Below are positions 1 to 64,000 of a stretch of 64,000 bases of DNA, one piece after another; positions within the stretch are counted from its first letter, which is position 1; the number at the start of each line of letters is the position of its first letter. The stretch is from an uncultured Gallionellaceae bacterium. GTDB lineage: Bacteria; Pseudomonadota; Gammaproteobacteria; Burkholderiales; Gallionellaceae. The position numbers and the translations under genes are program-made. The DNA is taken from assembly GCA_964532405.1 (NCBI GenBank), contig CAZHIC010000007.1, positions 6,721 to 70,720 on the forward strand, in the 5' to 3' direction. The notes below the pieces were generated by a model. That model was not told the origin of the DNA, searched no databases, and saw only the letters and a list, made by a program, of their open reading frames with translations.

Positions 1-1032
1 GTGTACATAGTCTTCGGCGAACTTGGGCAGGTCGAAGTTGATCACGTGCGAGATACCGGCCACATCGATGCCGCGAGCGGCAACGTCGGTGGCAACCAGC
101 ACGCGAATCTGGCCGCGACGCAGGTTGACCAGTGTGCGGTTACGCTCGCGCTGGTTCATGTCGCCGTGCAAAGCGGCTGCCGAGTGGCCTTGTGCCGACA
201 AGCTGTCAGCCAAGGCGTCTGCATCGCGCTTGGTGGCGGTGAAAACGATGGCTTGATTCAGTTCGGTGTCGCGCAGGATATGGTCGAGCAGGCGATTTTT
301 GTGCGCCATGTCGTCCACATACATCAGCTTTTGCTCGATGTTCTCGTGACGCGCTTGGGCTGAAGTTACGCTGATACGCTTGGGCGATTTCAACAGACGT
401 TGTGCCAGGTTGCCGATCACGCCATCCAGCGTGGCCGAGAACAGCAGCGTTTGACGTGTGGCTGGGGTGGCCGCAGCGATGCGTTCTACATCGTCGATGA
501 AGCCCATGTCCAGCATGCGGTCGGCTTCGTCCATGATCAGAATTTCCAGACGGGAGAAGTCGATACGACCGCGCTCGATGTGGTCGATCAAACGACCCGG
601 TGTTGCCACCAGAATATCGACCGGACTGGAGAGCAATTTGTTTTGCAGCGGGTAAGGCATGCCGCCCAAGATGCTGACAACTTTCACCTTCATGTTTTTG
701 CCGTATTTCGCGGCTGCGTCCGAGACTTGTTGTGCGAGTTCGCGGGTAGGCGTCAGCACTAATACGCGCGGGCCTTTGCTGTGAACCGCTGACGGGGTGG
801 AAATGCGGTGCAGGGCAGGCAAAATAAAGGCGGCAGTTTTGCCGGTGCCTGTCTGTGCGGAAGCCATCAGGTCGTGTCCGGCCATGATGGTCGGAATCGC
901 TTCAGCTTGGATCGGGGTGGGGATGGTGTAGCCGGACTCTTCCACAGCCTTGAGGATGGAAGGGTGCAAACCCAGAGTTGCAAATGTTACGGGCGCGGCA
1001 ACAGCGGTTTCAGTTGTGTTTTCTATGGACAC
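1..1032 (-). CDS. rhlE: DEAD-box ATP-dependent RNA helicase (RhlE-like); C-terminus runs off the left edge
   Basis: Absent from the ORF track because there is no stop inside the window. My reverse-complement translation starts at GTG 1032-1030, with an AAGGA Shine-Dalgarno upstream. It gives VSIENTTETAVAAPVTFATLGLHPSILKAVEESGYTIPTPIQAEAIP...SAQTGTGKTAAF...TPTRELA...MDEADRMLDMGF...LFSATL. The Q motif, motif I, DEAD and SAT motifs are in order. The + strand track ORFs at 1-1050 are antisense to it. Confidence 0.9.
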   Translation of the reverse strand, partial: MSIENTTETAVAAPVTFATLGLHPSILKAVEESGYTIPTPIQAEAIPTIMAGHDLMASAQTGTGKTAAFILPALHRISTPSAVHSKGPRVLVLTPTRELAQQVSDAAAKYGKNMKVKVVSILGGMPYPLQNKLLSSPVDILVATPGRLIDHIERGRIDFSRLEILIMDEADRMLDMGFIDDVERIAAATPATRQTLLFSATLDGVIGNLAQRLLKSPKRISVTSAQARHENIEQKLMYVDDMAHKNRLLDHILRDTELNQAIVFTATKRDADALADSLSAQGHSAAALHGDMNQRERNRTLVNLRRGQIRVLVATDVAARGIDVAGISHVINFDLPKFAEDYVH

Positions 1033-1381
1033 GTTTTTTCCTTACATTAAAAAGTAACAGCGCATGCGTGGCGCAATGGCCACACAATGAAATTCAGTAG
1101 GAGTGATAAAGCTCTACCGGCGCAAAACATCGTCGCTAACCGGTAAAACAGGACGCATCAGAACGGCATTAAGCCGGAGACGCTAGGGGTCAGGAAACGA
1201 TGGACTCAGCGCTGCAGGTACATCGCAGCGAGGCGCGCATTATAGGGAGGTATTTATTAAAAGCAAGAGGTATTTTATATTTTCTTGCATTGTGAAACTT
1301 CGATGACATCGGGCGAAATCACTTTTGCTTCTGATACAATCAACAGCGGGCAGCGAAAAAAATAACAGGTCGGGGGATGGT

Positions 1382-2674
1382 ATGTCAAAGCACGAAAAGG
1401 CGCGTTTTGTAAGCTTGATGACAAAGAATACTTACGCCATGGTTTTGGCAGGAGGGCGCGGTAGCCGCCTGCACCAATTGACGGATTGGCGCGCGAAGCC
1501 GGCTGTGCCTTTCGGCGGTAAGTTCAGGATAATCGATTTTGTTTTATCGAACTGCGTCAACTCTGGTATCCGGCGTATCGGTGTGGCGACACAGTACAAA
1601 TCGCACAGTTTACTCCAACATATTCAGCGCGGCTGGAGTTTCTTGAACGGTAAATTCAGCGAGTTTATCGATGTGTTGCCCGCCCAGCAGTGGGTGAAGG
1701 AGTCGTGGTATTCCGGTACGGCGGACGCCGTGTTCCAAAATCTGGATATTTTGCGCGATAGCAATCCCGAATATGTGCTGATCTTGGCGGGTGATCACGT
1801 TTACAAGATGGACTATGGCAAGTTGCTGGCCTGTCACGTCGAGAAAAATGCCGATATGACAGTTGCTTGCATCGAGGTGCCGCTCAGCGATGCCAGCGCG
1901 TTCGGTGTCATGGGAGTGAACGGGGAATCGAGAGTGGTAAGTTTTGTCGAGAAACCCGACAAGCCCTCCTCGATTCCGGGCAAGCCGGAACTCTCGCTGG
2001 CCAGCATGGGCATCTATGTGTTCAACACCAAATTTCTGGTTGAGCAATTGACCCGTGATGCGGACGATCCTCATTCCAGCCACGACTTCGGCAAGGACAT
2101 TATTCCGCACTTAATGTCGGCCGGGTATCGCGTGTTTGCCCAAAGCTTTGAAGATAGTTGTGTGCGTGACGAGGGAGGCAATTCATATTGGCGCGATGTG
2201 GGAACCATCGATTCCTACTGGGAAGGCAATATGGAACTCACCAAAGTGGTTCCCGATTTGAATATGTACGATAAAGAATGGCCGATCTGGACGAATCAGG
2301 AACAATTGCCGCCGGCAAAATTTGTTTTCGATGAAGACGAGCGTCGCGGCATGGCGGTTGACTCGCTGGTATCCGGAGGCTGTATCATCAGCGGTGCATC
2401 GGTTACGCGTTCCCTGCTTTATTCGAATGTAAAAATACACAGCTTTACCACGGTTGAGGATTCCGTCCTGCTTCCCAATGTGGAGGTTGGGCGTAATGTG
2501 AAGATCAGACGCGCCGTACTGGATAAAAATTGCCTCATTCCTGAAGGTCTGGTTGTTGGTTATGATCTCGAAGAGGATGCCAAGCGTTTTCATGTGAGTG
2601 ACGGAGGCGTCGTTCTGATCACCCCTGAGATGCTGGGGCAGGATATGGGGCGCATTCGGATGGCTAAGAAATAA
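1382..2674 (+). CDS. glgC: Glucose-1-phosphate adenylyltransferase
   Basis: Contains [12 protein letters not shown]...[49 protein letters not shown], colinear with E. coli GlgC. I prefer ATG 1382 (MSKHEK) over the track start at 1325. Confidence 0.95.
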
Positions 2675-2750
2675 CCATTAACAGTATTTAATCACCACTC
2701 GATAAAAACATCCTTTAGCAAAGGATGCCGCGAGTTCAAACGGATTTCTC

Positions 2751-4463
2751 ATGAGCAAACCCCTAGATTTAGTTTTTCTCTGGCATATGCACCAGCCGGA
2801 TTATCGTGACTACAGTACCGGTGACTTCGTGTTGCCGTGGGTGTATTTGCACGCGATGAAGGATTACTCGGACATGGCCTACCATCTTGAGCAGCATCCA
2901 AAGATGAAGGCCGTGGTCAATTTTGTGCCGATCCTGCTGGATCAGCTGGAGGATTACGAGCAACAATTCGCAACGGGACAGATCCGCGATCCTTTGCTGC
3001 GTTTGCTGGTGCGCGAAGATCTTAACGAGGTCAGCGAAGACGAGCGTCTGCTGGTGCTTGAGAGTTGTTTCCGCAGCAACCTGGATAAAATGGTCGCGCC
3101 GTATCCTTCCTACGGCCGGCTGCTCGACCTGTTCAAGATGCTTGAGGGCAGTGGCAGTGTCGCGTTGTCGTATTTGTCGGGGCAATATCTGGCAGATCTG
3201 TTGACCTGGTATCACTTGGCCTGGTTCGGCGAGAGCATTCGGCGCGAGCACGACGTGCTGATCCAGATGATGACCAAGGACGAGAATTTTACCTATGCGG
3301 ATCGCAAGATACTTTTCGACCTGATCGGAAAAGTGGTTTCCAGAATTATTCCGCGTTATCGCAAGCTGGCAGAGAGCGGACAAATCGAAATATCGGCAAC
3401 GCCGCATTACCATCCCCTTGCGCCGTTGCTGCTGGATTTTAACAGTGCGCGCGAATGCGAGCCCGGTAGCAGCCTGCCGCAGGCTACGAGTTATCCGGGA
3501 GGCAAGTCTCGTGTGCAGGCTCATATCGTTTCTACCATCAAGAGTCACCGTGCCCGCTTCGGCGTTACGCCGCATGGAATATGGCCGGCGGAAGGTGCCG
3601 TGTCCACCTCGTTGATCGAAGTGCTGGCGGGGCAAGAGTGTCGCTGGGTGGCCAGTGGAGAAGGGGTGCTGGCCAATAGTTTGCGCAAAGCGGGCGACCT
3701 CCCGGAACGCTCGAAATATCTGTATCGCCCGTACCGCTTGCAAGGCGCCGCCAAAAGTGTGAATTGTTTTTTCCGCGATGACCGCCTGTCCGATCTGATC
3801 GGTTTCGAATATTCGAACTGGAACGGCCAAGACGCCGCAGATAACTTTGTGGCACAGCTGGAGGACATCGCCAGTCAGGCGAGCGACGATGAGACGCCTT
3901 TGGTCGGCGTCATTCTGGATGGGGAAAACGCTTGGGAATATTATCCCTACAACGGCTACCATTTCCTGAACGACCTTTATGCGGCGTTGGAGGCGCATAC
4001 CGGCATACGCACGACAACTTATTCGGAATATCTGGACGAACGTGATGCGCTAAAAGCGCAGGGTTTTGCCCAAGAGGGAAAATTGCCCGGTTTGGTTGCG
4101 GGCAGCTGGGTATATGGCACTTTCTCCACCTGGATCGGTTCGCCGGATAAAAATCACGCATGGGATTTGTTGTGTATGGCGAAACAGAGCTATGACATGG
4201 TGATGGCGGCGGGGCGCTTGAGCAAAAGTGAGAAAGAGGCGGCAGAGAGACAGCTTTCATCCTGCGAAAGCTCGGATTGGTTCTGGTGGTTCGGTGACTA
4301 CAACCCTTCCGATGCGGTGGGCAGTTTCGACCGCCTGTATCGCCATAACTTGATGCAGCTTTATCGTTTGTTGAAGTTGCCGGTGCCGCCGAATTTAAAT
4401 TCCCCGATCAGTCAGGGCGGTGGTGCGGCCGAGGGGGGCGGTACAATGCGGCGCGGTTCATGA
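2751..4463 (+). CDS. Glycoside hydrolase family 57 protein (alpha-glucan acting)
   Basis: The N-terminus LVFLWHMHQPDYRD is the GH57 signature region. It is 570 aa and lies between glgC and malQ. Confidence 0.8.
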   Translation: MSKPLDLVFLWHMHQPDYRDYSTGDFVLPWVYLHAMKDYSDMAYHLEQHPKMKAVVNFVPILLDQLEDYEQQFATGQIRDPLLRLLVREDLNEVSEDERLLVLESCFRSNLDKMVAPYPSYGRLLDLFKMLEGSGSVALSYLSGQYLADLLTWYHLAWFGESIRREHDVLIQMMTKDENFTYADRKILFDLIGKVVSRIIPRYRKLAESGQIEISATPHYHPLAPLLLDFNSARECEPGSSLPQATSYPGGKSRVQAHIVSTIKSHRARFGVTPHGIWPAEGAVSTSLIEVLAGQECRWVASGEGVLANSLRKAGDLPERSKYLYRPYRLQGAAKSVNCFFRDDRLSDLIGFEYSNWNGQDAADNFVAQLEDIASQASDDETPLVGVILDGENAWEYYPYNGYHFLNDLYAALEAHTGIRTTTYSEYLDERDALKAQGFAQEGKLPGLVAGSWVYGTFSTWIGSPDKNHAWDLLCMAKQSYDMVMAAGRLSKSEKEAAERQLSSCESSDWFWWFGDYNPSDAVGSFDRLYRHNLMQLYRLLKLPVPPNLNSPISQGGGAAEGGGTMRRGS

Positions 4464-4526
4464 GAGTCTAAATCGGAGCACTATTTTGGGGGGTGATGGC
4501 TGCCCCCGAGTCTGAAAGGTTGGTAC

Positions 4527-6095
4527 ATGTATTTCCCGCGCAGCAGTGGCATCTTGCTTCATCCCACTTCATTGCCCGGCCCCTATGGCTCGGGCGATTT
4601 TGGTAAGGATGCGTTTCGTTTCGTGGACTGGCTTGCCGCAGCGGGACAGCAGATGTGGCAGATACTCCCGCTCGGGGGGATTGGCCCGGGGAACTCCCCT
4701 TATATGAGCAGTTCGGCTTTCGCGGGCAATGTTTTGTTGATTGACCTGGACGACTTGCGCACGCATGGATGGCTGAGCGCCGATGATTTATCTCATCATG
4801 CAGAATTTGATGCGCGGCGCGTGGATTTTTCCGTTGTCTATCATTACCGCATGAAGAAGCTGCACATTGCCGCAAAATGTTTCTTTGCGGGTAGGGCGCG
4901 TCGAGGTTTATTGGCGGGATTATTTGCGGATAAAAAACACTATGCCGAATATGAAGCGTTCTGCGCGGCCGAGCAAGCGTGGTTAGACGACTATGCGCTT
5001 TTCATGGCACTGGCAGAAAAATACAGTTGGGAAGATTGGGCGCATTGGGAACCGGGTCTTGCGCGGCGCGAGAAAGAAGCCTTGGAGAAAGCCGCTGTGG
5101 AGTTGGCGGATGAAATCAAGTTCTGGCGTTTTTGCCAGTGGAGCTTCTTCCGCCAGTGGCGAAAATTAAAGCAGTATGCCAATCAGCATGGCGTTCAGAT
5201 CATCGGCGATATTCCGATTTTCATCGCCTATCAGAGCGCGGAAGTGTGGGCGCGTCAGGATTTGTTCGAGCTGGGCGAGGATATGTTGCCCACCGTCATC
5301 GCCGGTGTTCCGCCCGATTACTTTAGCGCAACCGGACAGCGCTGGGGCAATCCGCTCTATCGCTGGTCTGCACATGAAGCCGAAGGTTACGCATGGTGGA
5401 TTGAGCGTATACGCAAGATGATCGAACTGGCGGATATTGTGCGCATCGACCATTTTCGTGGATTTGCCGGATATTGGGAGATACCTGCTTCAGAACCGAC
5501 CGCGATGAATGGAAGATGGATGCCCGGTCCGGGTGAAAATCTGTTCAATGCCGTTCAGGCAAAACTGGGTACGCTACCCATCATTGCAGAAGACTTGGGA
5601 GTCGTGACGCCAGACGTGGTTGCCCTGCTTGAAAAGTTTGATCTGCCCGGAATGCGCATCTTGCAGTTTGCATTCGGCGGCGAAAATGACAATCCGTATT
5701 TGCCCCACAACTTTACGCACAACACCGTCGTCTATGGCGGCACGCACGATAATGACACGGCCATCGGATGGTTTAACGCAGCGTCGCCGGAAGAGCGTGC
5801 CTTCGTTTGCGCATATCTCGGCACCGATGGTGTCGAGATCAATTGGGACATGATCCGTGCGGCATCAGAATCGATTGCCGATATTGCCATTCACCCATTG
5901 CAGGATGTACTCGGGCTGGGTGCGGAGCATAGAATGAATCTGCCCGGCAAGGCTGATGGCTATTGGGAGTGGCGCTTCGCTTGGGCGCAACTAATGCCCG
6001 AACACACGAAAAGAATTTATGAAATAACCGCAGAGAGCGGGCGCTGTGCTGCGGATCGGTTGAGGCACTCATCCAGCAGCGCGCTTTCGACATAA
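4527..6095 (+). CDS. malQ: 4-alpha-glucanotransferase (amylomaltase, GH77)
   Basis: Contains RSSGILLHPTSLPGPYGSGDFG..., GDIPIFIAYQSAEVWA, RIDHFRGF, IAEDLGVVT and YGGTHDNDT, the typical MalQ motifs. Confidence 0.92.
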   Translation: MYFPRSSGILLHPTSLPGPYGSGDFGKDAFRFVDWLAAAGQQMWQILPLGGIGPGNSPYMSSSAFAGNVLLIDLDDLRTHGWLSADDLSHHAEFDARRVDFSVVYHYRMKKLHIAAKCFFAGRARRGLLAGLFADKKHYAEYEAFCAAEQAWLDDYALFMALAEKYSWEDWAHWEPGLARREKEALEKAAVELADEIKFWRFCQWSFFRQWRKLKQYANQHGVQIIGDIPIFIAYQSAEVWARQDLFELGEDMLPTVIAGVPPDYFSATGQRWGNPLYRWSAHEAEGYAWWIERIRKMIELADIVRIDHFRGFAGYWEIPASEPTAMNGRWMPGPGENLFNAVQAKLGTLPIIAEDLGVVTPDVVALLEKFDLPGMRILQFAFGGENDNPYLPHNFTHNTVVYGGTHDNDTAIGWFNAASPEERAFVCAYLGTDGVEINWDMIRAASESIADIAIHPLQDVLGLGAEHRMNLPGKADGYWEWRFAWAQLMPEHTKRIYEITAESGRCAADRLRHSSSSALST

Positions 6096-6790
6096 ATATC
6101 CACACCATTCTCCGGTGTGATCGCGGTAGCGGGAATCGATATTCCTGAACGCCAATCGCTGACCGCTTGTGCCTTGCTGCCCCCCGTGACCAAAAATATG
6201 ACCTGACGTGTATCGCTTAGGCGGTGCGCGCTGAGTGAGATGCGTTGAGAGGGGGGCTTTGGCGCATCAAGGATCGTGAGCGTGCACTGTGCATCTTCGT
6301 TTGAACCCCATTCATGATTAGGAAATAAACTCGCGGTGTGCCCGTCTTCTCCCAGGCCGAGTAAAACCAGATCGAACAATCCAACTTTATTCACGACTTG
6401 AGCATATCTCTCCGCCGCGACTGCTGCACTTTCTTCTGCCGGAATGGACTGAATCTGTGCTGCTGGAATGGCGACATAATCCAGCCAAGCCGAGGTCGCC
6501 ATGCGGCTGTTACGCTCGGCATGGTCTTTCGGCAAGCAACGTTCATCGCCAAAATAGATATGCCACGCCCGCCATTCTGTCTGTGCCTCGCGCAGTGCTT
6601 CATACACCTTGCGTGGAGTCGTGCCACCCGCCAGCACGATATGAAATATACCGCGATCTTTGATGGCTTGTTGTGCGGCGCGCAATATTTCGCTTACCGC
6701 AGCTCGCTCAAGTTGGAGGGCGTTGTCGAAAGGATGCCAACGGCAAATCTGCGCTGATTGTCTACGATTTAATGAGAGCATAATATTCAT
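6017..6790 (-). CDS. pgl: 6-phosphogluconolactonase
   Basis: Contains FHIVLAGGTTPRKVYEAL...HIYFGDERCLP...FDLVLLGLGEDGHTASLFP, the Pgl/NagB-family pattern. Its 3' end overlaps the malQ 3' end by 79 nt. Confidence 0.85.
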   Translation of the reverse strand: MNIMLSLNRRQSAQICRWHPFDNALQLERAAVSEILRAAQQAIKDRGIFHIVLAGGTTPRKVYEALREAQTEWRAWHIYFGDERCLPKDHAERNSRMATSAWLDYVAIPAAQIQSIPAEESAAVAAERYAQVVNKVGLFDLVLLGLGEDGHTASLFPNHEWGSNEDAQCTLTILDAPKPPSQRISLSAHRLSDTRQVIFLVTGGSKAQAVSDWRSGISIPATAITPENGVDIYVESALLDECLNRSAAQRPLSAVIS

Positions 6791-6859
6791 CCGATAGAAT
6801 AGTCGTGTCAGGTATGATTCTACGGTGTTAATGTGAAATTCGCGTAGCGATTCGATTGT

Positions 6860-6896
6860 CTCCTCGCCCGCTTGCGGGAGAGGATTGAGGAGAGGG
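6860..6896. repeat. REP, CCTCGCCCGC-TT-GCGGGAGAGG type
   Basis: Inverted repeat 6862-6871 / 6874-6883. The same arms recur at 16378-16399, and a relative lies at 35751-35773. Confidence 0.7.
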
Positions 6897-6984
6897 AAAC
6901 GGGCATGGCGCTTTTATCATCTGAGTGGCTTCATGCTTTGCCCGTTAAGGCTAAATTGGGCAGTTAATTTAAGGGAGAAGAATA

Positions 6985-7896
6985 ATGAAAATGGCGATGA
7001 TCGGTTTGGGCAAGATGGGCGGCAACATGGTGCGTCGCCTGCGTCTGGGGAAGATCGAAGTGGTGGGTTTTGACCGCGCGAACGAAGTCGTCGCGCAGCT
7101 CGCTAAAGAGGCTGGCATGATTGCGGCGTCTTCGGTTGAAGACGCTGTATCCAAATTATCCAGCCCGCGCATCGTGTGGCTGATGTTGCCCAGCGGCGAT
7201 CCCACCGAACAGCAACTGCGCGCACTGGCACCGTTGCTGAGCCAAGGCGACATCATCGTCGATGGCGGTAATTCCAATTATCACGACAGTCAGCGTCGTG
7301 GCGCATGGCTGGCGGAGCAGGGTATCGGCTTTATGGATGCCGGTACTTCCGGTGGTGTGTGGGGTCTGGCGAACGGTTACTGCCTGATGGTGGGCGCCGC
7401 TGACGCAGTGGCGAAAACCATGACGCCGATTTTGCAAGTGTTGGCACCCGCAGCAGATCGCGGTTGGGCGCATGTCGGACCGGTCGGCTCCGGTCACTTC
7501 ACCAAGATGATTCACAACGGTATCGAGTACGGCATGATGCAGTCCTTTGCCGAGGGACTGGAATTGTTGCGCGGCAAAAAAGAATTTGCACTCGATCTGG
7601 CGCAGATTACCGAATTGTGGAGGCACAGCTCGGTGGTGCGCAGCTGGCTGCTCGACCTCACCGCAGAAGCATTGAAGGTCGATCAAGAGCTGACCAACAT
7701 TGCGCCGTTCGTGCCGGACTCTGGCGAAGGCCGCTGGACAGTGGTGGAAGCAATCGACCAAGGTGTCGCGGCACCCGTACTGACACTGGCTTTGCAGATG
7801 CGTTTTACCAGCCAGAACGAAACCGGTTACGGCTACCGTCTGCTTTCCACCATGCGCAATGCTTTCGGCGGGCATGCCGTCAAACATACGAGTTGA
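6985..7896 (+). CDS. gnd: 6-phosphogluconate dehydrogenase, decarboxylating, short (about 300 aa) form
   Basis: Contains MAMIGLGKMGGNM (Rossmann fold), DGGNSNY and GSGHFTKMIHNGIEYGMMQ. It lies between pgl and zwf. Confidence 0.85.
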   Translation: MKMAMIGLGKMGGNMVRRLRLGKIEVVGFDRANEVVAQLAKEAGMIAASSVEDAVSKLSSPRIVWLMLPSGDPTEQQLRALAPLLSQGDIIVDGGNSNYHDSQRRGAWLAEQGIGFMDAGTSGGVWGLANGYCLMVGAADAVAKTMTPILQVLAPAADRGWAHVGPVGSGHFTKMIHNGIEYGMMQSFAEGLELLRGKKEFALDLAQITELWRHSSVVRSWLLDLTAEALKVDQELTNIAPFVPDSGEGRWTVVEAIDQGVAAPVLTLALQMRFTSQNETGYGYRLLSTMRNAFGGHAVKHTS

Positions 7897-7908
7897 TAAC
7901 GGACGAAT

Positions 7909-7931
7909 GTAGGGTGCGCTATGCACCCTAC
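7909..7931 (+). repeat. GTAG-headed REP hairpin
   Basis: GTAGGGTGC-GCTAT-GCACCCTAC, a perfect 9-bp stem in the gnd-zwf spacer. Confidence 0.7.
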
Positions 7932-7977
7932 GAGGAACGTTGCGCTGACCGAGAAATAAATTTATAGAGGTGAACGA

Positions 7978-9483
7978 ATGAAAGTCCTAGAACCTTGTAC
8001 GCTGGTGATCTTCGGCGCCGCCGGCAACCTGAGCCGGCTAAAACTTATCCCCTCGCTGTTTCGTTTGGAGCTGGCTAACCGCTTGCCGGAACACATAGTC
8101 ATCATCGGTTGCAGTATAGAGCTGCGGCAGCGCGAAGAATGGGTTGCCGAAGTGGTCCAGATGCTGGAACCAGTCTATCCGCAGGGTATCGATCAAACAG
8201 CATTGGATCGGTTTTGCGCACGCATGCACTACCACGCCATTCCGCCCGGAGATGATGCGGCTTATCTGCGTTTGAAGCAGATGCAGGAAGGTAGTACGAC
8301 GTTTCCGCCCAACATGGTTTTTTACATGTCGGTGAGTCCGTCCGCGTTCCCGGACATCGTGGAGAAGCTGGGCAATGTGGGTTTGCTAAAGCAGACCCAC
8401 GGCTGGCGTCGCGTGGTGATCGAGAAGCCGTTTGGCTACGATTTGTTGAGCGCGCAAACGTTGCAAGGCAGTCTGTACAAACACTTGAATGAGCCGCAGA
8501 TATACCGTATCGATCATTACCTCGGCAAAGGCACGGTGCAGAACGTCATGGTGTTTCGTTTCGCCAACCTGCTGTTGGAGCCGCTGTGGAACCATCACTA
8601 CATCGACCATGTGCAAATCACCCAATCCGAGACCTTGGGTATCGGCGGGCGTGCAGGTTACTACGAAGGTGCCGGTGCGCTACGAGACATGATTCAGAGC
8701 CACTTGTTGCAACTGCTGGCGCTGGTGGCAATGGAGCCGCCTCTGACCATCTCGGCGGAAAATTTGCGCGACGAAAAAGTAAAAGTGTTGAAGGCGATTC
8801 GCCCGATCACGCAAAACTCGGTGCATGCCCATGCCTTCCGTGGGCAGTACGCCAGCGGCAGCATCAACGGTAAAGCGGTTCCCGGTTATCTGGAGGAGGA
8901 GGGCGTGGCGCCGGACAGCACGACTGAAACTTATGCCGCACTGAAGCTGTTCATCGACAACTGGCGTTGGGCGGGGGTGCCGTTCTACCTGCGCACCGGC
9001 AAACGCATGGCGGAAGGCAGCTCGGCGATTTGCATTCGTTTCAAAACGCCGCCGCAGGATTTGTTGAAACGCACACGTCAGGGGCCGCCGCAAGCGAACT
9101 GGATCATGCTGGGCATCCAGCCCGACGATTGCATGAAAATGGAAATGCAGGTCAGAGTGCCGGGGTTGGACTTGCACACCCGCGCCATCAGCCTGGACGC
9201 CACTTACCGCAAGGACAGCGATGAGGATTTCGACGCCTATGCGGGCCTGTTGCTGGACGTGATGCAGGGCGATCCTTCGCTGTTCCTGCGCATAGACGAA
9301 GTGGAAGCGGCATGGCGTGTGGTCGATCCCATTCTCAAGGTATGGGCGATGGAGCGCGACTTCATCAACACCTATCCGGCGGGCAGCTGGGGGCCGCGCG
9401 GCACCTATCGTTTGTTCGATCGCGACGATCAGTTCTGGCGTCACTCTTTGAATCTTGACGGTGCGGATTTGCAGGCCTACTGA
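7978..9483 (+). CDS. zwf: Glucose-6-phosphate 1-dehydrogenase
   Basis: Contains LVIFGAAGNLSRLKLIPSLF, RIDHYLGK and EKPFG, the canonical Zwf motifs. Confidence 0.96.
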   Translation: MKVLEPCTLVIFGAAGNLSRLKLIPSLFRLELANRLPEHIVIIGCSIELRQREEWVAEVVQMLEPVYPQGIDQTALDRFCARMHYHAIPPGDDAAYLRLKQMQEGSTTFPPNMVFYMSVSPSAFPDIVEKLGNVGLLKQTHGWRRVVIEKPFGYDLLSAQTLQGSLYKHLNEPQIYRIDHYLGKGTVQNVMVFRFANLLLEPLWNHHYIDHVQITQSETLGIGGRAGYYEGAGALRDMIQSHLLQLLALVAMEPPLTISAENLRDEKVKVLKAIRPITQNSVHAHAFRGQYASGSINGKAVPGYLEEEGVAPDSTTETYAALKLFIDNWRWAGVPFYLRTGKRMAEGSSAICIRFKTPPQDLLKRTRQGPPQANWIMLGIQPDDCMKMEMQVRVPGLDLHTRAISLDATYRKDSDEDFDAYAGLLLDVMQGDPSLFLRIDEVEAAWRVVDPILKVWAMERDFINTYPAGSWGPRGTYRLFDRDDQFWRHSLNLDGADLQAY

Positions 9484-10463
9484 TGCAATATTTTTTGGCA
9501 GGGGACATCGGCGGCACGAAGACCTTGTTGCAGATTTTCAAAGCAGGTGAGGCACGCGTGCCGTTGTTGTGCAAATCTTATCCCAGCGCGGGTTACGCCG
9601 GGTTGGCCGAAATCGTCGCGGAATTTCTGCGTGAGGCGAATGTGCAAGAAATTTCCTCCGCCTGTCTGGCTTTAGCCGGGCCGGTCTCCGGTCGGAAAGT
9701 CACGCTGACGAATTTGCCGTGGGTCGTGGATGCGGATGCACTCTCGCTGCGTTTCAATATTCCCACAATCTCACTCATCAATGATTTTGAAGCGGTGGGA
9801 TTGGGCGTGGCAGCGCTGGAGGCCCCGGATTTATTACCTCTCCAGCAAGGTGAAGTGCAGGCGCGTGGCGTGCGCATCGTGGTGGGCGCAGGCACGGGCT
9901 TGGGCGTGGCCTGGCTGACCTGGCAAGAAGGCGGTTACGCGGTACATCCCTCCGAGGGCGGGCATATCGATTTTGCGCCGACCGATGAATTGCAATATGC
10001 GTTGTTGCAGTATCTGCAACAACGCCACGGGCACGTTTCCTATGAGCGCATCGTCTCCGGCCCCGGTCTGGCGGCGATCTACGAATTTTTGCACGACAGC
10101 GGTCGCGCCACGCCTTCGGCTGAATTGATCGCCGCTATGCAAGCGGGCGATGGTGCCGCTGTGATTGCGCGTTTTGCGAGCGAACAGAACGAGGCCATCG
10201 CGCGACAGGCTTTGGAGTTGTTCACGCAGATATACGGGGCGTTCGTGGGTAATGTCGCGCTGGCGGCCTTGCCGCGCGGCGGCATCTATGTGGCGGGCGG
10301 CATCGCGGCAAAGATCGCGACACAGATGCAGAGCGGCGGTTTCAAGCGCGCTTTTTTGGATAAGGGGCGTTTCCATGATTTGCTGTCCACACTGCCGTTG
10401 TCTATTGTCACCAATCCGCAGATCGGTTTGCTGGGGGCGAGTCTGGTGGCGCAAAGGCAGTGA
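9483..10463 (+). CDS. glk: Glucokinase
   Basis: Has the LAGDIGGTKT N-terminus. It is 326 aa, and its ATG overlaps the zwf TGA by 1 nt. Confidence 0.9.
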   Translation: MQYFLAGDIGGTKTLLQIFKAGEARVPLLCKSYPSAGYAGLAEIVAEFLREANVQEISSACLALAGPVSGRKVTLTNLPWVVDADALSLRFNIPTISLINDFEAVGLGVAALEAPDLLPLQQGEVQARGVRIVVGAGTGLGVAWLTWQEGGYAVHPSEGGHIDFAPTDELQYALLQYLQQRHGHVSYERIVSGPGLAAIYEFLHDSGRATPSAELIAAMQAGDGAAVIARFASEQNEAIARQALELFTQIYGAFVGNVALAALPRGGIYVAGGIAAKIATQMQSGGFKRAFLDKGRFHDLLSTLPLSIVTNPQIGLLGASLVAQRQ

Positions 10464-10543
10464 GCGATTGGCCTCGCGTTGCTTGTAACTCCGTCAGTAC
10501 AGCGTGTCCCGCCAAAATCGGCTAGAATCCGCCCCTCGCGAAT

Positions 10544-10572
10544 TCCCGCTAAACTTGGCGGGATACGTTTTT
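10544..10572 (+). terminator. Weak hairpin plus T-run between glk and lepA
   Basis: TCCCGC-N8-GCGGGA followed by TACGTTTTT. The stem is only 6 bp. Confidence 0.3.
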
Positions 10573-10589
10573 AGCAGACAGATAACCTC

Positions 10590-12383
<1,794 letters not shown>

Positions 12384-12395
12384 ACGGGAACTGAA

Positions 12396-13199
12396 ATGGA
12401 CTTTGCTTTAATCATGTTTTCTTTGCTGCTGGTGACAGGCGGCATCTGGCTGTTGGATAAATTCGTGTTGCAGCCCAAGCGCGTGGCGGAGACTGCCGAG
12501 CCTTGGTGGGTCGAATACGCCAAGAGCTTCTTCCCCGTCATTTTGGCGGTGTTTTTGTTGCGCTCATTTTTGGTTGAGCCGTTCAAAATACCCTCCGGTT
12601 CGATGATTCCGACGCTGCAAGTGGGCGATTTTATTCTGGTGAATAAATTCACGTTCGGTATTCGTCTGCCGATCATCAATCAAAAAATCGTGCAGATCAA
12701 CGACCCCAAGCGCGGCGATGTGATGGTGTTCCATTACCCGGAGAATCCATCGGTGGACTACATTAAGCGCGTGGTCGGATTACCCGGCGATACGGTTGTT
12801 TACCGTAACAAAAAGCTATGGATCAACGGGGCTGAGCAAACGCAGCAGCATGATGGCGATTATAATTATGTCGAGAGCGGCTTGAGTTTCGTCCACACTG
12901 AACGCTCCAATGAAGACTTGAGCGGGCATGTGCATCCGATCCTAGTGAATCCCGAGATGCCTTCGGTACACTTGGGTAGTGTCGCCGAATTTCCGCAGAT
13001 CGAGAATTGCCGCTATAGCTTGGCAGAGGTAAGCTGCAAAGTTCCAGAGGGGCACTATTTCATGATGGGCGATAATCGCGACAATAGCCGCGATAGCCGT
13101 TATTGGGGTTTCGTACCCGACAAGATGATCGTGGGCAAAGCCTTTTTTATCTGGATGAATTTTGGTGATTTGAAGCGCATTGGTTTGTCGATTAACTAA
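12396..13199 (+). CDS. lepB: Signal peptidase I
   Basis: Contains [28 protein letters not shown] and [16 protein letters not shown]. Confidence 0.95.
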
Positions 13200-13218
13200 A
13201 CGGGCACAAGGAGCGATA

Positions 13219-13587
13219 ATGAAAGCAGGCATAAACACACAACGCGGCATGAGCATGACCGGGATTATTCTGATTATTGCGGGTTTTCTATTCGTCGCCA
13301 TTCTGGGGATGAAACTTATTCCCGCCTATATGCACAGCGCGCAGATCGAGCATATATTCAAGGTAATCGTGAATGATCCTGAAATGCAGAACGCCGCCGT
13401 CAAAGACATTCGCGCTTCCTATGCCAAGCGCGCCACGATGGACTACATCACCAACATCACCGCCGAGGATATCGAGGTGAGCAAGGACGGCGGAAGCCTT
13501 ACCCTGAGTGCCAGTTATACGGTGAAGATTCCGGTGACCGGCAATATCAGTCTGGTGCTTGAGTTCAATCCGAGTAGCACCAAATAA
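13219..13587 (+). CDS. DUF4845-like small membrane protein
   Basis: AAGGAG Shine-Dalgarno before ATG 13219. It has an N-terminal TM helix (GIILIIAGFLFVAILG) and the conserved position between lepB and rnc. Confidence 0.7.
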   Translation: MKAGINTQRGMSMTGIILIIAGFLFVAILGMKLIPAYMHSAQIEHIFKVIVNDPEMQNAAVKDIRASYAKRATMDYITNITAEDIEVSKDGGSLTLSASYTVKIPVTGNISLVLEFNPSSTK

Positions 13588-13594
13588 TCAGCCC

Positions 13595-14272
13595 ATGGAT
13601 CGAGAGTCGTTGTGTCGGCAGATAGGTTATCAATTTGCGCGACCGCAATTGCTGCAAAAAGCACTGACGCACCGCAGCCATAGTGCGGCGCATTACGAGC
13701 GTTTGGAGTTTTTGGGCGACAGCGTATTGAACTGCGCGATCGCTAAATATCTTTACGATCAGCATCCCGACCTGCCGGAAGGCGACTTATCCCGGTTGCG
13801 CTCGAATCTGGTCAATCAGCAGACGCTGTTCGCTTTGGCGCAAGGTTTGAATCTGGGCGAGTTGCTGTTGCTCGGCGAGGGCGAGCGCAAAAGTGCCGGT
13901 TTCCGCCGTCCTTCTATACTCGCCGATGCAATGGAAGCCCTGTTCGGTGCGATCTTTATGGACTCGGATTTCGCCGCCGCCGAACAGGTCGTGTTGCGCC
14001 TGTATGTGCCCTTCATAGCGCAGATGGATGTACAGAGTTTGGGAAAAGACGCCAAGACCCAGTTGCAGGAGTATTTGCAAGCACGCAAACTGGCTCTGCC
14101 CAAGTATGCAGTGGTCGCCACCCAGGGCGAGGCGCATGCGCAACTATTTGTGGTTGAATGCGACATCGCCGAAATGAAAATCACCACGCGCGGCGAAGGC
14201 AGCAGCCGCCGCATCGCCGAACAAGCCGCAGCCGAAGCTGCCTATAACTTACTGAACAAAACGAAATCATGA
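13595..14272 (+). CDS. rnc: Ribonuclease III
   Basis: Contains [11 protein letters not shown] and [11 protein letters not shown] (the RNase III signature) and a C-terminal dsRBD. I prefer ATG 13595. Confidence 0.95.
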
Positions 14273-15165
14273 CCGATACTCCCCACACTTTTCACAGCGG
14301 CTTCATTGCCATCGTCGGGCGTCCCAACGTGGGCAAATCCACGCTGCTCAACCACCTCATCGGGCAGAAGATCAGCATCACTTCGCGCAAGGCGCAAACC
14401 ACGCGCCATCGCATCACCGGCATTCTCACCGAAGAGCAGGCGCAATTCGTTTTCGTCGATACGCCGGGCTTTCAGACCCAGCATCTGAACACGCTGAACA
14501 AAGGCCTCAACAAAGTGGTGACCAGCAGTTTGCGCGACGTCAACGTCGTGCTGTTCGTCATCGAGGCGCGCCACTTCGACGAACGCGACCGCCAAGTGAT
14601 GAACCTGTTGCCCACCCACATCCCCGTCCTGTTGGTCATCAACAAAGTGGACAACATGGAGAACAAAAGCGAGTTATTGCCGTTCATCCAAGACATTGCC
14701 AAAGAGCACCATTTTGCGGCCATCGTGCCGGTGAGTGCCAAGCATGACAGTCAACTCGACACTCTGCTGGAGGCGATTCGTCCCTATCTGCCGGAAGGCG
14801 AAAAAATATATCCAGAAGACGAAGTGACTGACCGCAATGAACGTTTCCTCGCGGCAGAAATCGTGCGCGAAAAAGTATTCCGCTTTACCGGGGAGGAGCT
14901 GCCTTACTCCGTGAGCGTGGTGATCGAGCAATTCAAAATGGACGGAAAAATGCGCCGCATCCATGCCGCCATCCTCGTGGACAAAGATGCGCACAAAGCC
15001 ATGCTCATCGGTGCCAAAGGCGAAAAACTCAAAGAGATCGCCACCCAAGCGCGTCTCGATATGGAAAAACTGTTCGACGGAAAAGTCTATCTGGAAGTGT
15101 GGATCAAAGTGCGCAGCGGCTGGGCCGATAGCCCGCAGATGCTGAAATCATTGGGCTACGAATAA
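14269..15165 (+). CDS. era: GTPase Era
   Basis: Contains [26 protein letters not shown] and a KH domain. ATGA overlap with rnc. Confidence 0.97.
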
Positions 15166-15170
15166 GCCCC

Positions 15171-15233
15171 GTCATTCCGGCGTAGGCCGGAAACCCGCAG
15201 TTGTAGGTTGGGTGGAGCGTAGCGATACCCAAC
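15171..15233. repeat. Two adjacent REP hairpins just after the era stop
   Basis: The first is TTCCGGC-GTAG-GCCGGAA at 15175-15192. The second is the GTAG-headed GTAGGTTGGGT...ACCCAAC at 15203-15233. Confidence 0.7.
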
Positions 15234-15974
15234 ATTTGAGGCCGAAACTTGACCAACAGGCTAAGGAGTAACTCGCTAGTTCATCGCAAAATGGCAAGGC
15301 AGCACACTCAACGAGCGACAAAGCTATCAAGCGCATTTTGCCGACCTGTGCGCCTTGGTCGGTGCCGAGACACCAACTCCCGCCAGCGCGGACAACTACT
15401 GTTACGAACGCGGTGTCGCCAAGACGGGCAGCAAACATGGCTGGGCGGACGTGTGGAAGCGCGGCTGTTTCGCCATCGAATACAAAGCGCCGGATCACAA
15501 TCTAGATGCCGCGCTCAAACAACTGATGACCTACGCGCTGGCGCTGGACAACCCGCCGCTGCTGGTGGTGTGCGACACACAGATCATCCAGATACACACT
15601 CACTTCACCAACGCACCCAGCGAAATTCACACCATCGCGCTGCAAGACCTAGCCTTACAAACCAACCTCGACAAGTTGCGCTGGCTTTTCACCGCACCCG
15701 ACAAATTTCATCCGCAGCGCACTATCGCGCAGATCACCGAAGAGGCCGCAGGCAAATTCGCCGCCCTCGCGCAGTCGTTGAATGGCAGAGGCCATGCCCC
15801 GCCTGCGGCAGCGGAAACTTTCTCTATCTTGCGCTGCGTGCCTTAAAAGACCTCGAACACAAAGCCAACCTCGAGTGCGCTTCTTGTGGAGTGCAGCGAC
15901 GTGTCGCTGCAAAGCGCAGTCGAGACTGCGCACTCCAAACATAACAGCGCTACAGGGAGCGAGCCACGTATGAA

Positions 15975-16012
15975 CTCCTCCCCTGACAAGGGGAGGCTGG
16001 GAGGGGTTGAGG
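15975..16012 (+). repeat. REP (CTCCCC-TGACAA-GGGGAG type) inside the MTase pseudogene
   Basis: About 35 of 38 nt match the reverse complement of 57935-57968. It translates as [11 protein letters not shown]. Confidence 0.75.
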
Positions 16013-16375
16013 TTTCTGAAGCGCAATGGCCCACCGTCGATGCCATCATCGGCAATCCGCCTTTCCTAGGCGACAAAAAAATGCACGGCGAATTAGGTGA
16101 TGACTACACCGAAGCCCTGCGCAAATGCTACGCAGAGCGTGTGCCGGGCGGCGCAGACTTGGTCACCTACTGGTTTGAGAAAGCACGCGCACAGATCGAA
16201 GCGGACAAGTGCCTGCGCGCCGGATTGGTTGCCACCAACTCGCTACGGCAAAAGCGCAACCGCCCGGTGTTGGAACGTATATTGGAGAGTGGGAATATTT
16301 TCAATGCGTGGAGCGATGAGGAATGGATTAACGAAGGCGCAGCGGTGCGCGTATCGCTGGTGTGTTTTGATGTTA

Positions 16376-16414
16376 CCCCTCGCCCGCAGGCGGGAGAGGG
16401 GCAAGGGGAGAGGG
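16376..16414 (+). repeat. REP inserted in frame in the MTase ORF
   Basis: CCTCGCCCGC-AG-GCGGGAGAGG, with arms identical to 6862-6883. It translates as PRPQAGEGQGER. Confidence 0.75.
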
Positions 16415-17128
16415 TCTGCATTCTCAACGGAGCGCCTGTCACCACCATCCATGCCGACCTCACCGCAGGCGGCAATGGCGGGAGCGACTTGACGAGTGCG
16501 CAGCCGCTCAAACAAAACGCTGGATGGTCATACTTCGGCTTATGTCTGGCAGGCGCTTTCAAAGTCCCGAGTGAAATAGCACAAGCTTTGCTCAAGCTGC
16601 CCAACCCGCATGGCAAGCCGAACTCGGATGTGCTGCTTCCCATCTACAACGGCTCCGACATCACGCGCCGCTGGGCGGGCGATTGGGTGATCGACTTTGC
16701 CCTGCTGGATGAACAGCAAGCCGCACTATACGAAGCACCGTTCGCCTACGTGGTGGAGCACGTCAAGCCTGTGCGCGCCAGCAACCGCGAAGCGTCGCGC
16801 GCCGAAAAATGGTGGCGGCATGGCAGAGCGCGTCCAGAACTGCGCAGCAAACTTGCCAGTCTGCAACGCTACATCGCCACACCGGAAACGGCCAAGCATC
16901 GCTTCTTCGTCAGCTTCCCGATCAGCGTCGCGCCGGAACACAGCCTCATCGTCATCCCTGTGGATAGCGATGCAGTGTTCGGCCTCTTGTCCTCGCGTCT
17001 GCATACCGTTTGGGCGTTAGCCAAAGGCGGGCGCATGGGAATGGGCAACGACCCGCGCTACAACTCCTCGCTTATTTTCGATACTTTTCCATTCCCCGAA
17101 GGGCTAGCTCCCGCCGATACCATTCCCT

Positions 17129-17227
17129 CCGTTCGCCCTGAGCTTGTCGAAGGGTGTACGGACGCGCAACCCGTTCATGCCGCTTCGACTAGCTCTGGAC
17201 AGGCTTCGACAAGCTCAGCACGAACGG
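17129..17227. repeat. About 100-bp palindromic MITE-like element, in frame in the MTase ORF
   Basis: The arms are CCGTTCGCCCTGAGCTTGTCGAAGG (17129-17153) and GGCTTCGACAAGCTCAGCACGAACGG (17202-17227). It translates as VRPELVEG...ASTSSARTG. Confidence 0.7.
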
Positions 17228-17566
17228 GGGAACGTGATGCGATTGTCGCCGCCGCACAAGCATTGAGCCAACTCCGTGACAACTGGCTCAATCCACCCGA
17301 ATGGACAGATTGGGTGCGCACATCCGAAGAAGAAAAAGCAGGCTATCCCTTGCGCCCCGTTGCCAAACCCGGACACGAAGCCGACCTGAAAAAACGCACC
17401 CTCACCAACCTCTACAATGCCCGCCCCGCATGGCTGGACAATGCACACAAAACGTTGGATGCCGCTGTCGCCAAGGCTTACGGCTGGAACGACTACACGC
17501 CGGAAATGCCGGATGAGGAAGTTTTGCGGCGGTTGTTGGCGTTGAATTTGGCACGCTAGGTTTCCT

Positions 17567-18325
17567 ATGAAATTCAGAGACATCACAGTTGGCGCGTATT
17601 CAAGGCTACACGAGCTGATTGCTTCGCGTAGTGAGCCTCCGTGCGTGCCATTTCTAGGGTACGAGTATCCGAAAGACCAGCCAGATTTCATCTATGGCTG
17701 GCAAGAGCAGGATTTCACGCGAGAGCTTGTTAATGCCTTCAATCAGTACGCCCTTTGGGTAGGTCGAGTTGGATTATGAGAGGAGGTATTGCGCGACTAC
17801 TCGGAGGACGAAGTTCTTGAACTTCGTCTTGAATTCACAACGCTCCCTCTTGATTACTGCCTTTCTTTCCCACAAAAATTTAAGTCTCGAATCGTCTACT
17901 GTGCGACTCATCTGTGCTACATGAAGGGAGTCGCCGAAAATCTTGTATCGAAGGAGTGTGCTCGCCCTGACGATAAAATAAATATGGGTGCCTTGGTCGA
18001 TGTTGCGAAGCATTGGTCTTCAGGCGCAAAGCTTATAGCAACATTAGGAGATATTGACGCACAGCAATATCGTGAATCCACGGACAACTATCGCAACAAG
18101 GCACAACACCGTCATCCGCAACGGCTGGACTACGGCCATACAACAAATGTTGTACAAAGTTTTCCGCCCGGCTATTCCGTTAGTTATACCTTCGGTGAGT
18201 CCCCTCCGTTGGTTACCAGCGATGCCTTGCCTATCTTGGCGGCGGAAGCGGATCGTATGAGAGCTGTTTTCTTTGCATATAGGGCTTTGGTTGATGAGCA
18301 CGGTAGTATCAAAAGTAAAGCCTAA
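17567..18325 (+). pseudogene. Unknown-function gene of 252 codons, interrupted by an in-frame TGA at 17777-17779
   Basis: The track ORFs 17567-17779 and 17789-18325 share a reading frame and are separated only by TGA GAG GAG GTA. The TTG at 17789 has AGGAGG only 2 nt upstream. GC is about 40%. The gene starts 8 nt after the MTase stop. I recognise no motif. Confidence 0.45.
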
Positions 18326-18397
18326 TCCATTTTACAAACACTGCCGCAACAATAATATGTATTGCCGCTAATCCCAAAACGGGACTGAAATGCGCCT

Positions 18398-18700
18398 ATG
18401 CGTGTGATCACCCTATCAACCCTTAAAGCCTTTTGGGAAAACAATCCGAGTCATCTGGATGCACGCGAGCCGTGCCTCGCGTGGTATCGGCAAGTGCTAG
18501 TAGCTGATTGGGCTTCACCCGCTGCGGTGAAGGGGAGCTTTGGTAATGCCAGCATTCTTAAAGACGGGTGGGGGGTGTTCAACATCGCAGGTAACAAATA
18601 CCGGCTGGTGGTGTGAATCAATTACACTTACCGTGTAATGTATGTTCGCTTCATCGGCACACACAAGCAGTATGACGCGATAGATGCGCAAACGATATGA
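18398..18700 (+). pseudogene. higB: HigB-family toxin with an in-frame TGA at 18614-18616
   Basis: The sequence [39 protein letters not shown] is colinear with E. coli HigB FNVGGNELRVVAMVFFESQKCYIREVMTHKEYD. The 27 codons after the stop remain in frame up to TGA 18698. Confidence 0.7.
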
Positions 18701-18709
18701 GGTGCAAAT

Positions 18710-19084
18710 ATGGACATTAAACCAATCAAGACCAAGGCGGATTACCGTGCCGCCCTCAAAGATATTGAGGGATTGATGACGGCGCGCGCCAATACGCCGG
18801 AAGGCGAGCGGCTGGATGTGCTGGTGACGCTGGTGGAAGCATACGAACGCAAGCATTATCCAATGGAGTTGCCCGATCCGATTGAGGCGATCAAGTGCCG
18901 CATGGAAAGCTTGGGGCTGAAGCCGAAAGATTTACAGCCGATGATCGGTGGACTGAATCGCGTGTATGAGGTGCTGGCTTACACGCGCCCGCTGACGCTG
19001 CCGATGATTCGCCGTTTGCATGAAGGGCTGGGCATTCCGGCGGAATGTTTGATTAAATCGTCACAGCATCAGCAGGCGGCTTGA
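18710..19084 (+). CDS. higA: HigA-family antitoxin (HTH)
   Basis: Contains IKTKADYRAALKDIEGLM...LVTLVEAYE plus a C-terminal HTH (LKPKDLQPMIGGLNRVYEVLAYTRPLTLPMIRRLHEGLGIP). It lies directly downstream of higB. Confidence 0.8.
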   Translation: MDIKPIKTKADYRAALKDIEGLMTARANTPEGERLDVLVTLVEAYERKHYPMELPDPIEAIKCRMESLGLKPKDLQPMIGGLNRVYEVLAYTRPLTLPMIRRLHEGLGIPAECLIKSSQHQQAA

Positions 19085-19115
19085 CTGAGATTTTCCGGCA
19101 ATCCGGTCTTTGGGT

Positions 19116-19298
19116 CTAGATCGCGGATACCGTCGCCAACGGTAGGAACAAAGTCAACGGTGAGTTTGGCAAAGGAATAAAACCGTGATACTGGTAAAAG
19201 GCCGCTACTTTTTTATCCTTGGCATCAACGACCATCGAGTAGCCGCCCAGATTGTACTGACGAAGGGACAGCGAAAAGGATTGACGAAGCTGGTGAAC
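19116..19298 (-). pseudogene. C-terminal stub of a GNAT-family (TacT-like) toxin
   Basis: My translation of the - strand gives ...LGGYSMVVDAKDKKVAAFYQYHGFIPLPNSPLTLFLPLATVSAI*. This is typical of the C-terminus of DUF1778-associated GNAT toxins. Upstream it is cut by stops and the IS630 remnant. Confidence 0.5.
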
Positions 19299-19299
19299 T

Positions 19300-20040
19300 C
19301 AAAACTCACCAGCGTGAGGCTGAAAAGCTTGGCATTAGCGCGGCCAGCGTAGCGCGCCAATGGCCTCAAGCCCCACCTCGCGAGGGGTTTCAAAATATCG
19401 CGCGACCCGGAATTCGTCGAGAAACTCGAAGATATTGTGGGGTTGTATTTAACCCCACCGGAACATGCCATCGTGCTGTGTTGTGATGAGAAAAGTCAGA
19501 TCCAAGCATTGGATAGAACGCAGCCCGGATTGGCACTCAAGAAGGGGGCATTCACGATGACAAGCGTCACGGCACAATGACATTATTTGCTGCACTGAAT
19601 GTGCTCGGCGGCCAAGTGATCGTCGGGTGTCAGCAACAACACCGCCATGTCGAGTGGTTGAATTTTCTGAAGAAAATTGATCGTGAAACGCCCAAAGGAA
19701 AGAGGCTAATCTGATCGTGGACAACTACGCAACACACAAACATCCGGTCGTGATAGCGTGGCTGGAAAAGCATCCGCGCTTTGTCATGCACTTCACGCCG
19801 ACATCCGCGTCCTGGCTGAACAGGGTTGAGCGTTTCTTCCGGGACATCACCACGGAACGGCTACGTCGTGGTGTGTTCACCCGCGTGCCGGAACTCATCG
19901 CGGCCATCAATGCGTACATCGGTCACCACAACACTAAACCAAAGCCTTTTATCTGGACTGCCAAGGCAAAAGATATATTGCCAAAGGTCATTCGTGCCAA
20001 CGAGCGTTTAAGTTCCAAACAGAATGCAACACTACGCTAG
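19300..20040 (+). mobile_element. IS630-family transposase pseudogene (5'-truncated, with internal deletion and frameshift)
   Basis: Fragments lie in different frames: [58 protein letters not shown] and [14 protein letters not shown]...[21 protein letters not shown]. The 19717-20040 ORF follows with DNYATHKHP...SWLNRVERFF. Confidence 0.85.
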
Positions 20041-20150
20041 AACTTGGGTTGCTACCATTGCGCAGCGGTGCGTTTACGTGTGACTTGCGGCAAGGCGTAA
20101 TGGGCGATTTGGCGGCTAGCCAATTTTGCTTTGGCTCGAACTGGGGCGGC
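20036..20150. repeat. Direct repeat copy A (contiguous)
   Basis: 20036-20060 matches 21449-21473 at 24 of 25 nt. 20061-20150 matches 22043-22132 at about 80-85%, with a 37-nt perfect core TTTGGCGGCTAGCCAATTTTGCTTTGGCTCGAACTGG. Confidence 0.85.
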
Positions 20151-20235
20151 GTGAGCCATCAAGTTTTTCTTGGCCAACTTAGCCAGGTTGAGTTACACTG
20201 CGCGCATCTTTCAAACATCTCCGAGGAGTCGAATC

Positions 20236-20481
20236 GTGCAATGCAATATGCTCGAAGCCAAAAGCCAACTTTCCAAACTGGTGCAAGCTGCATTGGCAGG
20301 CGAGGATGTCGTTATCGCCAACAAGGGCGTGCCTGTCGTCAGGTTGGTTAAAGTGGATGCACTAAGCGTTGCGCGCAAGCCCGGTGCATGGTCGGGTCTG
20401 TCCAAGGCAAAAGTAGATTGGGACTCTGCCACTACCAATGCAGCCATCGCTGAAATGCTCGGTGGAAACAAATTGCTGTGA
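20236..20481 (+). CDS. vapB: Phd/YefM-type antitoxin
   Basis: Contains MLEAKSQLSKLVQAALAGEDVVIANKGVPVVRLV. There is a GAGGAG Shine-Dalgarno 7 nt before GTG 20236; ATG 20248 is an alternative start. It overlaps the PIN toxin gene by 4 nt. Confidence 0.8.
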   Translation: MQCNMLEAKSQLSKLVQAALAGEDVVIANKGVPVVRLVKVDALSVARKPGAWSGLSKAKVDWDSATTNAAIAEMLGGNKLL

Positions 20482-20858
20482 AGCGCTATTTGATCGACAC
20501 CCACTTGGCGTACTGGTGGATGACGGCAGATGCGCGCTTGGGCAAAGCAACACAACGCATCATCGCCAAATCCGACATCGTGGTGAGCACCGCAAGTCTA
20601 TGGGAAATGGTACTGAAAAATAGCAAAGGCAAATTACCCTTGCCGCAAGGTTCGCTCACCGAACAACTCGAAGCGCAGGGGTTTATTCTGCTGCCGATTT
20701 TACCGCGACATATCGAAGCAGCGCGCAATTTGAATTGCGCCCACAACGACCCATTCGACAGATTACTTATTGCTCAGGCGCATGATGAAAGACTCACACT
20801 GCTTACGCGTGATGCGGTGATACTTGGGTTGGGGTTGAACGGGGTAGAGGAGGGATGA
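20478..20858 (+). CDS. vapC: PIN-domain toxin (VapC family)
   Basis: Contains YLIDTH..., SLWEM and NDPFDRLLIAQA. The acidic PIN residues are in order. It is 126 aa. Confidence 0.85.
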   Translation: MKRYLIDTHLAYWWMTADARLGKATQRIIAKSDIVVSTASLWEMVLKNSKGKLPLPQGSLTEQLEAQGFILLPILPRHIEAARNLNCAHNDPFDRLLIAQAHDERLTLLTRDAVILGLGLNGVEEG

Positions 20859-20873
20859 TGCAAAAACACGGGC

Positions 20874-20902
20874 AATAAAAAAGCCCGTCGCGAGGACGGG
20901 CT
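20874..20902 (-). terminator. Rho-independent terminator for the 20938-21534 gene
   Basis: On the - strand the sequence is GCCCGTC-CTCGC-GACGGGC followed by TTTTTTATT. Confidence 0.75.
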
Positions 20903-20937
20903 GGTGTGGCGCACTTCATGTTTGGAGAAGTTTCAGA

Positions 20938-21534
20938 TTATTTTTTAGCTTCGTCAGCCGGAAATTGTGTGATTTTTTGACCGTGTTCGAGAATGAAGGA
21001 AACTTCAGTTTTGCCGCTATTGTTAAGGCTGGTGTTGATGTCCACGCATATTATGTTATCACCCAAATCTGGGTTGTTTTTCGAGGTTCTCCAATAAAAT
21101 TTTCCAACTGCGGTACCTGGCATTCGTTTGTCGTCGTCGCACCCGCTAGGGTTTTCACCGGACAGTAAGGTGGTTGCTCTTCTGAAAATGCAATAGTTGC
21201 CACGTTTTTGGATGCCTACTTCCACAAAAGATGTCTCGTCATTGTTTGGGTTGTTGCTACTTACTACCACTTGAATTTCAGGGTCTTGTAACCGATAGCG
21301 TTCTACTCTCCCAGTAGTCTCGTTTTTCTTTTCGATAAACTTAGGGCGCACCGTTACTTGTGGTGGTGAATCAAACTGAAACGGTAATGTCTCGAAATAA
21401 CTTCTGAGGGCGTTATCACAATCAGAAAAATCCTTTTTATGGGACTGAGCTAGAACTTGGGTTACTACCATTGACTCTGCCATAGAAAGCCCGGAGTAAA
21501 ACAGAGCAATAATTGCGATGATTAACTTATTCAT
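20938..21534 (-). CDS. Secreted protein of unknown function (198 aa)
   Basis: It has a signal peptide (MNKLIIAIIALFYSGLSMA-ES), about 42% GC and its own terminator. I recognise no motif. Confidence 0.6.
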   Translation of the reverse strand: MNKLIIAIIALFYSGLSMAESMVVTQVLAQSHKKDFSDCDNALRSYFETLPFQFDSPPQVTVRPKFIEKKNETTGRVERYRLQDPEIQVVVSSNNPNNDETSFVEVGIQKRGNYCIFRRATTLLSGENPSGCDDDKRMPGTAVGKFYWRTSKNNPDLGDNIICVDINTSLNNSGKTEVSFILEHGQKITQFPADEAKK

Positions 21535-21556
21535 GCAGGTTTCCTTTTGAGTGTGG

Positions 21557-22237
21557 TTACAGATGTAGGGTTTTTAACTGAACGCTAAGAACTCCAGCCC
21601 AGATGATCCACATCAGATACATGTAAATACCCATCAAGGGTAGTGCAATAAGAGTGAGTACACAGCGATTCATTTGGAACTGTTGCAGTATGGTGGCAGC
21701 GCCATGCACTAGATTCCAAGTTAGCAACCCGATGCCGAATATAACGAGAATTAAAGCGAGGAAGTCATTGCACGATGGGCACAAAGATAAATTGCCCTGT
21801 AAGTGACGCGTGGCAGGTACGGCAGCCACAATGGAGGCGCAAATTATGACGTTTCGGAGGTTGTTGAAAACAAAATTGATTAACTCGTCTTGTGGAAGCT
21901 TTTTCGGGGTGGGAGACGATGATTCTGTTTCGGATTGTTTATTCGAGGGCACAGTGGCTTCCTTCTGACGTGGGCTTGGTGGGTCAATAGAATTGGCAAA
22001 ACACGGGCACTGTAAGTCAGGGGGGGGGGGGGGTATGTCAAGCGCAGTGGTGCGTTTATGCGAGGCTTGCGACGGGGTGTAATGGGTGGTTTGGCGGCTA
22101 GCCAATTTTGCTTTGGCTCGAACTGGGTCGGCATGATAAACTCGCCCGCTGTTTTTAAAGCCTTTTAGGAAGCCGCCACAGATGGAACAATTCGCTAAAG
22201 AAACACTGTCCGTTAGTCTCGAAGAGGAGATGCGCAA
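21557..22237 (-). CDS. Three-TM membrane protein; start uncertain (ATG 22237 inside gyrA, or GTG 21952)
   Basis: The C-terminal half has three hydrophobic helices: [26 protein letters not shown] and [28 protein letters not shown] 21952 has an AGGAAG Shine-Dalgarno 6 nt upstream and would give 131 aa. The long form reads through the C14 tract as PPPPP. Confidence 0.5.
22020..22033. repeat. G14 (C14 on the coding strand) homopolymer
   Basis: Counted directly: g22020 plus 13 g at 22021-22033. Confidence 0.95.
22043..22132. repeat. Direct repeat copy B, distal part (the proximal 25 nt lie at 21449-21473)
   Basis: See copy A. The two parts of copy B are separated by 569 bp. Confidence 0.85.
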
Positions 22238-24779
22238 GTCTTACCTCGAATATGCGATGAGCGTGATCGTCGGGCGTGCCTTGCCCGATGCCCGCGACGG
22301 CTTGAAGCCGGTGCATAGGCGCGTGCTGTTCGCCATGCACGAGTTATCCAATGACTGGAACCGCGCGTACAAGAAATCGGCGCGTATCGTCGGCGACGTG
22401 ATCGGTAAGTACCATCCGCACGGCGACACGGCGGTGTACGACACCATCGTGCGTATGGCGCAGGACTTTTCTCTGCGCTACCCGCTGGTGGACGGGCAGG
22501 GTAACTTCGGTTCGGTGGACGGCGATAACGCGGCGGCGATGCGTTACACCGAAATCCGCATGGCGCGCATCGCGCACGAGTTGCTGGCCGATCTGGATAA
22601 AGAAACGGTGGACTTCGGGCCGAACTACGACGGCTCCGAGCATGAGCCGCTGGTGTTCCCTGCACGTTTTCCCAATCTGTTGGTCAATGGCTCCTCCGGT
22701 ATCGCCGTGGGTATGGCGACCAACATTCCGCCGCACAATCTTTCCGAAGTGCTCGATGCCTGTTTCGCGCTGCTCAAAAATCCCGAAATCGATATCGAAG
22801 ATTTGATCGACATCGTTCCCGCGCCGGACTTTCCGACGGCGGGATTCATCTACGGTCTGGCGGGCGTGAAGGAAGGTTACCGCACCGGTCGCGGTCGCGT
22901 GGTGATGCGCGGACGCACGCACTTCGAGGATTTGGACAAGGCCGGTACGCGTCAGGCCATCATCATCGACGAGCTGCCGTATCAGGTGAACAAGGCCAAT
23001 CTGCTCATCAAGGTGGGCGAGTTGGTGCGCGAGAAGAAGATCGAGGGCATTACCGAGATTCGCGACGAGTCGGACAAGTCCGGTATGCGTGCGGTGATCG
23101 AGTTGCGGCGCGGCGAGATGCCGGAAGTTGTGCTCAATCATTTGTACAAACACACGCAGTTGCAGGACAGCTTCGGCATGAACATGGTGGCCTTGCTGGA
23201 CGGGCAACCGAAGTTGCTCAACCTGAAAGAATTCCTCGACGCGTTCCTGCGTCACCGCCGCGAAGTCGTGACGCGCCGCACTATTTTTGAACTGCGCAAA
23301 GCGCGTGAACGCGGCCACGTTTTGGAAGGTCTGGCGGTTGCGCTGTCCAATGTGGACGAGATCATCGCGCTCATCAAAGCGGCAGCGACTCCGGCTATTG
23401 CCAAGCAAGAGCTGATGGCACATGCGTGGCATTCGTCGCTGGTGGAAGAGATGTTGAGCCGCGTGAGCGATGCGTCGCGTCCTGAAACGTTGTCGCCCGA
23501 GTTTGGCATGCTGGGCAGCGGCAATCAGCGCGCTTACAAACTGTCCGATGTACAGGCGCAAGCGATTCTGGAATTGCGTCTGCAACGCCTGACGGGTCTG
23601 GAGCAAGACAAGATCGTCGGCGAATACCGTGAAGTGATGGATAAGATTAACGACCTGCTCGATATTTTGGCGAAGCCGGAGCGCGTGACGCAGATCATCA
23701 CCGACGAGCTGGTGGCGATCAAATCTCAATACGGCGACAAACGCCGCAGCGAGATCATCACCCACACGCAAGACATGAGCATGGAAGATTTTGTGACGCC
23801 GGAAGATGTGGTGGTGACGCTGTCGCACGGCGGTTACATGAAGGCGCAGAAGCTGGACGAATACCGTGCGCAGAAGCGCGGCGGACGCGGCAAGCAAGCC
23901 GCATCGACCAAGGAAGACGATTTCGTCGACAACCTGTTCATCGCCAACACGCACGATTACATCCTGTGCTTCTCCAGTCGCGGTCGCGTGTACTGGCTCA
24001 AAGTGTATGACGTGCCGCAGGGTACCCGCATCAGCCGAGGCAAGCCGATTGTGAATCTGTTGCCGCTGGAAGAGGGCGAAAAGATCAACGCCATTCTGGC
24101 GGTGAAGGAATTCCCTGAAGACAAGTTTGTGTTCTTCGCCACCACCGACGGTACGGTGAAAAAGACGCCGCTGTCCGACTTCGCCAACCCGCGCAAGGCC
24201 GGCATCATCGCCATCAATCTGGACGAGGGCGACTTCCTCATCGGCGTGGCGATCACCGACGGCAAGCACGACGTGATGCTGTTCTCCGACGGCGGCAAGG
24301 CCGTGCGCTTCGACGAAAACGATGTGCGTTCGATGGGCCGTGTGTCGCGCGGTGTGCGCGGTATGCGACTCACCAAGGGCGGCAAAGTCATCGCGCTGCT
24401 GGTGGCCGAAAACGAACAGCAGACAGTGCTGACCGCGACCGAAAACGGTTACGGCAAGCGCACGCCTATCGTCGAGTACACCCGCCATGGTCGCGGCACG
24501 CAGGGCATGATGGCGATTCAGACTTCCGAGCGTAACGGCAAGGTGGTGGCGGCGACGCTGGTCAGCACCGAAGACGAGATCATGCTGATCGGCACCAACG
24601 GCGTGCTGATCCGCACCCGCGTCAAAGAGATTCGCGAGATGAGCCGCGCTACACAGGGCGTGACGCTGATCAATCTGGAGAAGGGCGAGAAGTTGGCCGG
24701 ATTGAGCCGTATCGCCGAGACGGAAGATGACGGCGCGGAAGACCTTTCGGACGATGTTGCAGACGACGACGCAGAGTAA
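22182..24779 (+). CDS. gyrA: DNA gyrase subunit A
   Basis: Contains [35 protein letters not shown]...AAMRYTE. It is 865 aa with an acidic tail. Confidence 0.98.
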
Positions 24780-24783
24780 CCCC

Positions 24784-25968
24784 ATGCTGACTGAAGCACA
24801 ATTGGCCGAGTTGTTGTCCGATCTGGAATCGGATCGTGTCGAGCGCACGATTTCCGTTTCCGATACGGATAAATATTGCCAGGCGGTTTGTGCGTTTGCC
24901 AATGACTTGCCCAATCATCGCCAGCCGGGTTATTTGTTGATTGGTGTTGGGGATGACGGAAGTCTGTCTGGCTTGAGTGTGACGGATCAGCTATTGCAAA
25001 ATCTTGGCGCGATACGCGCTAACGGCAATGTATTGCCGCAGCCCGTGATGAGTGTGGCGAGGTTTAAGTTGCAGGGTGGCGAGGTTGCCGTTGTGGAGGT
25101 GCTGCCATCCGACATGCCTCCAGTGCGTTATAAAGGGCGCGTATATATTCGCGTCGGCCCACGCAAGGCAATTGCCAATGAGCAGGAAGAGCGGGTGTTA
25201 ACCGAGAGGCGTGTTGCACGGGCGCATACTTTTGATGTGCTGCCTTTTCCCGAAGCGAAACTTGCGGATTTGTCTATTCGCTTGTTTGGTGAATACCGCG
25301 CTCAGGTGGTTGCACCCGAAGTGATTGAGGCGAACCACCGAACAGTCGAAGAGCAATTGGCTTCCCTGCGGTTGTTTGATCTGTCAAAGCAATGTCCAAC
25401 GACTTCCGGCATTCTTTTGTTCGGCAATAATCCGCGATATTTTTTGCCCGGTGCATACGTGCAATTTTTGCGCTTCCCCGGTACGAAGATGACTGACATG
25501 CCGGTAGACCAAGCGGAATTTTCCGGGGATATGCGTACCGTGCTTGACGGTTTGCGCGATAAATTTCGAGCCTGCAACCAAGTGGGAATGAAGCCGGGAA
25601 AAAATTTTAAGGATCAGTTGTTGCCCGATTATCCCGAATGGTCGGTGCGCGAGTTGCTGCATAACGCTGTGATACACCGCGATTATCAGTCTAATACTCC
25701 TATTCGTTTTTATTGGTTTGCAGACCGTATCGAGATACAAAGTCCCGGCGGCTTATACGGAGAGGTTACGCCGGAAACCATTATGAGCCGGAACAGTTAC
25801 CGTAATCCGGTTATGGCTGAAGCGTTGAAGGCCATGGGCTATGTAAACCGTTTCGGTTTTGGTATTCAGCAAACGCAAAATTTATTGGAAGAAAACGGCA
25901 ATCCCCCAGCGGAATTTAGTTTTGAAGACCGGGTTGTCGCGGTGACGATTCGACGGGGAACGCGATGA
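24784..25968 (+). CDS. AlbA_2 (Schlafen-type) plus HATPase_c_4 domain protein
   Basis: The N-terminus ESDRVERTIS...AVCAFANDLPNHRQPGYLLIGVGDDGSLSGL fits the AlbA_2 pattern. The C-terminus RELLHNAVIHRDYQSNTPIRFYWFADRIEIQSPGGL fits the HATPase_c_4 pattern. The ATG is 5 nt after the gyrA TAA. Confidence 0.75.
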   Translation: MLTEAQLAELLSDLESDRVERTISVSDTDKYCQAVCAFANDLPNHRQPGYLLIGVGDDGSLSGLSVTDQLLQNLGAIRANGNVLPQPVMSVARFKLQGGEVAVVEVLPSDMPPVRYKGRVYIRVGPRKAIANEQEERVLTERRVARAHTFDVLPFPEAKLADLSIRLFGEYRAQVVAPEVIEANHRTVEEQLASLRLFDLSKQCPTTSGILLFGNNPRYFLPGAYVQFLRFPGTKMTDMPVDQAEFSGDMRTVLDGLRDKFRACNQVGMKPGKNFKDQLLPDYPEWSVRELLHNAVIHRDYQSNTPIRFYWFADRIEIQSPGGLYGEVTPETIMSRNSYRNPVMAEALKAMGYVNRFGFGIQQTQNLLEENGNPPAEFSFEDRVVAVTIRRGTR

Positions 25969-26957
25969 GAACCATTGCCTTCTTTAATAACAAAGGCGGT
26001 GTCGGGAAGACCTCCTTGGTGTATCACTTGGCATGGATGTTCGCAGACCGTGGAATTGAAACGCTGGCTGTAGATCTTGATCCGCAGGCGAATCTAACCT
26101 CCATGTTTCTCAATGAGGAGCGACTGGAAGAGTTGTGGCCGGATGGTGAGCATCCAGATACTGTTTATGGGGCTATCCGCCCGATTTTGCGAGGTGTAGG
26201 TGATATTGCCGAGCCGCACATTGAAAAAATTACGGATATGCTGGGGTTGATTCCTGGCGATCTTGGTTTATCCCGTTTTGAAGACAAGCTCTCGGATGCT
26301 TGGCCTCGTTGTCAGTTGGGCGATGAATCTGCTTTTCGTACTATGACCGCTTTTCATCGTCTTGTGCAACATGGTGCAGATCGAGGTGCGGAGTTGGTGT
26401 TGATTGATGTCGGCCCAAATTTAGGGGCGATTAACCGATCTGCGTTGATTGCCTCTGATCAAGTTTGTTTGCCTCTGGCACCGGATTTATTTTCTTTGCA
26501 AGGCCTCAAGAATCTTGGGCCAACACTGAATGAGTGGCGTGAAGTTTGGAAAGAGCTATTGCAGAAAGCACCTGCTGATGTCCCGATGCCCAAAGGAGCG
26601 ATGCAGCCAGTAGGCTATATTGTTATGCAGCATGGGATTCGAGACAGTCGTCCGGTAAAAGCCTACCAACGTTGGTTAGACAAGATTCCTCAAGTTTATC
26701 GTGGGTCTGTGTTGAACGAGGCAGTTACAGGTAACATGCCTGCACTAGCCGATGACCCATATATGCTTGCACTGTTGAAGCATTATCGCAGCCTGATGCC
26801 GATGGCGATGGAAGCAAACAAGCCGATTTTTTTTCTGAAGTCCGCTGATGGTGCTATTGGGTCGCATCAGGAGGCAGTTGCAAGTTGTTATAAAGATTTT
26901 GAGAAATTGGCGGCAAAAATAGCCGCTAACGCAGGTATTGCATTCCCGAATAAATAA
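25965..26957 (+). CDS. ParA/MinD-like P-loop ATPase (330 aa)
   Basis: It has the deviant Walker A FFNNKGGVGKTS, then AVDLDPQANLT and VLIDVGPNLG. ATGA overlap with the upstream gene. Confidence 0.8.
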   Translation: MRTIAFFNNKGGVGKTSLVYHLAWMFADRGIETLAVDLDPQANLTSMFLNEERLEELWPDGEHPDTVYGAIRPILRGVGDIAEPHIEKITDMLGLIPGDLGLSRFEDKLSDAWPRCQLGDESAFRTMTAFHRLVQHGADRGAELVLIDVGPNLGAINRSALIASDQVCLPLAPDLFSLQGLKNLGPTLNEWREVWKELLQKAPADVPMPKGAMQPVGYIVMQHGIRDSRPVKAYQRWLDKIPQVYRGSVLNEAVTGNMPALADDPYMLALLKHYRSLMPMAMEANKPIFFLKSADGAIGSHQEAVASCYKDFEKLAAKIAANAGIAFPNK

Positions 26958-26977
26958 ACTAGTGGAGAGGAATTGAG

Positions 26978-28060
26978 ATGACGATCTATAACTTTAGCGC
27001 AGGCCCCGCCGTATTGCCGAAAGAAGTTTTGTTGCAGGCACAGGCGGAACTCATCGACTGGCACGGCAGCGGTATGTCGGTGATGGAGATGTCGCATCGC
27101 GGCAAGGAATACATGGGCATTCACGCCCAAGCCGAAGCCGATTTGCGCGAGTTGATGGGCATCCCCGCCAACTACAAAGTGCTGTTCCTGCAAGGTGGAG
27201 CGCATCTGCAATTTTCGATGATCCCGTTCAATTTGTTGCGCGGCAAGCTCTCTGCCGACTATGTGAATACCGGCGAATGGTCGAAAAAGGCCATAGCCGA
27301 AGCGAAGAAGTTCTGCAACGTGAACGTGGTGGCGAGCAACGCCGACAAGAACTGCACTTACGTTCCGGCTTTTAATACCTGGAAGCTGGATAAGAATGCG
27401 GCTTACGTGCACTACACGTCGAACGAAACCATCGGCGGTGTCGAGTTCAACTGGATGCCCAATACGGGCGATGTGCCGCTGGTGGCGGATATGTCTTCCA
27501 ATATGCTGTCGCGCTCTGTGGATGTGTGGAAATACGGTTTGATTTATGCGGGTGCGCAGAAGAACATCGGCCCTGCTGGTTTGACGCTGGTGATCGTGCG
27601 CGAAGACCTGATAGGCCATGCCGATCCGCGTTTGCCGACCATGCTGGACTATAAGACGCATGCTGAAAACGATTCGATGTACAACACGCCGCCCACATTC
27701 GCCGTCTATATGGCGGGCTTGGTGTTCCAATGGCTGAAGAAGAACGGCGGCATCGGTGTGATGGAGCAAAAAAACATCGCCAAAGCGAACCTGTTGTATG
27801 CGGCGATAGATGCCAGCAACGGTTTCTACAGCTGCCCGGTGAACAAGGCGGATCGCTCGCGCATGAACGTGCCGTTCACGTTGAAGGATGCCAATCTGGA
27901 TGGCGAATTTCTCAAGCAGGCGGATGCGCGCGGCTTGTTGCAATTGAAGGGGCATCGTTCCGTCGGCGGTATGCGCGCCTCCATTTACAACGCGATGCCG
28001 CTGGCAGGCGTGCAGGCGCTGGTGGATTTCATGCACGAGTTCGCCCAGAAAAATGGCTGA
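26978..28060 (+). CDS. serC: Phosphoserine aminotransferase
   Basis: Contains [16 protein letters not shown]...MSHRGKEY...[11 protein letters not shown]. It is 360 aa. Confidence 0.95.
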
Positions 28061-28066
28061 AGAATC

Positions 28067-28125
28067 GGTGGGCACACCCAAAGGGTGCAAGAACCTCATT
28101 CGAGGCAAAAACGTGCCCACCCTAC
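28067..28125 (-). repeat. GTAG-headed REP (long hairpin)
   Basis: GGTGGGCAC...GTGCCCACC-CTAC, with an inner hairpin CACCC-AAA-GGGTG. Confidence 0.7.
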
Positions 28126-28141
28126 TCAAATAGGCAAATAA

Positions 28142-29332
28142 ATGGCTAACATTTTTAAAATTCTCACGCTAAACAAAATTTCTTCAGTGGGTCTGAAGCG
28201 TCTGCCTGCTTCGCGTTATCAAGTCGGCGACAAGGTGGTGCAGCCCGATGCGATTCTGGTGCGTTCGCAGAACATGCTGGAGATGGATATTCCGGCCAGC
28301 GTGCTGGCCATCGCGCGCGCCGGCGCGGGAACCAACAACGTGCCGGTGAAGAAGATGAGCGCGCGCGGTGTGCCGGTGTTCAATGCGCCGGGCGCGAACG
28401 CGAATGCGGTGAAGGAACTGGTCGTCACCGGCATGTTGCTGGCTTCGCGCAACATCGTCCCCGCGTTGCGTTTCACGGCGGGTTTGCAGGGTGACGATGC
28501 GACGCTGCACAAGCGGGTCGAGGACGGCAAGAAAGATTACGCCGGAACCGAGTTGCGTGGCCGCACATTGGGCATCATCGGGCTGGGGGCTATCGGGCGC
28601 TTGGTGGCGGATACCGCTATCGGCCTCGGTATGAAAGTGATCGGCTTCGATCCCGAAATCACCGTGGAAGCGGCGTGGAGCCTATCGTCGCAAGTGAAGA
28701 AGGCATCCAGCATCGAAGACCTGCTCAAGCACAGTGATTTCGTGACGCTGCATGTGCCGTTGCTGGATGCGACGCGGAACCTCATCGACGACAAGCGCGT
28801 GGAAATCATGAAATCCGACGCAGTGCTGCTGAATTTTTCGCGCGATGCCATCGTCAACGAAGACGCTGTCATTGCCGGGCTGGCGAGTAAACATCTGCGT
28901 TGCTACGTGTGCGATTTCCCGAGCAATAAGACCATCAGCAACGACAAGATCATTGCGTTGCCGCATCTGGGGGCTTCCACCGCAGAAGCGGAAGAGAACT
29001 GTGCGGTGATGGTAGCGGAGCAACTGCGCGAATATCTGGAACACGGCAATATCACCAACACGGTGAATTTCCCCAATGTGGCCATGCCGCGCGAATCTAT
29101 ATTCCGTTTGGCGATCGCCAACACCAACGTGCCGAACATGCTGGGGCAAATTTCCACCTCGCTGGCGCAGGCAGGTATCAACATCCATAACATGACGAAC
29201 AAATCGCGCGGCGAGATGGCCTACACGCTGGTGGATATCGATACCGCGCCGCCGGATGCTTTGATCGCGCAGATCGCCGCTATTCCCGGCGTGCTGATGG
29301 TGCGCGCGCTGCCGTTGGAGGCGGACGAATGA
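28142..29332 (+). CDS. serA: D-3-phosphoglycerate dehydrogenase with a C-terminal ACT domain
   Basis: It has the 2-hydroxyacid dehydrogenase NAD motif GIIGLGAIGRLVA and HLGAST, with an ACT-like C-terminus. Confidence 0.8.
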   Translation: MANIFKILTLNKISSVGLKRLPASRYQVGDKVVQPDAILVRSQNMLEMDIPASVLAIARAGAGTNNVPVKKMSARGVPVFNAPGANANAVKELVVTGMLLASRNIVPALRFTAGLQGDDATLHKRVEDGKKDYAGTELRGRTLGIIGLGAIGRLVADTAIGLGMKVIGFDPEITVEAAWSLSSQVKKASSIEDLLKHSDFVTLHVPLLDATRNLIDDKRVEIMKSDAVLLNFSRDAIVNEDAVIAGLASKHLRCYVCDFPSNKTISNDKIIALPHLGASTAEAEENCAVMVAEQLREYLEHGNITNTVNFPNVAMPRESIFRLAIANTNVPNMLGQISTSLAQAGINIHNMTNKSRGEMAYTLVDIDTAPPDALIAQIAAIPGVLMVRALPLEADE

Positions 29333-30393
29333 GTGAGGAGTTAAAGAAATTTCGCGAGCAGATCGACCGCATCGACGACGAGTTGTTGCGCTTGTTTAAT
29401 GGGCGCGCCAAGTTGGCGCAGCAGATCGGTCATGCAAAAGGTGGCGGCGCAGTGTTGCGTCCGGAGCGCGAAGCGCAGGTGTTGCAGCGTATGGTGCAAG
29501 CGAACAACGGGCCACTACCTGATCAAGGCGTGACCCAGTTGTTTACCGAAATCATGTCGCAGTGCCGCGCATTGGAAGCGCCGCTGCGAGTGGCTTATCT
29601 GGGGCCGCATGGTACGTTCAGCGAGGCGGCGGTGTTCCAGCGCTTCGGGCAAGCGAGCGAAGGATTGCCCGCCGATTCCATCGACGGTGTGTTCGCTGCG
29701 GTGGAGAGCGGTGCGGCGAATTACGGGCTGGTGCCGGTGGAAAATTCCACCGAAGGCGCGGTGGGGCGCACGCTTGATCTTTTGCTCAACAGCAATCTAA
29801 AGATATGTGGCGAAGTGTTGTTGCAGGTACATCAATGCTTGTTGTCGAAAGAAAACGATCTGTCGCTGATACGCAAAGTGTATTCGCATCCGCAATCGTT
29901 CGGGCAATGCCAGGATTGGTTGCATGCGCATCTGCCGCATGCCGAGCGCATCACTGCATCGAGCAATGCCGATGCGGCGCGTCTGGCGGCGGAAGAGCCT
30001 TTTGCTGCGGCAGTGGCTGGCGCGCAGGCGGCGGAGCACTTCAAGCTGAAGGTGTTGGCGCAAAATATCGAGGACGATGCACGCAACACCACGCGTTTTC
30101 TGGTCATCGGCAAACAGGATGTGGCGCCCTCCGGCAAGGACAAGACCTCGCTGGTGATGTCCGCCTCTAATCGTCCCGGCGCGATGCACGATCTGCTGGT
30201 TCCGCTGGCGCAAAATGGCGTTTCCATGACCAAGCTGGAGTCGCGTCCTTCGCGCGCCGGGCTGTGGGAATATGTTTTTTTCGTGGATGTCGAAGGCCAT
30301 CAATCTGATGCCAAGGTCGCCGCCGCGTTGGCGCAACTCAAGCAGATCGCCGCGTTCGTCAAGGTGCTGGGTTCATACCCGGTGGCCGTCTAA
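29329..30393 (+). CDS. pheA: Chorismate mutase / prephenate dehydratase
   Basis: The CM N-terminus is LKKFREQIDRIDDELLRLFNGRA. The PDT domain contains ENSTEGAV and TRF, followed by a C-terminal ACT (ESRPS). Confidence 0.93.
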   Translation: MSEELKKFREQIDRIDDELLRLFNGRAKLAQQIGHAKGGGAVLRPEREAQVLQRMVQANNGPLPDQGVTQLFTEIMSQCRALEAPLRVAYLGPHGTFSEAAVFQRFGQASEGLPADSIDGVFAAVESGAANYGLVPVENSTEGAVGRTLDLLLNSNLKICGEVLLQVHQCLLSKENDLSLIRKVYSHPQSFGQCQDWLHAHLPHAERITASSNADAARLAAEEPFAAAVAGAQAAEHFKLKVLAQNIEDDARNTTRFLVIGKQDVAPSGKDKTSLVMSASNRPGAMHDLLVPLAQNGVSMTKLESRPSRAGLWEYVFFVDVEGHQSDAKVAAALAQLKQIAAFVKVLGSYPVAV

Positions 30394-30418
30394 TTAGTTT
30401 CAATAAGCAAGGCATCAA

Positions 30419-31540
30419 ATGAATTACTGTGATCTAGCCCCATCCTATATTCGCTCTATCGCGCCGTATCAACCGGGCAAGCCGATCTCCGAGCTGGAGC
30501 GCGAGCTGGGCATCACCGGCATCGTCAAGCTGGCCTCCAATGAAAATCCGCTGGGCGCCAGCTCTGCGGCTATCGCCGCGATGCAGGAGGCGATCAAGAC
30601 CATCGCGCTGTATCCCGATGGCAACGGTTTCGAGTTGAAAGACGCGCTGGTGAAGCGCTATGGCGTGAAGCATGCCAATGTGACCTTGGGCAACGGCAGC
30701 AACGATTTACTGGAGTTGGCGGCGCGCGCGTTTTTGCAGCCCGGCGACAAGGTGGTGTACTCGGCGCATGCTTTTGCAATATACGCATTGGCGACACAGG
30801 CGGTAGGCGCGACAGGCATCAGCGTGCGCGCAGCCAAGGGCTACGGCCATGACCTGAAGGCGATGCAGAAAGCGGCCAAGGATAATAAAGCCAAGATCGT
30901 ATTCATTGCCAATCCCAACAACCCGACCGGTACTTTCCTCAGCGCGGAGGAGTTGCAATCGTTCCTGCGCGGTCTGCCGCCAGAAATACTGGTGGTGCTG
31001 GACGAGGCGTACAACGAGTATCTGCCGGAAGATAAACGCTACGATTCTGTGGCTTGGCTGAAGCAGTTCCCCAACCTTATTATTTCGCGCACCTTCTCCA
31101 AGGCTTACGGCTTGGCCGGTTTGCGCGTGGGCTACGCGCTGGCGCACGAACAGGTGACTGACATGATCAATCGCGTGCGCCAACCGTTCAATGTGAACAG
31201 CGTGGCGCAGGCGGCGGCAGTGGCGGCATTGCGCGATGTGTCCTTTGTTAAGAAAACATTCGAGCTTAACCAGCGCGGTATGGTGCAGATCACCGAGGGC
31301 TTGACCAGGCTGGGGCTGGAATATATACCGTCGTTCGGTAACTTCGTGGCGTTCCGCATCGGCGGGGCGACGGCGATGTACCGACGCTTACTCGAACTGG
31401 GTGTGATCGTGCGCCCGATAGCCAACTACGATATGCCGGACTGGTTGCGTGTGAGCATCGGTTTGGAAAGTGAGAATGCAAAATTTTTGAGTGCGCTGGA
31501 AAAGGCCATCAGTCAGCAGGTTAATGGAGAAAAAAAATGA
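30419..31540 (+). CDS. hisC: Histidinol-phosphate aminotransferase
   Basis: Contains [17 protein letters not shown] and [17 protein letters not shown]. Confidence 0.9.
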
Positions 31541-32553
31541 TTATCGTAATGGGCAGAGAAGTCACCGACGAACAGATCGGGGCAGTGGTTAAGAAGCTGG
31601 AAACGGCGGGCTTGAAGGCCAATATTTCGCGCGGTATCGAGCGCACGGTGATCGGTGCCATCGGCGACGAGCGCAAGCTGGAGGCGGATATGTTCACCTC
31701 GTTGCCGGGGGTGGAATCGGCGATGCACATCGCCAAACAATACAAGATCGTGTCGCGCGAATCGCACAAACAAAACACCGTCATCGACATCGGCGGTATT
31801 CCGTTGGGCGGCAATCAGATTCAGATCATCGGCGGCCCATGTTCGGTGGAGACGCAGGAACAGATGGATTTGTCGGCAAAATTTGTGCATGAGGCGGGTT
31901 GCCGTTTGATGCGCGGCGGTGCATTCAAGCCGCGCACCAGCCCCTATGCTTTCCAAGGGCACGGCGTGGAAGGTTTGGACATGTTCCGCAAGGCGGCGGA
32001 CAAATTCAAATTGCCTATCGTCACCGAGCTGATGGATGCGCGCCAGCTCGATGCCTTCCTCGAATACGACGTGGATGTCATCCAGATCGGCACGCGCAAT
32101 ATGCAAAATTTCGATCTGCTCAAGGAAGTCGGGCGCATCAACAAGCCCGTTATCCTCAAGCGCGGTATGTCGGCGACCATCAGCGAATGGCTGATGGCGG
32201 CGGAGTACATCGCCGCAGGCGGCAACCACAACATCATCTTCTGCGAGCGCGGCATCCGCACTTTCGAAACCGCCTACCGCAACGTGTTGGACGTGACCGC
32301 CATCGCCGTGATGAAGAAAGAGACCCACTTGCCAGTGATCGTCGATCCTTCCCACGCGGGCGGCAAAGCGTGGATGGTTCCGGCATTGTCGCAAGCCGCT
32401 ATCGCCGCTGGTGCGGACGGCCTGCTGGTCGAGATGCACCCCAGCCCGTGCGACGCGTGGTGCGATGCCGATCAGGCGCTCACACCGGACGAATTGAAGA
32501 AATTGATGGGCACGCTGGGCGCGATTGCCGGGGCGATTGGGCGGACTCTGTAA
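31537..32553 (+). CDS. aroF: 3-deoxy-7-phosphoheptulonate (DAHP) synthase, type I-beta, with an N-terminal regulatory domain
   Basis: Contains [35 protein letters not shown] and VDPSH. It has an approximately 70-aa ferredoxin-like N-terminal extension. Confidence 0.88.
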
Positions 32554-32556
32554 GAC

Positions 32557-33426
32557 ATGCAGCCCGCCTTTCAAAAGGTCGTCATTTTTGGCGCTGGACT
32601 GATCGGCGGGTCGTTCGCATTAGCGTTGCGCAAGGTTGGAGCGGTTTCTGAAGTCGTGGGCTTCGGGCGCAGTTCAGCGACGCTTGAACAAGCCAAACAA
32701 CTCGGTATTCTCGACCGCATCGGCAGCGATGCGGCGCGCGAAGTATGCGATGCCGATCTGGTGTTGCTCGCTACGCCCGTGGCACAGATGGCCGAATTGT
32801 TCGCTCGCATCGCACCGCATCTCGGCGCGCACACGCTGGTCACCGACGGCGGCAGCACCAAGGGCGATGTGGTGGCTGCGGCGCGAGCTAATCTGGGCGA
32901 CAAGATCGCGCAGTTTGTTCCCGCTCATCCCATTGCCGGTGCCGAAAAAAGCGGCGCTGCCGCCGCACTGGCCGATCTGTATCAAGGCAAGAAAGTGGTA
33001 CTCACTCCGCTGACGGAAAATTCACAAGATGCCGTGGCGTGTGTGCGCAAAGCGTGGGAGTTGTGCGGTGCGACGGTGAGCGAGCTGTCGCCGCAGCAGC
33101 ACGATGAGGTGTTCGCGGCGGTGAGTCATTTGCCGCATCTGTTGTCGTTCGCGCTGGTGCATGACTTGGCACAACGCGACAACCGCGATCAGTTGCTTTC
33201 TTTCGCCGCCAGCGGCTTTCGCGACTTCACCCGTATCGCTGCCAGCAGCCCTGAGATGTGGCGCGACATCTGTATGGCTAACCGCGATGCGCTGATGAGC
33301 GAGTTGCAACAATACGCCGCTGAGCTTTACGTTCTACACCAAGTGCTGGAAAGCAACGACGCGGCCAAGCTGGAAGAGATATTCAGTCTGGCGCGGGAAG
33401 TGCGCAGTGCTTGGACTCCGCAATAA
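32557..33426 (+). CDS. tyrA: Prephenate/arogenate dehydrogenase
   Basis: Contains VVIFGAGLIGGSFALAL (Rossmann fold), HPIAG and AASGFRDFTRIA. Confidence 0.9.
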   Translation: MQPAFQKVVIFGAGLIGGSFALALRKVGAVSEVVGFGRSSATLEQAKQLGILDRIGSDAAREVCDADLVLLATPVAQMAELFARIAPHLGAHTLVTDGGSTKGDVVAAARANLGDKIAQFVPAHPIAGAEKSGAAAALADLYQGKKVVLTPLTENSQDAVACVRKAWELCGATVSELSPQQHDEVFAAVSHLPHLLSFALVHDLAQRDNRDQLLSFAASGFRDFTRIAASSPEMWRDICMANRDALMSELQQYAAELYVLHQVLESNDAAKLEEIFSLAREVRSAWTPQ

Positions 33427-33440
33427 CTTACGAGAGCGAT

Positions 33441-34247
33441 ATGTCCATACAGGTTCTTGATACAACAGCTTGGAGAGAGTTTCGTGGCTCACCTGACATC
33501 AAAGGTTTGAATAAGACAACACATTTGGCAAAAATTGCAGATGCGAGTGGCAAGTTGCATGATTGCTATGTCAAGCTGTTGGAACCAAATACTCCTGCAC
33601 TTCTATGTGAGGCAATTGGCTGGCTCATTGCGCGTGCATCTGGTGTTGCGTGTTCGCCTTTTGCATGCATTGTGTTCATACCGTTGGATGAGCTACGAAA
33701 GAATATGAAATTGCCTGAATGGTTAGATAGGTATGATGTTTACCCAGCCTGGTGTTCAGAAGTGATTCGAGGGAAAACGGTCATCCAAGTTCATAAATGG
33801 TTTTTGTTGGCGGCCAGCAAAAAATGTTTAAGGAGCAAAGATGCTAGAGCAATGGCGGCAATGGATGTATGGGTTGACAACAGGGATCGAAACTATGGGA
33901 ACGTTGTTCGTGTAAGTAGTGGTAATTACGTTTCGATTGACCATGAAACAGTGTTGCATGATTTGTTGTGGATACCAGTAGGTAAACACTTTGCGAGAAG
34001 AAGTTTGGTTGATATGGCCGTCCAGCATTTGTCGCAAGATGATCGTGATCAATTTTTAGTGGATATGGCTACTACCGCAGAACTTCACCAAAATGGGTTC
34101 AATGTGTCGAAGAAGCACGTTGTGGAGATCATTGAAAAAATCGTTCATCCGTCAAAAATCCAGCAGTTTGTTCCGTTGGTATGTGACTTTCTGGAGTCAC
34201 GTGCAAAGCCGGGATGGCTAGCCAATGAGATAGGAGTGATCGTATGA
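33441..34247 (+). CDS. HipA / PI3-4-kinase-like phosphotransferase-fold protein (268 aa)
   Basis: It shows an ordered kinase-like pattern: CYVKLLE (Lys), LLCEAIGWL (Glu), MDVWVDNRDRNYGNVV (D-x4-N catalytic loop) and VSIDHETV (metal-binding Asp). GC is about 40%. Confidence 0.6.
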   Translation: MSIQVLDTTAWREFRGSPDIKGLNKTTHLAKIADASGKLHDCYVKLLEPNTPALLCEAIGWLIARASGVACSPFACIVFIPLDELRKNMKLPEWLDRYDVYPAWCSEVIRGKTVIQVHKWFLLAASKKCLRSKDARAMAAMDVWVDNRDRNYGNVVRVSSGNYVSIDHETVLHDLLWIPVGKHFARRSLVDMAVQHLSQDDRDQFLVDMATTAELHQNGFNVSKKHVVEIIEKIVHPSKIQQFVPLVCDFLESRAKPGWLANEIGVIV

Positions 34248-35161
34248 GTACATCATTATTCACTGATGAAAATGGTTCATTTGCACACCTTTTTAAACAG
34301 GCCGTTTCATTAGGCTCTCCCGCATTTGCCGGGGCTTGGAGCGTGATTGAATTGCAGCCGGATATTTTTGTTCCTCAATGGTTTAATGTCGGTGTGGTCG
34401 TACAGTCTGCCAATGATCGACTTCATTTTAAAATTCTGGATGAATTTAAGAAATTCGATTGTGTTTATGGGGAGCAACTTCCGCAAAGTGCATTGCGTGA
34501 GTTGATGGTTTTTGCTGAAGCTGCATTGCGTCAAGCGGCAAAAGACAAAATCCCATTAATAAATGTTGATTTTGCAACCGCCAATTTAAGATTGTCTGCG
34601 CCACAATTTACCTCTGGCGAGGATCGTGAAGTTACGGTTGAGCGCCTATTTGAAGAGATTGTTGTAATGATTCCTCGCGCAAAAGAGAAGGAATCTGAAT
34701 TTGTATCTATCGATACTGTTACAGCAAGAAAAATGGTTAATGAGAAGCTGAAAGAGATTGCAAAATTAGACTATGAGCGAATAGTGTTACCGAACTCTAC
34801 GGGTATGCTCTACGAAGATGGCGATACGAAACACTACCTAGATTTTAATCTGCGCACTAGCCGCGCTTGCGGAAGTGTGGTCTCGGCAGTTTACAAAACA
34901 ATCCAGCATGTTGAATACAATCTTCTCAAATCTAGTCGCGATCTTACGACATATGCAAGGCTTAAGAATTTGAGTGATATTGGTTTATTTTTGCTTCTTC
35001 CAGATCCCCAGAAAATGGAGCCAAAAGAATTCAAGCATGTTGATGAGTTGATCGCTGAGCAGTCTTGGAAATTGGAGCGGGATGGGTTTAGGGTGGTCAG
35101 CGGTGATGCGGAAGAGATGCTGGCAAGAGAGATATACGATTGGGCTGTTCCCTCGCTTTGA
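34244..35161 (+). CDS. DUF3037-like protein (305 aa)
   Basis: The N-terminal WSVIELQPDIFVPQWFNVGVVVQSANDRLHFKILDEF resembles my memory of the DUF3037 core. ATGA overlap with the kinase-like gene. GC is about 42%. Confidence 0.5.
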   Translation: MSTSLFTDENGSFAHLFKQAVSLGSPAFAGAWSVIELQPDIFVPQWFNVGVVVQSANDRLHFKILDEFKKFDCVYGEQLPQSALRELMVFAEAALRQAAKDKIPLINVDFATANLRLSAPQFTSGEDREVTVERLFEEIVVMIPRAKEKESEFVSIDTVTARKMVNEKLKEIAKLDYERIVLPNSTGMLYEDGDTKHYLDFNLRTSRACGSVVSAVYKTIQHVEYNLLKSSRDLTTYARLKNLSDIGLFLLLPDPQKMEPKEFKHVDELIAEQSWKLERDGFRVVSGDAEEMLAREIYDWAVPSL

Positions 35162-35207
35162 TATTCCCGATGTTCATAATTATTGATCTACTAAGTATTC
35201 ATTCTGA

Positions 35208-36623
35208 ATGATGGTACGCACTGAATTTATCGGCCTACCTCCTCTGCTGTCCGCGCACGGCATCGTGCGTTTGCCAGGCTCCAAGAGCATTTCCAATCGT
35301 GTGCTGTTGCTGTCTGCGCTGGCGCAGGGTACGACGACTGTGCGCGACCTGCTGCACTCGGACGATACTGAACGCATGCTGGAAGGTTTGCGCACGCTGG
35401 GTGTGCAGGTTGAATCGCTCGGCGATAACTCCTATCGCGTAACAGGTTGCGGCGGTGACTTCCCCGTCAAACAAGCCAAGCTGTTCCTTGGCAATGCAGG
35501 TACGGCATTTCGCCCGCTGACGGCTGCGCTGGCTTTGGCTGGCGGCAGTTACGAGTTGTCCGGTGTGGCGCGTATGCACGAGCGTCCTATCGGCGATTTG
35601 GTGGATGCGTTGCGCCAGCTCGGTGCGGACATCCGCTATCTGGGCAATGAAGGCTTTCCGCCGTTGCGGATAGAGATACCTTCTGATGAAGCAACTAGCC
35701 ATTCGACTAGGCCACCACAAAACGGTAGCCAAGTCGCTGGTTATCCCCAGCCCTCTCCCGTCAAGGGAGAGGGAGTGGTCAGCGTGAAAGGCAACGTGTC
35801 GAGCCAATTTTTGACGGCACTGCTGATGGCGTTGCCGTTGCTGAATCGCACGGTGAAGGTTTCAGTGCTGGGCGAGTTGATCTCCAAGCCTTATATCGAA
35901 ATCACGCTGGCGATGATGGCGCGCTTTGGTGTTGTTGTGCAGCGTGACGGTTGGCGCAGCTTCACGGTTGTGGCAGGTAGCCGCTATGTGTCGCCGCAAG
36001 AGATATATGTCGAGGGCGATGCGTCTTCTGCTTCGTATTTTCTGGCGGCAGGCGCTATTGGCGGCGGGCCAGTGCGCGTGGAGGGCGTGGGAAAAAGCAG
36101 TGTGCAGGGAGATATACGTTTTGCCGAAGCGCTGCAAAAAATGGGCGCAACGATCACGATGGGGGATAACTGGATCGAAGCGCGTGCGCCTGCGAGCGGT
36201 AAGCTCAAGGCCATCGATCTCGACTGCAACCACATCCCCGATGCGGCGATGACGCTGGCCGTAGCGGCGCTGTTCGCCGACGGCGCGACCACACTGCGCA
36301 ACATCGCCAGCTGGCGCGTGAAGGAAACCGACCGTATCGCGGCGATGGCGACGGAGTTGCGCAAAACCGGAGCAACGGTAGAAGAGGGGGCGGATTTCAT
36401 TCGCGTTACGCCGCCCCCATCCTCCTTGGCTTCCGCCCTTCACCCTTCACCCTTTACTCTTCACGGTTCCGTCGACACTTACGACGATCACCGCATGGCG
36501 ATGTGTTTCTCGCTGGTCGCGTTCGGCGGTGCAGGCGTGCGTATCAACGATCCGAAATGTGTGGCCAAAACTTTTCCGGATTATTTCGAGTGCTTGTTTT
36601 CTGTTGTCTCTGGTGGCCGTTGA
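35208..36623 (+). CDS. aroA: 3-phosphoshikimate 1-carboxyvinyltransferase (EPSP synthase) carrying two in-frame insertions
   Basis: Contains [62 protein letters not shown] and [11 protein letters not shown]. At 471 aa it is longer than typical AroA. Confidence 0.95.
35751..35773. repeat. REP hairpin inside the aroA coding sequence
   Basis: CCCTCTCCC-GTCAA-GGGAGAGGG, a perfect 9-bp stem. It encodes PSPVKGEG in the aroA frame. Confidence 0.85.
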
Positions 36624-36635
36624 AAGCGCCCAATA

Positions 36636-37385
36636 TTAGAAACGGTATACGAGCGCGGCAAACCCGTTGTCTTCAAATTGCGTGTTAACCAGCGGGCTGT
36701 TGGTGAGGGCTGAATCTAGCCATTTTCGCTGTAGGTAGAAGTTCGCAATCCATCCGTCGCCAAGCGGAGCTTCAAGCATTATTTTGAACGAGCGCTTAGT
36801 GGATGCCTCCGGGGTATAGCTGGCATAGCCGCTCGCTGCGGATTCGGCGGCGGATACGCCGTAGTAGTAGCGGTTATAGTCGCTCGAATAGCGTTCAATT
36901 CCGATTTGCGGATAGACGGTCATTTCGCCTAGAGGGATGGGGACGACATAGACAGCTTCGTATATGCTGCCATGCGATTTGTTCGCGTCGTATAAAGCGT
37001 AAAGAAAGAGACCGCCCAAGGGCGTTACTTGGAAGGTTCCAAGGCCGACAGGAACGGAATTTTGGCGGTCGTTTATTCCCCGCAGCTCGGCATTATCGGC
37101 AGTCTGGTAGCCGTCATATTTGATTCGGCCAACCAGTTCCAGATGCCCGTATCCGAGGGGCAGGGTCTTGATGCCGAATGTATCAATGCGGGTAAATATA
37201 GGCCCATAGTCGAAGTAGGCATAAGGTAGAAGCGTGGTGCTGTTGGCAGTACCCCTGATGGGGCTTGAGGATACGTTGGCGAAGAGCCCCAAATCTCCCT
37301 GTAGGCTATTGGTAAAACCCTCGGCGGCCAGAGCGTTAGTCGAGAGAAAAATGGCCAGCGGGAAAATGGCATTGATGAGTTTCAT
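36636..37385 (-). CDS. mipA: MipA/OmpV-family outer-membrane protein
   Basis: It has a signal peptide, alternating beta-strand composition and a C-terminal ...ALVYRF, which is typical of MipA. Confidence 0.75.
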   Translation of the reverse strand: MKLINAIFPLAIFLSTNALAAEGFTNSLQGDLGLFANVSSSPIRGTANSTTLLPYAYFDYGPIFTRIDTFGIKTLPLGYGHLELVGRIKYDGYQTADNAELRGINDRQNSVPVGLGTFQVTPLGGLFLYALYDANKSHGSIYEAVYVVPIPLGEMTVYPQIGIERYSSDYNRYYYGVSAAESAASGYASYTPEASTKRSFKIMLEAPLGDGWIANFYLQRKWLDSALTNSPLVNTQFEDNGFAALVYRF

Positions 37386-37683
37386 GTGATGTCTTCCTGA
37401 TATTTCGTGCGGATAAATACCGCAAGGCGCGCATCGTGCCGTGGGTGTAACAAATAATCAAGGTGGCTTTAGCTATTGACGGTCCATCAGAATAAGTGGG
37501 ACATTGCGCGCCAGTTCCACAAAATAGCACTAAGGGGTCGTTAAAAAATTACCGTTACATTTTTCGGTAACTTGACAGCACGTAGAAGCTGCATAGATGC
37601 AATAGTTGACTTTTTCACTGTTACAGTTATTTGTTAACAGATCCTAATCAGAACTCAGGAGGATGTGATGTGTTGAGAATGTG

Positions 37684-38949
37684 ATGAGTACGTTTTTGTT
37701 TGATGCAACAAAATTGCTTCGCCCTTCCTTGCGCTACTTCATTTTCTGTATTTCGCTCCTCATAACCGCGCTGCCCCACCCCGCACTCGCTGAGGGTACT
37801 GTTCAAATTCAACCCGCAGGATTCTATCTGCCCGGCTCTCCGACTTGGACGGGCGCAACTCCTGCTGCTGTTTGTGTCGCTCATCCCAATTTCTGCGGCT
37901 GGGCACCGGGGACACTAATCAGCAGCATGACTTGCGGGATCGTGCCCGGCTCTGCTGTTTACAATCCCAGTTTTTGCATCAGCCACACCGAGCCGATTGT
38001 TCCTCTATCTTCTTGTCCACCCAATTCCACGGGAACGCCGATGCCGATTAACCCAACTGTTTGCACTTGCAACGCCGGCTACCAGCCCGACTCCGCAGGA
38101 ACAAGCTGCGTGCCAAGCCAAGAAGGCCTCATCATCACCCTGCAAGGCGGCACGACCACACAACATTCAACTTTGTTGCCATTCAATGCGGTCGTGAAAG
38201 ACCAGAATAGTGTGGTTCAGTCGGGCAAGCAAGTTACCATCACAGCCACTGTGCAAAATGGAACGGGTGGGCACATCCACACTGAAAACCGCCCCAAGGG
38301 AAACTTTACGTGCTCCTCCTCGTTAGGGACATCGCCAGCGACTTGCACTTTAACAACGGATGGCAGCGGACAAGCTCCGTTTGAATTTGTCGCTACACCG
38401 ATCTCCGGCACGCACACCATCACGGCCACTTGCACGGGTTGCAGCAATACCGCAACGGCTCAAGTTAATGTGAAGGTGGACGGACTGACCCCGATTCCTG
38501 CTGCGCCAAAACTGTATGCGCTGCAAGATTCCGCAGGAGCGGTGATCGGTGCGGTTGCGGGGAAACATACGGTTAACCACTATCTCACGAGCACGGCGAT
38601 AGGCAAGTTGAATAAATTTGCTACAAACTATCAAAAGACCAATCCCGGTGCAAAGTTGTACCTCAACGATGCCAGCCTAGTGTGGGGCGGCTTGTTCGAT
38701 GTCGGGAGCTCACCTTGGATGTCCCCGCACAACGGGCACAATCGCGGGATGTCGATTGACATCCGCGCTGCAAACAGCGGCGTGAACAATGAAGGCGCAG
38801 TGCCTGCTACAGCCTTCGCTAAAGTCTCAAAAAGCGCAGCAGATGCACATGCTAAAGCAGCCCTGCATTGCTCGGATAACGGTGTCCTGAGAATCGGCGC
38901 TCCATGCAATGGCATACCGAACAACCGGCACTTCCACGTTGACTTTTAG
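37684..38949 (+). CDS. Secreted Cys-rich / Ig-like / LAS-family zinc metallopeptidase-domain protein
   Basis: The signal peptide ends ALA-EG. There are 8 Cys in about 80 aa. An Ig-like T/S-rich beta region follows (VTITATVQNGTGG...HTITATCTGC). The C-terminus has HNRGMSID (H-x6-D) and HFHVDF (H-x-H). Confidence 0.65.
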   Translation: MSTFLFDATKLLRPSLRYFIFCISLLITALPHPALAEGTVQIQPAGFYLPGSPTWTGATPAAVCVAHPNFCGWAPGTLISSMTCGIVPGSAVYNPSFCISHTEPIVPLSSCPPNSTGTPMPINPTVCTCNAGYQPDSAGTSCVPSQEGLIITLQGGTTTQHSTLLPFNAVVKDQNSVVQSGKQVTITATVQNGTGGHIHTENRPKGNFTCSSSLGTSPATCTLTTDGSGQAPFEFVATPISGTHTITATCTGCSNTATAQVNVKVDGLTPIPAAPKLYALQDSAGAVIGAVAGKHTVNHYLTSTAIGKLNKFATNYQKTNPGAKLYLNDASLVWGGLFDVGSSPWMSPHNGHNRGMSIDIRAANSGVNNEGAVPATAFAKVSKSAADAHAKAALHCSDNGVLRIGAPCNGIPNNRHFHVDF

Positions 38950-38959
38950 GAGCGGAACA

Positions 38960-39184
38960 ATGAGAGCATCCAACAAGCTGTATGTGGGTATTGCGGCAAT
39001 GGCGATTTCGCTGTGCGCGCAAGCCTATTCGGGCGAAAGCATCGTGCGCGATCCGGCTACGGGCGACTACACCATCACCTACAAGGGCGATTCTAATGCG
39101 ACCGAACTATCGCAAACGATCTTCGTTCCCTCCACCAAGATTGATCCCTCTATCCGCTCCAGCTTCCGCTTGGGTGAGACATGA
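38960..39184 (+). CDS. Small secreted protein (74 aa)
   Basis: AGGAG lies 7 nt before ATG 38960. The signal peptide is MRASNKLYVGIAAMAISLCAQA. It starts 11 nt after the peptidase stop. Confidence 0.5.
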   Translation: MRASNKLYVGIAAMAISLCAQAYSGESIVRDPATGDYTITYKGDSNATELSQTIFVPSTKIDPSIRSSFRLGET

Positions 39185-39272
39185 GACATAAATCGGCTTC
39201 TGAAACAACGCCTTTCCTGTTAATATCGCGCCCCTGTTAAATTCCCTGTGTGGCGTTCACTTTCAGCATCAA

Positions 39273-40541
39273 ATGAGTAATCCAACATTACAAGCCGTGC
39301 GCGGCATGAACGATATTCTGCCGGATGAGGCGCAATTGTGGCTGTGGTTCGAGGACACGGTGCGCGAGTGGCTAGAAGCCTACGGTTATCGCAACATCCG
39401 TATGCCGCTGGTGGAACCGACAGCGCTGTTCAAGCGCGCTATCGGCGAAGTCACCGACATCGTCGAGAAGGAGATGTATAGCTTCGAGGATGGTCTTAAC
39501 GGCGACCTGCTTACCTTGCGCCCTGAGGGGACGGCTTCCTGCGTGCGCGCCGTGTTGCAACACAATTTGCTGTATAACGCGCCGCAGCGTTTGTACTATA
39601 GCGGCGCGATGTTCCGCCACGAGCGCCCGCAAAAAGGGCGCTATCGCCAGTTTCACCAGATCGGGGTCGAGGCGCTGGGCTTTGCCGGGCCGGATATCGA
39701 CGCAGAACAAATTTTGATGTGCGCGCGCCTGTGGAAAAAGCTGGGCATACGCGATGTGAATTTGCAGATCAATACGCTGGGCGACAGTGCATCGCGCCAG
39801 CGTCATCGCGAAAAGCTGATCGCCTATTTTGAACAGTATGCGGATAAATTGGATGCGGATGCGACGCGCCGTTTGCATACTAATCCGCTGCGTATTTTGG
39901 ACAGCAAGAATCCCGCGATGCAGGAGATTATCGTTGGCGCCCCCAGCCTGATGGATGAGCTGGATGCCGAGGCCGTCGCGCATTTCGAAGCGGTGCAGGC
40001 CATCCTCAAGCGGCATGGTGTGGCTTATGAGATCAATCCGCGTCTGGTGCGCGGACTGGATTACTACAATCGCACCGTGTTCGAGTGGGTCACCACGCGT
40101 TTGGGCGCGCAAGGTACCATCTGCGCCGGAGGCCGTTTCGACGGCTTGATCGAACAGATCGGCGGCAAGCCCGCTCCCGCTTGCGGTTTTGCGATGGGCA
40201 TTGAACGCTTGCTGGCGCTGTTGCAGGAAGACGGCATGCAGAATCCTGCTGCACCCTTGGATGTGTATCTGGTGCATCAGGGTGAATCGGCCAGCAAACT
40301 GGCGAGCGCAGTGGCGGAACAGTTGCGCGATGCGAATTTGAAGGTGGTGCTGCATTGCGGCGGCGGCAGTTTTAAATCGCAGATGAAGAAGGCGGATGCT
40401 AGCGGTGCTCTATGTGCGGTCATTATCGGTGACGATGAGGCGCGGGCGGGGCAAGCGACATTGAAGCCATTGCGCGGTGGCGGCGAGCAAGCCCGTGTGG
40501 CACTGACAGAATTGCCGCAGAAATTTTTTGAACTTAATTAA
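39273..40541 (+). CDS. hisS: Histidine--tRNA ligase
   Basis: Contains [35 protein letters not shown] and GGGRYDGL-like (GGRFDGL). Confidence 0.97.
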
Positions 40542-40560
40542 ATTTGAATAGGATATAAAT

Positions 40561-41199
40561 ATGTCAACGCTCGATTTGCAAGAACAAGAACAGGTAGACG
40601 CCCTTAAATCGTGGTGGAATGAAAATGGTAAATGGGTGGTTGCGGCAATCGTGATCGCACTGTTGGGCTACGCCGGGATGCAATTCTGGAAGAGCCATCA
40701 GGCGCAGCAAGCGGGTGAGGCTTCCAAGCTGTATGCCGAGGTGGAAAAGCAAATAATGACTAACGATCCCAAGCGCGTGAACGATGCGGTCGCCGCGCTG
40801 GTCGACAAGTTCGGCGGCAGTGCTTATGCGCCGCGCGCGCAATTGCTGGCGGTGCAAGCCAATGTACAGGCCAAGGATATGACCCGTGCAAAGACCCAGT
40901 TGCAATGGGTGATCGAGCATGCGCATGAAACGGGTTTGCAAGATACCGCGCGTTTGAAATTGGCCAGCATCCTGCTGGATGAAAAAAATTACGATGAGGC
41001 GCTCAAACAGCTCAATGCAACGCATCCAGAAGCCTTCACCGGTTTGTATGCCGATCTGAAAGGCGATGTGTTGAGCGCGCAAGGCAAGACTGAAGAGGCG
41101 CGGGCTGCTTATAAGCGGGCGCTCGACAAGATTGAAGCGAAGAGCATGTACCGCAATCTGGTACAGCTGAAGCTGGATGGTCTCGGGGACGCCAAATGA
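40561..41199 (+). CDS. YfgM-family TPR membrane protein
   Basis: It has an N-terminal TM helix (WVVAAIVIALLGYAG) followed by TPR-like helices, in the conserved hisS-yfgM-bamB-der order. Confidence 0.8.
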   Translation: MSTLDLQEQEQVDALKSWWNENGKWVVAAIVIALLGYAGMQFWKSHQAQQAGEASKLYAEVEKQIMTNDPKRVNDAVAALVDKFGGSAYAPRAQLLAVQANVQAKDMTRAKTQLQWVIEHAHETGLQDTARLKLASILLDEKNYDEALKQLNATHPEAFTGLYADLKGDVLSAQGKTEEARAAYKRALDKIEAKSMYRNLVQLKLDGLGDAK

Positions 41200-42326
41200 A
41201 ATTAAGTCGCGGCATTGCCATATCGCTGCTGGTCGTGTTCGCGGCGGGATGCTCCAGCGATAAGGCGGCAGTCAGTCCGGCGAGTCTGGTGAATTTCACG
41301 TCGTCCGCCAAGTATGAAGTGCGCTGGAGGCAGAGTGTGGGCAAGATGGGAGACAACGTCTTGCTCCCTGTGGTCACTGCGGAATCTGTATTCGCTGCGA
41401 ACAGCAAAGGTATCGTTCAGCGGTTCGACCGTAACAGCGGGAAACGGCTGTGGCGCATCGACAGCGGGTTTGTGATTTCCGGCGGCGTCGGGGCGGGTGG
41501 TGGAGCAGCGTTGGTGGGCGGTGAGAAAGGTGAGGTCGCTGCCTACGAAGAAGGTGCGGGCCAGCTGCGCTGGAAGAGCAAAATGTCCAGCGAAGTGTTG
41601 AGTGCGCCGAATTTTGCAGACGGAGTCGTCGTTGTGCGCACCGGAGATGGTCGTATCGCGGGCTTGGATAGTCAGAATGGCAAGCGCTTATGGTTGTATG
41701 AGCGGGCGACACCGGCGCTGGTCGCGCGTAGCAATGCCGGGGTGACAATACGCAACGGCATCGTGTACGCAGGTTTTCCGGCAGGAAAATTGGCTGCTAT
41801 CGGGCTGCACAATGGTGTCGTCGTGTGGGAAGCATCGGTTTCGCAGCCGCGCGGCAATACCGAACTGGAGCGCGTCAGCGACATCACCAGCCTTCCCATC
41901 GTGGATGATAGCCAAGTATGTGCGGTCGCTTTTCAGGGGCGTCTCGCTTGTTTCGATGCCGAACGCGGAGGATCGTTGTGGACGCGCGATCTTTCCAGCG
42001 ACAAGGGCTTGACCATGTCGCGCAAATACCTGTTCTTGACCGACAGCGCAGGCGACGTATTGGCGCTCGACAAACTCAGTGGCAGCTCGTATTGGAAGAA
42101 CGATCAAATGCACTTGCGCAAAACAACGGCTCCTTTAGCGTTGGATAATTATTTGGTGGTTGCAGATTTTGAAGGCTATCTGCACGCCTTGAACCGTGAC
42201 GACGGCAGCTTTGTGGCACGCTTCAGAACAGATGGCAGCGCGATTCGCTCTGCCCCTGATGTTTCGGGCGACGGCTTCGTGGTGCAAACCAGCGATGGCG
42301 GCTTGTATTCCATCGTTATTCATTAA
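41196..42326 (+). CDS. bamB: Outer-membrane protein assembly factor BamB
   Basis: It has the lipobox VFAAGC and PQQ-like beta-propeller repeats. Confidence 0.9.
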   Translation: MKLSRGIAISLLVVFAAGCSSDKAAVSPASLVNFTSSAKYEVRWRQSVGKMGDNVLLPVVTAESVFAANSKGIVQRFDRNSGKRLWRIDSGFVISGGVGAGGGAALVGGEKGEVAAYEEGAGQLRWKSKMSSEVLSAPNFADGVVVVRTGDGRIAGLDSQNGKRLWLYERATPALVARSNAGVTIRNGIVYAGFPAGKLAAIGLHNGVVVWEASVSQPRGNTELERVSDITSLPIVDDSQVCAVAFQGRLACFDAERGGSLWTRDLSSDKGLTMSRKYLFLTDSAGDVLALDKLSGSSYWKNDQMHLRKTTAPLALDNYLVVADFEGYLHALNRDDGSFVARFRTDGSAIRSAPDVSGDGFVVQTSDGGLYSIVIH

Positions 42327-42344
42327 ACATAATTTAAACTCATC

Positions 42345-43745
42345 ATGCTACCCACACTGGTTTTAGTCGGTCGTCCCAATGTGGGTAAATCCACTCTGTT
42401 TAATCGCCTTACGCGTAGCCGCGATGCTCTCGTTGCCGACCAGCCGGGGCTGACTCGGGATCGCCATTACGGGCGCGGACGCATCGGCGAACGGCCTTTT
42501 CTGGTGGTGGATACGGGCGGCCTGGAGCCGGTTGCCAAAGAAGGCATCCTGCACGAGATGGCGAAGCAGACACGCCAGGCCATCGACGAAGCCGACCTCG
42601 TGTTGTTCCTCGTGGATGGACGCGAAGGCCTCACGCCGCAAGACCGCATCATCGCCACGCAATTGCGCAAAACCGGACGTCCTCTGATGCTGTTGGTGAA
42701 CAAGGCGGAAGGCATGCAGCGTGCCCGCGTTACCAGTGATTTTTTTGAACTGGGCTTGGGCGAGCCGATTCCCATTTCATCGGCGCACGGCGACAATGTT
42801 GCGGAGATGATCGAGGTGGCGCTGGATGAATTGCCCGTGCGCGAAGAGGAGCCGGAAGTAAAATCCGACCATCCCAAGCTGGCCATTGTCGGACGCCCCA
42901 ACGTGGGTAAATCGACGCTGGTGAATGCCATTCTCGGCGAAGAGCGCGTCATTGCTTTCGATCAACCCGGCACCACGCGCGACAGTATCTACATTGATTT
43001 CGAGCGCGGCGGCAAGCCGTACACCATCATCGACACGGCAGGTGTGCGCCGCCGTGGCAAGATCGACGAGGCCATCGAAAAATTCTCGGTGGTGAAAACA
43101 TTGCAAGCCATAGAAGATGCTAACGTCGTGGTGTTGGTGGTGGATGCGAGCGATGAGATCACCGAACAGGATGCGCATTTGGCCGACTTTGTGCTGGAAG
43201 CCGGACGTGCCTTGGTGCTGGCAGTCAACAAATGGGACGGACTGGACGAATACAAACGCTCCACCGCCAAGCGCGACATCGACCGCAAATTGCATTTTTT
43301 GGACTTCGCCAAACATCACTTCATCTCGGCTTTGAATGGCAGCGGAGTGGACGCGGTGCTGAAGTCGGTGAACGAAGCCTATGCCGCCGCGATGACGAAA
43401 CTGGCCACGCCGCAACTCACGCGCGTGTTGCTGGCCGCCGTCGAAAAACAACAGCCGCCGCGCGGCAGCATCTTCCGCCCCAAGATGCGTTATGCCCATC
43501 AGGGCGGCAGCAATCCGCCGCTCATCATTGTCCACGGCAGCGCCTTGGATAAAGTGCCGGACAGTTATAAGCGCTATCTGGAAAAGTGCTTCTGCGATGC
43601 CTTCAAGCTGCAAGGCACGCCGCTGCGCGTCGAATTCAAGGCCGGTAAAAATCCCTTCGCCGACAAGAAGCCGCGCCCGCTCACCGAGAGCGAACAGCGC
43701 GCCGCCCATCGTGCCCGTATTCGCGGGCGCAGACTGTACGGCTGA
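42345..43745 (+). CDS. der: Ribosome-associated GTPase Der (EngA)
   Basis: It has two G domains: [14 protein letters not shown] and [14 protein letters not shown]. Confidence 0.97.
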
Positions 43746-43980
43746 CGCAGGGCTGGCATTTTTGGGCCAATTTGAATTGGCCCATGTTTCCCCTTCTATT
43801 CCCCTAAAGAAAATGAACTGCTTACCGTTAGAGTAGTGTCTGGCTGCACGCGTGTCGCTTACCCACAGGGGAAGCCGGTTCGTGGGCGATTTGTAACGCT
43901 GGGGTAATACAGTTTTGATAGCATTGAGGCGGGGTCGCTGCATGGTGCAGACGCCCCCACTTTAATGAATGGAGGAGTAA

Positions 43981-44337
43981 ATGAAACATTTTTCACTGTT
44001 GTTGTCAGCATTGGTTTTATGTCTTAGCAGCGCTTGGGCGGTTGCAGGTAGTTGCGATGTCAATTACACGCGCACGGCGTGTCCGGGAAAAGAAGCCATC
44101 AGTTTCAAAAAGTGTGATGGTAAAGCATCGTGTGTCCATACCGCCACGACCGATACCGAGGAAGCCTGCCGCGTAAAAGCGGTTGCGTCCTGTGCCAATG
44201 ACCGTCTGGATATTACCAAGAACAAGGTGATTACCGCGACGTTCAACGGCAAACCCGTCAAGAACAAAGCGGGTGGCGCGGATCATTGCGCGGATTATGC
44301 GGAACGCGCGGCCGAGTTCGATAAGTGCGGGATGTAA
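43981..44337 (+). CDS. Small secreted Cys-rich protein (118 aa)
   Basis: GGAGGAG Shine-Dalgarno. The signal peptide ends AWA-VAG. The mature part has 8 Cys. Confidence 0.6.
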   Translation: MKHFSLLLSALVLCLSSAWAVAGSCDVNYTRTACPGKEAISFKKCDGKASCVHTATTDTEEACRVKAVASCANDRLDITKNKVITATFNGKPVKNKAGGADHCADYAERAAEFDKCGM

Positions 44338-44349
44338 TATAAAAATAAG

Positions 44350-44394
44350 CCGCCTTCGCGCCATGCTACGGTGACGCAAAGGGCGGTGTTTTTT
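44350..44394 (+). terminator. Imperfect hairpin plus T6
   Basis: CCGCC..GCG / CGC..GGCGG with an internal loop, followed by GTGTTTTTTGG. Confidence 0.5.
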
Positions 44395-44406
44395 GGGGGA
44401 GTGGAC

Positions 44407-46065
44407 ATGCTAAAAAATTTATCGCTAAATCAAAAAATCATTGCGGTGCAATGTATTTCTTTGCTGCTGCTGATCGGGACGTTGGCTTTGGCTGTTTTCG
44501 CAATGGCCGAGCTGTCCGCACGCAACAAGGAAATGGTTCTGAGCGAGAATGACACCGTTTCCGTGTTGATCCAGCTGGACAACATGAATTTCGCCGTTCT
44601 CAGAGAGACAAAGGCCGCCAAAGATGTTTGGCTGCGCGGCGCGGATGCCGATGAAAAAAATAAAGCCATTATGGAGTTTACCGACCAGCTCGATAATTTT
44701 CAAACCCATCAAACAATCGCGGAGGAAGCGTTGAATAAGGTGGTTAAAGTAGACCCCTCTTTGGCGGTTTTTTTGGATGAATTGAGAGAAATTACTCTGC
44801 AACATAAGGAGGTGACTGATAAATATGCAGCTCAAATCAAAGCGCATGTGAACGCTACCGATTCGGATAACAAGGTCAAGGGTCTGGGTAAAAAGCTGTT
44901 CAGGCAGTTGCAGAAAATGCGGAGCAACTTTGTGAAAGCGGTTGAAAAATTGAATGCGGAGGATATGGTCGATATCGACCAAGGGCTTAAAACCAGCCTC
45001 AAGCTTGTTGCGGGCGCGGCACTGTTTTTCATCGCGCTGCTCTTCGCGGTATCTACCCTGTTTGTACGCTCGGTTGCCCAACAATTGGGCGGCGATCCGC
45101 AAGATGTGCTGGCCGTGGTAAAAAATATGGCCTCCGGTAATCTGTTGCAGAACCCGGGCAAGAGACCCGTGGCCGACAGCGTGCTTGCGCATGTGTATGC
45201 CATGCAGGGCAGTCTGCGCGACATGATCGCTAAAGTGAAGGAACGCTCGCTTCATGTGGGCAACATGGCTCACGCTTTAGCGATTTCAGCGCAACAAATT
45301 TCGGCAAACGTCGATCACGAGTCTGCGGCCGTGAGCAGCATGGCTTCTTCGATCGAGCAGTTGAGCGCATCGACCTCACAAATCAGTGAGCAAGGCAACA
45401 ATGCGGGGCGGATCGCCAGCCAGTCGCGCAATAACGCGGAAGAGGGCTCGCAAGTCATCAATAAAACGGTTTCGGGCTTGTTGGCTACCGCGCAAGAAAT
45501 CGAAGGGGCCTCTGCCGAGGTGTCGCGCCTGGGCGATGATGCTTCGCGCATCAGCGACATCGTTAAGGTTATCCGGGAAATCGCCGATCAAACCAATCTG
45601 CTGGCGTTGAACGCCGCGATCGAAGCGGCTCGCGCCGGAGAACAAGGGCGCGGGTTCGCGGTGGTGGCGGACGAGGTGCGCAAGCTGGCGGAGCGTACCG
45701 CGAACGCGACTAACGAGATCAACCAGATGTCCTCCAAGATCGGTGAGGTCGCCAGCCACGCCTTGGACGGGATGGATAAAGTGGTTAAAACAACGCGCCA
45801 GGGTGTGTCCGATGCCGAGTCTGCCCAAGCGTCAATCTCTAACATTCAACTGAGTTTCACTGAAGTCGCCAATGTCATTAACGAAATTTCGGTTTCGCTG
45901 GGGGAGCAAAACTTGGCCGCAGCCGATTTGGCGCACAACACGGAGCGCGTTTCCTCGATGTCTGAGGCGAATGCGGTCGCCGCGCAAAAATTGTTTTGCC
46001 TGGCAAGTGAGCTGGAAGCCAAAGCTCAGGAAGTGCGTCAGTCGGTGGAGGTGTTTAGAGTGTAG
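44407..46065 (+). CDS. Methyl-accepting chemotaxis protein
   Basis: It has two TM segments and a HAMP domain. The highly conserved signalling hairpin reads [40 protein letters not shown]. Confidence 0.93.
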
Positions 46066-46255
46066 TCCGCTGGCCGGATAGCGCGGGCAGACGGAAAAAT
46101 GCTCTGCCCACGCCACGGTCTGAACCCGTTTTCTCCCGCTATTCGATACTTCCCGTTTTCTCTGAAGCACTATCATTCATCTCAAGTATTAACGAAAGTT
46201 GCCGTAACTCAAATCATGAGGGTTGGTCTGGCGATAGATGAGATAGGAGGCAGTC

Positions 46256-46384
46256 ATGAAATTCCCATTTTTGTTTCTGTTGGCATTGGTATTGCTGGGC
46301 TCGTTGGTATTCTTGATGTTGGCGAGTGCGGTACTGGCTGAGTTGCAAGTGTTTGCGGATAAAAAGAGGGGTGTGAGGCGCTAA
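46256..46384 (+). CDS. Candidate 42-aa hydrophobic/secreted peptide
   Basis: AGGAGG lies 5 nt before the ATG. The sequence is MKFPFLFLLALVLLGSLVFLMLASAVLAELQVFADKKRGVRR. It is below the track length cutoff. Confidence 0.35.
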   Translation: MKFPFLFLLALVLLGSLVFLMLASAVLAELQVFADKKRGVRR

Positions 46385-46431
46385 GGGAGTTGAAATTCCC
46401 TAAGCCGGACGAGCCGGAGCCAAACAGGGTT

Positions 46432-46517
46432 TCACGCGGAGGCGCGGAGACGCAGAGAAAAAACAAAGCGGGCTGGAAGCCTATATTCTCCGCGCCCCCC
46501 CCCGCGTCTCCGCGTGA
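46432..46517. repeat. REP/MITE (TCACGCGGAG...CTCCGCGTGA type) with an internal C9 tract
   Basis: The left arm is 46432-46452 and the right arm GCGTCTCCGCGTGA is 46504-46517. C9 lies at 46495-46503. Confidence 0.65.
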
Positions 46518-46591
46518 GAAAATCTTGTCATGTTTTGACATCATTTGGCCAGTAAGTGACTAAAATACCCAATAAAAATTTCGTCACACAG

Positions 46592-46644
46592 CCCCCCATC
46601 CCCACCCCAAGCCAACTCTCCCCTTGAAGGGGGAGGCTAGGTGG
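46592..46644. repeat. Nested palindromic REP
   Basis: CCCCATCCCCAC...CTCCCCTTGAAGGGGGAG...GTGGGGGATGGGG. Confidence 0.7.
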
Positions 46645-46803
46645 GGGATGGGGTAATGTTGGAGGCGTGATTAACGCTATTTCAATAATTTCCAGCTCTC
46701 TAAGCAAGAGTTTGAATGCAAAGGATGCGGTTTCGGCTCTTCCGTATCGGCCTGTTTTCCAGTAGAGTGGACACCCGTTTAATCACAAAAAGAGCACACA
46801 GCT

Positions 46804-47034
46804 ATGAGCGTAAAAGGGCAACAACTACAAGACCCGTTCCTGAATGTATTGCGCAAGGAACATGTTCAGGTCGCCATCTATCTCGTTAACGGCATCAAGC
46901 TGCAAGGCCAAGTCGAGTCCTTCGATCAATATGTGGTATTGCTAAAGAATACCGTCACCCAGATGGTTTATAAGCACGCCATTTCCACTATCGTCCCTGC
47001 ACGCGCTGTCACTATTCCGTTCGACGCTGAGTAA
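46804..47034 (+). CDS. hfq: RNA chaperone Hfq
   Basis: Contains [58 protein letters not shown]. Confidence 0.98.
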
Positions 47035-48176
47035 TGTCCCAGTCAACAACTGTCCCTAATACGGCGGTATTGGTGAGTCTTAATTTCGGCGCGCCGGACT
47101 ACGCAGAAAGCCTGGAAGAATTAAAACTGTTGGCAGAGAGTGCCGGCGTGATTTGTGCCGCCCTGGTGGAGGGCAAGCGCCAGCGCCCGGACGCCTCCAC
47201 GTTTGCGGGTAGCGGCAAGGTGGACGAGATCGCCGCCATCGTCGAAGAGCTGGAAGTGCCGCTGGTTATTTTCAATCATGATCTATCACCGGCACAGATG
47301 CGCAATCTCACCGCCAAGCTACAGGCGCGGGTGATCGACCGCACCATGCTAATCCTGGATATTTTCGCGCTGCGGGCGCAAAGCCATGAAGGAAAAGTAC
47401 AGGTCGAACTGGCGCAGCTCAAATATCTTTCGACGCGGCTGGTCGGTATGAATATGGATATGGGACAGCAGAAATATGCGGTGGGCGCGCGCGGTCCGGG
47501 CGAGACGCAATTGGAGCTGGACAGACGCAAGCTGGATAGACGTGTGCATCTGCTGAATGAGCGTTTGAAGCAGCTCAAGCGTCACCGCGAGTTGCAGCGT
47601 AAAGCGCGCAACCGTTCCGATGTGTTGTCGATATCCATCGTCGGCTACACCAACGCGGGTAAATCCACGCTGTTCAATCGTCTGACCCATGCCAATGTGT
47701 ATGCCGCGGACCAGTTGTTTGCCACGCTGGATACGACTTCGCGCAAACTATTTTTGGAAGGCGAAAGCAAGGTGCAGGTGATTTTGTCAGATACGGTGGG
47801 CTTTATTCGTCATCTGCCACATGGCTTGGTGGCGGCCTTTCGCAGCACGCTGGAAGAAACCACTCACGCCGATCTGTTGCTGCATGTGGTCGATATGAAC
47901 AGCCCGGAGAGGCATGACCAAGTTGCCGAGGTGAATAAAGTACTGACTGAAATCGGTGCGCAGCACATCCGTCAGATTGTGGTGTATAACAAAATCGATT
48001 TGCAGGGTTTGGCGTCATCGGTGAAGCGCGATGAGTATGGTAATATCGTCGCCGTTCATTTGAGTGCAATAACGGGTGCGGGCTTGGATGAGTTGCGCGC
48101 GGCGTTGGTTGAAGTGCGTGATACGCCGGCAATATCCGCCCCGCCACAAGAGTGGCATCCTCTTAATAACAGTTAA
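47034..48176 (+). CDS. hflX: GTPase HflX
   Basis: Contains GPGETQLELDRR and IVGYTNAGKSTLFN. Confidence 0.95.
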   Translation: MSQSTTVPNTAVLVSLNFGAPDYAESLEELKLLAESAGVICAALVEGKRQRPDASTFAGSGKVDEIAAIVEELEVPLVIFNHDLSPAQMRNLTAKLQARVIDRTMLILDIFALRAQSHEGKVQVELAQLKYLSTRLVGMNMDMGQQKYAVGARGPGETQLELDRRKLDRRVHLLNERLKQLKRHRELQRKARNRSDVLSISIVGYTNAGKSTLFNRLTHANVYAADQLFATLDTTSRKLFLEGESKVQVILSDTVGFIRHLPHGLVAAFRSTLEETTHADLLLHVVDMNSPERHDQVAEVNKVLTEIGAQHIRQIVVYNKIDLQGLASSVKRDEYGNIVAVHLSAITGAGLDELRAALVEVRDTPAISAPPQEWHPLNNS

Positions 48177-48192
48177 CTGAAGGTGAAAGCTT

Positions 48193-49404
48193 ATGGGATT
48201 GAATGATCCGCAATGGGGTAACAAGAACGGCGGCGGCCCCCCCGATTTGGAAGAGGTGATGCGCAATCTGAATAAAAAGGTTGAGGCATTGTTTGGAAAA
48301 CTAAGGGGCAAAGCGCCCAAGAACGGCGGCGACGGTAAATCACCCGGCGGGTTCGCTGGCGGAATCGGTTTGATCGTCATTATTGTCGCTCTGATCTGGG
48401 TTGCGAGTGGTTTCTATATCGTGGATGCCAGCCAACGCGGTGTCGTGCTGCGTTTCGGTAAATATCTCGAAGCGACCCAAGCGGGGCCGCGCTGGCATTT
48501 GCCCTATCCCATCGAAACGGTGGAGATTGTCAGCCTGAGTCAAGTGCGTACCGTGGAAGTGGGTTATCGCGAGAATGTGAAGAACAAGATGCTGAAGGAA
48601 TCTCTGATGCTGACTGATGACGAAAATATCGTCGATATTCAATTCGCCGTGCAGTTTTTCTTGAAAGACCCCGCCGACTATCTGTTCAACAATCGTGCGC
48701 CGGACGAGAACGTGCGTCAGGCCGCCGAGACCGCTATTCGCGAAGTGGTGGGCAAGAGCAAGATGGACTTCGTGTTGTATGAAGGGCGCGAGCAAGTCGC
48801 CGCTGCAACGACCAAGTTGATTCAGGACATCCTTGACCGTTATAAGTCTGGCATCTTGGTGAGCAAGGTGACGATGCAAAATGCGCAACCTCCCGAGCAG
48901 GTGCAGGCCGCATTCGATGATGCGGTAAAAGCGGGGCAGGATCGTGAGCGTCAAAAGAACGAAGGTCAGGCATATGCGAATGATGTCGTGCCGAAAGCTA
49001 AAGGTGCTGCTGCGCGCTTGATGCAGGAAGCCGAAGGCTACAAGCAGCGCGTGATTGCGAACGCCGAAGGTGATGCCAGCCGTTTTAAGCAGATTTTGGT
49101 GGAATATGAGAAGGCGCCGCAAGTCACGCGCGAGCGTATGTACATCGACATGATGCAGCAGATCATGACCAGCAGCAGCAAGGTGTTGGTGGATCAAAAG
49201 AGCGGTAACGGCAGCTTGCTGTATCTGCCTTTGGATAAGCTGATCCAAAGCACGAACGCGGGTGCGGCAAACGAAGCGCAGGCTGCCGCAGGCAGACCGG
49301 CGAATAATGCCGAGCAAGTTGCTCCGCAAGCGGCGGCACTCAATGAATCAGTTATACCGTCCGGGCGGGAACCGTTACGCAGCCGAGACAGGGAGGCACG
49401 TTAA
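48193..49404 (+). CDS. hflK: FtsH protease modulator HflK
   Basis: SPFH/band-7 domain protein with an N-terminal TM helix, in the conserved hflX-hflK-hflC order. Confidence 0.95.
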   Translation: MGLNDPQWGNKNGGGPPDLEEVMRNLNKKVEALFGKLRGKAPKNGGDGKSPGGFAGGIGLIVIIVALIWVASGFYIVDASQRGVVLRFGKYLEATQAGPRWHLPYPIETVEIVSLSQVRTVEVGYRENVKNKMLKESLMLTDDENIVDIQFAVQFFLKDPADYLFNNRAPDENVRQAAETAIREVVGKSKMDFVLYEGREQVAAATTKLIQDILDRYKSGILVSKVTMQNAQPPEQVQAAFDDAVKAGQDRERQKNEGQAYANDVVPKAKGAAARLMQEAEGYKQRVIANAEGDASRFKQILVEYEKAPQVTRERMYIDMMQQIMTSSSKVLVDQKSGNGSLLYLPLDKLIQSTNAGAANEAQAAAGRPANNAEQVAPQAAALNESVIPSGREPLRSRDREAR

Positions 49405-50282
49405 TGAAAGCGAATATTGGAAATCTGTTGGTGGGCATCATCGTCGTGCTGGTTTTGTTGAGCATGAGTGCCTTTGTTGTCGATCAGCGCCAGATGGCGA
49501 TTGTGTTCCAGTTGGGTGAGGTGGTGAGCGAAAAGACGACTCCGGGCTTGTATTTCAAACTGCCGCTGGTGCAGAACGTGCGTTTCTTCGATTCGCGCAT
49601 TCTGACCCTGGATAGTGATGATCCCGAGCGTTTCATCACCGCAGAGAAGAAAAACGTGCTGGTGGATTCCTTCGTCAAATGGCGCATCGCCGATGTGAAG
49701 CAGTATTACATCAGCGTGGGCGGGGACGAGATGCGCGCGCAGACGCGTTTGACGCAAACGGTGAATGCGGCACTGCGCGAAGAGTTCGGCAAGCGCACAA
49801 TTGATGAGGTGGTGTCCGGCAAGCGCGAAGAGTTGATGCGTGTGGTGCAGGAAAAAACCGATGTGGATGCGCGCAAGATCGGCGTGGAAGTGCTGGACGT
49901 GCGCATCAAGCGTGTGGATTTTCCGATGGAAATTAGCGAATCGGTTTATCGCCGCATGGATGCGGAGCGCAAGCGTGTAGCCAACGAGCTGCGTGCTACG
50001 GGAAATGCGGACAGCGAAAAAATTCGCGCCGATGCCGACAAGCAGCGTGAAGTGACGTTGGCCGAAGCTTATCGCGATGCGCAGAAACTCAAGGGGGAGG
50101 GGGATGCCAAGGCCGCATCTCTGTACGCATCGGCGTTCGGTCGGAACTCGGAATTTTTCGCGTTTTACCGCAGCATGGAAGCGTATAAACAGACCTTCAA
50201 GAACAAGAGCGACGTGATGGTGCTGGACCCCAGTTCTTCTTTCTTCAAATACCTGAAGAGCCCGAACAAAGGTGGCAAGTAG
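49404..50282 (+). CDS. hflC: FtsH protease modulator HflC
   Basis: SPFH domain protein. Its start overlaps the hflK stop by 1 nt. Confidence 0.95.
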   Translation: MKANIGNLLVGIIVVLVLLSMSAFVVDQRQMAIVFQLGEVVSEKTTPGLYFKLPLVQNVRFFDSRILTLDSDDPERFITAEKKNVLVDSFVKWRIADVKQYYISVGGDEMRAQTRLTQTVNAALREEFGKRTIDEVVSGKREELMRVVQEKTDVDARKIGVEVLDVRIKRVDFPMEISESVYRRMDAERKRVANELRATGNADSEKIRADADKQREVTLAEAYRDAQKLKGEGDAKAASLYASAFGRNSEFFAFYRSMEAYKQTFKNKSDVMVLDPSSSFFKYLKSPNKGGK

Positions 50283-50317
50283 TTTTGAACCTTGCTGTTT
50301 ATTAGCGCAGAACAGTT

Positions 50318-50473
50318 CCTTCCCCCTTGCAGGGGGAAGGTTACACCCGCAAGGAGTAGGCCGTGGTTGTAAGGGGCATTCGCCCCAACAACACACGCTC
50401 GGATGGGGGTTGACTCGATGAAATGGCAACGTTTCTACCCCCTCCCTAGCCCTCCCCCTGCAAGGGGGAAGGG
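50318..50473. repeat. REP cluster filling the hflC-hisZ spacer
   Basis: It contains CCTTCCCCCT-TGC-AGGGGGAAGG (50318-50340), GGGGC-ATTC-GCCCC (about 50383-50396) and CCCTCCCCCT-GCA-AGGGGGAAGGG (50450-50473). Confidence 0.75.
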
Positions 50474-50512
50474 ACATTGGGGCTATGTTGTTTGTGTGGA
50501 AATGGAATAAGA

Positions 50513-53054
<2,542 letters not shown>

Positions 53055-53099
53055 CCTTGCCCCGTCAAAACGTATTTCTTAACTGGGAATAAAACTCAA

Positions 53100-53427
53100 G
53101 TTAAGGAGACGTAAAAATGACAGCGGCTACTTTGAACGTCAGCGGCGCAAACATTCCGCTCCGACAGAGCCGCCAAGCAAGCGCCTTAAGGATACCGCCC
53201 TGCTGCTTCACATCAAGGCTGTGCAGGCTGCCCGCAAAGGCGAATATGGCTGGCCGCGAGTCTGGCGAGAACTTCAAGCCAATGGAATGGGGGTTTGGAA
53301 AGAACGGGTTCGGCGGCTCATGCAAGAACACGGCATCACAGCCCGTGGCCAATGTAAATTCGTCGTGACCACCGACAGAAAACATAAGCTGCCGATCGCG
53401 CCGAACTTGCCCAGCCGCAACTTCTAA
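53100..53427 (+). mobile_element. IS3-family transposase fragment (end of orfA plus the first ~80 codons of orfB; no DDE core)
   Basis: Contains KRLKDTALLLHIKAVQAARKGEYGWPRVWRELQANGMGVWKERVRRLMQEHGITARG...TTDRKHKLPIAPNL. Confidence 0.75.
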
Positions 53428-53439
53428 GCGGATGTGCCT

Positions 53440-53575
53440 GCCCTTTTGGCCTTTTTTAAGCGCGAGCCAAGTCTTATGCTTGAACAGCGAAACGAGAGCA
53501 TCATCGCACGCAAATCCAACTCTACATGCCAGCGGTTTTTGTAGAGTGTGCCCAACGAGGCTTTCGGGTTTAAGT
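53440..53575 (-). mobile_element. IS4-family transposase C-terminal fragment
   Basis: The - strand gives LGTLYKNRWHVELDLRAM, matching the YxxRWxxE signature region of IS4-type DDE transposases. It is only a stub. Confidence 0.5.
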
Positions 53576-53621
53576 AAGTGCCATTCAGACCTGACTCCGT
53601 TGTTCCCTGGTAAAAATAAGT

Positions 53622-53658
53622 CCAGAAAACCTGACAAGCGCAAGGTTTCTGGTTTTTT
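53622..53658 (+). terminator. Hairpin plus T6
   Basis: CCAGAAAACCT-N11-AGGTTTCTGG (one bulge) followed by TTTTTTA. Confidence 0.5.
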
Positions 53659-53743
53659 ATGTCTATACTATCCATGCCGCGCTATTATCGTCGGGTTGTT
53701 TGGCAGTTTGTGCTGGAGCGGTAAGCGTTAGGCGGGAGAGGCA

Positions 53744-53866
53744 ATGATTAAAGCTGTTTTGATAATGTTTCTGCTGGTCGTGATTGCTGGTTGCGGATGC
53801 CTACATCATGGCAAGGGCGATTGTCAGAAGGATTGTCGAGCTGCTAATGACGGAGCTGCGCCATAG
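53744..53866 (+). CDS. Candidate 40-aa lipoprotein
   Basis: GGGAGAGG Shine-Dalgarno. The sequence is MIKAVLIMFLLVVIAGCGCLHHGKGDCQKDCRAANDGAAP, with lipobox IAGC. It is below the track cutoff. Confidence 0.4.
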   Translation: MIKAVLIMFLLVVIAGCGCLHHGKGDCQKDCRAANDGAAP

Positions 53867-53941
53867 GAAGCTGTCGGTAAGGGACGAGCGATAGAGTTTT
53901 ATAGGCTCGACGATCACATTGCTAATGTACGGACGCGAGAA

Positions 53942-54433
53942 ATGGAGCGCCACTTGAAGATATTTATTTTGACCATCATTTTTTTAGTCGCAACTTCTGG
54001 GTATGCGGAAGAGTATGTTCAGCTTGAGGATGATAATTCCTCTGTTTCTGCACAAGAGTTGGCAACGGAGCAATGGATGAAAATGAGGCAGCAGCCGGAT
54101 TTAACGGAGACGTCGGGAACGGAGAGAAGTTCGGGGCTAATTAGAAAAACAGCGACTTCAAAAGTGAAAGCGTTGCCGAAATCGAAAACATCGAAAAATG
54201 TGAAGAGCTCTAATAAAAAAGAGAGTCTGGGCGATGCAGGTAAGGCTCCGGGTGAGACCGATAAAGCTCTAAGTGAGACCGATAAAGCAAAAAGTCCGGA
54301 GGATGCGGGTAAAGCCAAAGCTCCTGAGGGAGCAAGCAAGGCAAAGGCTCCAGAGGGGGCAAGTAAAATAAAGAGTTCAGCCGGAGCGGGCAAAAAAAAG
54401 AATCTGGACGAGACAAGTAAGCCAAAAGATTAA
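53942..54433 (+). CDS. Secreted Lys/Ser-rich repeat protein (163 aa)
   Basis: It has a signal peptide (ILTIIFLVATSGYA-EE). The low-complexity C-terminus carries tandem units SETDKA x2 and KAKAPEGASK x2. Confidence 0.55.
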   Translation: MERHLKIFILTIIFLVATSGYAEEYVQLEDDNSSVSAQELATEQWMKMRQQPDLTETSGTERSSGLIRKTATSKVKALPKSKTSKNVKSSNKKESLGDAGKAPGETDKALSETDKAKSPEDAGKAKAPEGASKAKAPEGASKIKSSAGAGKKKNLDETSKPKD

Positions 54434-54614
54434 CTCAATAAAATCGGCGCGCATAAACAACCCGCCATATAGAGTCGGGCGGGAAGATGGACGAAAAAGG
54501 ACGCAACGCATACAATGCGCACCATTGCACCGGATTGAATAGCCTCCCCCAGAGCAGCATGCAGCAATTTATGTTTCAAAATCGAATTTAACAGAATTCA
54601 CTTAAACAGTAAGT

Positions 54615-54655
54615 TGGCGCAACTATTCGATTGCAGCTGCGCCACTGGTTTTTTT
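54615..54655 (+). terminator. Hairpin plus T7 in the thrS leader (terminator or attenuator)
   Basis: TGGCGCA (54615-54621) pairs with TGCGCCA (54638-54644), followed by CTGG and T7 (54649-54655). It lies 43 nt before the thrS ATG. Confidence 0.4.
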
Positions 54656-54697
54656 GCGGCTATGCCGCATTTTCTTTTGATAGAGTCTCTAAAAAAT

Positions 54698-56593
54698 ATG
54701 CCAATCATCACCTTGCCGGATGGCTCACAACGCAGTTTTTCCAACCCGGTTACTGTGGCGGAGGTTGCGCAGAGCATCGGCGCCGGTCTCGCACGCGCAG
54801 CCTTGGCTGGCAAGGTGGACGGGCAGTTAGTCGATACCAGCCATCTCATCTCTACCGATGCGGCGCTGGCGATCCTCACCGACAAAGATGCTGACGGTCT
54901 CGATTTGATACGTCATTCAACGGCGCACTTGCTGGCTTATGCGGTGAAGGAGTTGTTCCCTGAAGCGCAAGTGACTATCGGCCCGATGATCGAGAACGGT
55001 TTCTATTACGACTTCGCCTATTCGCGTCCGTTCACGCCGGAGGACTTGGCTGCCATCGAGAAGCGTATGGCGGAGTTGGTAAAGCTCGATTTGCCGATAA
55101 CGCGCCGCGTGTTGCCGCGTGACGAGGCGGTGGCGTATTTCAAATCTATAGGCGAAAAGTACAAGGCCGAGATCATCGAGTCCATTCCCGCCGATCAGGA
55201 TGTGTCGCTGTATAGCGAGGGTGAGTTCACCGATCTGTGCCGCGGTCCGCATGTGCCTTCAACGGGCAAGCTCAAGGTGTTCAAGCTGATGAAGGTGGCC
55301 GGTGCGTATTGGCGCGGCGACTCCAAGAACGAGATGCTGCAACGCATCTACGGTACGGCTTGGGCGAAGAAGGAAGACCTTGATGCGTATTTGATGCGTT
55401 TGGAAGAGGCGGAGAAGCGCGACCACCGCAAGCTGGGCAAGCAACTCGATTTGTTCCACATGCAGGACGAAGCGCCGGGTATGGTGTTCTGGCACCCCAA
55501 GGGTTGGGCGATGTGGCAGGTGATCGAGCAGTACATGCGCCGTGTTTATCTGGACAACGGCTATCAGGAGATTCGCTGCCCACAGATTATCGACCGTGTG
55601 TTGTGGGAGAAATCCGGCCACTGGGAGCACTACAAGGCCAACATGTTCACCACCGAGTCGGAGAAACACGACTACGCCATCAAACCGATGAACTGTCCCG
55701 GCCACGTGCAAGTGTTCAACGCCGATTTGCGTTCGTATCGCGAGTTGCCGCTGCGCTACGGCGAGTTCGGTTCATGCCACCGCAACGAGCCGTCCGGCGG
55801 CTTGCATGGCCTGATGCGCGTGCGCGGTTTCGTGCAGGACGATGGTCATATTTTCTGTACTGAAGAGCAGATCGAATCCGAAGTGACGGCGTTCAATGCG
55901 CTGGTGCTGAAGGTGTACAAGGATTTCGGTTTCCACGATGTGGTGGTGAAGTTGGCATTGCGCCCTGAAGGTCGCGTGGGTTCCGACGACATCTGGGATA
56001 AGTCCGAGAACGCTTTGCGCGCCGCGTTGCGCGCTTCCGGGATGACATGGGAAGAGTTGCCGGGCGAGGGCGCGTTCTACGGTCCGAAGATCGAGTTTCA
56101 CATCAAGGACGCCATCGGACGCTCCTGGCAATGCGGTACGATTCAAGTGGACTTCTCCATGCCGGGGCGCTTGGGTGCCGAGTTTGTGGATGAAGACAAT
56201 ACCCGCAAGGTGCCGGTGATGTTGCACCGTGCGATCTTGGGTTCGCTGGAGCGTTTCATCGGCATTCTGGTGGAAAACCATGCCGGAGCTTTCCCGCTGT
56301 GGCTGGCACCGGTGCAGATGGTGGTGATGAATATCTCGCAAGCGCAGGAGGCCTATTCCGGGAAAGTGACCGAGACTTTGCGTGCAGCAGGCTTCCGCGT
56401 GCAATCGGATTTGCGCAACGAGAAGATTACCTATAAAATACGAGAACATAGCTTGCAGAAATTACCTTACCAACTGATTATCGGGGATAAGGAGATGGCA
56501 GCAAGTCTCGTGGCCGTGCGTAACCGTCAAGGTGAAGACCTTGGGCAGATGTCGGTGGAGGCGCTGGTTGAGCGCTTGAGAGCCGAGCTGTAA
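54698..56593 (+). CDS. thrS: Threonine--tRNA ligase
   Basis: It begins [12 protein letters not shown] (TGS domain) and contains [21 protein letters not shown], and class II motifs. I prefer ATG 54698. Confidence 0.97.
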
Positions 56594-56631
56594 CGGGCGC
56601 ACGGTTTAATTTTTTAAATGGAGAAATTGCA

Positions 56632-57150
56632 ATAGCACAAGATAAAGCACAGCGCATGAACGAGCAGATTACGGCACCCCAGGTGCGGCTCATAGGCGCG
56701 GAAGGAGAACAGCTCGGTGTCGTGGCAGTTGCGGAAGCACTGCGTTTGGCGGATGAGGCGGAATTGGATTTGGTGGAAATCGCACCGTTGGCGGAACCGC
56801 CAGTTTGCCGGATCATGGATATTGGCAAATTCAAATATGCGGAAGCCAAAAAACAACATGAAGCCAAGCTTAAGCAGAAGCAAGTTCAGATCAAGGAAGT
56901 CAAGTTCCGGCCTGGTACTGATGACGGGGACTACAACATCAAGTTGCGTAACCTGATCAAGTTTTTGGCCGATGGCGACAAAACCAAGATCACCTTGCGC
57001 TTCCGTGGACGCGAGATCGCTCACCAGCAGATCGGGATGCAATTGCTGGAGCGCGTGAAGCAGGATTTGATGGAGCACGGTGTGATTGAGCAATTTCCCA
57101 AGATGGAAGGGCGTCAGATGGTGATGGTGCTCAGCCCCAAGAAGAAGTAG
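56632..57150 (+). CDS. infC: Translation initiation factor IF-3, non-AUG start (ATA 56632 or ATT 56626)
   Basis: The in-frame sequence [24 protein letters not shown] extends the track ORF. GGAG at 56620-56623 is 8 nt before ATA. Confidence 0.9.
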
Positions 57151-57154
57151 TTTG

Positions 57155-57176
57155 GTAGGTCGGGTTTTAACCCGAC
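57155..57176 (+). repeat. GTAG-headed REP
   Basis: GTAG-GTCGGGTT-TT-AACCCGAC, just after the infC stop. Confidence 0.7.
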
Positions 57177-57316
57177 AAGAATTATAGTTAACGCTGCGTC
57201 AAATTAAGGGGGCTGGCTGATGCAGTGTAGTAGTAATCAGTCCCGTACAAGTGGTTCCGGGTTTTCAAGTGTTTCTGTCAGAAACCTCCCGGCGTCATCA
57301 AATAAAAGGAGTTGTC

Positions 57317-57514
57317 ATGCCAAAAATGAAAACAAAAAGCGGTGCAAAAAAACGCTTTATTGTTCGTGCCGGCGGAAGCATCAAGCGTTCGCAAGCCTTC
57401 AAACGTCACATTTTGACCAAGAAGACTACCAAGACCAAACGTCAGTTGCGTGGTACGACTGAAGTTCACGCATCCAACAAGGCGTCTGTTCGCGCCATGA
57501 TGCCCTACGCTTAA
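57317..57514 (+). CDS. rpmI: 50S ribosomal protein L35
   Basis: Begins [14 protein letters not shown]... Confidence 0.97.
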
Positions 57515-57526
57515 GGAGTATAGAGA

Positions 57527-57886
57527 ATGCCAAGAGTAAAACGTGGTGTAACGGCGCGCGCGCGCCATAAAAAGGTTTTAGCCCTCGCTAAAGGTTATCG
57601 CGGTCGCCGCAAGAACGTCTATCGCATCGCTAAAGAAGCGGTAATGAAGGCGGGACAATATGCTTACCGTGACCGTCGTCAAAGGAAGCGTCAGTTCCGC
57701 ACTCTGTGGATTGCACGTATCAATGCGGCTGCACGTGAGATGGGCCTGCCTTACAGCGTGTTCATGAACGGCTTGAAGAAAGCTTCGATTGAGATCGACC
57801 GCAAGGTATTGGCCGATCTGGCCGTGTTCGACAAAGCTGCTTTTGCGCAAATTTTTGCACAAGCCAAAGCCAGCCTCGGCGCGTAA
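57527..57886 (+). CDS. rplT: 50S ribosomal protein L20
   Basis: Begins [18 protein letters not shown]... Confidence 0.97.
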
Positions 57887-58990
<1,104 letters not shown>

Positions 58991-58996
58991 TCCGCT

Positions 58997-61351
58997 ATGA
59001 AATTTTCCGAATCCTGGTTGCGTACTCTGGCGAACCCGTCGCTGTCTAGCGAGGCGTTGTCGCACCTGTTGACTATGGCAGGGCTGGAAGTCGAAGAGAT
59101 GGTGGGCGTTGCGCCCGCGTTCGACAAAGTGGTGGTGGCTCAAGTGTTGAGCAAAGAAAAACATCCCGATGCAGATCGTTTGAATCTGCTCAGCGTGGAT
59201 GTCGGTCTGGCTGAACCGTTGGCTATCGTGTGCGGTGCGCAGAACGTGACCGTGGGCATGAAAGCCCCTTGTGCGCTGGTCGGCGCAAAGTTGCCCGGCA
59301 TCGAAATCAAACAAGCCAAAGTGCGCGGCATCGCCTCGTTCGGCATGATGTGTTCGTCCAAAGAACTCGGCTTGGCGGAAGAGAGCAGCGGTCTGCTGGA
59401 GTTGGCAGACGATGCAATTGTGGGGCAGAGCATCCGCGCGCATCTCGATCTCGATGACCATCTGCTTACGCTTAAGCTCACACCTAATCGTTGCGATTGT
59501 CTATCCTTGAATGGTATCGCCCGCGAAGTGGCAGGATTGACTGGTTCAGCGTTGCAAGCCATTCCGGCAGCTTCTTTCAAACAAACTGGCACGCAGAGTC
59601 GCAAGGTCACCGTGACCGCATCCGCTGCATGTCCGCGTTATAGCGGACGCGTGATCTCCGGCGTGAGCGCCAAGGCGGCAACGCCTGCTTGGATGGCGCA
59701 ACGCTTGGAGCGTTGCGGTCTGCGCAGTATCAGCGCGCTGGTGGATGTGACCAACTACGTGCTGCTCGAATTGGGACAGCCGCTGCATGCTTTTGATCAA
59801 AGTAAGTTAAGCGGCGACATCGAAGTGCGTTTCGCGCGTGTCGGAGAAAAGCTGAAGTTGCTGAACGAGCAGGTAGTGGATTTGCAGGAAGACATGCTGG
59901 TGATCGCCGATGCCAAGGGTGTTGTTGCACTCGCCGGTGTGATGGGTGGTGCGGATAGCGCGGTGGACGATGCGACCACCGACATCTTCCTTGAGAGCGC
60001 GTTCTTTGCACCGGGTGTGATCGTCGGCAAATCGCGCCGCCTTGGTTTTGCTTCCGACTCGTCTTATCGTTTCGAGCGCGGTGTGGATTTCGCATCCACG
60101 CAAGTTGCATTGGATCGCGCCACGCAATTGATCCTCGACATCTGCGGCGGACAAGCGGGCGCCGTGACGGAAGTGCAAAGCGCATTGCCAGTGCGTCATG
60201 CGGTGAAGCTGCGCACCTCGCGTGTACTGCGCGTGTTGGGTGTTGCATTGGCGGCGGATGAAATCGCGCGGATACTGGCTTGCTTGGGCATGGTGTTCCA
60301 GCAGCAGGGAGACGAGTTCTCGGTAACGCCACCCAGCTATCGTTTCGACATCGCTATCGAAGAAGACCTGATCGAAGAAATCGCACGCGTACACGGCTAC
60401 GAAAGAATTCAGCCGGCACCGATACAAGCGCGCATGAGTATCTTGCCGCAGGCCGGGGCGCAACGTCCGTTGGCGAAACTGCGTCAGGCCATGGTGCTAC
60501 GCGATTATCAGGAAGCGATCAATTACGCTTTTGTCGAAGCGGCGTGGGAGCGTGATTTATGCGGCAATGCCGCGCCCATCGCATTGAAGAATCCCATCGC
60601 CAGCCAGATGAGCGTGATGCGCAGCAGCTTGCTGGGCGGCTTGCTCGGCGCGTTGCGTACCAACCTCGCACGCAAGCAGCCGCGCGTGCGCCTGTTCGAG
60701 GTGGGCGGCTGCTTTGCCGCCGAGGCGGGCAGCTATGTGCAGCATGAGCGTCTGGCCGGATTGGCCTATGGCTCGGTCTTGTCCGAACAGTGGGGAGCCG
60801 CCGCGCGCAACGTGGATTTCTACGACGTCAAGGGTGATGTTGAAGCTTTGTTCGCGCCGCGCAGCTTGAGTTTTGCAGCGGCGGTACATTCGGCTTCGCA
60901 TCCGGGGCGTTCCGCACGCATCCTGTTGGATGGTAAAGCCATCGGCTGGATCGGCGAATTGCATCCGCAATGGCAGCAACAATACGACTTGCCGCAGTCG
61001 GTGGTATGGTTTGAGGTCGAGTTGGCCGCGTTGATGGCGGATCGTGTGCCATCGGCCAGTGAAGTCTCAAAGTTGCCGCCGGTGCGCCGCGATCTGGCCG
61101 TGGTGGTCGATGAACAGGTGACTGTGCAAAGTCTGTTGACTGCATTGCAGGGCGACAAAGCGCCGTTTGTGGTGGAGTTGGGATTGTTCGATGTGTATCG
61201 CGGCAAAGGCGTAGAGGAAGGTAAAAAAAGCCTTGCTTTCCGCGTGTTATTGCAAGATACTCAAAAAACTTTGAATGAAATCGAGATTGACCAAAGCATC
61301 GCGCGGCTGGTGGCAGTGTTGCAGCAACATGGCGCGCAAATGCGGGTTTAA
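58997..61351 (+). CDS. pheT: Phenylalanine--tRNA ligase beta subunit
   Basis: It is 784 aa, begins MKFSESWLR, and has tRNA-binding, B3/4, B5 and FDX-ACB regions. Confidence 0.97.
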   Translation: MKFSESWLRTLANPSLSSEALSHLLTMAGLEVEEMVGVAPAFDKVVVAQVLSKEKHPDADRLNLLSVDVGLAEPLAIVCGAQNVTVGMKAPCALVGAKLPGIEIKQAKVRGIASFGMMCSSKELGLAEESSGLLELADDAIVGQSIRAHLDLDDHLLTLKLTPNRCDCLSLNGIAREVAGLTGSALQAIPAASFKQTGTQSRKVTVTASAACPRYSGRVISGVSAKAATPAWMAQRLERCGLRSISALVDVTNYVLLELGQPLHAFDQSKLSGDIEVRFARVGEKLKLLNEQVVDLQEDMLVIADAKGVVALAGVMGGADSAVDDATTDIFLESAFFAPGVIVGKSRRLGFASDSSYRFERGVDFASTQVALDRATQLILDICGGQAGAVTEVQSALPVRHAVKLRTSRVLRVLGVALAADEIARILACLGMVFQQQGDEFSVTPPSYRFDIAIEEDLIEEIARVHGYERIQPAPIQARMSILPQAGAQRPLAKLRQAMVLRDYQEAINYAFVEAAWERDLCGNAAPIALKNPIASQMSVMRSSLLGGLLGALRTNLARKQPRVRLFEVGGCFAAEAGSYVQHERLAGLAYGSVLSEQWGAAARNVDFYDVKGDVEALFAPRSLSFAAAVHSASHPGRSARILLDGKAIGWIGELHPQWQQQYDLPQSVVWFEVELAALMADRVPSASEVSKLPPVRRDLAVVVDEQVTVQSLLTALQGDKAPFVVELGLFDVYRGKGVEEGKKSLAFRVLLQDTQKTLNEIEIDQSIARLVAVLQQHGAQMRV

Positions 61352-61360
61352 GAGGAAGAA

Positions 61361-61669
61361 ATGACGACATTAACAAAAGCAGAGTTGGCCGACTTGTTGT
61401 TTGAAAAAGTAGGCTTGAATAAACGCGAAGCCAAAGACATGGTGGAAGCGTTCTTTGAAGAAATACGTATGCAGCTCGAAGCGGGCGAAACCGTCAAGCT
61501 GTCCGGTTTTGGTAATTTTCAATTGCGCGACAAGCCGCAACGCCCGGGCCGCAATCCGAAGACAGGCGAAGAAATTCCCATCACTGCGCGCCGCGTGGTT
61601 ACATTCCATCCCAGCCAGAAGCTCAAGAGCATGGTAGAGAAGACCTATCATGGAACAGCACGTACCTAA
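61361..61669 (+). CDS. ihfA: Integration host factor alpha subunit
   Basis: Contains [32 protein letters not shown]...[26 protein letters not shown]. Confidence 0.95.
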
Positions 61670-62021
61670 TTCAGCGTTGCCGCCGATCCCCGCTAAGCGT
61701 TACTTCACCATCGGTGAAGTGAGCGAGCTGTGCGGCGTCAAGGCGCACGTCTTGCGTTACTGGGAACAGGAATTTACTCAGCTCAAGCCGGTTAAACGCG
61801 GCGGTAATCGCCGTTATTACCAGCACCATGAAGTATTACTCATCCGCCGCATCCGCCAGTTGCTTTATGAAGATGGGTTCACCATCAGCGGCGCGCGCAG
61901 CCGTCTGGATCAGCAAGTCACCAAGCAGGTGGAAACAGCACCCGTGGTGAGCAAGGCAGCTTTCAACGTCAACGAACTGCGTCGCGATATCCACGAGGTG
62001 CTCGCCTTGTTGCAAGCGTGA
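61650..62021 (+). CDS. MerR-family transcriptional regulator
   Basis: Contains [25 protein letters not shown]...RYY. It has the conserved position after ihfA and overlaps ihfA by 20 nt. Confidence 0.85.
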
Positions 62022-62051
62022 TGTTGTGCGGAGAGATTGTTCCTAAAATTT

Positions 62052-62080
62052 CTTCAAGGAATATTTCGCTCTGCTATAAT
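62052..62080 (+). promoter_or_regulatory. Candidate sigma70 promoter of tRNA-Pro
   Basis: TATAAT lies at 62075-62080, with TTCAAG 16 nt upstream and a GC-rich discriminator. The tRNA starts 10 nt after the -10 box. Confidence 0.5.
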
Positions 62081-62089
62081 CCGCGCCCT

Positions 62090-62166
62090 CGGGGCGTAGC
62101 GCAGCCTGGTAGCGTACTAGTCTGGGGGACTAGTGGTCGCAGGTTCAAATCCTGTCGCCCCGACCA
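62090..62166 (+). tRNA. tRNA-Pro (anticodon GGG)
   Basis: I folded the cloverleaf by eye. The acceptor stem is CGGGGCG/CGCCCCG and the anticodon stem is CTAGT/ACTAG with loop CTGGGGG. The T arm is GCAGG-TTCAAAT-CCTGT, and the encoded 3' end is ACCA. Confidence 0.9.
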
Positions 62167-62219
62167 GAATTATTTCTCCCCGTTTTCTCTCCTGATTTTA
62201 TTGAAAATCCTTAGTTCAG

Positions 62220-62969
62220 ATGCGTATTCTGCTTAGTAACGATGATGGTTATTTCGCACCGGGGCTAGCCTGTCTGGCGACGCATCTGTCCGCAATCGCC
62301 GATATCGTTGTGGTGGCACCGGAGCGCGACCGTAGCGGTGCGAGCAATTCCCTTACGCTTGATCGTCCTCTTAATCTGCGCCGTGCCGCGAGCGGCTTTT
62401 ATTATGTGAATGGCACGCCTACCGATTGCGTGCATTTGGCGGTCACAGGCATGCTGGACTATCAGCCGGACATGGTTATCTCCGGCATCAATTCCGGTGC
62501 CAACATGGGCGACGATACGATCTACTCCGGCACGGTCGCTGCGGCCACCGAAGGCTTTTTGCTGGGCATCCCCGCCATTGCCGTTTCGCTGGCAGGGCAT
62601 GATCTGGAGCATTACGAAACGGCCGCACGCGTGGTGGTTGATCTGGTGCATCGTTTTGAAAAGAATATTCATACCGCGCCCTGGCTGCTCAATGTGAATG
62701 TGCCGGATATCGTTCACGAGCAACTGCAAGGGATCGAGGTGACCCGCTTGGGCAAGCGCCACAAAGCCGAGCCTGTTGTTAAAGCGAATAATCCGCACGG
62801 GCAGACCGTGTATTGGGTAGGAGCGGCGGGTAAGGCGCAGGATGCGGGAGAGGGCACGGATTTTTGCGCGATTGCGAATCGCCGCGTGTCGGTCACGCCG
62901 TTGCAGGTCGACCTCACACAATACACGCAACTAGACGCAGTGCGGGCATGGATGGGGGCTGCTGTATGA
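62220..62969 (+). CDS. surE: 5'/3'-nucleotidase SurE
   Basis: Contains [26 protein letters not shown] and YSGTVAAA. Confidence 0.95.
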
Positions 62970-63622
62970 ACGTCCGTCACGCAGGCATCGGCATGACTTC
63001 GCCGCGTACCCGTGGGCGTATGATCGAGCGTTTGCGCAACCAGGGTATCCGGGACGAAGTGGTATTGGCCGCGATGAATGCTATTCCGCGCCACATTTTT
63101 GTCGATGAAGCCTTGGCTAGTCGCGCTTACGACGACGTGTCATTACCTATCGGTCACGCGCAAACCATTTCTCAACCGTACATCGTGGCGCGCATGATAG
63201 AGATGCTGCGCAACGGCGGGCAATTGAATCGCGTATTGGAGATCGGTACCGGCTGCGGTTATCAGGCTGCGGTGCTGGGGCAGGTGGCACGCGAAGTCTA
63301 TTCCGTGGAGCGTATCCAGCCTTTATATAAACGTGCGCTGAATTCGCTGAAAGAATTGCAGGCGAAAAATGTGGTGTTGAGTTATGCCGATGGCACGATG
63401 GGACGCCCCGAGATTGCGCCGTTCGACGGTATCATCATGGCGGCAGCCGCGACGCATGTGCCACAGGCACTGTTGGAGCAGCTTGCGGTAGGCGGTAGAA
63501 TGGTGTTGCCGCTGGGCGCGCAAGAACAATTTTTGACTCTGATCGAGCGCGACGAAAATGGATTCACCGAAAGCCGTTTGGAAGCGGTGAATTTCGTGCC
63601 TATATTGACGGGAAAAACATGA
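62966..63622 (+). CDS. pcm: Protein-L-isoaspartate O-methyltransferase
   Basis: Contains [11 protein letters not shown] and [19 protein letters not shown] overlap with surE; I prefer ATG 62966. Confidence 0.95.
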
Positions 63623-64000
63623 TAGTTCCAGATGTGAAAAGCAGGTCAATCGCTAAGCAAATTGCGCTATGGTCGTTGCTGGCAACTGCGGCCATCGTTG
63701 TCGCAGGGTGTAAAACGCACACTAGTCGGCGCGCCCCCATTGTGGAGTACGGCGTGGAAATAAGAAAGCCTGCGTCAACTGCTGCTGTGCAAGCAAAGAG
63801 AGTCGTTGCACCTAGCGGGGCGAGTTATGTGGTGCAAAAAGGCGACACGATGTACAGCATCGCCTTCATCAACGGTGTTGAAGTTCGCGATGTGGCCGAG
63901 TTGAACAACATCGATGATCCCAGCGCGATACAGATCGGGCAGCAATTAAGCATTCCCGCTCCCCGCGCAATAAAAATTGCCGAGAAAAGACTTCCGGCTC
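63619..64000 (+). CDS. nlpD: NlpD-like lipoprotein with a LysM domain; runs off the right edge
   Basis: Absent from the ORF track because there is no stop in the window. My translation gives [33 protein letters not shown] (lipobox)...[44 protein letters not shown] (LysM). The order is surE-pcm-nlpD. Confidence 0.8.

Follow-up and report, generated by a model that had tools for sequence, protein, structure and literature searches.

The G14 homopolymer upstream of gyrA in the Gallionellaceae window (the whole 64-kb stretch of DNA analysed here) lies between a perfect -35-type hexamer and a -10-type hexamer, and on balance we consider it probable that it forms the hypermutable spacer of a Gallionellaceae-specific promoter, the length of which acts as a slippage-driven expression switch. 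In the proposed mechanism, a module of the formula CACCGCTGMGC-TTGACA-T(A)-Cn-4..11 nt-TAnAnT-GC-rich-TTTT would drive the leftward (minus-strand) transcription of a horizontally acquired, low-GC two-gene cassette. Slipped-strand mispairing during replication would alter the C count and with it the spacing, as well as the rotational phase, of the -10 hexamer relative to the conserved upstream element. Individual cells would then differ in promoter strength, the module acting as a switch or dimmer that is stochastic, heritable, and reversible.

The tract and its setting in the window

The run of 14 G residues originally predicted was located at 22020-22033 of the window, corresponding to C14 on the coding (minus) strand. 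The only other G/C run of at least 9 nt in the window was found at 46495-46503, and the number of G9 matches in the window was 7, against a mean of 0.38 in shuffled sequences. The surrounding landmarks were also in good agreement with those described before: the tract starts 68 nt 5' of GTG 21952, the AGGAAG Shine-Dalgarno sequence (21963-21958) precedes this codon with a gap of 5 nt, and gyrA, said to start about 150 bp away, has its ATG at 22182, at a distance of 149 nt from the end of the tract. A search of the tract region against Rfam gave no match to a known RNA family at E-values up to 1, and folding revealed no stable DNA/RNA structure across the tract (fold z-score -0.37).

As summarized in Table 1, the tract is embedded in an ordered series of elements, which on the minus strand from 22052 to 21998 reads CACCACTGCGC-TTGACA-TA-C14-TGACT-TACAGT-GCCCGTG-TTTT. 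The 11-nt block at its 5' end may bind an activator or mark the outer limit of the module, and transcription is predicted to start near 22002, approximately 50 nt 5' of GTG 21952. A standard sigma-70 promoter scan did not call this promoter, because its 21-nt spacer exceeds the scanned range of 16-18 nt. Two other promoter-like sites recognized by eye in the window, namely that of phd-vapC (TTGGCC-18-TACACT-GCGCGC) and the divergent one of gyrA, the stretch of which is kept upstream of gyrA in relatives lacking the island, both possess TAnAnT hexamers and 18-nt spacers. This likeness suggests that the tract element is built as a local promoter, with a spacer that the C run has lengthened to 21 nt.

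Table 1. Features of the tract locus and the adjoining cassette, with coordinates in the window.
Feature	Position	Strand	Remarks
Conserved 11-nt block CACCACTGCGC, directly 5' of TTGACA	22042..22052	-	Family consensus CACCGCTGMGC
TTGACA, perfect -35-type hexamer	22036..22041	-	Invariant in 22 aligned members and 23 tabulated loci
C14 homopolymer, variable-length portion of the promoter spacer	22020..22033	-	
TACAGT, -10-type hexamer (TAnAnT), 21 nt from TTGACA	22009..22014	-	Equivalent hexamer at 23/23 loci
GC-rich discriminator GCCCGTG, then TTTT	21998..22008	-	Hexamer/GC-rich/T-run pattern family-wide
Shine-Dalgarno AGGAAG, 5 nt before GTG 21952	21958..21963	-	AAGGAA before the co-located GTG in the L082 orthologue
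131-aa membrane protein gene (cassette gene 1), GTG start	21557..21952	-	~44% GC
198-aa protein gene with signal peptide (secreted; cassette gene 2)	20938..21534	-	
Strong intrinsic terminator closing the cassette	20882..20902	-	Convergent vapC ends just past the terminator
Divergent gyrA promoter-like site TTGGCT-18 nt-TAAACT	22113..22142	+	TG two bases before the hexamer; outside the switch

The two genes of the cassette have a GC content of approximately 44%, compared with 55% for the genome. The same 131-aa gene was called on independent contigs, and its product showed 62% identity over the full length to that of the L082 orthologue, while the 198-aa protein has, besides itself, two relatives among 5.8 billion proteins, both of which occupy the same gyrA-upstream context. 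No Pfam or PADLOC family was matched by the 131-aa membrane protein. Likewise, ten cassette proteins from six loci gave no relevant Pfam family, fimbrial or otherwise, and the PADLOC analysis of cassette proteins returned no relevant match. Since the cassette proteins thus match no known family, no benefit of switching can be named.

Three settings had been proposed in which the length of the tract would matter, two of them translational. In the first, a long reading frame from an ATG at 22237 would run through the tract; this frame indeed reads the tract as PPPPP and stays open for 226 codons, although its start codon is TTG and not ATG, and lies inside gyrA on the opposite strand. In the second, the frame from ATG 22134 (84 codons), which terminates at 21880 in a different frame just as had been described, would become fused to the membrane protein upon a change in tract length. 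A translational frameshift switch in either of these longer frames is, however, very improbable in the light of the comparative data. The C13 allele of the same strain breaks the frame from 22237, as do the C12 and C8 tracts of orthologues, and the upstream frames are not conserved; the C12 and C8 orthologues retain neither frame, and at other loci the module precedes unrelated genes at variable distances. The orthologue of 75% identity retains the GTG start and the N-terminus, and a 7-nt indel in its leader indicates that the leader is non-coding. Taken together, the conserved start, the indel in the leader, and the frame-shifting alleles speak against both translational settings and leave the third, with GTG 21952 as the start codon of the gene and the tract in its promoter, between TTGACA and TACAGT, in a module that recurs at 23 loci. 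The tract is accordingly not situated inside the reading frame of the regulated gene.

Distribution and composition of the module

The genome harbors a second copy of the module at C1:19333-19343, which has a C11 tract with near-identical flanks and faces a different low-GC gene pair encoding secreted and membrane proteins. Of the 301 family genomes searched with a pattern allowing 2 mismatches, 20 contained the motif, and the controls gave 2 matches. When one genome per species was scanned with the exact pattern across 185,579 species, 18 matches were obtained, 14 of which were in Gallionellaceae MAGs (including Sideroxydans and Gallionella), the remaining 4 bearing no resemblance to the module. 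A scan of JGI metagenomes added a few further members, bringing the tabulated total to 23 loci from at least 3 Gallionellaceae genera with tracts ranging from C6 to C23. In the scans run here, the module was therefore found only in the Gallionellaceae and is specific to this family.

At every tabulated locus, TTGACA was invariant and preceded by 11 conserved nucleotides (CACCGCTGMGC), in which the position counts showed CTG.GC to be almost invariant. On the 3' side of the C run, the 23 loci share 4-11 variable bases, a TAnAnT-type hexamer, 7-10 GC-rich nucleotides, and a T run, and the layout of the window locus, with a homopolymer between the -35 and -10 elements, holds at all 23 loci. The box directly 5' of the C-stretch, CACCGCTGMGCTTGACA, is conserved at the 23 loci and tied to the tract: the exact sequence CCGCTGNGCTTGACAT occurred 9 times in 317 genomes of the family and was followed by a C tract in 8 of the 9. 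Blocks lacking a tract were also sought among one-mismatch matches, and these lay mostly in conserved coding sequence, which marks them as chance matches. In some species the tract is interrupted, as in C6-A-C3-A-C3 or in C7 followed by TCCCTTCGAC.

The module faces its cassette in a constant orientation. At nearly all loci whose contig extends past the tract, with L014 as the exception, the DNA on the cargo side has 35-47% GC against 48-60% on the upstream side, and a ribosome-binding site and start codon are located 30-60 nt past the -10 hexamer. The cargo itself varies by locus, comprising secreted-membrane protein pairs, small proteins with membrane-tailed proteins downstream, Sel1-repeat proteins, a zinc-ribbon protein, and lipoproteins, and the usual neighbors of the cassettes are toxin-antitoxin modules. 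The module was also found upstream of gyrA in another species of the genus, on a contig that ends exactly at the tract. Other copies adjoin sodB, an SSF transporter gene, a methyltransferase-like gene, or toxin-antitoxin genes, and the proximity of the tract to gyrA, which the original prediction had mentioned, is thus incidental.

The location of the module raises the question of whether the block and the tract chiefly serve a mobile island as its end or as a recombination site, the likeness to a promoter being secondary. Several features would fit such a site: the module always lies at a boundary between core and low-GC DNA, its conservation stops approximately 11 nt beyond TTGACA, and toxin-antitoxin modules usually flank the cassettes. 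Moreover, the window island is flanked on both sides by a 95-nt direct repeat, and the C1 island adjoins a duplicated 5' fragment of the neighboring gene. On the other hand, no second module or half module was present at the far end of the 12 islands inspected for it, no integrase was encoded beside the loci inspected, and the TTGACA and TAnAnT hexamers as well as the fixed orientation and distance to the ribosome-binding site and start codon are what a promoter needs, while a recombination site could do without them. To our knowledge, a homopolymer of 6-23 nt within the core site of a recombinase is without precedent. We consequently regard the recombination site as an improbable primary identity.

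Relatedness to known site types was examined as well. The arms loosely recall the Xer/dif pattern GCGCATAA...TTATGTTAA; the center of 10-19 nt does not fit such a site, and the genome contains no dif-like 28-mer within 6 mismatches, so that this identity was rejected. A Tn3-family terminal repeat, which we take to be GGGGT.TG.C..GC.CAGTGG, has a vague likeness to the module, and was also rejected, as the conservation does not extend past approximately 20 nt and the length of the G run ranges from 6 to 23. An integron-like platform, with a fixed promoter beside a recombination site, repeats bounding each cassette, and an integrase, did not fit either: the cassettes carried no recurrent repeat at their far ends, and a 15-nt repeat around the window cassette was absent from the orthologues and the other loci.

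Tract-length variation and promoter spacing

Tract lengths were compared among independent assemblies encoding an exactly identical cassette protein, the lengths being consensus calls and not read counts. At the window locus, the C14 tract of the MAG was C13 in a Logan contig from run ERR4904393, the two sequences differing by this one gap with 0 mismatches over 2004 nt; run ERR3478687 yielded an identical contig that stops 34 nt short of the tract. At L009, which adjoins sodB, 3 assemblies had C11 and 5 had C12, the 97 + 1100 nt of flank compared showed 0 mismatches, and both lengths were obtained from neighboring runs of the same studies. At L018, C10 was seen in 2 assemblies and C11 in 1, the displayed flanks being the same. 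Three other loci showed no variation, namely the C1 locus of the present genome G000 (C11 in 4 assemblies, 100% identical), L050 (C11 in 4 assemblies), and L025 (C9 in 2 assemblies), the displayed flanks being the same at the latter two. Length polymorphism is thus present among otherwise identical genomes, with 0 flank mismatches where compared, and the tract is the sole variable site within a strain, although a 1-nt consensus difference in a C/G run of 11-14 nt may in part reflect Illumina or assembler error.

It is scarcely credible that the tract as such arose as an artefact of sequencing or assembly, like the poly-G that two-color chemistry produces. Two other long G/C runs in the genome (C14:40075 and C43:13518) do adjoin N gaps and look artefactual, and in several assemblies the contigs end in or at the tract or have junk or adapter sequence attached to it. 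The tract of the window, however, is situated inside a contig with unique flanks and emerged from separate runs and studies with more than one assembler, and tracts are present at the orthologous and paralogous loci of many species. This recurrence, with flanks unchanged, in other species as well as in independent assemblies indicates that the tract is real.

Between species, the orthologous locus upstream of gyrA has a C12 tract in a species of 75% identity and a C8 tract in a relative of 92-95% identity, in which the membrane-protein gene has been lost. The tract length therefore differs both between assemblies of one strain (C14/C13, C11/C12, and C10/C11) and among orthologues. Across the gyrA-upstream orthologues, the -35 and -10 hexamers together with the first 30 nt of the leader are approximately 92% identical, compared with 75% overall in the orthologue, which points to constraint on the promoter. 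From these alignments, the tract appears to be the most changeable site of the region, set in constrained surroundings.

The distribution of the spacer lengths was unexpected for an ordinary sigma-70 promoter. With -10 assignments of our own, aligned on the pattern of hexamer, GC-rich stretch, and T run, the distance between TTGACA and the -10 hexamer at the 23 loci was 14 nt at 2, 15 nt at 3, 16 nt at 1, 19 nt at 7, 20 nt at 8, and 21 nt at 2, with 0 loci each at 17 and 18 nt; at L020, the choice of another hexamer would change the spacer from 20 to 18 nt. Of the 16-18 nt range that is optimal for phase-variable promoters of the porA/fetA type, one locus has 16 nt and none has 17-18 nt, the rest being at 14-15 or 19-21 nt. 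Under a uniform 14-21 nt model, the absence of any locus at 17-18 nt has a probability of approximately 0.001-0.003, which suggests that the length is under selection. The changes within strains (21/20 and 19/20) also stay outside the sigma-70 optimum. Under a plain -35/-10 model, every observed allele would consequently be weak, and the 13/14 change at the window locus would take place between two OFF states.

Two explanations for this geometry may be considered. In the first, the module would be an ordinary sigma-70 promoter, ON solely with spacers of 17-18 nt, and the cost of expression would keep the majority allele in nature always OFF, to one side of this range or the other. In the second, the 17-nt conserved block would bind a putative activator, and the C run would fill the -35 zone as it does in the Bordetella fim promoters. 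By our own count, the block would be centered between about -40 and -42 with spacers of 19-21 nt, and the junction between TA and the C run then falls 17 nt 5' of the -10 hexamer. The species with interrupted tracts keep a total spacer of 19 nt in spite of the interruptions, which leans slightly toward the activator explanation. Both explanations imply that length matters and differ in which alleles would be ON: the present C14 allele, with its 21-nt spacer, would be OFF or weak as a plain sigma-70 promoter, and could be near-optimal, by analogy with the Bordetella fim promoters, if the block centered near -41 binds an activator and the C run occupies the -35 zone.

The same observations bear on the strongest competitor of the expression switch, according to which the tract would be mutationally unstable with no regulatory role, drifting neutrally where a horizontally acquired island ends, in a promoter that is weak or dead. 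We judge this to be unlikely, yet to deserve more weight than any of the rivals dealt with above. It would account for the fact that the observed spacers (14-16 and 19-21 nt) are all outside the sigma-70 optimum and that the same-strain changes never enter it; orphan cassettes are, in addition, easily lost, as in the relative of 94% identity that deleted the membrane-protein gene. Neutral drift should, however, leave no exact gap at 17-18 nt, and it sits poorly with the persistence of long pure tracts at many loci in at least 3 genera, with the higher conservation of the promoter and leader than of the orthologue as a whole, and with a conserved block that practically never occurs without a tract. 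A length-dependent promoter switch was thus retained as the preferred reading.

Comparison with known phase-variable promoters and implications

Promoter slippage switches are textbook features of host-adapted pathogens such as Neisseria, Bordetella, Haemophilus, and Helicobacter. The Gallionellaceae, by comparison, are free-living, neutrophilic iron oxidizers known largely from metagenomes, and a limited full-text literature search found no report of phase variation in this family. The closest known system is that of the BvgA-activated fim2, fim3, fimX, and fimN promoters of Bordetella, followed by the Neisseria promoters and Helicobacter pylori sabA.

In Neisseria meningitidis, the porA (poly-G), opc, and fetA (poly-C) promoters have a homopolymer of approximately 9-14 nt between, or replacing, the promoter hexamers, and slippage alters the spacing and hence the level of transcription. 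The ON alleles of porA and fetA have 17-18 nt spacers, whereas no allele of 17-18 nt exists among the 23 loci described here; furthermore, the Neisseria switches concern single genes with individual promoters, in contrast to the common module of the Gallionellaceae. The repeats of Neisseria have been surveyed (PMC5084427).

In the fim2, fim3, and fimX promoters of Bordetella, a conserved box followed by a C-stretch of 7-22 residues sets transcription, the gain or loss of one C switches expression, the deletion of a single C abolishes Fim3, and CCCCCC serves as the -35 element with a co-centric activator site (PMC1891110, PMC10172299, PMC7250471). The resemblance to the present module is considerable in layout: both systems are betaproteobacterial, with several promoters per genome each consisting of an upstream box, a poly-C tract, and a -10 hexamer, the tract lengths are strain-variable and range over C7-C22 in Bordetella and C6-C23 here, and the interrupted tracts of some Bordetella species, C6TC3 and C9TC8, have a counterpart in C6AC3AC3; interruption of this kind is seen in the fim promoters of Bordetella parapertussis (PMC1891110). 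Among the differences, the Gallionellaceae box contains a perfect TTGACA, and no BvgA-like activator is known for this module. The cargo differs as well: in place of fimbrial subunits, the low-GC islands carry unrelated orphan cassettes for membrane, secreted, Sel1-repeat, and zinc-ribbon proteins, and the host is a free-living iron oxidizer instead of a pathogen. In Helicobacter pylori, a poly-T tract beside the -35 element of sabA tunes the promoter output stepwise, and not strictly ON or OFF, as a 'rheostat' (PMC4081817). Here too a homopolymer adjoins the -35 element, but the T tract of sabA lies upstream of it and acts through DNA bending and alpha-subunit contacts, while the C tract of the Gallionellaceae lies between two conserved elements. 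By analogy, the mechanism is probably shared with these known systems, and the host, cargo, and spacing differ.

Going further, one may tentatively picture the module as a portable hypermutable promoter that provides a platform for orphan cassettes, with an activator-dependent 19-21 nt geometry in place of the plain 17-nt sigma-70 spacing, a C run in the -35 zone, and bet-hedging as its outcome. We hold this wider picture to be possible and distinctly less probable than the expression switch itself. If it is true, free-living iron oxidizers would bet-hedge accessory surface or defense functions in the way that mucosal pathogens do their adhesins, the cassettes on the platform being mostly envelope proteins beside toxin-antitoxin genes.

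The total lack of 17-18 nt spacers poses a concrete, testable question of promoter geometry. For the reading of MAGs, it is of practical relevance that contigs often break at such tracts and that consensus lengths would hide subpopulations. If the proposed switch is true, populations of Gallionellaceae would hold cell-to-cell diversity in envelope or conflict genes by means of a common slippery promoter ahead of many unrelated accessory cassettes, which would have a bearing on phage-host dynamics in iron-rich groundwater and sediments.

Repeats at the island edges and possible mode of insertion

The phd-vapC genes and the two-gene cassette of the window were found to be flanked by a pair of 95-nt direct repeats sharing 86% identity, and this repeat includes the conserved gyrA upstream region to a point just short of the gyrA -10 (coordinates are collected in the table). 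A comparable arrangement was seen at the second module copy of the same genome, on contig C1, where the radical-SAM-like neighbour gene has a second, truncated copy of its 5' end, located between the module and the BrnT/BrnA-like pair. The window and C1 islands both resemble the products of single-crossover (Campbell-type) insertion, in which the inserted circle bore part of the 5' region of its target.

The two-gene cassette also has a direct repeat of 15 nt on either side, GCAAAA(A)CACGGGCA: one copy falls within the discriminator of the promoter, and the second is located just beyond the cassette terminator. Neither the orthologues nor other loci showed this repeat, which may thus have arisen by chance.

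Features and coordinates in the window and in other contigs of the same genome
Feature	Location	Remark
95-nt direct repeat	window 20060-20154, 22042-22136	
15-nt direct repeat	window 20861-20875, 21996-22010	
25-nt sequence	window 20036-20060 (copy 1), 21449-21473 (copy 2)	24/25 identical
Further 10-mer occurrence	window 33558-33580	
Duplicated radical-SAM-like 5' end	C1:19465-19580 vs C1:20229 onward	
G18 run	C34:21645-21662	
C11 run	C13:60216-60226	TTGACG-C11-GACAAT
G11 run	C1:24652-24662	
Long G/C runs adjoining N gaps	C14:40075, C43:13518	look like scaffolding artefacts

Deleted and variant cassettes

Alignment of loci L083 and L084 (runs SRR22388222 and SRR22387934) against window 18089-22255 revealed a 92-95% identical relative that has the same HigB, IS630 and phd-vapC context, in which the membrane-protein gene has been lost by a deletion between the two ribosome-binding-site regions. 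In this relative, the secreted protein is shortened to 150 aa and the promoter tract is only C8.

Within the window, a 25-nt sequence recurs: copy 1 lies at the right end of the decayed IS630 copy, just past the transposase stop, and copy 2 falls within the part of the 198-aa gene that encodes the signal peptide. Compared with copy 2, copy 1 has the appearance of a deletion of 568 nt, which would have taken out the promoter and the membrane-protein gene.

Three otherwise different cassette proteins, namely those of L009/L038 (168 aa), L017 (361 aa) and L056 (371 aa), share a C-terminal segment, CF(V/L)(A/L)TA...D.PTV..(L/F)R.(V/F)RD..L......G..F...YY.HG.K.A, which follows Sel1 repeats in two of them and zinc ribbons in one. 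A Pfam scan of the L009 and L017 proteins gave no match for this segment.

Other C/G runs and contig ends

One further occurrence in the window of the 10-mer TATGTCAAGC (reverse complement GCTTGACATA) lies within the second foreign cassette, downstream of gyrA, and has no C run; the chance expectation for such matches is ~0.1. Among the other long runs of the genome, that on C13 is preceded by TTGACG and followed by GACAAT but does not match the module spacing.

In many assemblies, contigs stop precisely at the C/G tracts of the modules or within them, as at L006 (the end of G012:C55), L021, L022, L024, L078-L081 and L089. One contig end shows a C23 tract, and some of the tract-ending contigs carry attached low-complexity junk or Nextera adapter sequence. 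Such C/G tracts repeatedly cause MAGs to fragment.

Follow-up and report, generated by a model that had tools for sequence, protein, structure and literature searches.

A mobile gene pair coding for a Schlafen-GHKL protein and a ParA-like ATPase lies between gyrA and serC in a Gallionellaceae bacterium

Introduction

Schlafen nucleases are antiviral effectors found from bacteria to humans, ParA-type NTPases are normally linked to DNA segregation, and AlbA-type domains are nucleic-acid binders. To our knowledge, the commonest bacterial Schlafen architecture, in which a Schlafen domain is joined to a GHKL domain without any sensor domain, has no known trigger, and no stand-alone protein of this type ('Schlatpase') has been characterised to date. 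In two surveys, the combination of Schlafen and HisKinase domains was the most frequent prokaryotic Schlafen architecture (34% and 58.6%, respectively). Among the proteins of this group is the SLFN-pAgo protein RzAgo, whose SLFN tRNase is switched on by ATP-driven tetramerisation (10.64898/2026.05.29.728809). Seven Schlafen genes of Enterobacterales were assayed in a 2025 preprint, and two of them were protective (10.1101/2025.07.24.666596). Schlafen-HisKinase proteins were also reported from at least 1017 taxa as accessories of BREX loci and of loci related to BREX (PMC12839542); we found no mention of a ParA-like partner of these proteins in the main text of that article.

Here we analyse a cassette of two genes, referred to as gene 1 and gene 2, located in a 64,000-nucleotide stretch of DNA (the window) from an uncultured Gallionellaceae bacterium. 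A preliminary description of this DNA had proposed that the cassette is a candidate novel NTPase-based conflict or regulatory module, a proposal that is supported by the co-inheritance of both genes, their status as an insertion, their composition and the embedding of homologous pairs in defence loci.

Results

The cassette occupies the gyrA-serC junction and lacks its own promoter

Gene 1 and gene 2 lie between gyrA and serC, and the gene boundaries, the overlap of both genes and the gap to serC given in the preliminary description hold, with a spacer of 4 nt separating the gyrA stop codon (TAA) from the start codon of gene 1 (ATG; Table 1). The TGA of gene 1 and the ATG of gene 2 share the ATGA at 25965-25968. 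A longer ORF for gene 1 starting at 24727 was rejected, as the homologues of this protein, of which there are about 8000, are typically 394 aa long and have the N-terminus MLT..QL. The arrangement, which had been described as a cassette fused onto gyrA, is an operon-level juxtaposition and no gene fusion. A small island containing an MmeI-like methylase ORF, HigB and a Phd-PIN pair is found 1-6 kb upstream of gyrA.

Table 1. Positions of the cassette, its domains and its flanking genes in the window.
Feature	Coordinates	Strand	Basis and remarks
gyrA	22182..24779	+	ORF, 865 aa; host gene, transcript most likely extended by the cassette
CCCC spacer, left insertion junction	24780..24783	+	4 nt, gyrA TAA to gene 1 ATG
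Gene 1, stand-alone Schlafen-GHKL ('Schlatpase'), 394 aa	24784..25968	+	Pfam domains, homologues, PDB 3LMM
SLFN_AlbA_2 nuclease-type domain, residues 15-129	24826..25170	+	Pfam, AF2 fold, motifs
GHKL / HATPase_c_4 ATP-binding domain, residues ~273-389	25600..25950	+	Pfam, 3LMM alignment
Gene 2, ParA/MinD-class ATPase, 3PG5-like clade, 330 aa	25965..26957	+	ORF, Pfam, 3pg5_A profile match
Deviant Walker A KGGVGKT, residues 10-16, signature lysine K10	25992..26012	+	Translation; near-invariant among homologues
Clade-specific C-terminal region of gene 2, residues ~196-330	26550..26954	+	Conserved with 3PG5 and 42 homologues
Spacer, right insertion junction	26958..26977	+	20 nt, with serC ribosome-binding site GGAGAGG
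serC	26978..28060	+	ORF; heads serC / serA-like / pheA / hisC block downstream

The sole sigma-70-like site on the + strand of positions 21500-28500 is located upstream of gyrA (21965-21993), and no promoter or terminator was found between gyrA, the cassette genes and serC. The cassette is most likely expressed through a shared gyrA transcript, as the preliminary description had suggested in stating that it rides on gyrA transcription. Such predicted co-transcription is consistent with the missing promoter and terminator and with the hairpins followed by T-runs that are present as terminators at two empty gyrA-serC sites of related genomes and at none of the occupied sites. An origin of this promoterless insertion as an integron cassette was rejected because an attC site would not fit into the 20-nt spacer downstream of it.

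The base composition of the cassette is foreign-looking. The GC content of gene 1 and gene 2 is 51.0% and 48.0%, respectively, compared to 58.9% for gyrA (peak 63%); the contrast noted beforehand is therefore real, but it is smaller than stated, the earlier figure of about 65% for gyrA being too high. Likewise, GC3 is 0.53 for gene 1 and 0.44 for gene 2 versus 0.57-0.78 for the 23 other genes of the window, and both cassette genes show the two largest codon-usage distances among the 25 window genes.

Gene 1 codes for a Schlafen-GHKL protein with a variant catalytic motif

Pfam analyses confirmed all elements predicted for the product of gene 1, namely an SLFN_AlbA_2 domain (PF04326, 65.7 bits versus a cut-off of 25.3, 7e-18), an HATPase_c_4 domain at residues 306-389 (PF13749, 61.5 bits versus a cut-off of 26, 8e-17) and the HRDY motif, found as IHRDY at residues 297-301. 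This architecture is already known as pSlfn-HisKinase or 'Schlatpase'. The Schlafen half contains E15-x4-E20-R-T22, a CAFAND box and GVGDDG, and a motif census revealed that the Schlafen box CAFAND (residues 36-41) and LIGVGDDG (residues 51-59) are conserved across loci. The AF2 model (overall pLDDT 61) is confident in the N-terminal SLFN domain only (pLDDT 80-90), and the fold of this domain matches the tRNase folds of SLFN13, SLFN11, SLFN14, SLFN5 and SAMD9.

E15 and E20 occupy the same positions as E15 and D20, which are essential in the antiphage tRNase RorSlfn5 (10.1101/2025.07.24.666596). The lysine of the canonical Schlafen motif E-x4-(D/E)-x-K is replaced in gene 1 by T22, which follows R21. 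Since the motif census found threonine in place of this lysine (E-x4-E-[RK..]-T) in 81 of 85 sequences of the gene 1 clade, nuclease activity is not assured.

The GHKL half, which the AF2 model does not cover with confidence, was judged from sequence alone. It contains the N-box RELLHNAVIHRDY (E290, N294), SPGG and RFGFG, and residues E290, N294, P321, G322, G358 and G360 are invariant in the alignment of gene 1 homologues. PDB 3LMM is the best match to gene 1 by both sequence and fold, its alignment with the GHKL half covering residues 273-375. The E-x3-N spacing of E290 and N294 is that of E314 and N318 in RzAgo, a likeness by spacing alone.

Gene 2 codes for a ParA-like ATPase of the 3PG5 clade

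Gene 2 codes for a ParA/MinD-like ATPase with a KGGVGKT motif, as had been recognised in the preliminary description. Residues 1-197 match AAA_31 (102 bits, 4e-29, above the Pfam cut-off), CbiA also scores above its cut-off (51.9 bits), and the deviant Walker A (K10-GGVG-K15-T) and the Walker A' and Walker B aspartates (D37-L-D39-PQ and D148) are all present. The C-terminal region, earlier taken to comprise about 120 aa and to be unassignable, spans about 135 aa; no match to it was found in Pfam or by a fragment search of the PDB, but it is shared with the clade of the solved structure 3PG5. A profile built from 42 gene 2 homologues aligned with 3pg5_A over positions 1-321 of 329 (E = 1.7e-47), and W191, W195, P215, G217, Y218, S276, L277, K286, G296, G299 and H301 are conserved in all 42 homologues and in 3PG5. 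These comparisons place gene 2 in the ParA clade represented by PDB 3PG5. The idea that its C-terminus is that of an ordinary ParA with an insertion was unsupported, as an hhalign alignment to a Soj sequence ends at residue 195. The AF2 model of gene 2 (pLDDT 39.5, from an alignment of 19 sequences at least 81% identical) was unusable.

The top PDB matches of both genes, 3LMM (DIP2311) and 3PG5, originate from Corynebacterium diphtheriae. A deep Schlafen-ParA link in Corynebacterium was considered and dropped, as in the one strain inspected the 3PG5 gene stands by itself and no AlbA_2 gene is found within 7 kb of it.

The two genes are co-inherited and form a mobile insertion

A neighbourhood census, the check put forward for co-inheritance, revealed that both families occur together and evolve in concert. 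Of 82 gene 1-seeded loci, spread over at least 14 phyla, 62 have gene 2 as the next gene downstream of gene 1, and in 51 of these 62 paired loci both genes overlap by 4 nt. The pairwise divergences of both genes are correlated (Mantel r = 0.77, a value reached by none of 2000 permutations), and no third conserved gene was found beside the pair across loci. The closest homologues of the cassette proteins belong to Gallionella/Nitrosomonadales MAGs, and gene 2 of the window also shares 80-88% identity with genes from MAGs labelled Holophagaceae, Chlorobiaceae and Desulfobacteraceae; gyrA of the window shares 83-87% identity with gyrA of relatives. The pair is horizontally mobile as well as co-inherited.

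The cassette occurs in none of 80 serC-seeded relatives; in about 45 of them, the closest ones among these, serC comes directly after gyrA. Because these relatives have adjoining gyrA and serC genes without the cassette, the latter is an insertion polymorphism and not an ancestral housekeeping feature, an alternative that had been raised beforehand. The order gyrA-cassette-serC is kept in at least six lineages, all within one clade. The other occupied sites have left and right spacers of 4-9 nt and 13-24 nt, respectively, and at the empty sites gyrA and serC are 28-115 nt apart. The neighbours of the pair in 57 other loci are unrelated to the gyrA context; its immediate neighbours in other genomes are mostly housekeeping or metabolic genes.

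Homologous pairs occur in defence loci, and related ATPases have other partners

Six homologous pairs (L002, L021, L033, L043, L049 and L071), one from P. aeruginosa and five others, are embedded in Hma systems, whose core consists of a helicase, a DUF1156 methylase and a DUF499 ATPase; the helicase HmaA and the methylase HmaB flank these pairs. In one viral contig (L174), PglX and PglZ-BrxL of a type-1 BREX system lie on either side of the pair. The P. aeruginosa pair is 67% identical to that of the window and occurs in more than 100 assemblies of this species. An identification of the P. aeruginosa locus as MADS was rejected, as PADLOC calls this locus Hma. A clear defence neighbour is present in only about a sixth of the loci of the pair, and the window cassette, flanked by gyrA and serC, has no Hma or BREX core gene beside it. 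No system model for the pair exists in PADLOC-DB v2.0.0, in which gene 1 yielded domain-level matches only, to the pAgo and Aga_SIR2 models, and gene 2 only a 40-residue P-loop match to PDC-M28B. The literature search retrieved no published description of Schlafen-ParA, ParA-like-SIR2 or toxSAS-ParA pairs, in keeping with the preliminary description, whose author knew of no characterised two-gene AlbA_2-ParA system.

Full-length homologues that are 25-33% identical to gene 2 are found in overlapping pairs with SIR2 proteins and with HEPN_RiboL-PSP proteins, and homologues in the same range of identity pair with RelA_SpoT proteins in seven viral contigs. In P22-like phages, distant gene 2 homologues sit at a prophage moron site flanked by the c2 repressor and gene 24, where they adjoin the PADLOC candidate PDC-S43. 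Longer gene 1 paralogues with a wHTH domain have no ParA partner.

Discussion

The cassette joins a Schlafen-GHKL gene to a ParA-like ATPase gene in a unit that is co-inherited, mobile, polymorphic as an insertion and, in other genomes, embedded in defence loci, and the clade of its ATPase swaps effectors. Since the pair extends across at least 14 phyla and often lies within anti-phage systems, it is most likely a phage-defence module. We consider it probable that the cassette acts on its own as an abortive-infection module, its ParA-like ATPase controlling a Schlafen tRNase that is gated by ATP. Such a mobile conflict module would have entered a Gallionella/Nitrosomonadales-type lineage at its ancestral gyrA-serC junction, where it would be expressed by gyrA read-through. 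We infer that gene 1 is the effector, a nuclease that would cut tRNA and thereby stop translation, and we propose that gene 2 would be a sensor or regulator holding the nuclease off before infection, the pair conferring a defence phenotype. Gene 2 may stand in for the C-terminal winged-helix domain of the unpaired longer gene 1 paralogues, and one possibility is that it makes the nuclease respond to the status of the DNA or the nucleoid. More tentatively, the 3PG5-like ATPases may constitute an unrecognised, widespread family of two-gene immune or abortive-infection systems, each combining a sensor or switch with one of several proposed interchangeable effectors (Schlafen-GHKL tRNase, SIR2 NADase, HEPN RNase or RelA_SpoT toxSAS), the gyrA-serC cassette being its Schlafen-armed member.

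A selfish toxin-antitoxin (TA)-like addiction or stress module, kept because its loss is costly and not for phage protection, with a nuclease (gene 1) that would arrest growth and an ATP-dependent partner (gene 2) that would neutralise it, could account for the tight gene overlap, the spread by horizontal transfer, the persistent occupation of one chromosomal site in diverged lineages and the pairing of related ParA-like genes with RelA_SpoT (toxSAS-like), HEPN and SIR2 toxin domains; TA modules are also already present nearby in the window. Both proteins are, however, large NTPases with two domains, which sets them apart from typical type II TA partners, and the internal positions of the pair in Hma and BREX operons suggest an integration with defence. 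We regard addiction as unlikely to be the main role of the cassette, and this explanation is a narrower version of the abortive-infection module, as TA and abortive-infection roles can coexist.

Nor is it probable that the cassette serves ParA-based positioning or partition, with the AlbA_2/GHKL protein acting as a ParB-like DNA-binding adaptor for a cargo or a chromosomal region. The intact deviant Walker A, DLDPQ and D148 of gene 2, its weak matches to partition families and to PHROG 164 ('ParA-like partition protein') and the nucleic-acid binding of AlbA-type domains would suit such a function, but gene 2 scores far under the cut-offs of the NCBIfam partition models RepA and ParA_partition (71.6 versus 348 and 57.3 versus 180), the gene order is opposite to parAB, and scans of the whole window detected neither parS within 3 mismatches nor the ParB box II motif (GERRxRA, six frames), confirming the lack of parB/parS context noted in the preliminary description. 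Moreover, none of 72,556 plasmids carries a gene 2 homologue with at least 60% identity, the SIR2, HEPN and RelA_SpoT partners of gene 2 relatives are no partition adaptors, and the pair is absent from close relatives and is therefore not essential; we find this function very doubtful. That the cassette has been domesticated to regulate DNA topology or the gyrA-serC operon seems more improbable still. While the gyrA transcript that the cassette is predicted to share, the gene order kept in at least six lineages, the adjacency of a GHKL ATPase to gyrA and the database names of gene 1 homologues ('transcriptional regulator', 'RecG-like helicase') would agree with it, the gyrA context is limited to one clade, neighbours are unrelated in the 57 other loci, the closest relatives do without the cassette, its composition is foreign and the 394-aa form of gene 1 has no HTH. 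The persistence of the cassette at the gyrA-serC site in several diverged lineages is nevertheless also compatible with a domesticated cellular role.

As a phage-defence module, the cassette would bear on how Schlafen proteins without a sensor domain are controlled. The ATPase encoded with this large cross-phylum Schlatpase subfamily in 62 of 82 loci is a candidate for the missing sensor or regulator, and the association of the same ATPase clade with SIR2, HEPN and alarmone-synthetase toxins elsewhere points to a new class of NTPases in bacterial immunity. If this is true, gene 2 would be the first ParA-type, and possibly nucleoid-reading, ATPase to serve as an immune regulator. The locus would also illustrate a way for a defence cassette without its own promoter to settle between two essential genes and make use of their transcription.

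Comparison with known systems

Like other Schlafen-GHKL proteins, including RzAgo, gene 1 combines PF04326 with PF13749 and has the acidic pair E15/E20 at the same N-terminal position, the Schlafen box and the GHKL N-box. Unlike them, it carries no Argonaute, NACHT or HTH sensor domain and has a ParA-like partner gene instead, and its catalytic motif (E-x4-E-R-T) lacks the lysine. The Schlafen-HisKinase-wHTH accessories of BREX and of DUF499/DUF1156 loci, the latter corresponding to PADLOC Hma (PMC12839542), resemble the pair in that its homologues lie inside Hma and type-1 BREX loci, whereas the window pair stands alone and its gene 1 has no wHTH.

The deviant Walker A core of gene 2 (residues 1-195) is that of ParABS and orphan ParA systems such as Soj, MipZ and McdA. 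In contrast to these systems, the cassette has no ParB or parS, the C-terminal third of gene 2 is divergent, its scores fall under the family cut-offs and the cassette is distributed as part of the mobile accessory genome. The uncharacterised ParA-like protein 3PG5 of Corynebacterium diphtheriae is homologous to gene 2 over its full length, including a C-terminal region that canonical ParA/Soj proteins do not have, but its gene is solitary among housekeeping genes. We know of no member of the 3PG5-like clade with a known function.

By analogy, the logic proposed for the cassette would be that of SIR2-HerA and PARIS (AriA-AriB), in which an NTPase partner gates a toxic NADase or nuclease effector, a comparison that extends to the use of one NTPase clade with alternative effectors (Schlatpase, SIR2, HEPN and RelA_SpoT). 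Gene 2 differs in being a SIMIBI-class, dimer-type ATPase of the ParA/MinD class and not a HerA/FtsK hexamer or an ABC ATPase, and the likeness, with no sequence relationship between these systems and the cassette, would be one of logic only.

Layout and composition of the cassette

A mechanical ORF list placed the start of gene 1 at 24727, within gyrA. Since the homologues are all 394 aa long, with starts that correspond to 24784, we retained the latter position. A consensus scan from the gyrA promoter region (21965-21993) to serC revealed neither a sigma-70-like site nor a convincing terminator. Both cassette genes stand apart in composition, with a GC content of 0.510 and a GC3 of 0.532 for gene 1 and of 0.480 and 0.444 for gene 2, compared to a GC3 of 0.57-0.78 for the 23 other genes of the window. 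Their codon-usage distances (0.174 and 0.233) are the largest of 25 genes, the others reaching at most 0.142. Together with the ORFs and the Pfam matches, these values bear out the position, domain content and atypical composition proposed in the preliminary description, which had put the GC content of gyrA at about 65%; the measured value is 58.9%.

A small mobilome/defence island (15249-21534) lies 1-6 kb upstream of gyrA. Downstream, a gene coding for a 396-aa SerA-like D-2-hydroxyacid dehydrogenase (28142-29332) sits between serC and pheA and extends the usual serC-pheA-hisC block, as it also does in the compared loci L001, L003, L008 and L012.

Features of the window and two-gene units formed by relatives of gene 2 (coordinates preceded by a handle such as L086 are local to that compared locus)
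Feature	Coordinates	Strand	Remarks
MmeI-like methylase/TRD/C-terminal ORF	15886-17559		may be a fragment, or split with 15249-15944
HigB toxin	18398-18616		
IS630-type DDE_3 transposase remnant	19717-20040		
Phd-PIN toxin-antitoxin pair	20170-20858		
198-aa ORF without assignment	20938-21534	-	in a low-GC stretch (~0.42-0.47)
gyrA	22182-24779	+	ORF, stop TAA
Spacer CCCC, 4 nt	24780-24783	+	from gyrA TAA to gene 1 ATG
Gene 1, 394 codons	24784-25968	+	ATG start, TGA stop
Gene 2, 330 codons	25965-26957	+	ATG within the ATGA shared with the gene 1 TGA
serC	26978 (start)	+	20 nt past gene 2; ribosome-binding site GGAGAGG ahead
ParA + SIR2_2, HEPN_RiboL-PSP or RelA_SpoT units	L086:4001-5916, L087:4001-5886, L237:3001-4853, L091:7001-8892, L240:2995-4631, L175:6001-7766		also L176, L179, L181, L182, L184, L185

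Gene 1 and gene 2 are inherited as one unit

Homologues of each gene number in the thousands, and many of the matches to gene 1 and gene 2 lie on contigs of the same size. Scanning with a gene 1 alignment, with one genome per species, yielded 80 loci from at least 14 phyla, to which two loci fetched directly were added. A gene 2 homologue lies directly downstream of gene 1 in 62 of these 82 loci, and the 4-nt overlap seen in the window recurs in 51 of the 62. Both IMG/VR viral contigs coding for a gene 2 homologue of more than 50% identity likewise have gene 1 directly upstream. Pairwise identities of gene 1 and gene 2 are correlated across 50 complete pairs (Mantel r = 0.77, reached by 0 of 2000 permutations). 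Clustering of all flanking ORFs across the loci revealed no third conserved gene, and the two closest genes on either side, tallied by Pfam family, belong mainly to unrelated housekeeping families. Gene 1 and gene 2 are thus one inherited unit.

Among the 20 loci devoid of gene 2, 14 encode longer gene 1 paralogues of 480-545 aa (L040, L042, L045, L054, L060, L064, L066, L068 and L073-L078), mostly from Bacteroidota and located at about 10001-11500 in their loci. The C-terminal extension of the L045 protein, the sole one examined, is a winged helix resembling that of the Fic protein 4RGL (residues 250-337, 1e-17). The long unpaired paralogues and the 394-aa ParA-paired form have complementary distributions.

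In a Thiothrix MAG (L024:10001-16426), no ParA-like gene follows the 394-aa gene 1 homologue; instead come a canonical Schlafen-GHKL paralogue (motif ENSGIEFK) and a 1125-aa P-loop protein. At the gyrA-serC site, the gene 1 allele shared by the window and L003 differs from that of L001 (6820-8004) and L009 (3489-4673) in a mosaic fashion, with 83-90% identity within the Schlafen domain (N-terminal ~120 aa) and 36-73% beyond, gene 2 being 88-92% identical. These allele comparisons are the only outliers of the co-divergence plot, which suggests that the linker-GHKL part was replaced or diverged quickly.

The cassette is a polymorphic insertion between gyrA and serC

Gene 2 of the window shares 80-88% identity with homologues from MAGs labelled Holophagaceae, Hydrogenophilales, Chlorobiaceae and Desulfobacteraceae, far beyond expectation for vertical descent between phyla. 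The order gyrA-pair-serC was found in five loci from Gallionella/Nitrosomonadales-type genomes (L001, L003, L008, L009 and L012). In contrast, the pair was absent from all 80 loci of a serC-seeded metagenome scan, in about 45 of which gyrA is directly upstream of serC. Among the empty sites are those of the nearest relatives of the window, namely L092 (87% identity for gyrA, 90% for serC), L093, L095 and L097. Comparison of empty and occupied sites therefore indicates that gyrA-serC is the ancestral order and that the cassette is a presence/absence polymorphism.

Empty sites contain 28-115 nt of intergenic DNA, with a hairpin and T-run directly after gyrA in L093 (4453-4515) and L095 (831-919), whereas occupied sites retain 4-9 nt ahead of gene 1 and 13-24 nt past gene 2, with no hairpin. 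The cassette thus appears to have taken the place of the gyrA terminator, whose loss fits read-through expression from gyrA. The hairpins of L093 and L095 imply that these two loci transcribe gyrA and serC separately and that only the presence of the cassette links the two genes into one unit. Overall, the pair is preceded by a gene running in the same direction in 48 of 59 loci, and this gene stops no more than 60 nt from gene 1 in 23 of them.

The pair is embedded in Hma and BREX loci

About 100 Pseudomonas aeruginosa contigs carry the gene 1 homologue, with the gene order SNF2/NOV_C helicase, pair, DUF1156 methylase, HEPN_AbiU2, DUF499 ATPase; upstream of this series is a BrxR-like WYL regulator. 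PADLOC identified the helicase as HmaA and the methylase as HmaB (E = 0). The pair is embedded in Hma in the same way at L021, L033, L043, L049 and L071, and on viral contig L174 it has a PglX-like methylase on one side and, on the other, PglZ-BrxL of a type-1 BREX system. Further neighbours include type I and type II R-M genes, PbeA, a DinG-type helicase and MazF.

Gene 2 belongs to a ParA-like clade with several toxic partners

Pfam matches to AAA_31 and CbiA cover residues 1-197 of gene 2, with KGGVGKT at residues 10-16, and the ATPase core residues are complete (K10, K15, D37, D39 and D148). A profile of 42 diverse homologues matched PDB 3PG5, an uncharacterised Corynebacterium diphtheriae protein, over positions 1-321 (E = 1.7e-47). 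Matches to Soj and ParA structures are confined to the first ~200 residues, and hhalign against Soj ends at residue 195. The C-terminal region, which the preliminary description could not assign and which indeed falls outside the Soj/ParA matches, is therefore an extension specific to this clade, 3PG5 included.

Degenerate Walker A motifs occur in the gene 2 homologues L014:5106-6089, L015:2412-3392, L027:11182-12165, L049:8656-9645, L052:6730-7716 and L082:11188-12159. Chlorobiaceae copies carry NNRGGVGTT or KGGVGNT, others SQGGVGKT or STAGVGKT, and the L082 homologue has no recognisable N-terminal P-loop, which suggests that some lineages can dispense with ATP hydrolysis or have lost it.

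Full-length homologues of 25-33% identity occur in other settings, in part with other partners. Overlapping ParA-SIR2 pairs were found on Salmonella, Spirosoma and Vibrio plasmids, an adjacent pair with an 81-nt gap in Paeniglutamicibacter, and ParA-HEPN_RiboL-PSP pairs on Burkholderia glumae plasmids, while on seven viral contigs the ParA gene is followed by one coding for a toxSAS-like RelA_SpoT protein of about 225 aa. These units occur on plasmids, chromosomes and viral contigs, and ParA comes first in them, unlike in the Schlafen pair where it comes second. The SIR2 partners are similar to the corresponding domains of ThsA, Dsr and LmuA. In the P22-like phages ST160 (a Salmonella phage; L084:3515-5068) and SE1, the c2 repressor is separated from antiterminator gene 24 by the ParA-like Orf23 and, next to it, a DUF3024 gene matching the PADLOC candidate PDC-S43 (2e-41); this is a classic moron/exclusion position. 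Prophage Pf1 encodes the homologue Orf317, and solitary relatives on Pantoea and Vibrio plasmids adjoin recombinases, an Abi gene or a type I R-M system. The clade has no PADLOC model. Such an association of one ATPase clade with toxic effectors of four kinds is what would be expected if the ATPase were the regulator or sensor of a conflict system.

Gene 1 as a probable Schlafen-GHKL effector and interpretation of the cassette

Gene 1 matches SLFN_AlbA_2 (residues 15-129, 7e-18) and HATPase_c_4 (residues 306-389, 8e-17). Its AF2 model (pLDDT 61 overall), confident in the N-terminal domain (pLDDT 80-90), matches the fold of 3LMM over its full length, then the RNase domains of SLFN13, SLFN11, SLFN14 and SLFN5 and the SAMD9 tRNase. 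At the positions of E15 and D20, essential in RorSlfn5 (10.1101/2025.07.24.666596), gene 1 has E15 and E20. These residues, the CAFAND Schlafen box, GVGDDG and E290 and N294 of the GHKL N-box RELLHNAVIHRDY are conserved throughout the gene 1 clade. However, compared to the canonical E-x4-(D/E)-x-K, 81 of 85 sequences have Thr in place of Lys, preceded by Arg or Lys, a substitution with which catalysis would be plausible but unproven.

We consider the cassette to be probably a stand-alone two-gene abortive-infection module. Domain content, obligate pairing, co-evolution, mobility, insertion polymorphism, Hma/BREX embedding and the exchange of effectors within the ParA clade are shown here; the altered catalytic motif and the mostly housekeeping neighbourhoods are the main uncertainties. 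By analogy with RzAgo and RorSlfn5, ATP would drive oligomerisation of gene 1, which would activate its Schlafen RNase to cut tRNA. From its distribution, gene 2 may act as a switch or sensor, and may provide in trans the DNA-binding function of the wHTH of the unpaired long paralogues.

A pure addiction (toxin-antitoxin) module seems an unlikely description of this pair, which is embedded in Hma and BREX loci. That gene 2 belongs to a ParA positioning system is quite improbable; it falls below the cut-off of every NCBIfam partition family, and the window contains no parS-like site and no ParB box II motif, in agreement with the lack of parB/parS context first described. We give least credence, and very little, to the cassette being a domesticated gyrA-operon regulator, a reading that the apparent read-through from gyrA would favour and that the empty sites of close relatives speak against.

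Schlafen-HisKinase fusions account for 34% of 5,930 prokaryotic Schlafens, and other Schlafen fusions are phage-activated tRNases (Taboada et al., 10.1101/2025.07.24.666596). The SLFN-plus-GHKL unit, named 'Schlatpase', is present in 58.6% of 103,533 proteins (Kuzmenko et al., 10.64898/2026.05.29.728809). Accessory Schlafen-HisKinase-wHTH proteins of BREX and BREX-related loci were recorded from at least 1017 taxa (PMC12839542), in a study whose main text makes no mention of a ParA partner in a whole-word search. Because the Schlafen-GHKL architecture and the BREX-like link are already published, the effector represents a known type. Within PADLOC v2 and the searchable literature, what appears to be new is a large Schlafen-GHKL subfamily obligately coupled to a ParA-like ATPase, a 3PG5-like ParA clade with interchangeable effector partners, and a promoterless insertion between gyrA and serC.

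What the first reader, a model, noticed from the sequence alone, without database searches (positions are those of the whole stretch)
33441..35161. Top candidate: low-GC kinase-like plus DUF3037-like pair inserted between tyrA and aroA
tyrA stops at 33426 and aroA starts at 35208. Between them are two same-strand ORFs joined by an ATGA overlap (34244-34247). Sampled 60-nt lines are 40-42% GC, against about 60% in tyrA.

ORF1 (268 aa from ATG 33441) shows the ordered landmarks of a HipA / PI3-4-kinase-like phosphotransferase:
- Lys in CYVKLLE
- Glu in LLCEAIGWL
- catalytic loop MDVWVDNRDRNYGNVV (D-x4-N)
- metal-binding VSIDHETV

The ORF2 (305 aa) N-terminus, WSVIELQPDIFVPQWFNVGVVVQS...LHFKILDEF, resembles DUF3037. 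From memory, that family is annotated next to HipA-family kinases, and I know of no experimentally assigned function for it. The remaining 200 or so residues are unassignable by eye. There is no integrase, tRNA or flanking repeat. A small kinase with an uncharacterised partner riding on an essential operon fits a toxin-antitoxin or abortive-infection style module whose mechanism is undescribed.
Basis: partly seen in the sequence, partly recalled or inferred. Interest (0 to 1): 0.8.

Follow-up and report, generated by a model that had tools for sequence, protein, structure and literature searches.

The report
Divergent HipAD kinase defence pair
Two foreign genes wedged between tyrA and aroA are a very divergent copy of a recently described two-gene anti-phage/toxin-antitoxin system (HipA-like kinase plus DUF3037 partner, called HipAD, DS-6 or PDC-M66), so the find is real but the kind of system is already known.

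Summary
Two overlapping same-strand ORFs (33441-34247 and 34244-35161, ATGA overlap) at GC 0.43 sit between tyrA and aroA (GC about 0.59). In 35 of 47 informative close relatives, tyrA meets aroA across 6-63 nt (mode 14), and none of 80 relatives carries the pair. It is therefore a horizontal insertion.

ORF1 is a HipA_2-family (PF20613) kinase. It has a confident kinase fold and an invariant Lys/Glu/D-R-x-x-x-N/I-D-H set. Its D149 aligns with D139 of the validated DS-6A kinase, whose mutation abolishes defence.

ORF2 gives no direct DUF3037 hit. A deep profile links it end to end to the DS-6B (DUF3037 + DUF1829-like) family: hhalign 97%, E 5e-11. In addition, 42 of 111 deeper relatives hit PF11236 and 41 of 111 hit PADLOC PDC-M66B.

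The kinase-then-partner order held in all 35 loci first examined. The pair also appears in defence islands, IS-flanked units, small ColE1 plasmids and a temperate phage.

This pairing is already published as PDC-M66, DS-6 and HipAD, with the kinase as toxin/effector and the DUF3037 protein as neutraliser. The window therefore holds a divergent new member that current HMMs miss. One side finding is that the tyrA-aroA junction recurrently hosts other TA cassettes.

The parts
32557..33426 (+). tyrA (prephenate dehydrogenase), the left flank of the insertion
   Evidence: Pfam PDH_N 2e-37 and PDH_C 2e-29. It is followed directly by aroA in 35 of 47 informative relatives.
33427..33440 (+). 14-nt spacer between the tyrA stop and the ORF1 start, the same length as the usual ancestral tyrA-aroA spacer
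   Evidence: Junction comparison with empty sites L036-L049. There is no room for a promoter, and none is predicted here.
33441..34247 (+). ORF1: HipA_2-family (PI3/4-kinase-like) protein kinase, 268 aa, the presumed toxin/effector
   Evidence: - PF20613 E 4e-5, below the gathering cut-off. 29 of 34 sequences in alignment A2 (ORF1, 32 relatives and DS-6A) hit PF20613.
- AF2 model pLDDT 92.3. Foldseek top 50 hits are all kinases.
- 22% identity over 220 aa to DS-6A, with motifs in register.
- dN/dS 0.12 against the L006 copy.
33864..33902 (+). Catalytic loop D142-x-W144 ... D149-R150-N-Y-G153-N154. D149 (33885-33887) is the equivalent of DS-6A D139.
   Evidence: These residues are invariant in the family. 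The DS-6 D139A mutant loses defence (PMC13092281).
33573..33611 (+). ATP-binding Lys K45 (33573-33575) and helix-C Glu E57 (33609-33611)
   Evidence: Both are invariant in alignment A5. E57 aligns with DS-6A E55.
33936..33944 (+). I166-D167-H168 metal-binding motif (DFG equivalent)
   Evidence: D167 and H168 are invariant and align with DS-6A D164/H165.
34232..34247 (+). AGGAG ribosome-binding site (34232-34236) and the ATGA stop/start overlap (34244-34247), which couple translation of ORF2 to ORF1
   Evidence: Read from the sequence. The same 4-nt overlap is seen in DS-6, plasmid L127 and phage L128.
34244..35161 (+). ORF2: divergent DUF3037-family partner protein (DS-6B-like), 305 aa, the presumed neutraliser/sensor
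   Evidence: - No direct Pfam, PADLOC or NCBIfam hit.
- Deep family: 42 of 111 hit PF11236 and 41 of 111 hit PDC-M66B.
- hhalign against the DS-6B family gives 97.1%, E 5e-11, end to end.
- dN/dS 0.09.
34334..34684 (+). ORF2 N-terminal DUF3037-like domain (about residues 31-147)
   Evidence: hhalign aligns ORF2 32-147 with DS-6B 7-132, which is its DUF3037 domain. The AF2 model shows beta-beta-beta-alpha-alpha-beta-beta-alpha.
34715..35155 (+). ORF2 C-terminal restriction-endonuclease-like (alpha-beta-beta-beta-alpha-beta) domain (about residues 158-304), with no conserved catalytic acidic residues
   Evidence: - AF2 model.
- Weak Foldseek hits to XPF/ERCC4, the R2 restriction-like endonuclease domain and PD-(D/E)XK proteins.
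- It aligns with the C-terminal domain of DS-6B, which the DS-6 authors' HHpred table labels DUF1829.
- Only S214 is at least 90% conserved in this domain across the deep family.
35162..35207 (+). 46-nt AT-rich spacer between the ORF2 stop and the aroA start, the right edge of the insertion
   Evidence: No terminator is predicted on the + strand.
35208..36623 (+). aroA (EPSP synthase), the right flank
   Evidence: Pfam EPSP_synthase 2e-122.

Best explanation
The 1.78-kb insert is a horizontally acquired, divergent member of the HipA_2-kinase / DUF3037 two-gene system (PADLOC candidate PDC-M66, DS-6, HipAD).

What each gene most likely does:
- ORF1 is an active small HipA-like protein kinase. 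It acts as the growth-arresting toxin/effector.
- ORF2 is translationally coupled to ORF1 through the ATGA overlap. It is a two-domain DUF3037 + nuclease-fold protein that binds and neutralises the kinase. It probably also senses the trigger or binds DNA.
- On phage infection or loss of the partner, the kinase is freed and phosphorylates an essential host target, stopping growth in the manner of abortive infection. By analogy with HipA/HipT the target would be an aminoacyl-tRNA synthetase.

Here the cassette has no promoter region of its own. It lies exactly in the ancestral 14-nt tyrA-aroA spacer, so it is most likely transcribed by read-through of the aromatic amino-acid operon.

Shown here:
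- Homology of both genes to the validated system.
- Conservation of the catalytic residues.
- Strict gene linkage.
- Insertion status.
- Purifying selection.

Taken from the literature on homologs: kinase toxicity, neutralisation by the DUF3037 protein, and the need for the catalytic Asp in defence.

Inferred only: the target, the trigger, and co-transcription with the operon.
For: Homology of ORF1 to the validated kinase:
- ORF1 hits PF20613 at E 4e-5, and 29 of 34 sequences in alignment A2 hit it.
- DS-6A is a canonical PF20613 member at 9.7e-77.
- ORF1 and DS-6A align over 220 aa. D149 matches D139, D167/H168 match D164/H165, and E57 matches E55.
- The AF2 model has pLDDT 92 and gives kinase-only Foldseek hits in the top 50.

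Homology of ORF2 to the validated partner:
- A profile search found 283 relatives.
- 42 of 111 hit PF11236 and 41 of 111 hit PDC-M66B.
- hhalign against the DS-6B family gives 97.1%, E 5.4e-11 over 244 columns covering both domains.

Architecture:
- The order is kinase then partner with a 4-nt overlap, as in DS-6, plasmid L127 and phage L128 next to cI.
- The kinase lies directly upstream of the partner in all 35 loci first examined.

Mobility and defence context:
- Empty tyrA-aroA sites exist in relatives, and 0 of 80 carry the pair.
- GC is low.
- Relatives sit in defence islands in Paraburkholderia, Burkholderia and Cupriavidus.
- Xenophilus has IS-bracketed triplicate copies.

Functional constraint: dN/dS is about 0.1.

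Published function:
- The DS-6 D139A mutant loses defence, and AF3 predicts A-B and B-DNA contacts (PMC13092281).
- Deleting HipA abolishes defence, and deleting the DUF3037 gene is toxic (PMC12548924).
Against: - Neither window protein passes a curated threshold. ORF1 scores 23.4 bits against a cut-off of 27, and its PADLOC PDC-M66A hit is only E 0.018. ORF2 has no hit at all.
- The narrow ORF2 family profile links to the DS-6B family only weakly, at E 0.012.
- ORF2 and DS-6B share no BLASTP similarity.
- There is no experimental datum for this clade.
- The primary HipAD paper (Brenes & Laub 2025) could not be read.
- A complex prediction for ORF1-ORF2 was not possible.
- No defence genes directly flank the pair in this window.
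- With no promoter region of its own, the usual TA autoregulation may not apply here.
- The same site is occupied in a relative at 73% identity. The pair's dN is similar to that of the flanking genes. This could mean long residence and possible domestication.
Confidence: 0.75

Rival explanations
1. The pair is a purely selfish addiction (toxin-antitoxin) cassette with no anti-phage role. It persists in the tyrA-aroA spacer because loss of the labile neutraliser frees the kinase, and because this spacer is one of the few places where an insertion does not harm the essential operon.
For: - Other classical TA cassettes (ParE, Phd+PIN, DUF4160+DUF2442) occupy the same junction in relatives.
- Distant homologous pairs are the main cargo of 3.4-6.4 kb ColE1-type plasmids, where an addiction role is plausible.
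- Deleting the DUF3037 gene is toxic in a homologous system (PMC12548924).
Against: - Homologous pairs gave measurable phage protection that depended on the kinase (PMC13092281 and PMC12548924).
- Relatives sit in defence islands and next to cI in a temperate phage.
- Addiction and defence are not mutually exclusive.
Confidence: 0.15
2. The kinase pair has been domesticated as a regulator of aromatic amino-acid metabolism. For example, it might phosphorylate TyrA, AroA or a tRNA synthetase in response to amino-acid status. That would explain why it is kept inside this operon in two lineages whose copies of the pair are 72-73% identical.
For: - The pair occupies the same site in L006.
- Its dN is similar to that of tyrA and aroA, and dN/dS is about 0.1.
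- It has no promoter of its own, so expression is probably tied to the operon.
Against: - 0 of 80 close tyrA relatives carry it, and most have tyrA abutting aroA.
- Every other homolog examined lies in an unrelated context.
- The persistently foreign GC3 (0.38-0.42 against 0.65-0.77) argues against long amelioration.
- The same junction hosts unrelated TA cargo in relatives.
Confidence: 0.06
3. The pair is an inactive, decaying remnant of a mobile cassette with no current function.
For: It has no promoter of its own, no mobility genes and no flanking repeats. Its scores against curated HMMs are weak.
Against: - Both ORFs are intact and identical or nearly identical in five independent assemblies.
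- All catalytic residues are invariant.
- dN/dS is about 0.1 against the L006 copy.
- The ribosome-binding site and ATGA coupling are preserved.
Confidence: 0.03

Closest known systems
DS-6 / HipAD (E. coli; DS-6A WP_000389051.1 + DS-6B WP_000210934.1), which is PADLOC candidate PDC-M66
   Same: - The operon has two genes: a small (about 250-270 aa) HipA_2 kinase first, then a partner of about 275-305 aa, with a 4-nt overlap.
- The kinase catalytic residues are in register (D149 matches D139).
- The partner is homologous end to end: a DUF3037 N-domain plus a nuclease-fold C-domain.
- It travels on mobile elements and in defence islands.
   Different: - Identity is only about 22% for the kinase, and there is no BLASTP similarity for the partner.
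- The window proteins fail the Pfam PF11236, PADLOC PDC-M66A/B and PF20613 gathering thresholds.
- ORF2 has an extra N-terminal stretch of about 30 aa.
- The clade is mainly betaproteobacterial.
- The window copy is embedded, without a promoter, in an essential biosynthetic operon rather than in a prophage or island.
HipA/DUF3037 pair associated with Retron-Sda1 (PMC12548924)
   Same: It is a stand-alone kinase toxin plus DUF3037 neutraliser. The authors report a strong HipA-like/DUF3037 genomic association. In Burkholderia multivorans the window-type pair also sits next to an RVT_1 reverse transcriptase plus a cold-shock-domain gene.
   Different: No reverse transcriptase or ncRNA lies near the window copy.
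Canonical HipBA (E. coli K-12) and HipBST toxin-antitoxin systems
   Same: The toxin is a HipA-superfamily (Pfam clan PKinase, PI3/4-kinase-like) kinase held in check by a co-encoded protein. The expected outcome is growth arrest.
   Different: - There is no upstream HTH antitoxin HipB and no HipS.
- The antitoxin gene is downstream rather than upstream.
- ORF1 lacks the HipA N-terminal subdomains. It is 268 aa, and its only Pfam match is to HipA_2.
- The partner is an unrelated DUF3037/nuclease-fold protein.
- The kinase target is unknown.

Membership tests
HipAD / DS-6 / PDC-M66 two-gene system | The operon order is HipA_2-type kinase first, then the DUF3037 protein, with the two genes overlapping or tightly coupled. 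| tested here: met
   The ATGA overlap is at 34244-34247. The order is the same in all 35 loci first examined. DS-6 has the same 4-nt overlap, as do L127 and L128.
HipAD / DS-6 / PDC-M66 two-gene system | Detection by the PADLOC models PDC-M66A and PDC-M66B | tested here: not met
   - ORF1 hits PDC-M66A at E 0.018 over only 40 aa, and ORF2 has no hit.
- DS-6A and DS-6B hit at 6e-15 and 3.8e-16.
- 41 of 111 deeper ORF2 relatives hit PDC-M66B. 4 of 34 sequences in the ORF1 alignment A2 hit PDC-M66A; A2 includes DS-6A itself, which gives the best E-value.
- This is a failure of model sensitivity, not of homology.
HipAD / DS-6 / PDC-M66 two-gene system | The partner protein is homologous to DS-6B over its full length. 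| tested here: met
   hhalign of A3 against A4 gives 97.1% probability, E 5.4e-11. ORF2 31-305 aligns with DS-6B 6-275.
HipAD / DS-6 / PDC-M66 two-gene system | The kinase catalytic Asp required for defence (DS-6A D139) is present. | tested here: met
   D139 aligns with ORF1 D149, which is invariant in all 34 aligned sequences. Whether this copy needs it for function is not testable here.
HipAD / DS-6 / PDC-M66 two-gene system | The kinase is toxic alone and is neutralised by the DUF3037 protein, and the pair protects against phage. | not testable with these tools
   This is known only for homologs (PMC12548924 and PMC13092281).
Pfam HipA_2 (PF20613) kinase family | An HMM match at or above the gathering score (27 bits) | tested here: not met
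   ORF1 scores 23.4 bits, E 4.1e-5, covering 160 of 240 model positions. 29 of 34 sequences in alignment A2 match at E<=0.01, and several relatives have precomputed PF20613 hits. ORF1 is therefore a borderline, divergent member.
Pfam HipA_2 (PF20613) kinase family | A protein-kinase-like fold with Lys, Glu, D-R-x-x-x-N and I-D-H motifs | tested here: met
   The AF2 model has pLDDT 92.3. Foldseek gives 227 PDB matches at E<=1e-3, and the top 50 are all kinases. K45, E57, D149, R150, N154, D167 and H168 are invariant.
Pfam DUF3037 (PF11236) | An HMM match to PF11236 | tested here: not met
   ORF2 and all 40 members of its close family give no hit, even at E<=1.
Pfam DUF3037 (PF11236) | Homology to bona fide DUF3037 domains at profile level | tested here: met
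   42 of 111 deeper relatives hit PF11236, best 7e-9. ORF2 32-147 aligns with DS-6B 7-132.
Canonical HipBA type II TA | An upstream HTH antitoxin HipB and a full-length HipA with N-terminal subdomains | tested here: not met
   The upstream gene is tyrA, 14 nt away. ORF1 is 268 aa and has no Pfam match other than HipA_2 and chance-level hits.

The most novel reading that the evidence does not exclude
The tyrA-aroA intergenic spacer of this betaproteobacterial lineage may be a dedicated exchange point. Promoterless toxin-antitoxin or defence cassettes (HipAD-like, ParE, Phd-PIN, DUF4160/DUF2442 and others) would be swapped there inside an essential biosynthetic operon, without any recognisable recombinase, att site or target duplication. 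Their expression, and therefore the toxin/antitoxin balance, would be tied to transcription of the aromatic amino-acid operon. That would couple abortive-infection or dormancy decisions to amino-acid status.
Probability: 0.15. Interest if true: 0.55.

Novelty: new member of a known kind. Interest (0 to 1): 0.3.

Why it matters
**A detection gap.** A whole clade of the HipAD/PDC-M66 defence system, mainly betaproteobacterial, is invisible to current tools.
- The ORF2-type family has 227 clusters at 90% identity.
- The window pair and the 40 close ORF2-family members tested fail the Pfam PF11236 model, and the window pair fails the PADLOC v2 models. Censuses of this system will therefore undercount it.
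- Alignments A3 and A5 could seed better HMMs.

**Defence cargo outside islands.** Defence or TA cassettes can sit as bare, promoterless inserts between essential housekeeping genes, far from defence islands. Island-based discovery misses such cases.

The kind of system itself is not new. Its kinase target and its trigger remain unknown for the whole family.

Tried and rejected
1. **Direct family scans of ORF2.** Pfam, NCBIfam and PADLOC gave nothing, both for ORF2 and for its 40 close relatives. BLASTP and the narrow-profile hhalign against DS-6B were negative or weak. Only the deep profile from the 1.84-billion-protein representative search bridged the gap.
2. **Sequence search of solved structures.** No relative was found for either family.
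3. **Foldseek of the ORF2 model against the PDB.** Only weak local hits to nuclease folds appeared, best E 0.04. Two unnamed BFVD proteins matched full length, but their sequences could not be retrieved.
4. **Search for an insertion mechanism.** I found no target-site duplication, no terminal inverted repeats, no integrase and no nearby tRNA. The 46-nt right spacer shows no integron-like GTTRRRY core by eye. The mechanism is unresolved.
5. **Promoter and terminator scan.** Counts were at chance level and nothing lay at the junctions.
6. **Rfam.** The only match in the window is the tRNA.
7. **Organism name.** The cluster look-up returned no names. The window is a MAG contig, GCA_947085955.1.
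8. **Primary HipAD paper.** Brenes & Laub 2025 is not held.
11. **Canonical HipBA/HipBST reading.** Rejected: there is no HipB or HipS, and the gene order is the opposite.
Full report
**1. Observation**

- tyrA is 32557-33426 and aroA is 35208-36623. Both have strong Pfam matches.
- ORF1 runs from ATG 33441 to 34247 (268 aa). ORF2 is 34244-35161 (305 aa).
- The two ORFs share the ATGA at 34244-34247, and an AGGAG lies 7 nt before the ORF2 start.
- GC in 300-nt windows falls to 0.39-0.45 across the pair, against 0.56-0.63 on both sides.
- The 34-35 kb bin is the lowest of the 64 one-kb bins in the window.
- GC3 is 0.42 and 0.38, against 0.65-0.77 in hisC, the DAHP synthase gene, tyrA and aroA.
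- The only tRNA is at 62 kb. No meaningful direct or inverted repeats bracket the insert.

**2. It is an insertion**

I collected 80 metagenomic loci whose tyrA is 75-93% identical to the window's. None encodes an ORF1 or ORF2 homolog.
- In 47 loci aroA lies downstream. In 35 of these the tyrA-aroA gap is 6-63 nt, most often 14.
- The window insert sits exactly in that spacer. 14 nt remain between the tyrA stop and the ORF1 ATG, and a 46-nt AT-rich stretch precedes aroA.
- The window's own organism is a MAG, GCA_947085955.1. Four independent read assemblies of it carry the identical arrangement.
- One relative (L006) has the pair at the same site. Its pair is 72-73% identical and its tyrA 80% identical.
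- Between these two copies dN/dS is 0.12 for ORF1 and 0.09 for ORF2, similar to tyrA (0.10) and aroA (0.17). dS is near saturation. Both genes are therefore under purifying selection.

**3. What ORF1 is**

- Pfam gives HipA_2 (PF20613) at E 4e-5. The score of 23.4 bits is below the 27-bit gathering cut-off.
- 29 of the 34 sequences in alignment A2 (ORF1, 32 relatives and DS-6A) hit the model.
- The AlphaFold2 model is confident, with pLDDT 92.3 and pTM 0.90.
- Foldseek against the PDB returns 227 matches at E<=1e-3, and the top 50 are all kinases. The best query-normalised TM-scores (0.46-0.49) are to VPS34/PI3K catalytic domains.
- K45, E57, D142, W144, D149, R150, G153, N154, D167 and H168 are invariant in 33 family members.

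**4. What ORF2 is**

Direct scans fail.
- ORF2 has no Pfam, NCBIfam or PADLOC hit, and none of its 40 close relatives has one even at E<=1.
- BLASTP against the validated DUF3037 protein DS-6B finds nothing.

A deeper profile makes the link.
- A profile of the close family (A1), searched against 1.84 billion representative proteins, found 283 relatives. Most are full length at about 285-300 aa.
- Of 111 of these, 42 hit PF11236 (best 7e-9) and 41 hit PADLOC PDC-M66B.
- The deep alignment (A3) compared with an alignment of 30 DS-6B homologs, all annotated PF11236 (A4), gives hhalign probability 97.1% and E 5.4e-11 over 244 columns. ORF2 31-305 aligns with DS-6B 6-275.
- ORF2 is therefore a full-length but very divergent homolog of DS-6B.

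The AF2 model (pLDDT 80.9) has two domains.
- The N-terminal domain (about residues 28-141) is the DUF3037-like part.
- The C-terminal domain (158-304) has an alpha-beta-beta-beta-alpha-beta core. It gives weak hits to XPF/ERCC4, the restriction-like endonuclease domain of R2, and PD-(D/E)XK proteins.
- This fits the DUF1829 label that the DS-6 authors' HHpred table gives to the C-terminus of DS-6B.
- No acidic catalytic residues are conserved across the deep family. The domain is more likely a binding module than an active nuclease. This last point is inference.

**5. Linkage and contexts**

In all 35 loci first examined, the kinase gene lies directly upstream of the partner gene. Outside the window lineage the contexts are unrelated to tyrA and aroA.
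- Paraburkholderia atlantica: an island with HSP70+AAA genes, DUF499/DUF1156/SNF2 genes and an integrase.
- Burkholderia multivorans: a variable region near dnaA-dnaN-gyrB. It holds an RVT_1 reverse transcriptase plus a cold-shock-domain gene, Type ISP and Mrr restriction domains, and IS elements.
- Cupriavidus taiwanensis: next to BrxR and the DUF499/DUF1156/SNF2 genes.
- One locus lies between the PFK and DeaD genes. Another lies in a prophage-like stretch.
- Xenophilus sp.: three copies that match at 99.7-100% over a unit of about 5 kb, bracketed by copies of a 1.3-kb IS-like repeat.
- More distant homologous pairs, again with a 4-nt overlap, are the main cargo of 3.4-6.4 kb ColE1-type plasmids. 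One also sits next to cI in Pseudomonas phage vB_PaeS-D14P. The upstream genes there are confirmed as homologous kinases.
- The pair is lower in GC than its flanks in nearly all loci.

**6. Comparison with what is known**

The HipA-like kinase + DUF3037 pair is already described.
- PADLOC lists it as candidate PDC-M66.
- The Retron-Sda1 study (PMC12548924) found that deleting the kinase abolishes defence and deleting the DUF3037 gene is toxic. The authors concluded that it is a stand-alone system with the kinase as toxin and DUF3037 as neutraliser.
- DefensePredictor (PMC13092281) validated DS-6, renamed HipAD after Brenes & Laub 2025. Its D139A kinase mutant loses defence, and AF3 predicts A-B and B-DNA contacts.

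I extracted the DS-6 sequences from that paper's supplement and compared them directly.
- DS-6A is a canonical PF20613 and PDC-M66A member. DS-6B hits PDC-M66B at full length.
- ORF1 aligns with DS-6A over 220 aa at 22% identity.
- D149 falls in the same column as D139.
- Gene order and the 4-nt overlap are identical.

The window pair is therefore a divergent member of this system. It is not canonical HipBA or HipBST, because it has no HipB or HipS and the gene order is the opposite.

**7. Mechanism**

Most likely, ORF2 binds and holds the ORF1 kinase inactive. Phage infection, or loss of ORF2, releases the kinase. The kinase then phosphorylates an essential target and arrests growth.

The basis for each part is as follows.
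- Shown here: homology, the conserved catalytic apparatus, translational coupling and purifying selection.
- Taken from homologs: toxicity, neutralisation and dependence on the catalytic Asp.
- Inferred: the target (an aminoacyl-tRNA synthetase, by analogy with HipA/HipT), the trigger, and read-through transcription. No promoter or terminator signal exceeds chance, and the 14-nt upstream spacer leaves no room for a promoter.

**8. Side finding**

Seven of the 47 informative relatives carry other cargo of 0.9-2.5 kb at the same junction. In the examples measured it is low in GC (0.44-0.46 against 0.55-0.57 in the flanks). The cargo includes:
- a ParE toxin;
- a Phd antitoxin with a PIN toxin;
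- DUF4160 with DUF2442;
- a retropepsin-like protease;
- a TPR protein;
- an integrase fragment.

The junction looks like a recurrent landing site for small TA-type cassettes. The mechanism is unknown. A further 20 relatives have different genes after tyrA, including an ArnT-like operon in seven. I did not resolve those.

**9. Verdict**

The claim that the system is undescribed is not. It is a new, highly divergent member of a known kind. Its practical value is for improving detection models, and the hotspot is a modest curiosity.

Noticed in passing
L093:928-2553; L097:5858-7525; L102:5855-8330 (same as L103); L106:2134-3486; L108:985-2417; L112:5855-6737: In close relatives the same tyrA-aroA spacer holds other small inserts. 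The examples measured are low in GC (0.44-0.46 against 0.55-0.57). They include a ParE toxin, Phd + PIN, DUF4160 + DUF2442 with a TPR protein and a Uma2-like ORF (identified by eye only), and a retropepsin-like protease with two unknown ORFs. L112 looks like a decayed version of the L102 insert. The junction behaves as a recurrent landing site for TA-type cassettes, and the mechanism is unknown.
   Followed up: partly
window 24784-26957: Three genes lie between gyrA and serC in a lower-GC stretch (0.48-0.51). They encode a Schlafen/AlbA_2 + HATPase_c_4 protein (394 aa), a ParA/AAA_31 ATPase (237 aa) and a 73-aa ORF. The first protein hits PADLOC pAgo-associated models at 4e-19. This is possibly a second inserted cassette next to housekeeping genes.
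   Followed up: partly
window 20938-22237 (- strand): Two ORFs (198 and 226 aa) just upstream of gyrA have no Pfam or PADLOC match. They lie in the second-lowest GC bin of the window (0.441).
   Followed up: no
L116-L119: 11609-13001 (Burkholderia multivorans): An RVT_1 reverse transcriptase (396 aa) and a cold-shock-domain gene lie about 680 nt downstream of the kinase/partner pair, in a variable region beside gyrB-dnaN-dnaA. This echoes the published association of HipA/DUF3037 pairs with retrons. Whether the gap encodes a retron ncRNA was not checked.
   Followed up: no
L024, L025, L026 (Xenophilus sp. Marseille-Q4582); L027; L034: One genome carries three copies of the pair that match at 99.7-100% over a unit of about 5.15 kb, interspersed with several copies of a 1.3-kb IS-like repeat. 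The same unit is 99.7-100% identical in a Burkholderiaceae MAG and in a bin labelled Anaerolineae. That points to very recent transfer or to mis-binning.
   Followed up: partly
L127 (Klebsiella plasmid NZ_AP022141.1, 3852 bp) and hits H4-H8; L128:3063-4816 (Pseudomonas phage vB_PaeS-D14P): Distant homologs of the pair (24-27% identity for the partner) are the main cargo of tiny ColE1-type plasmids in Klebsiella, Raoultella, Salmonella and E. coli. A pair also sits immediately after cI in a temperate Pseudomonas phage, where both genes are annotated only as hypothetical.
   Followed up: partly
L108:1026-2247: At the tyrA-aroA junction, a tyrosine-recombinase fragment (219 aa, - strand) is flanked by inverted copies of a roughly 190-nt segment. 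The same 62-aa ORF is read on both strands. This may be a remnant of the element that delivers cargo to this site.
   Followed up: no
window 35208-36623 (aroA, about residues 155-187): The EPSP synthase carries a low-complexity insertion (…[32 protein letters not shown]…) that splits the Pfam match into two stretches. Its N-terminus (MMVRTEF…) also differs from that of relatives with empty sites (MTQHEF…).
   Followed up: no
L006:224-905: In the relative that shares the insert, a retropepsin-like aspartic protease gene and a 90-aa ORF lie directly upstream of tyrA. A similar protease is part of the L093 cargo at the tyrA-aroA junction.
   Followed up: no
L064, L082, L084, L087, L088, L095, L098 (downstream of tyrA): In seven relatives tyrA is followed by an ArnT-like glycosyltransferase (about 550 aa). 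In most of them a small membrane protein and a DegT-type aminotransferase follow as well, and aroA is absent. The 5-kb flanks cannot show whether this is a larger insertion or a different gene order.
   Followed up: no
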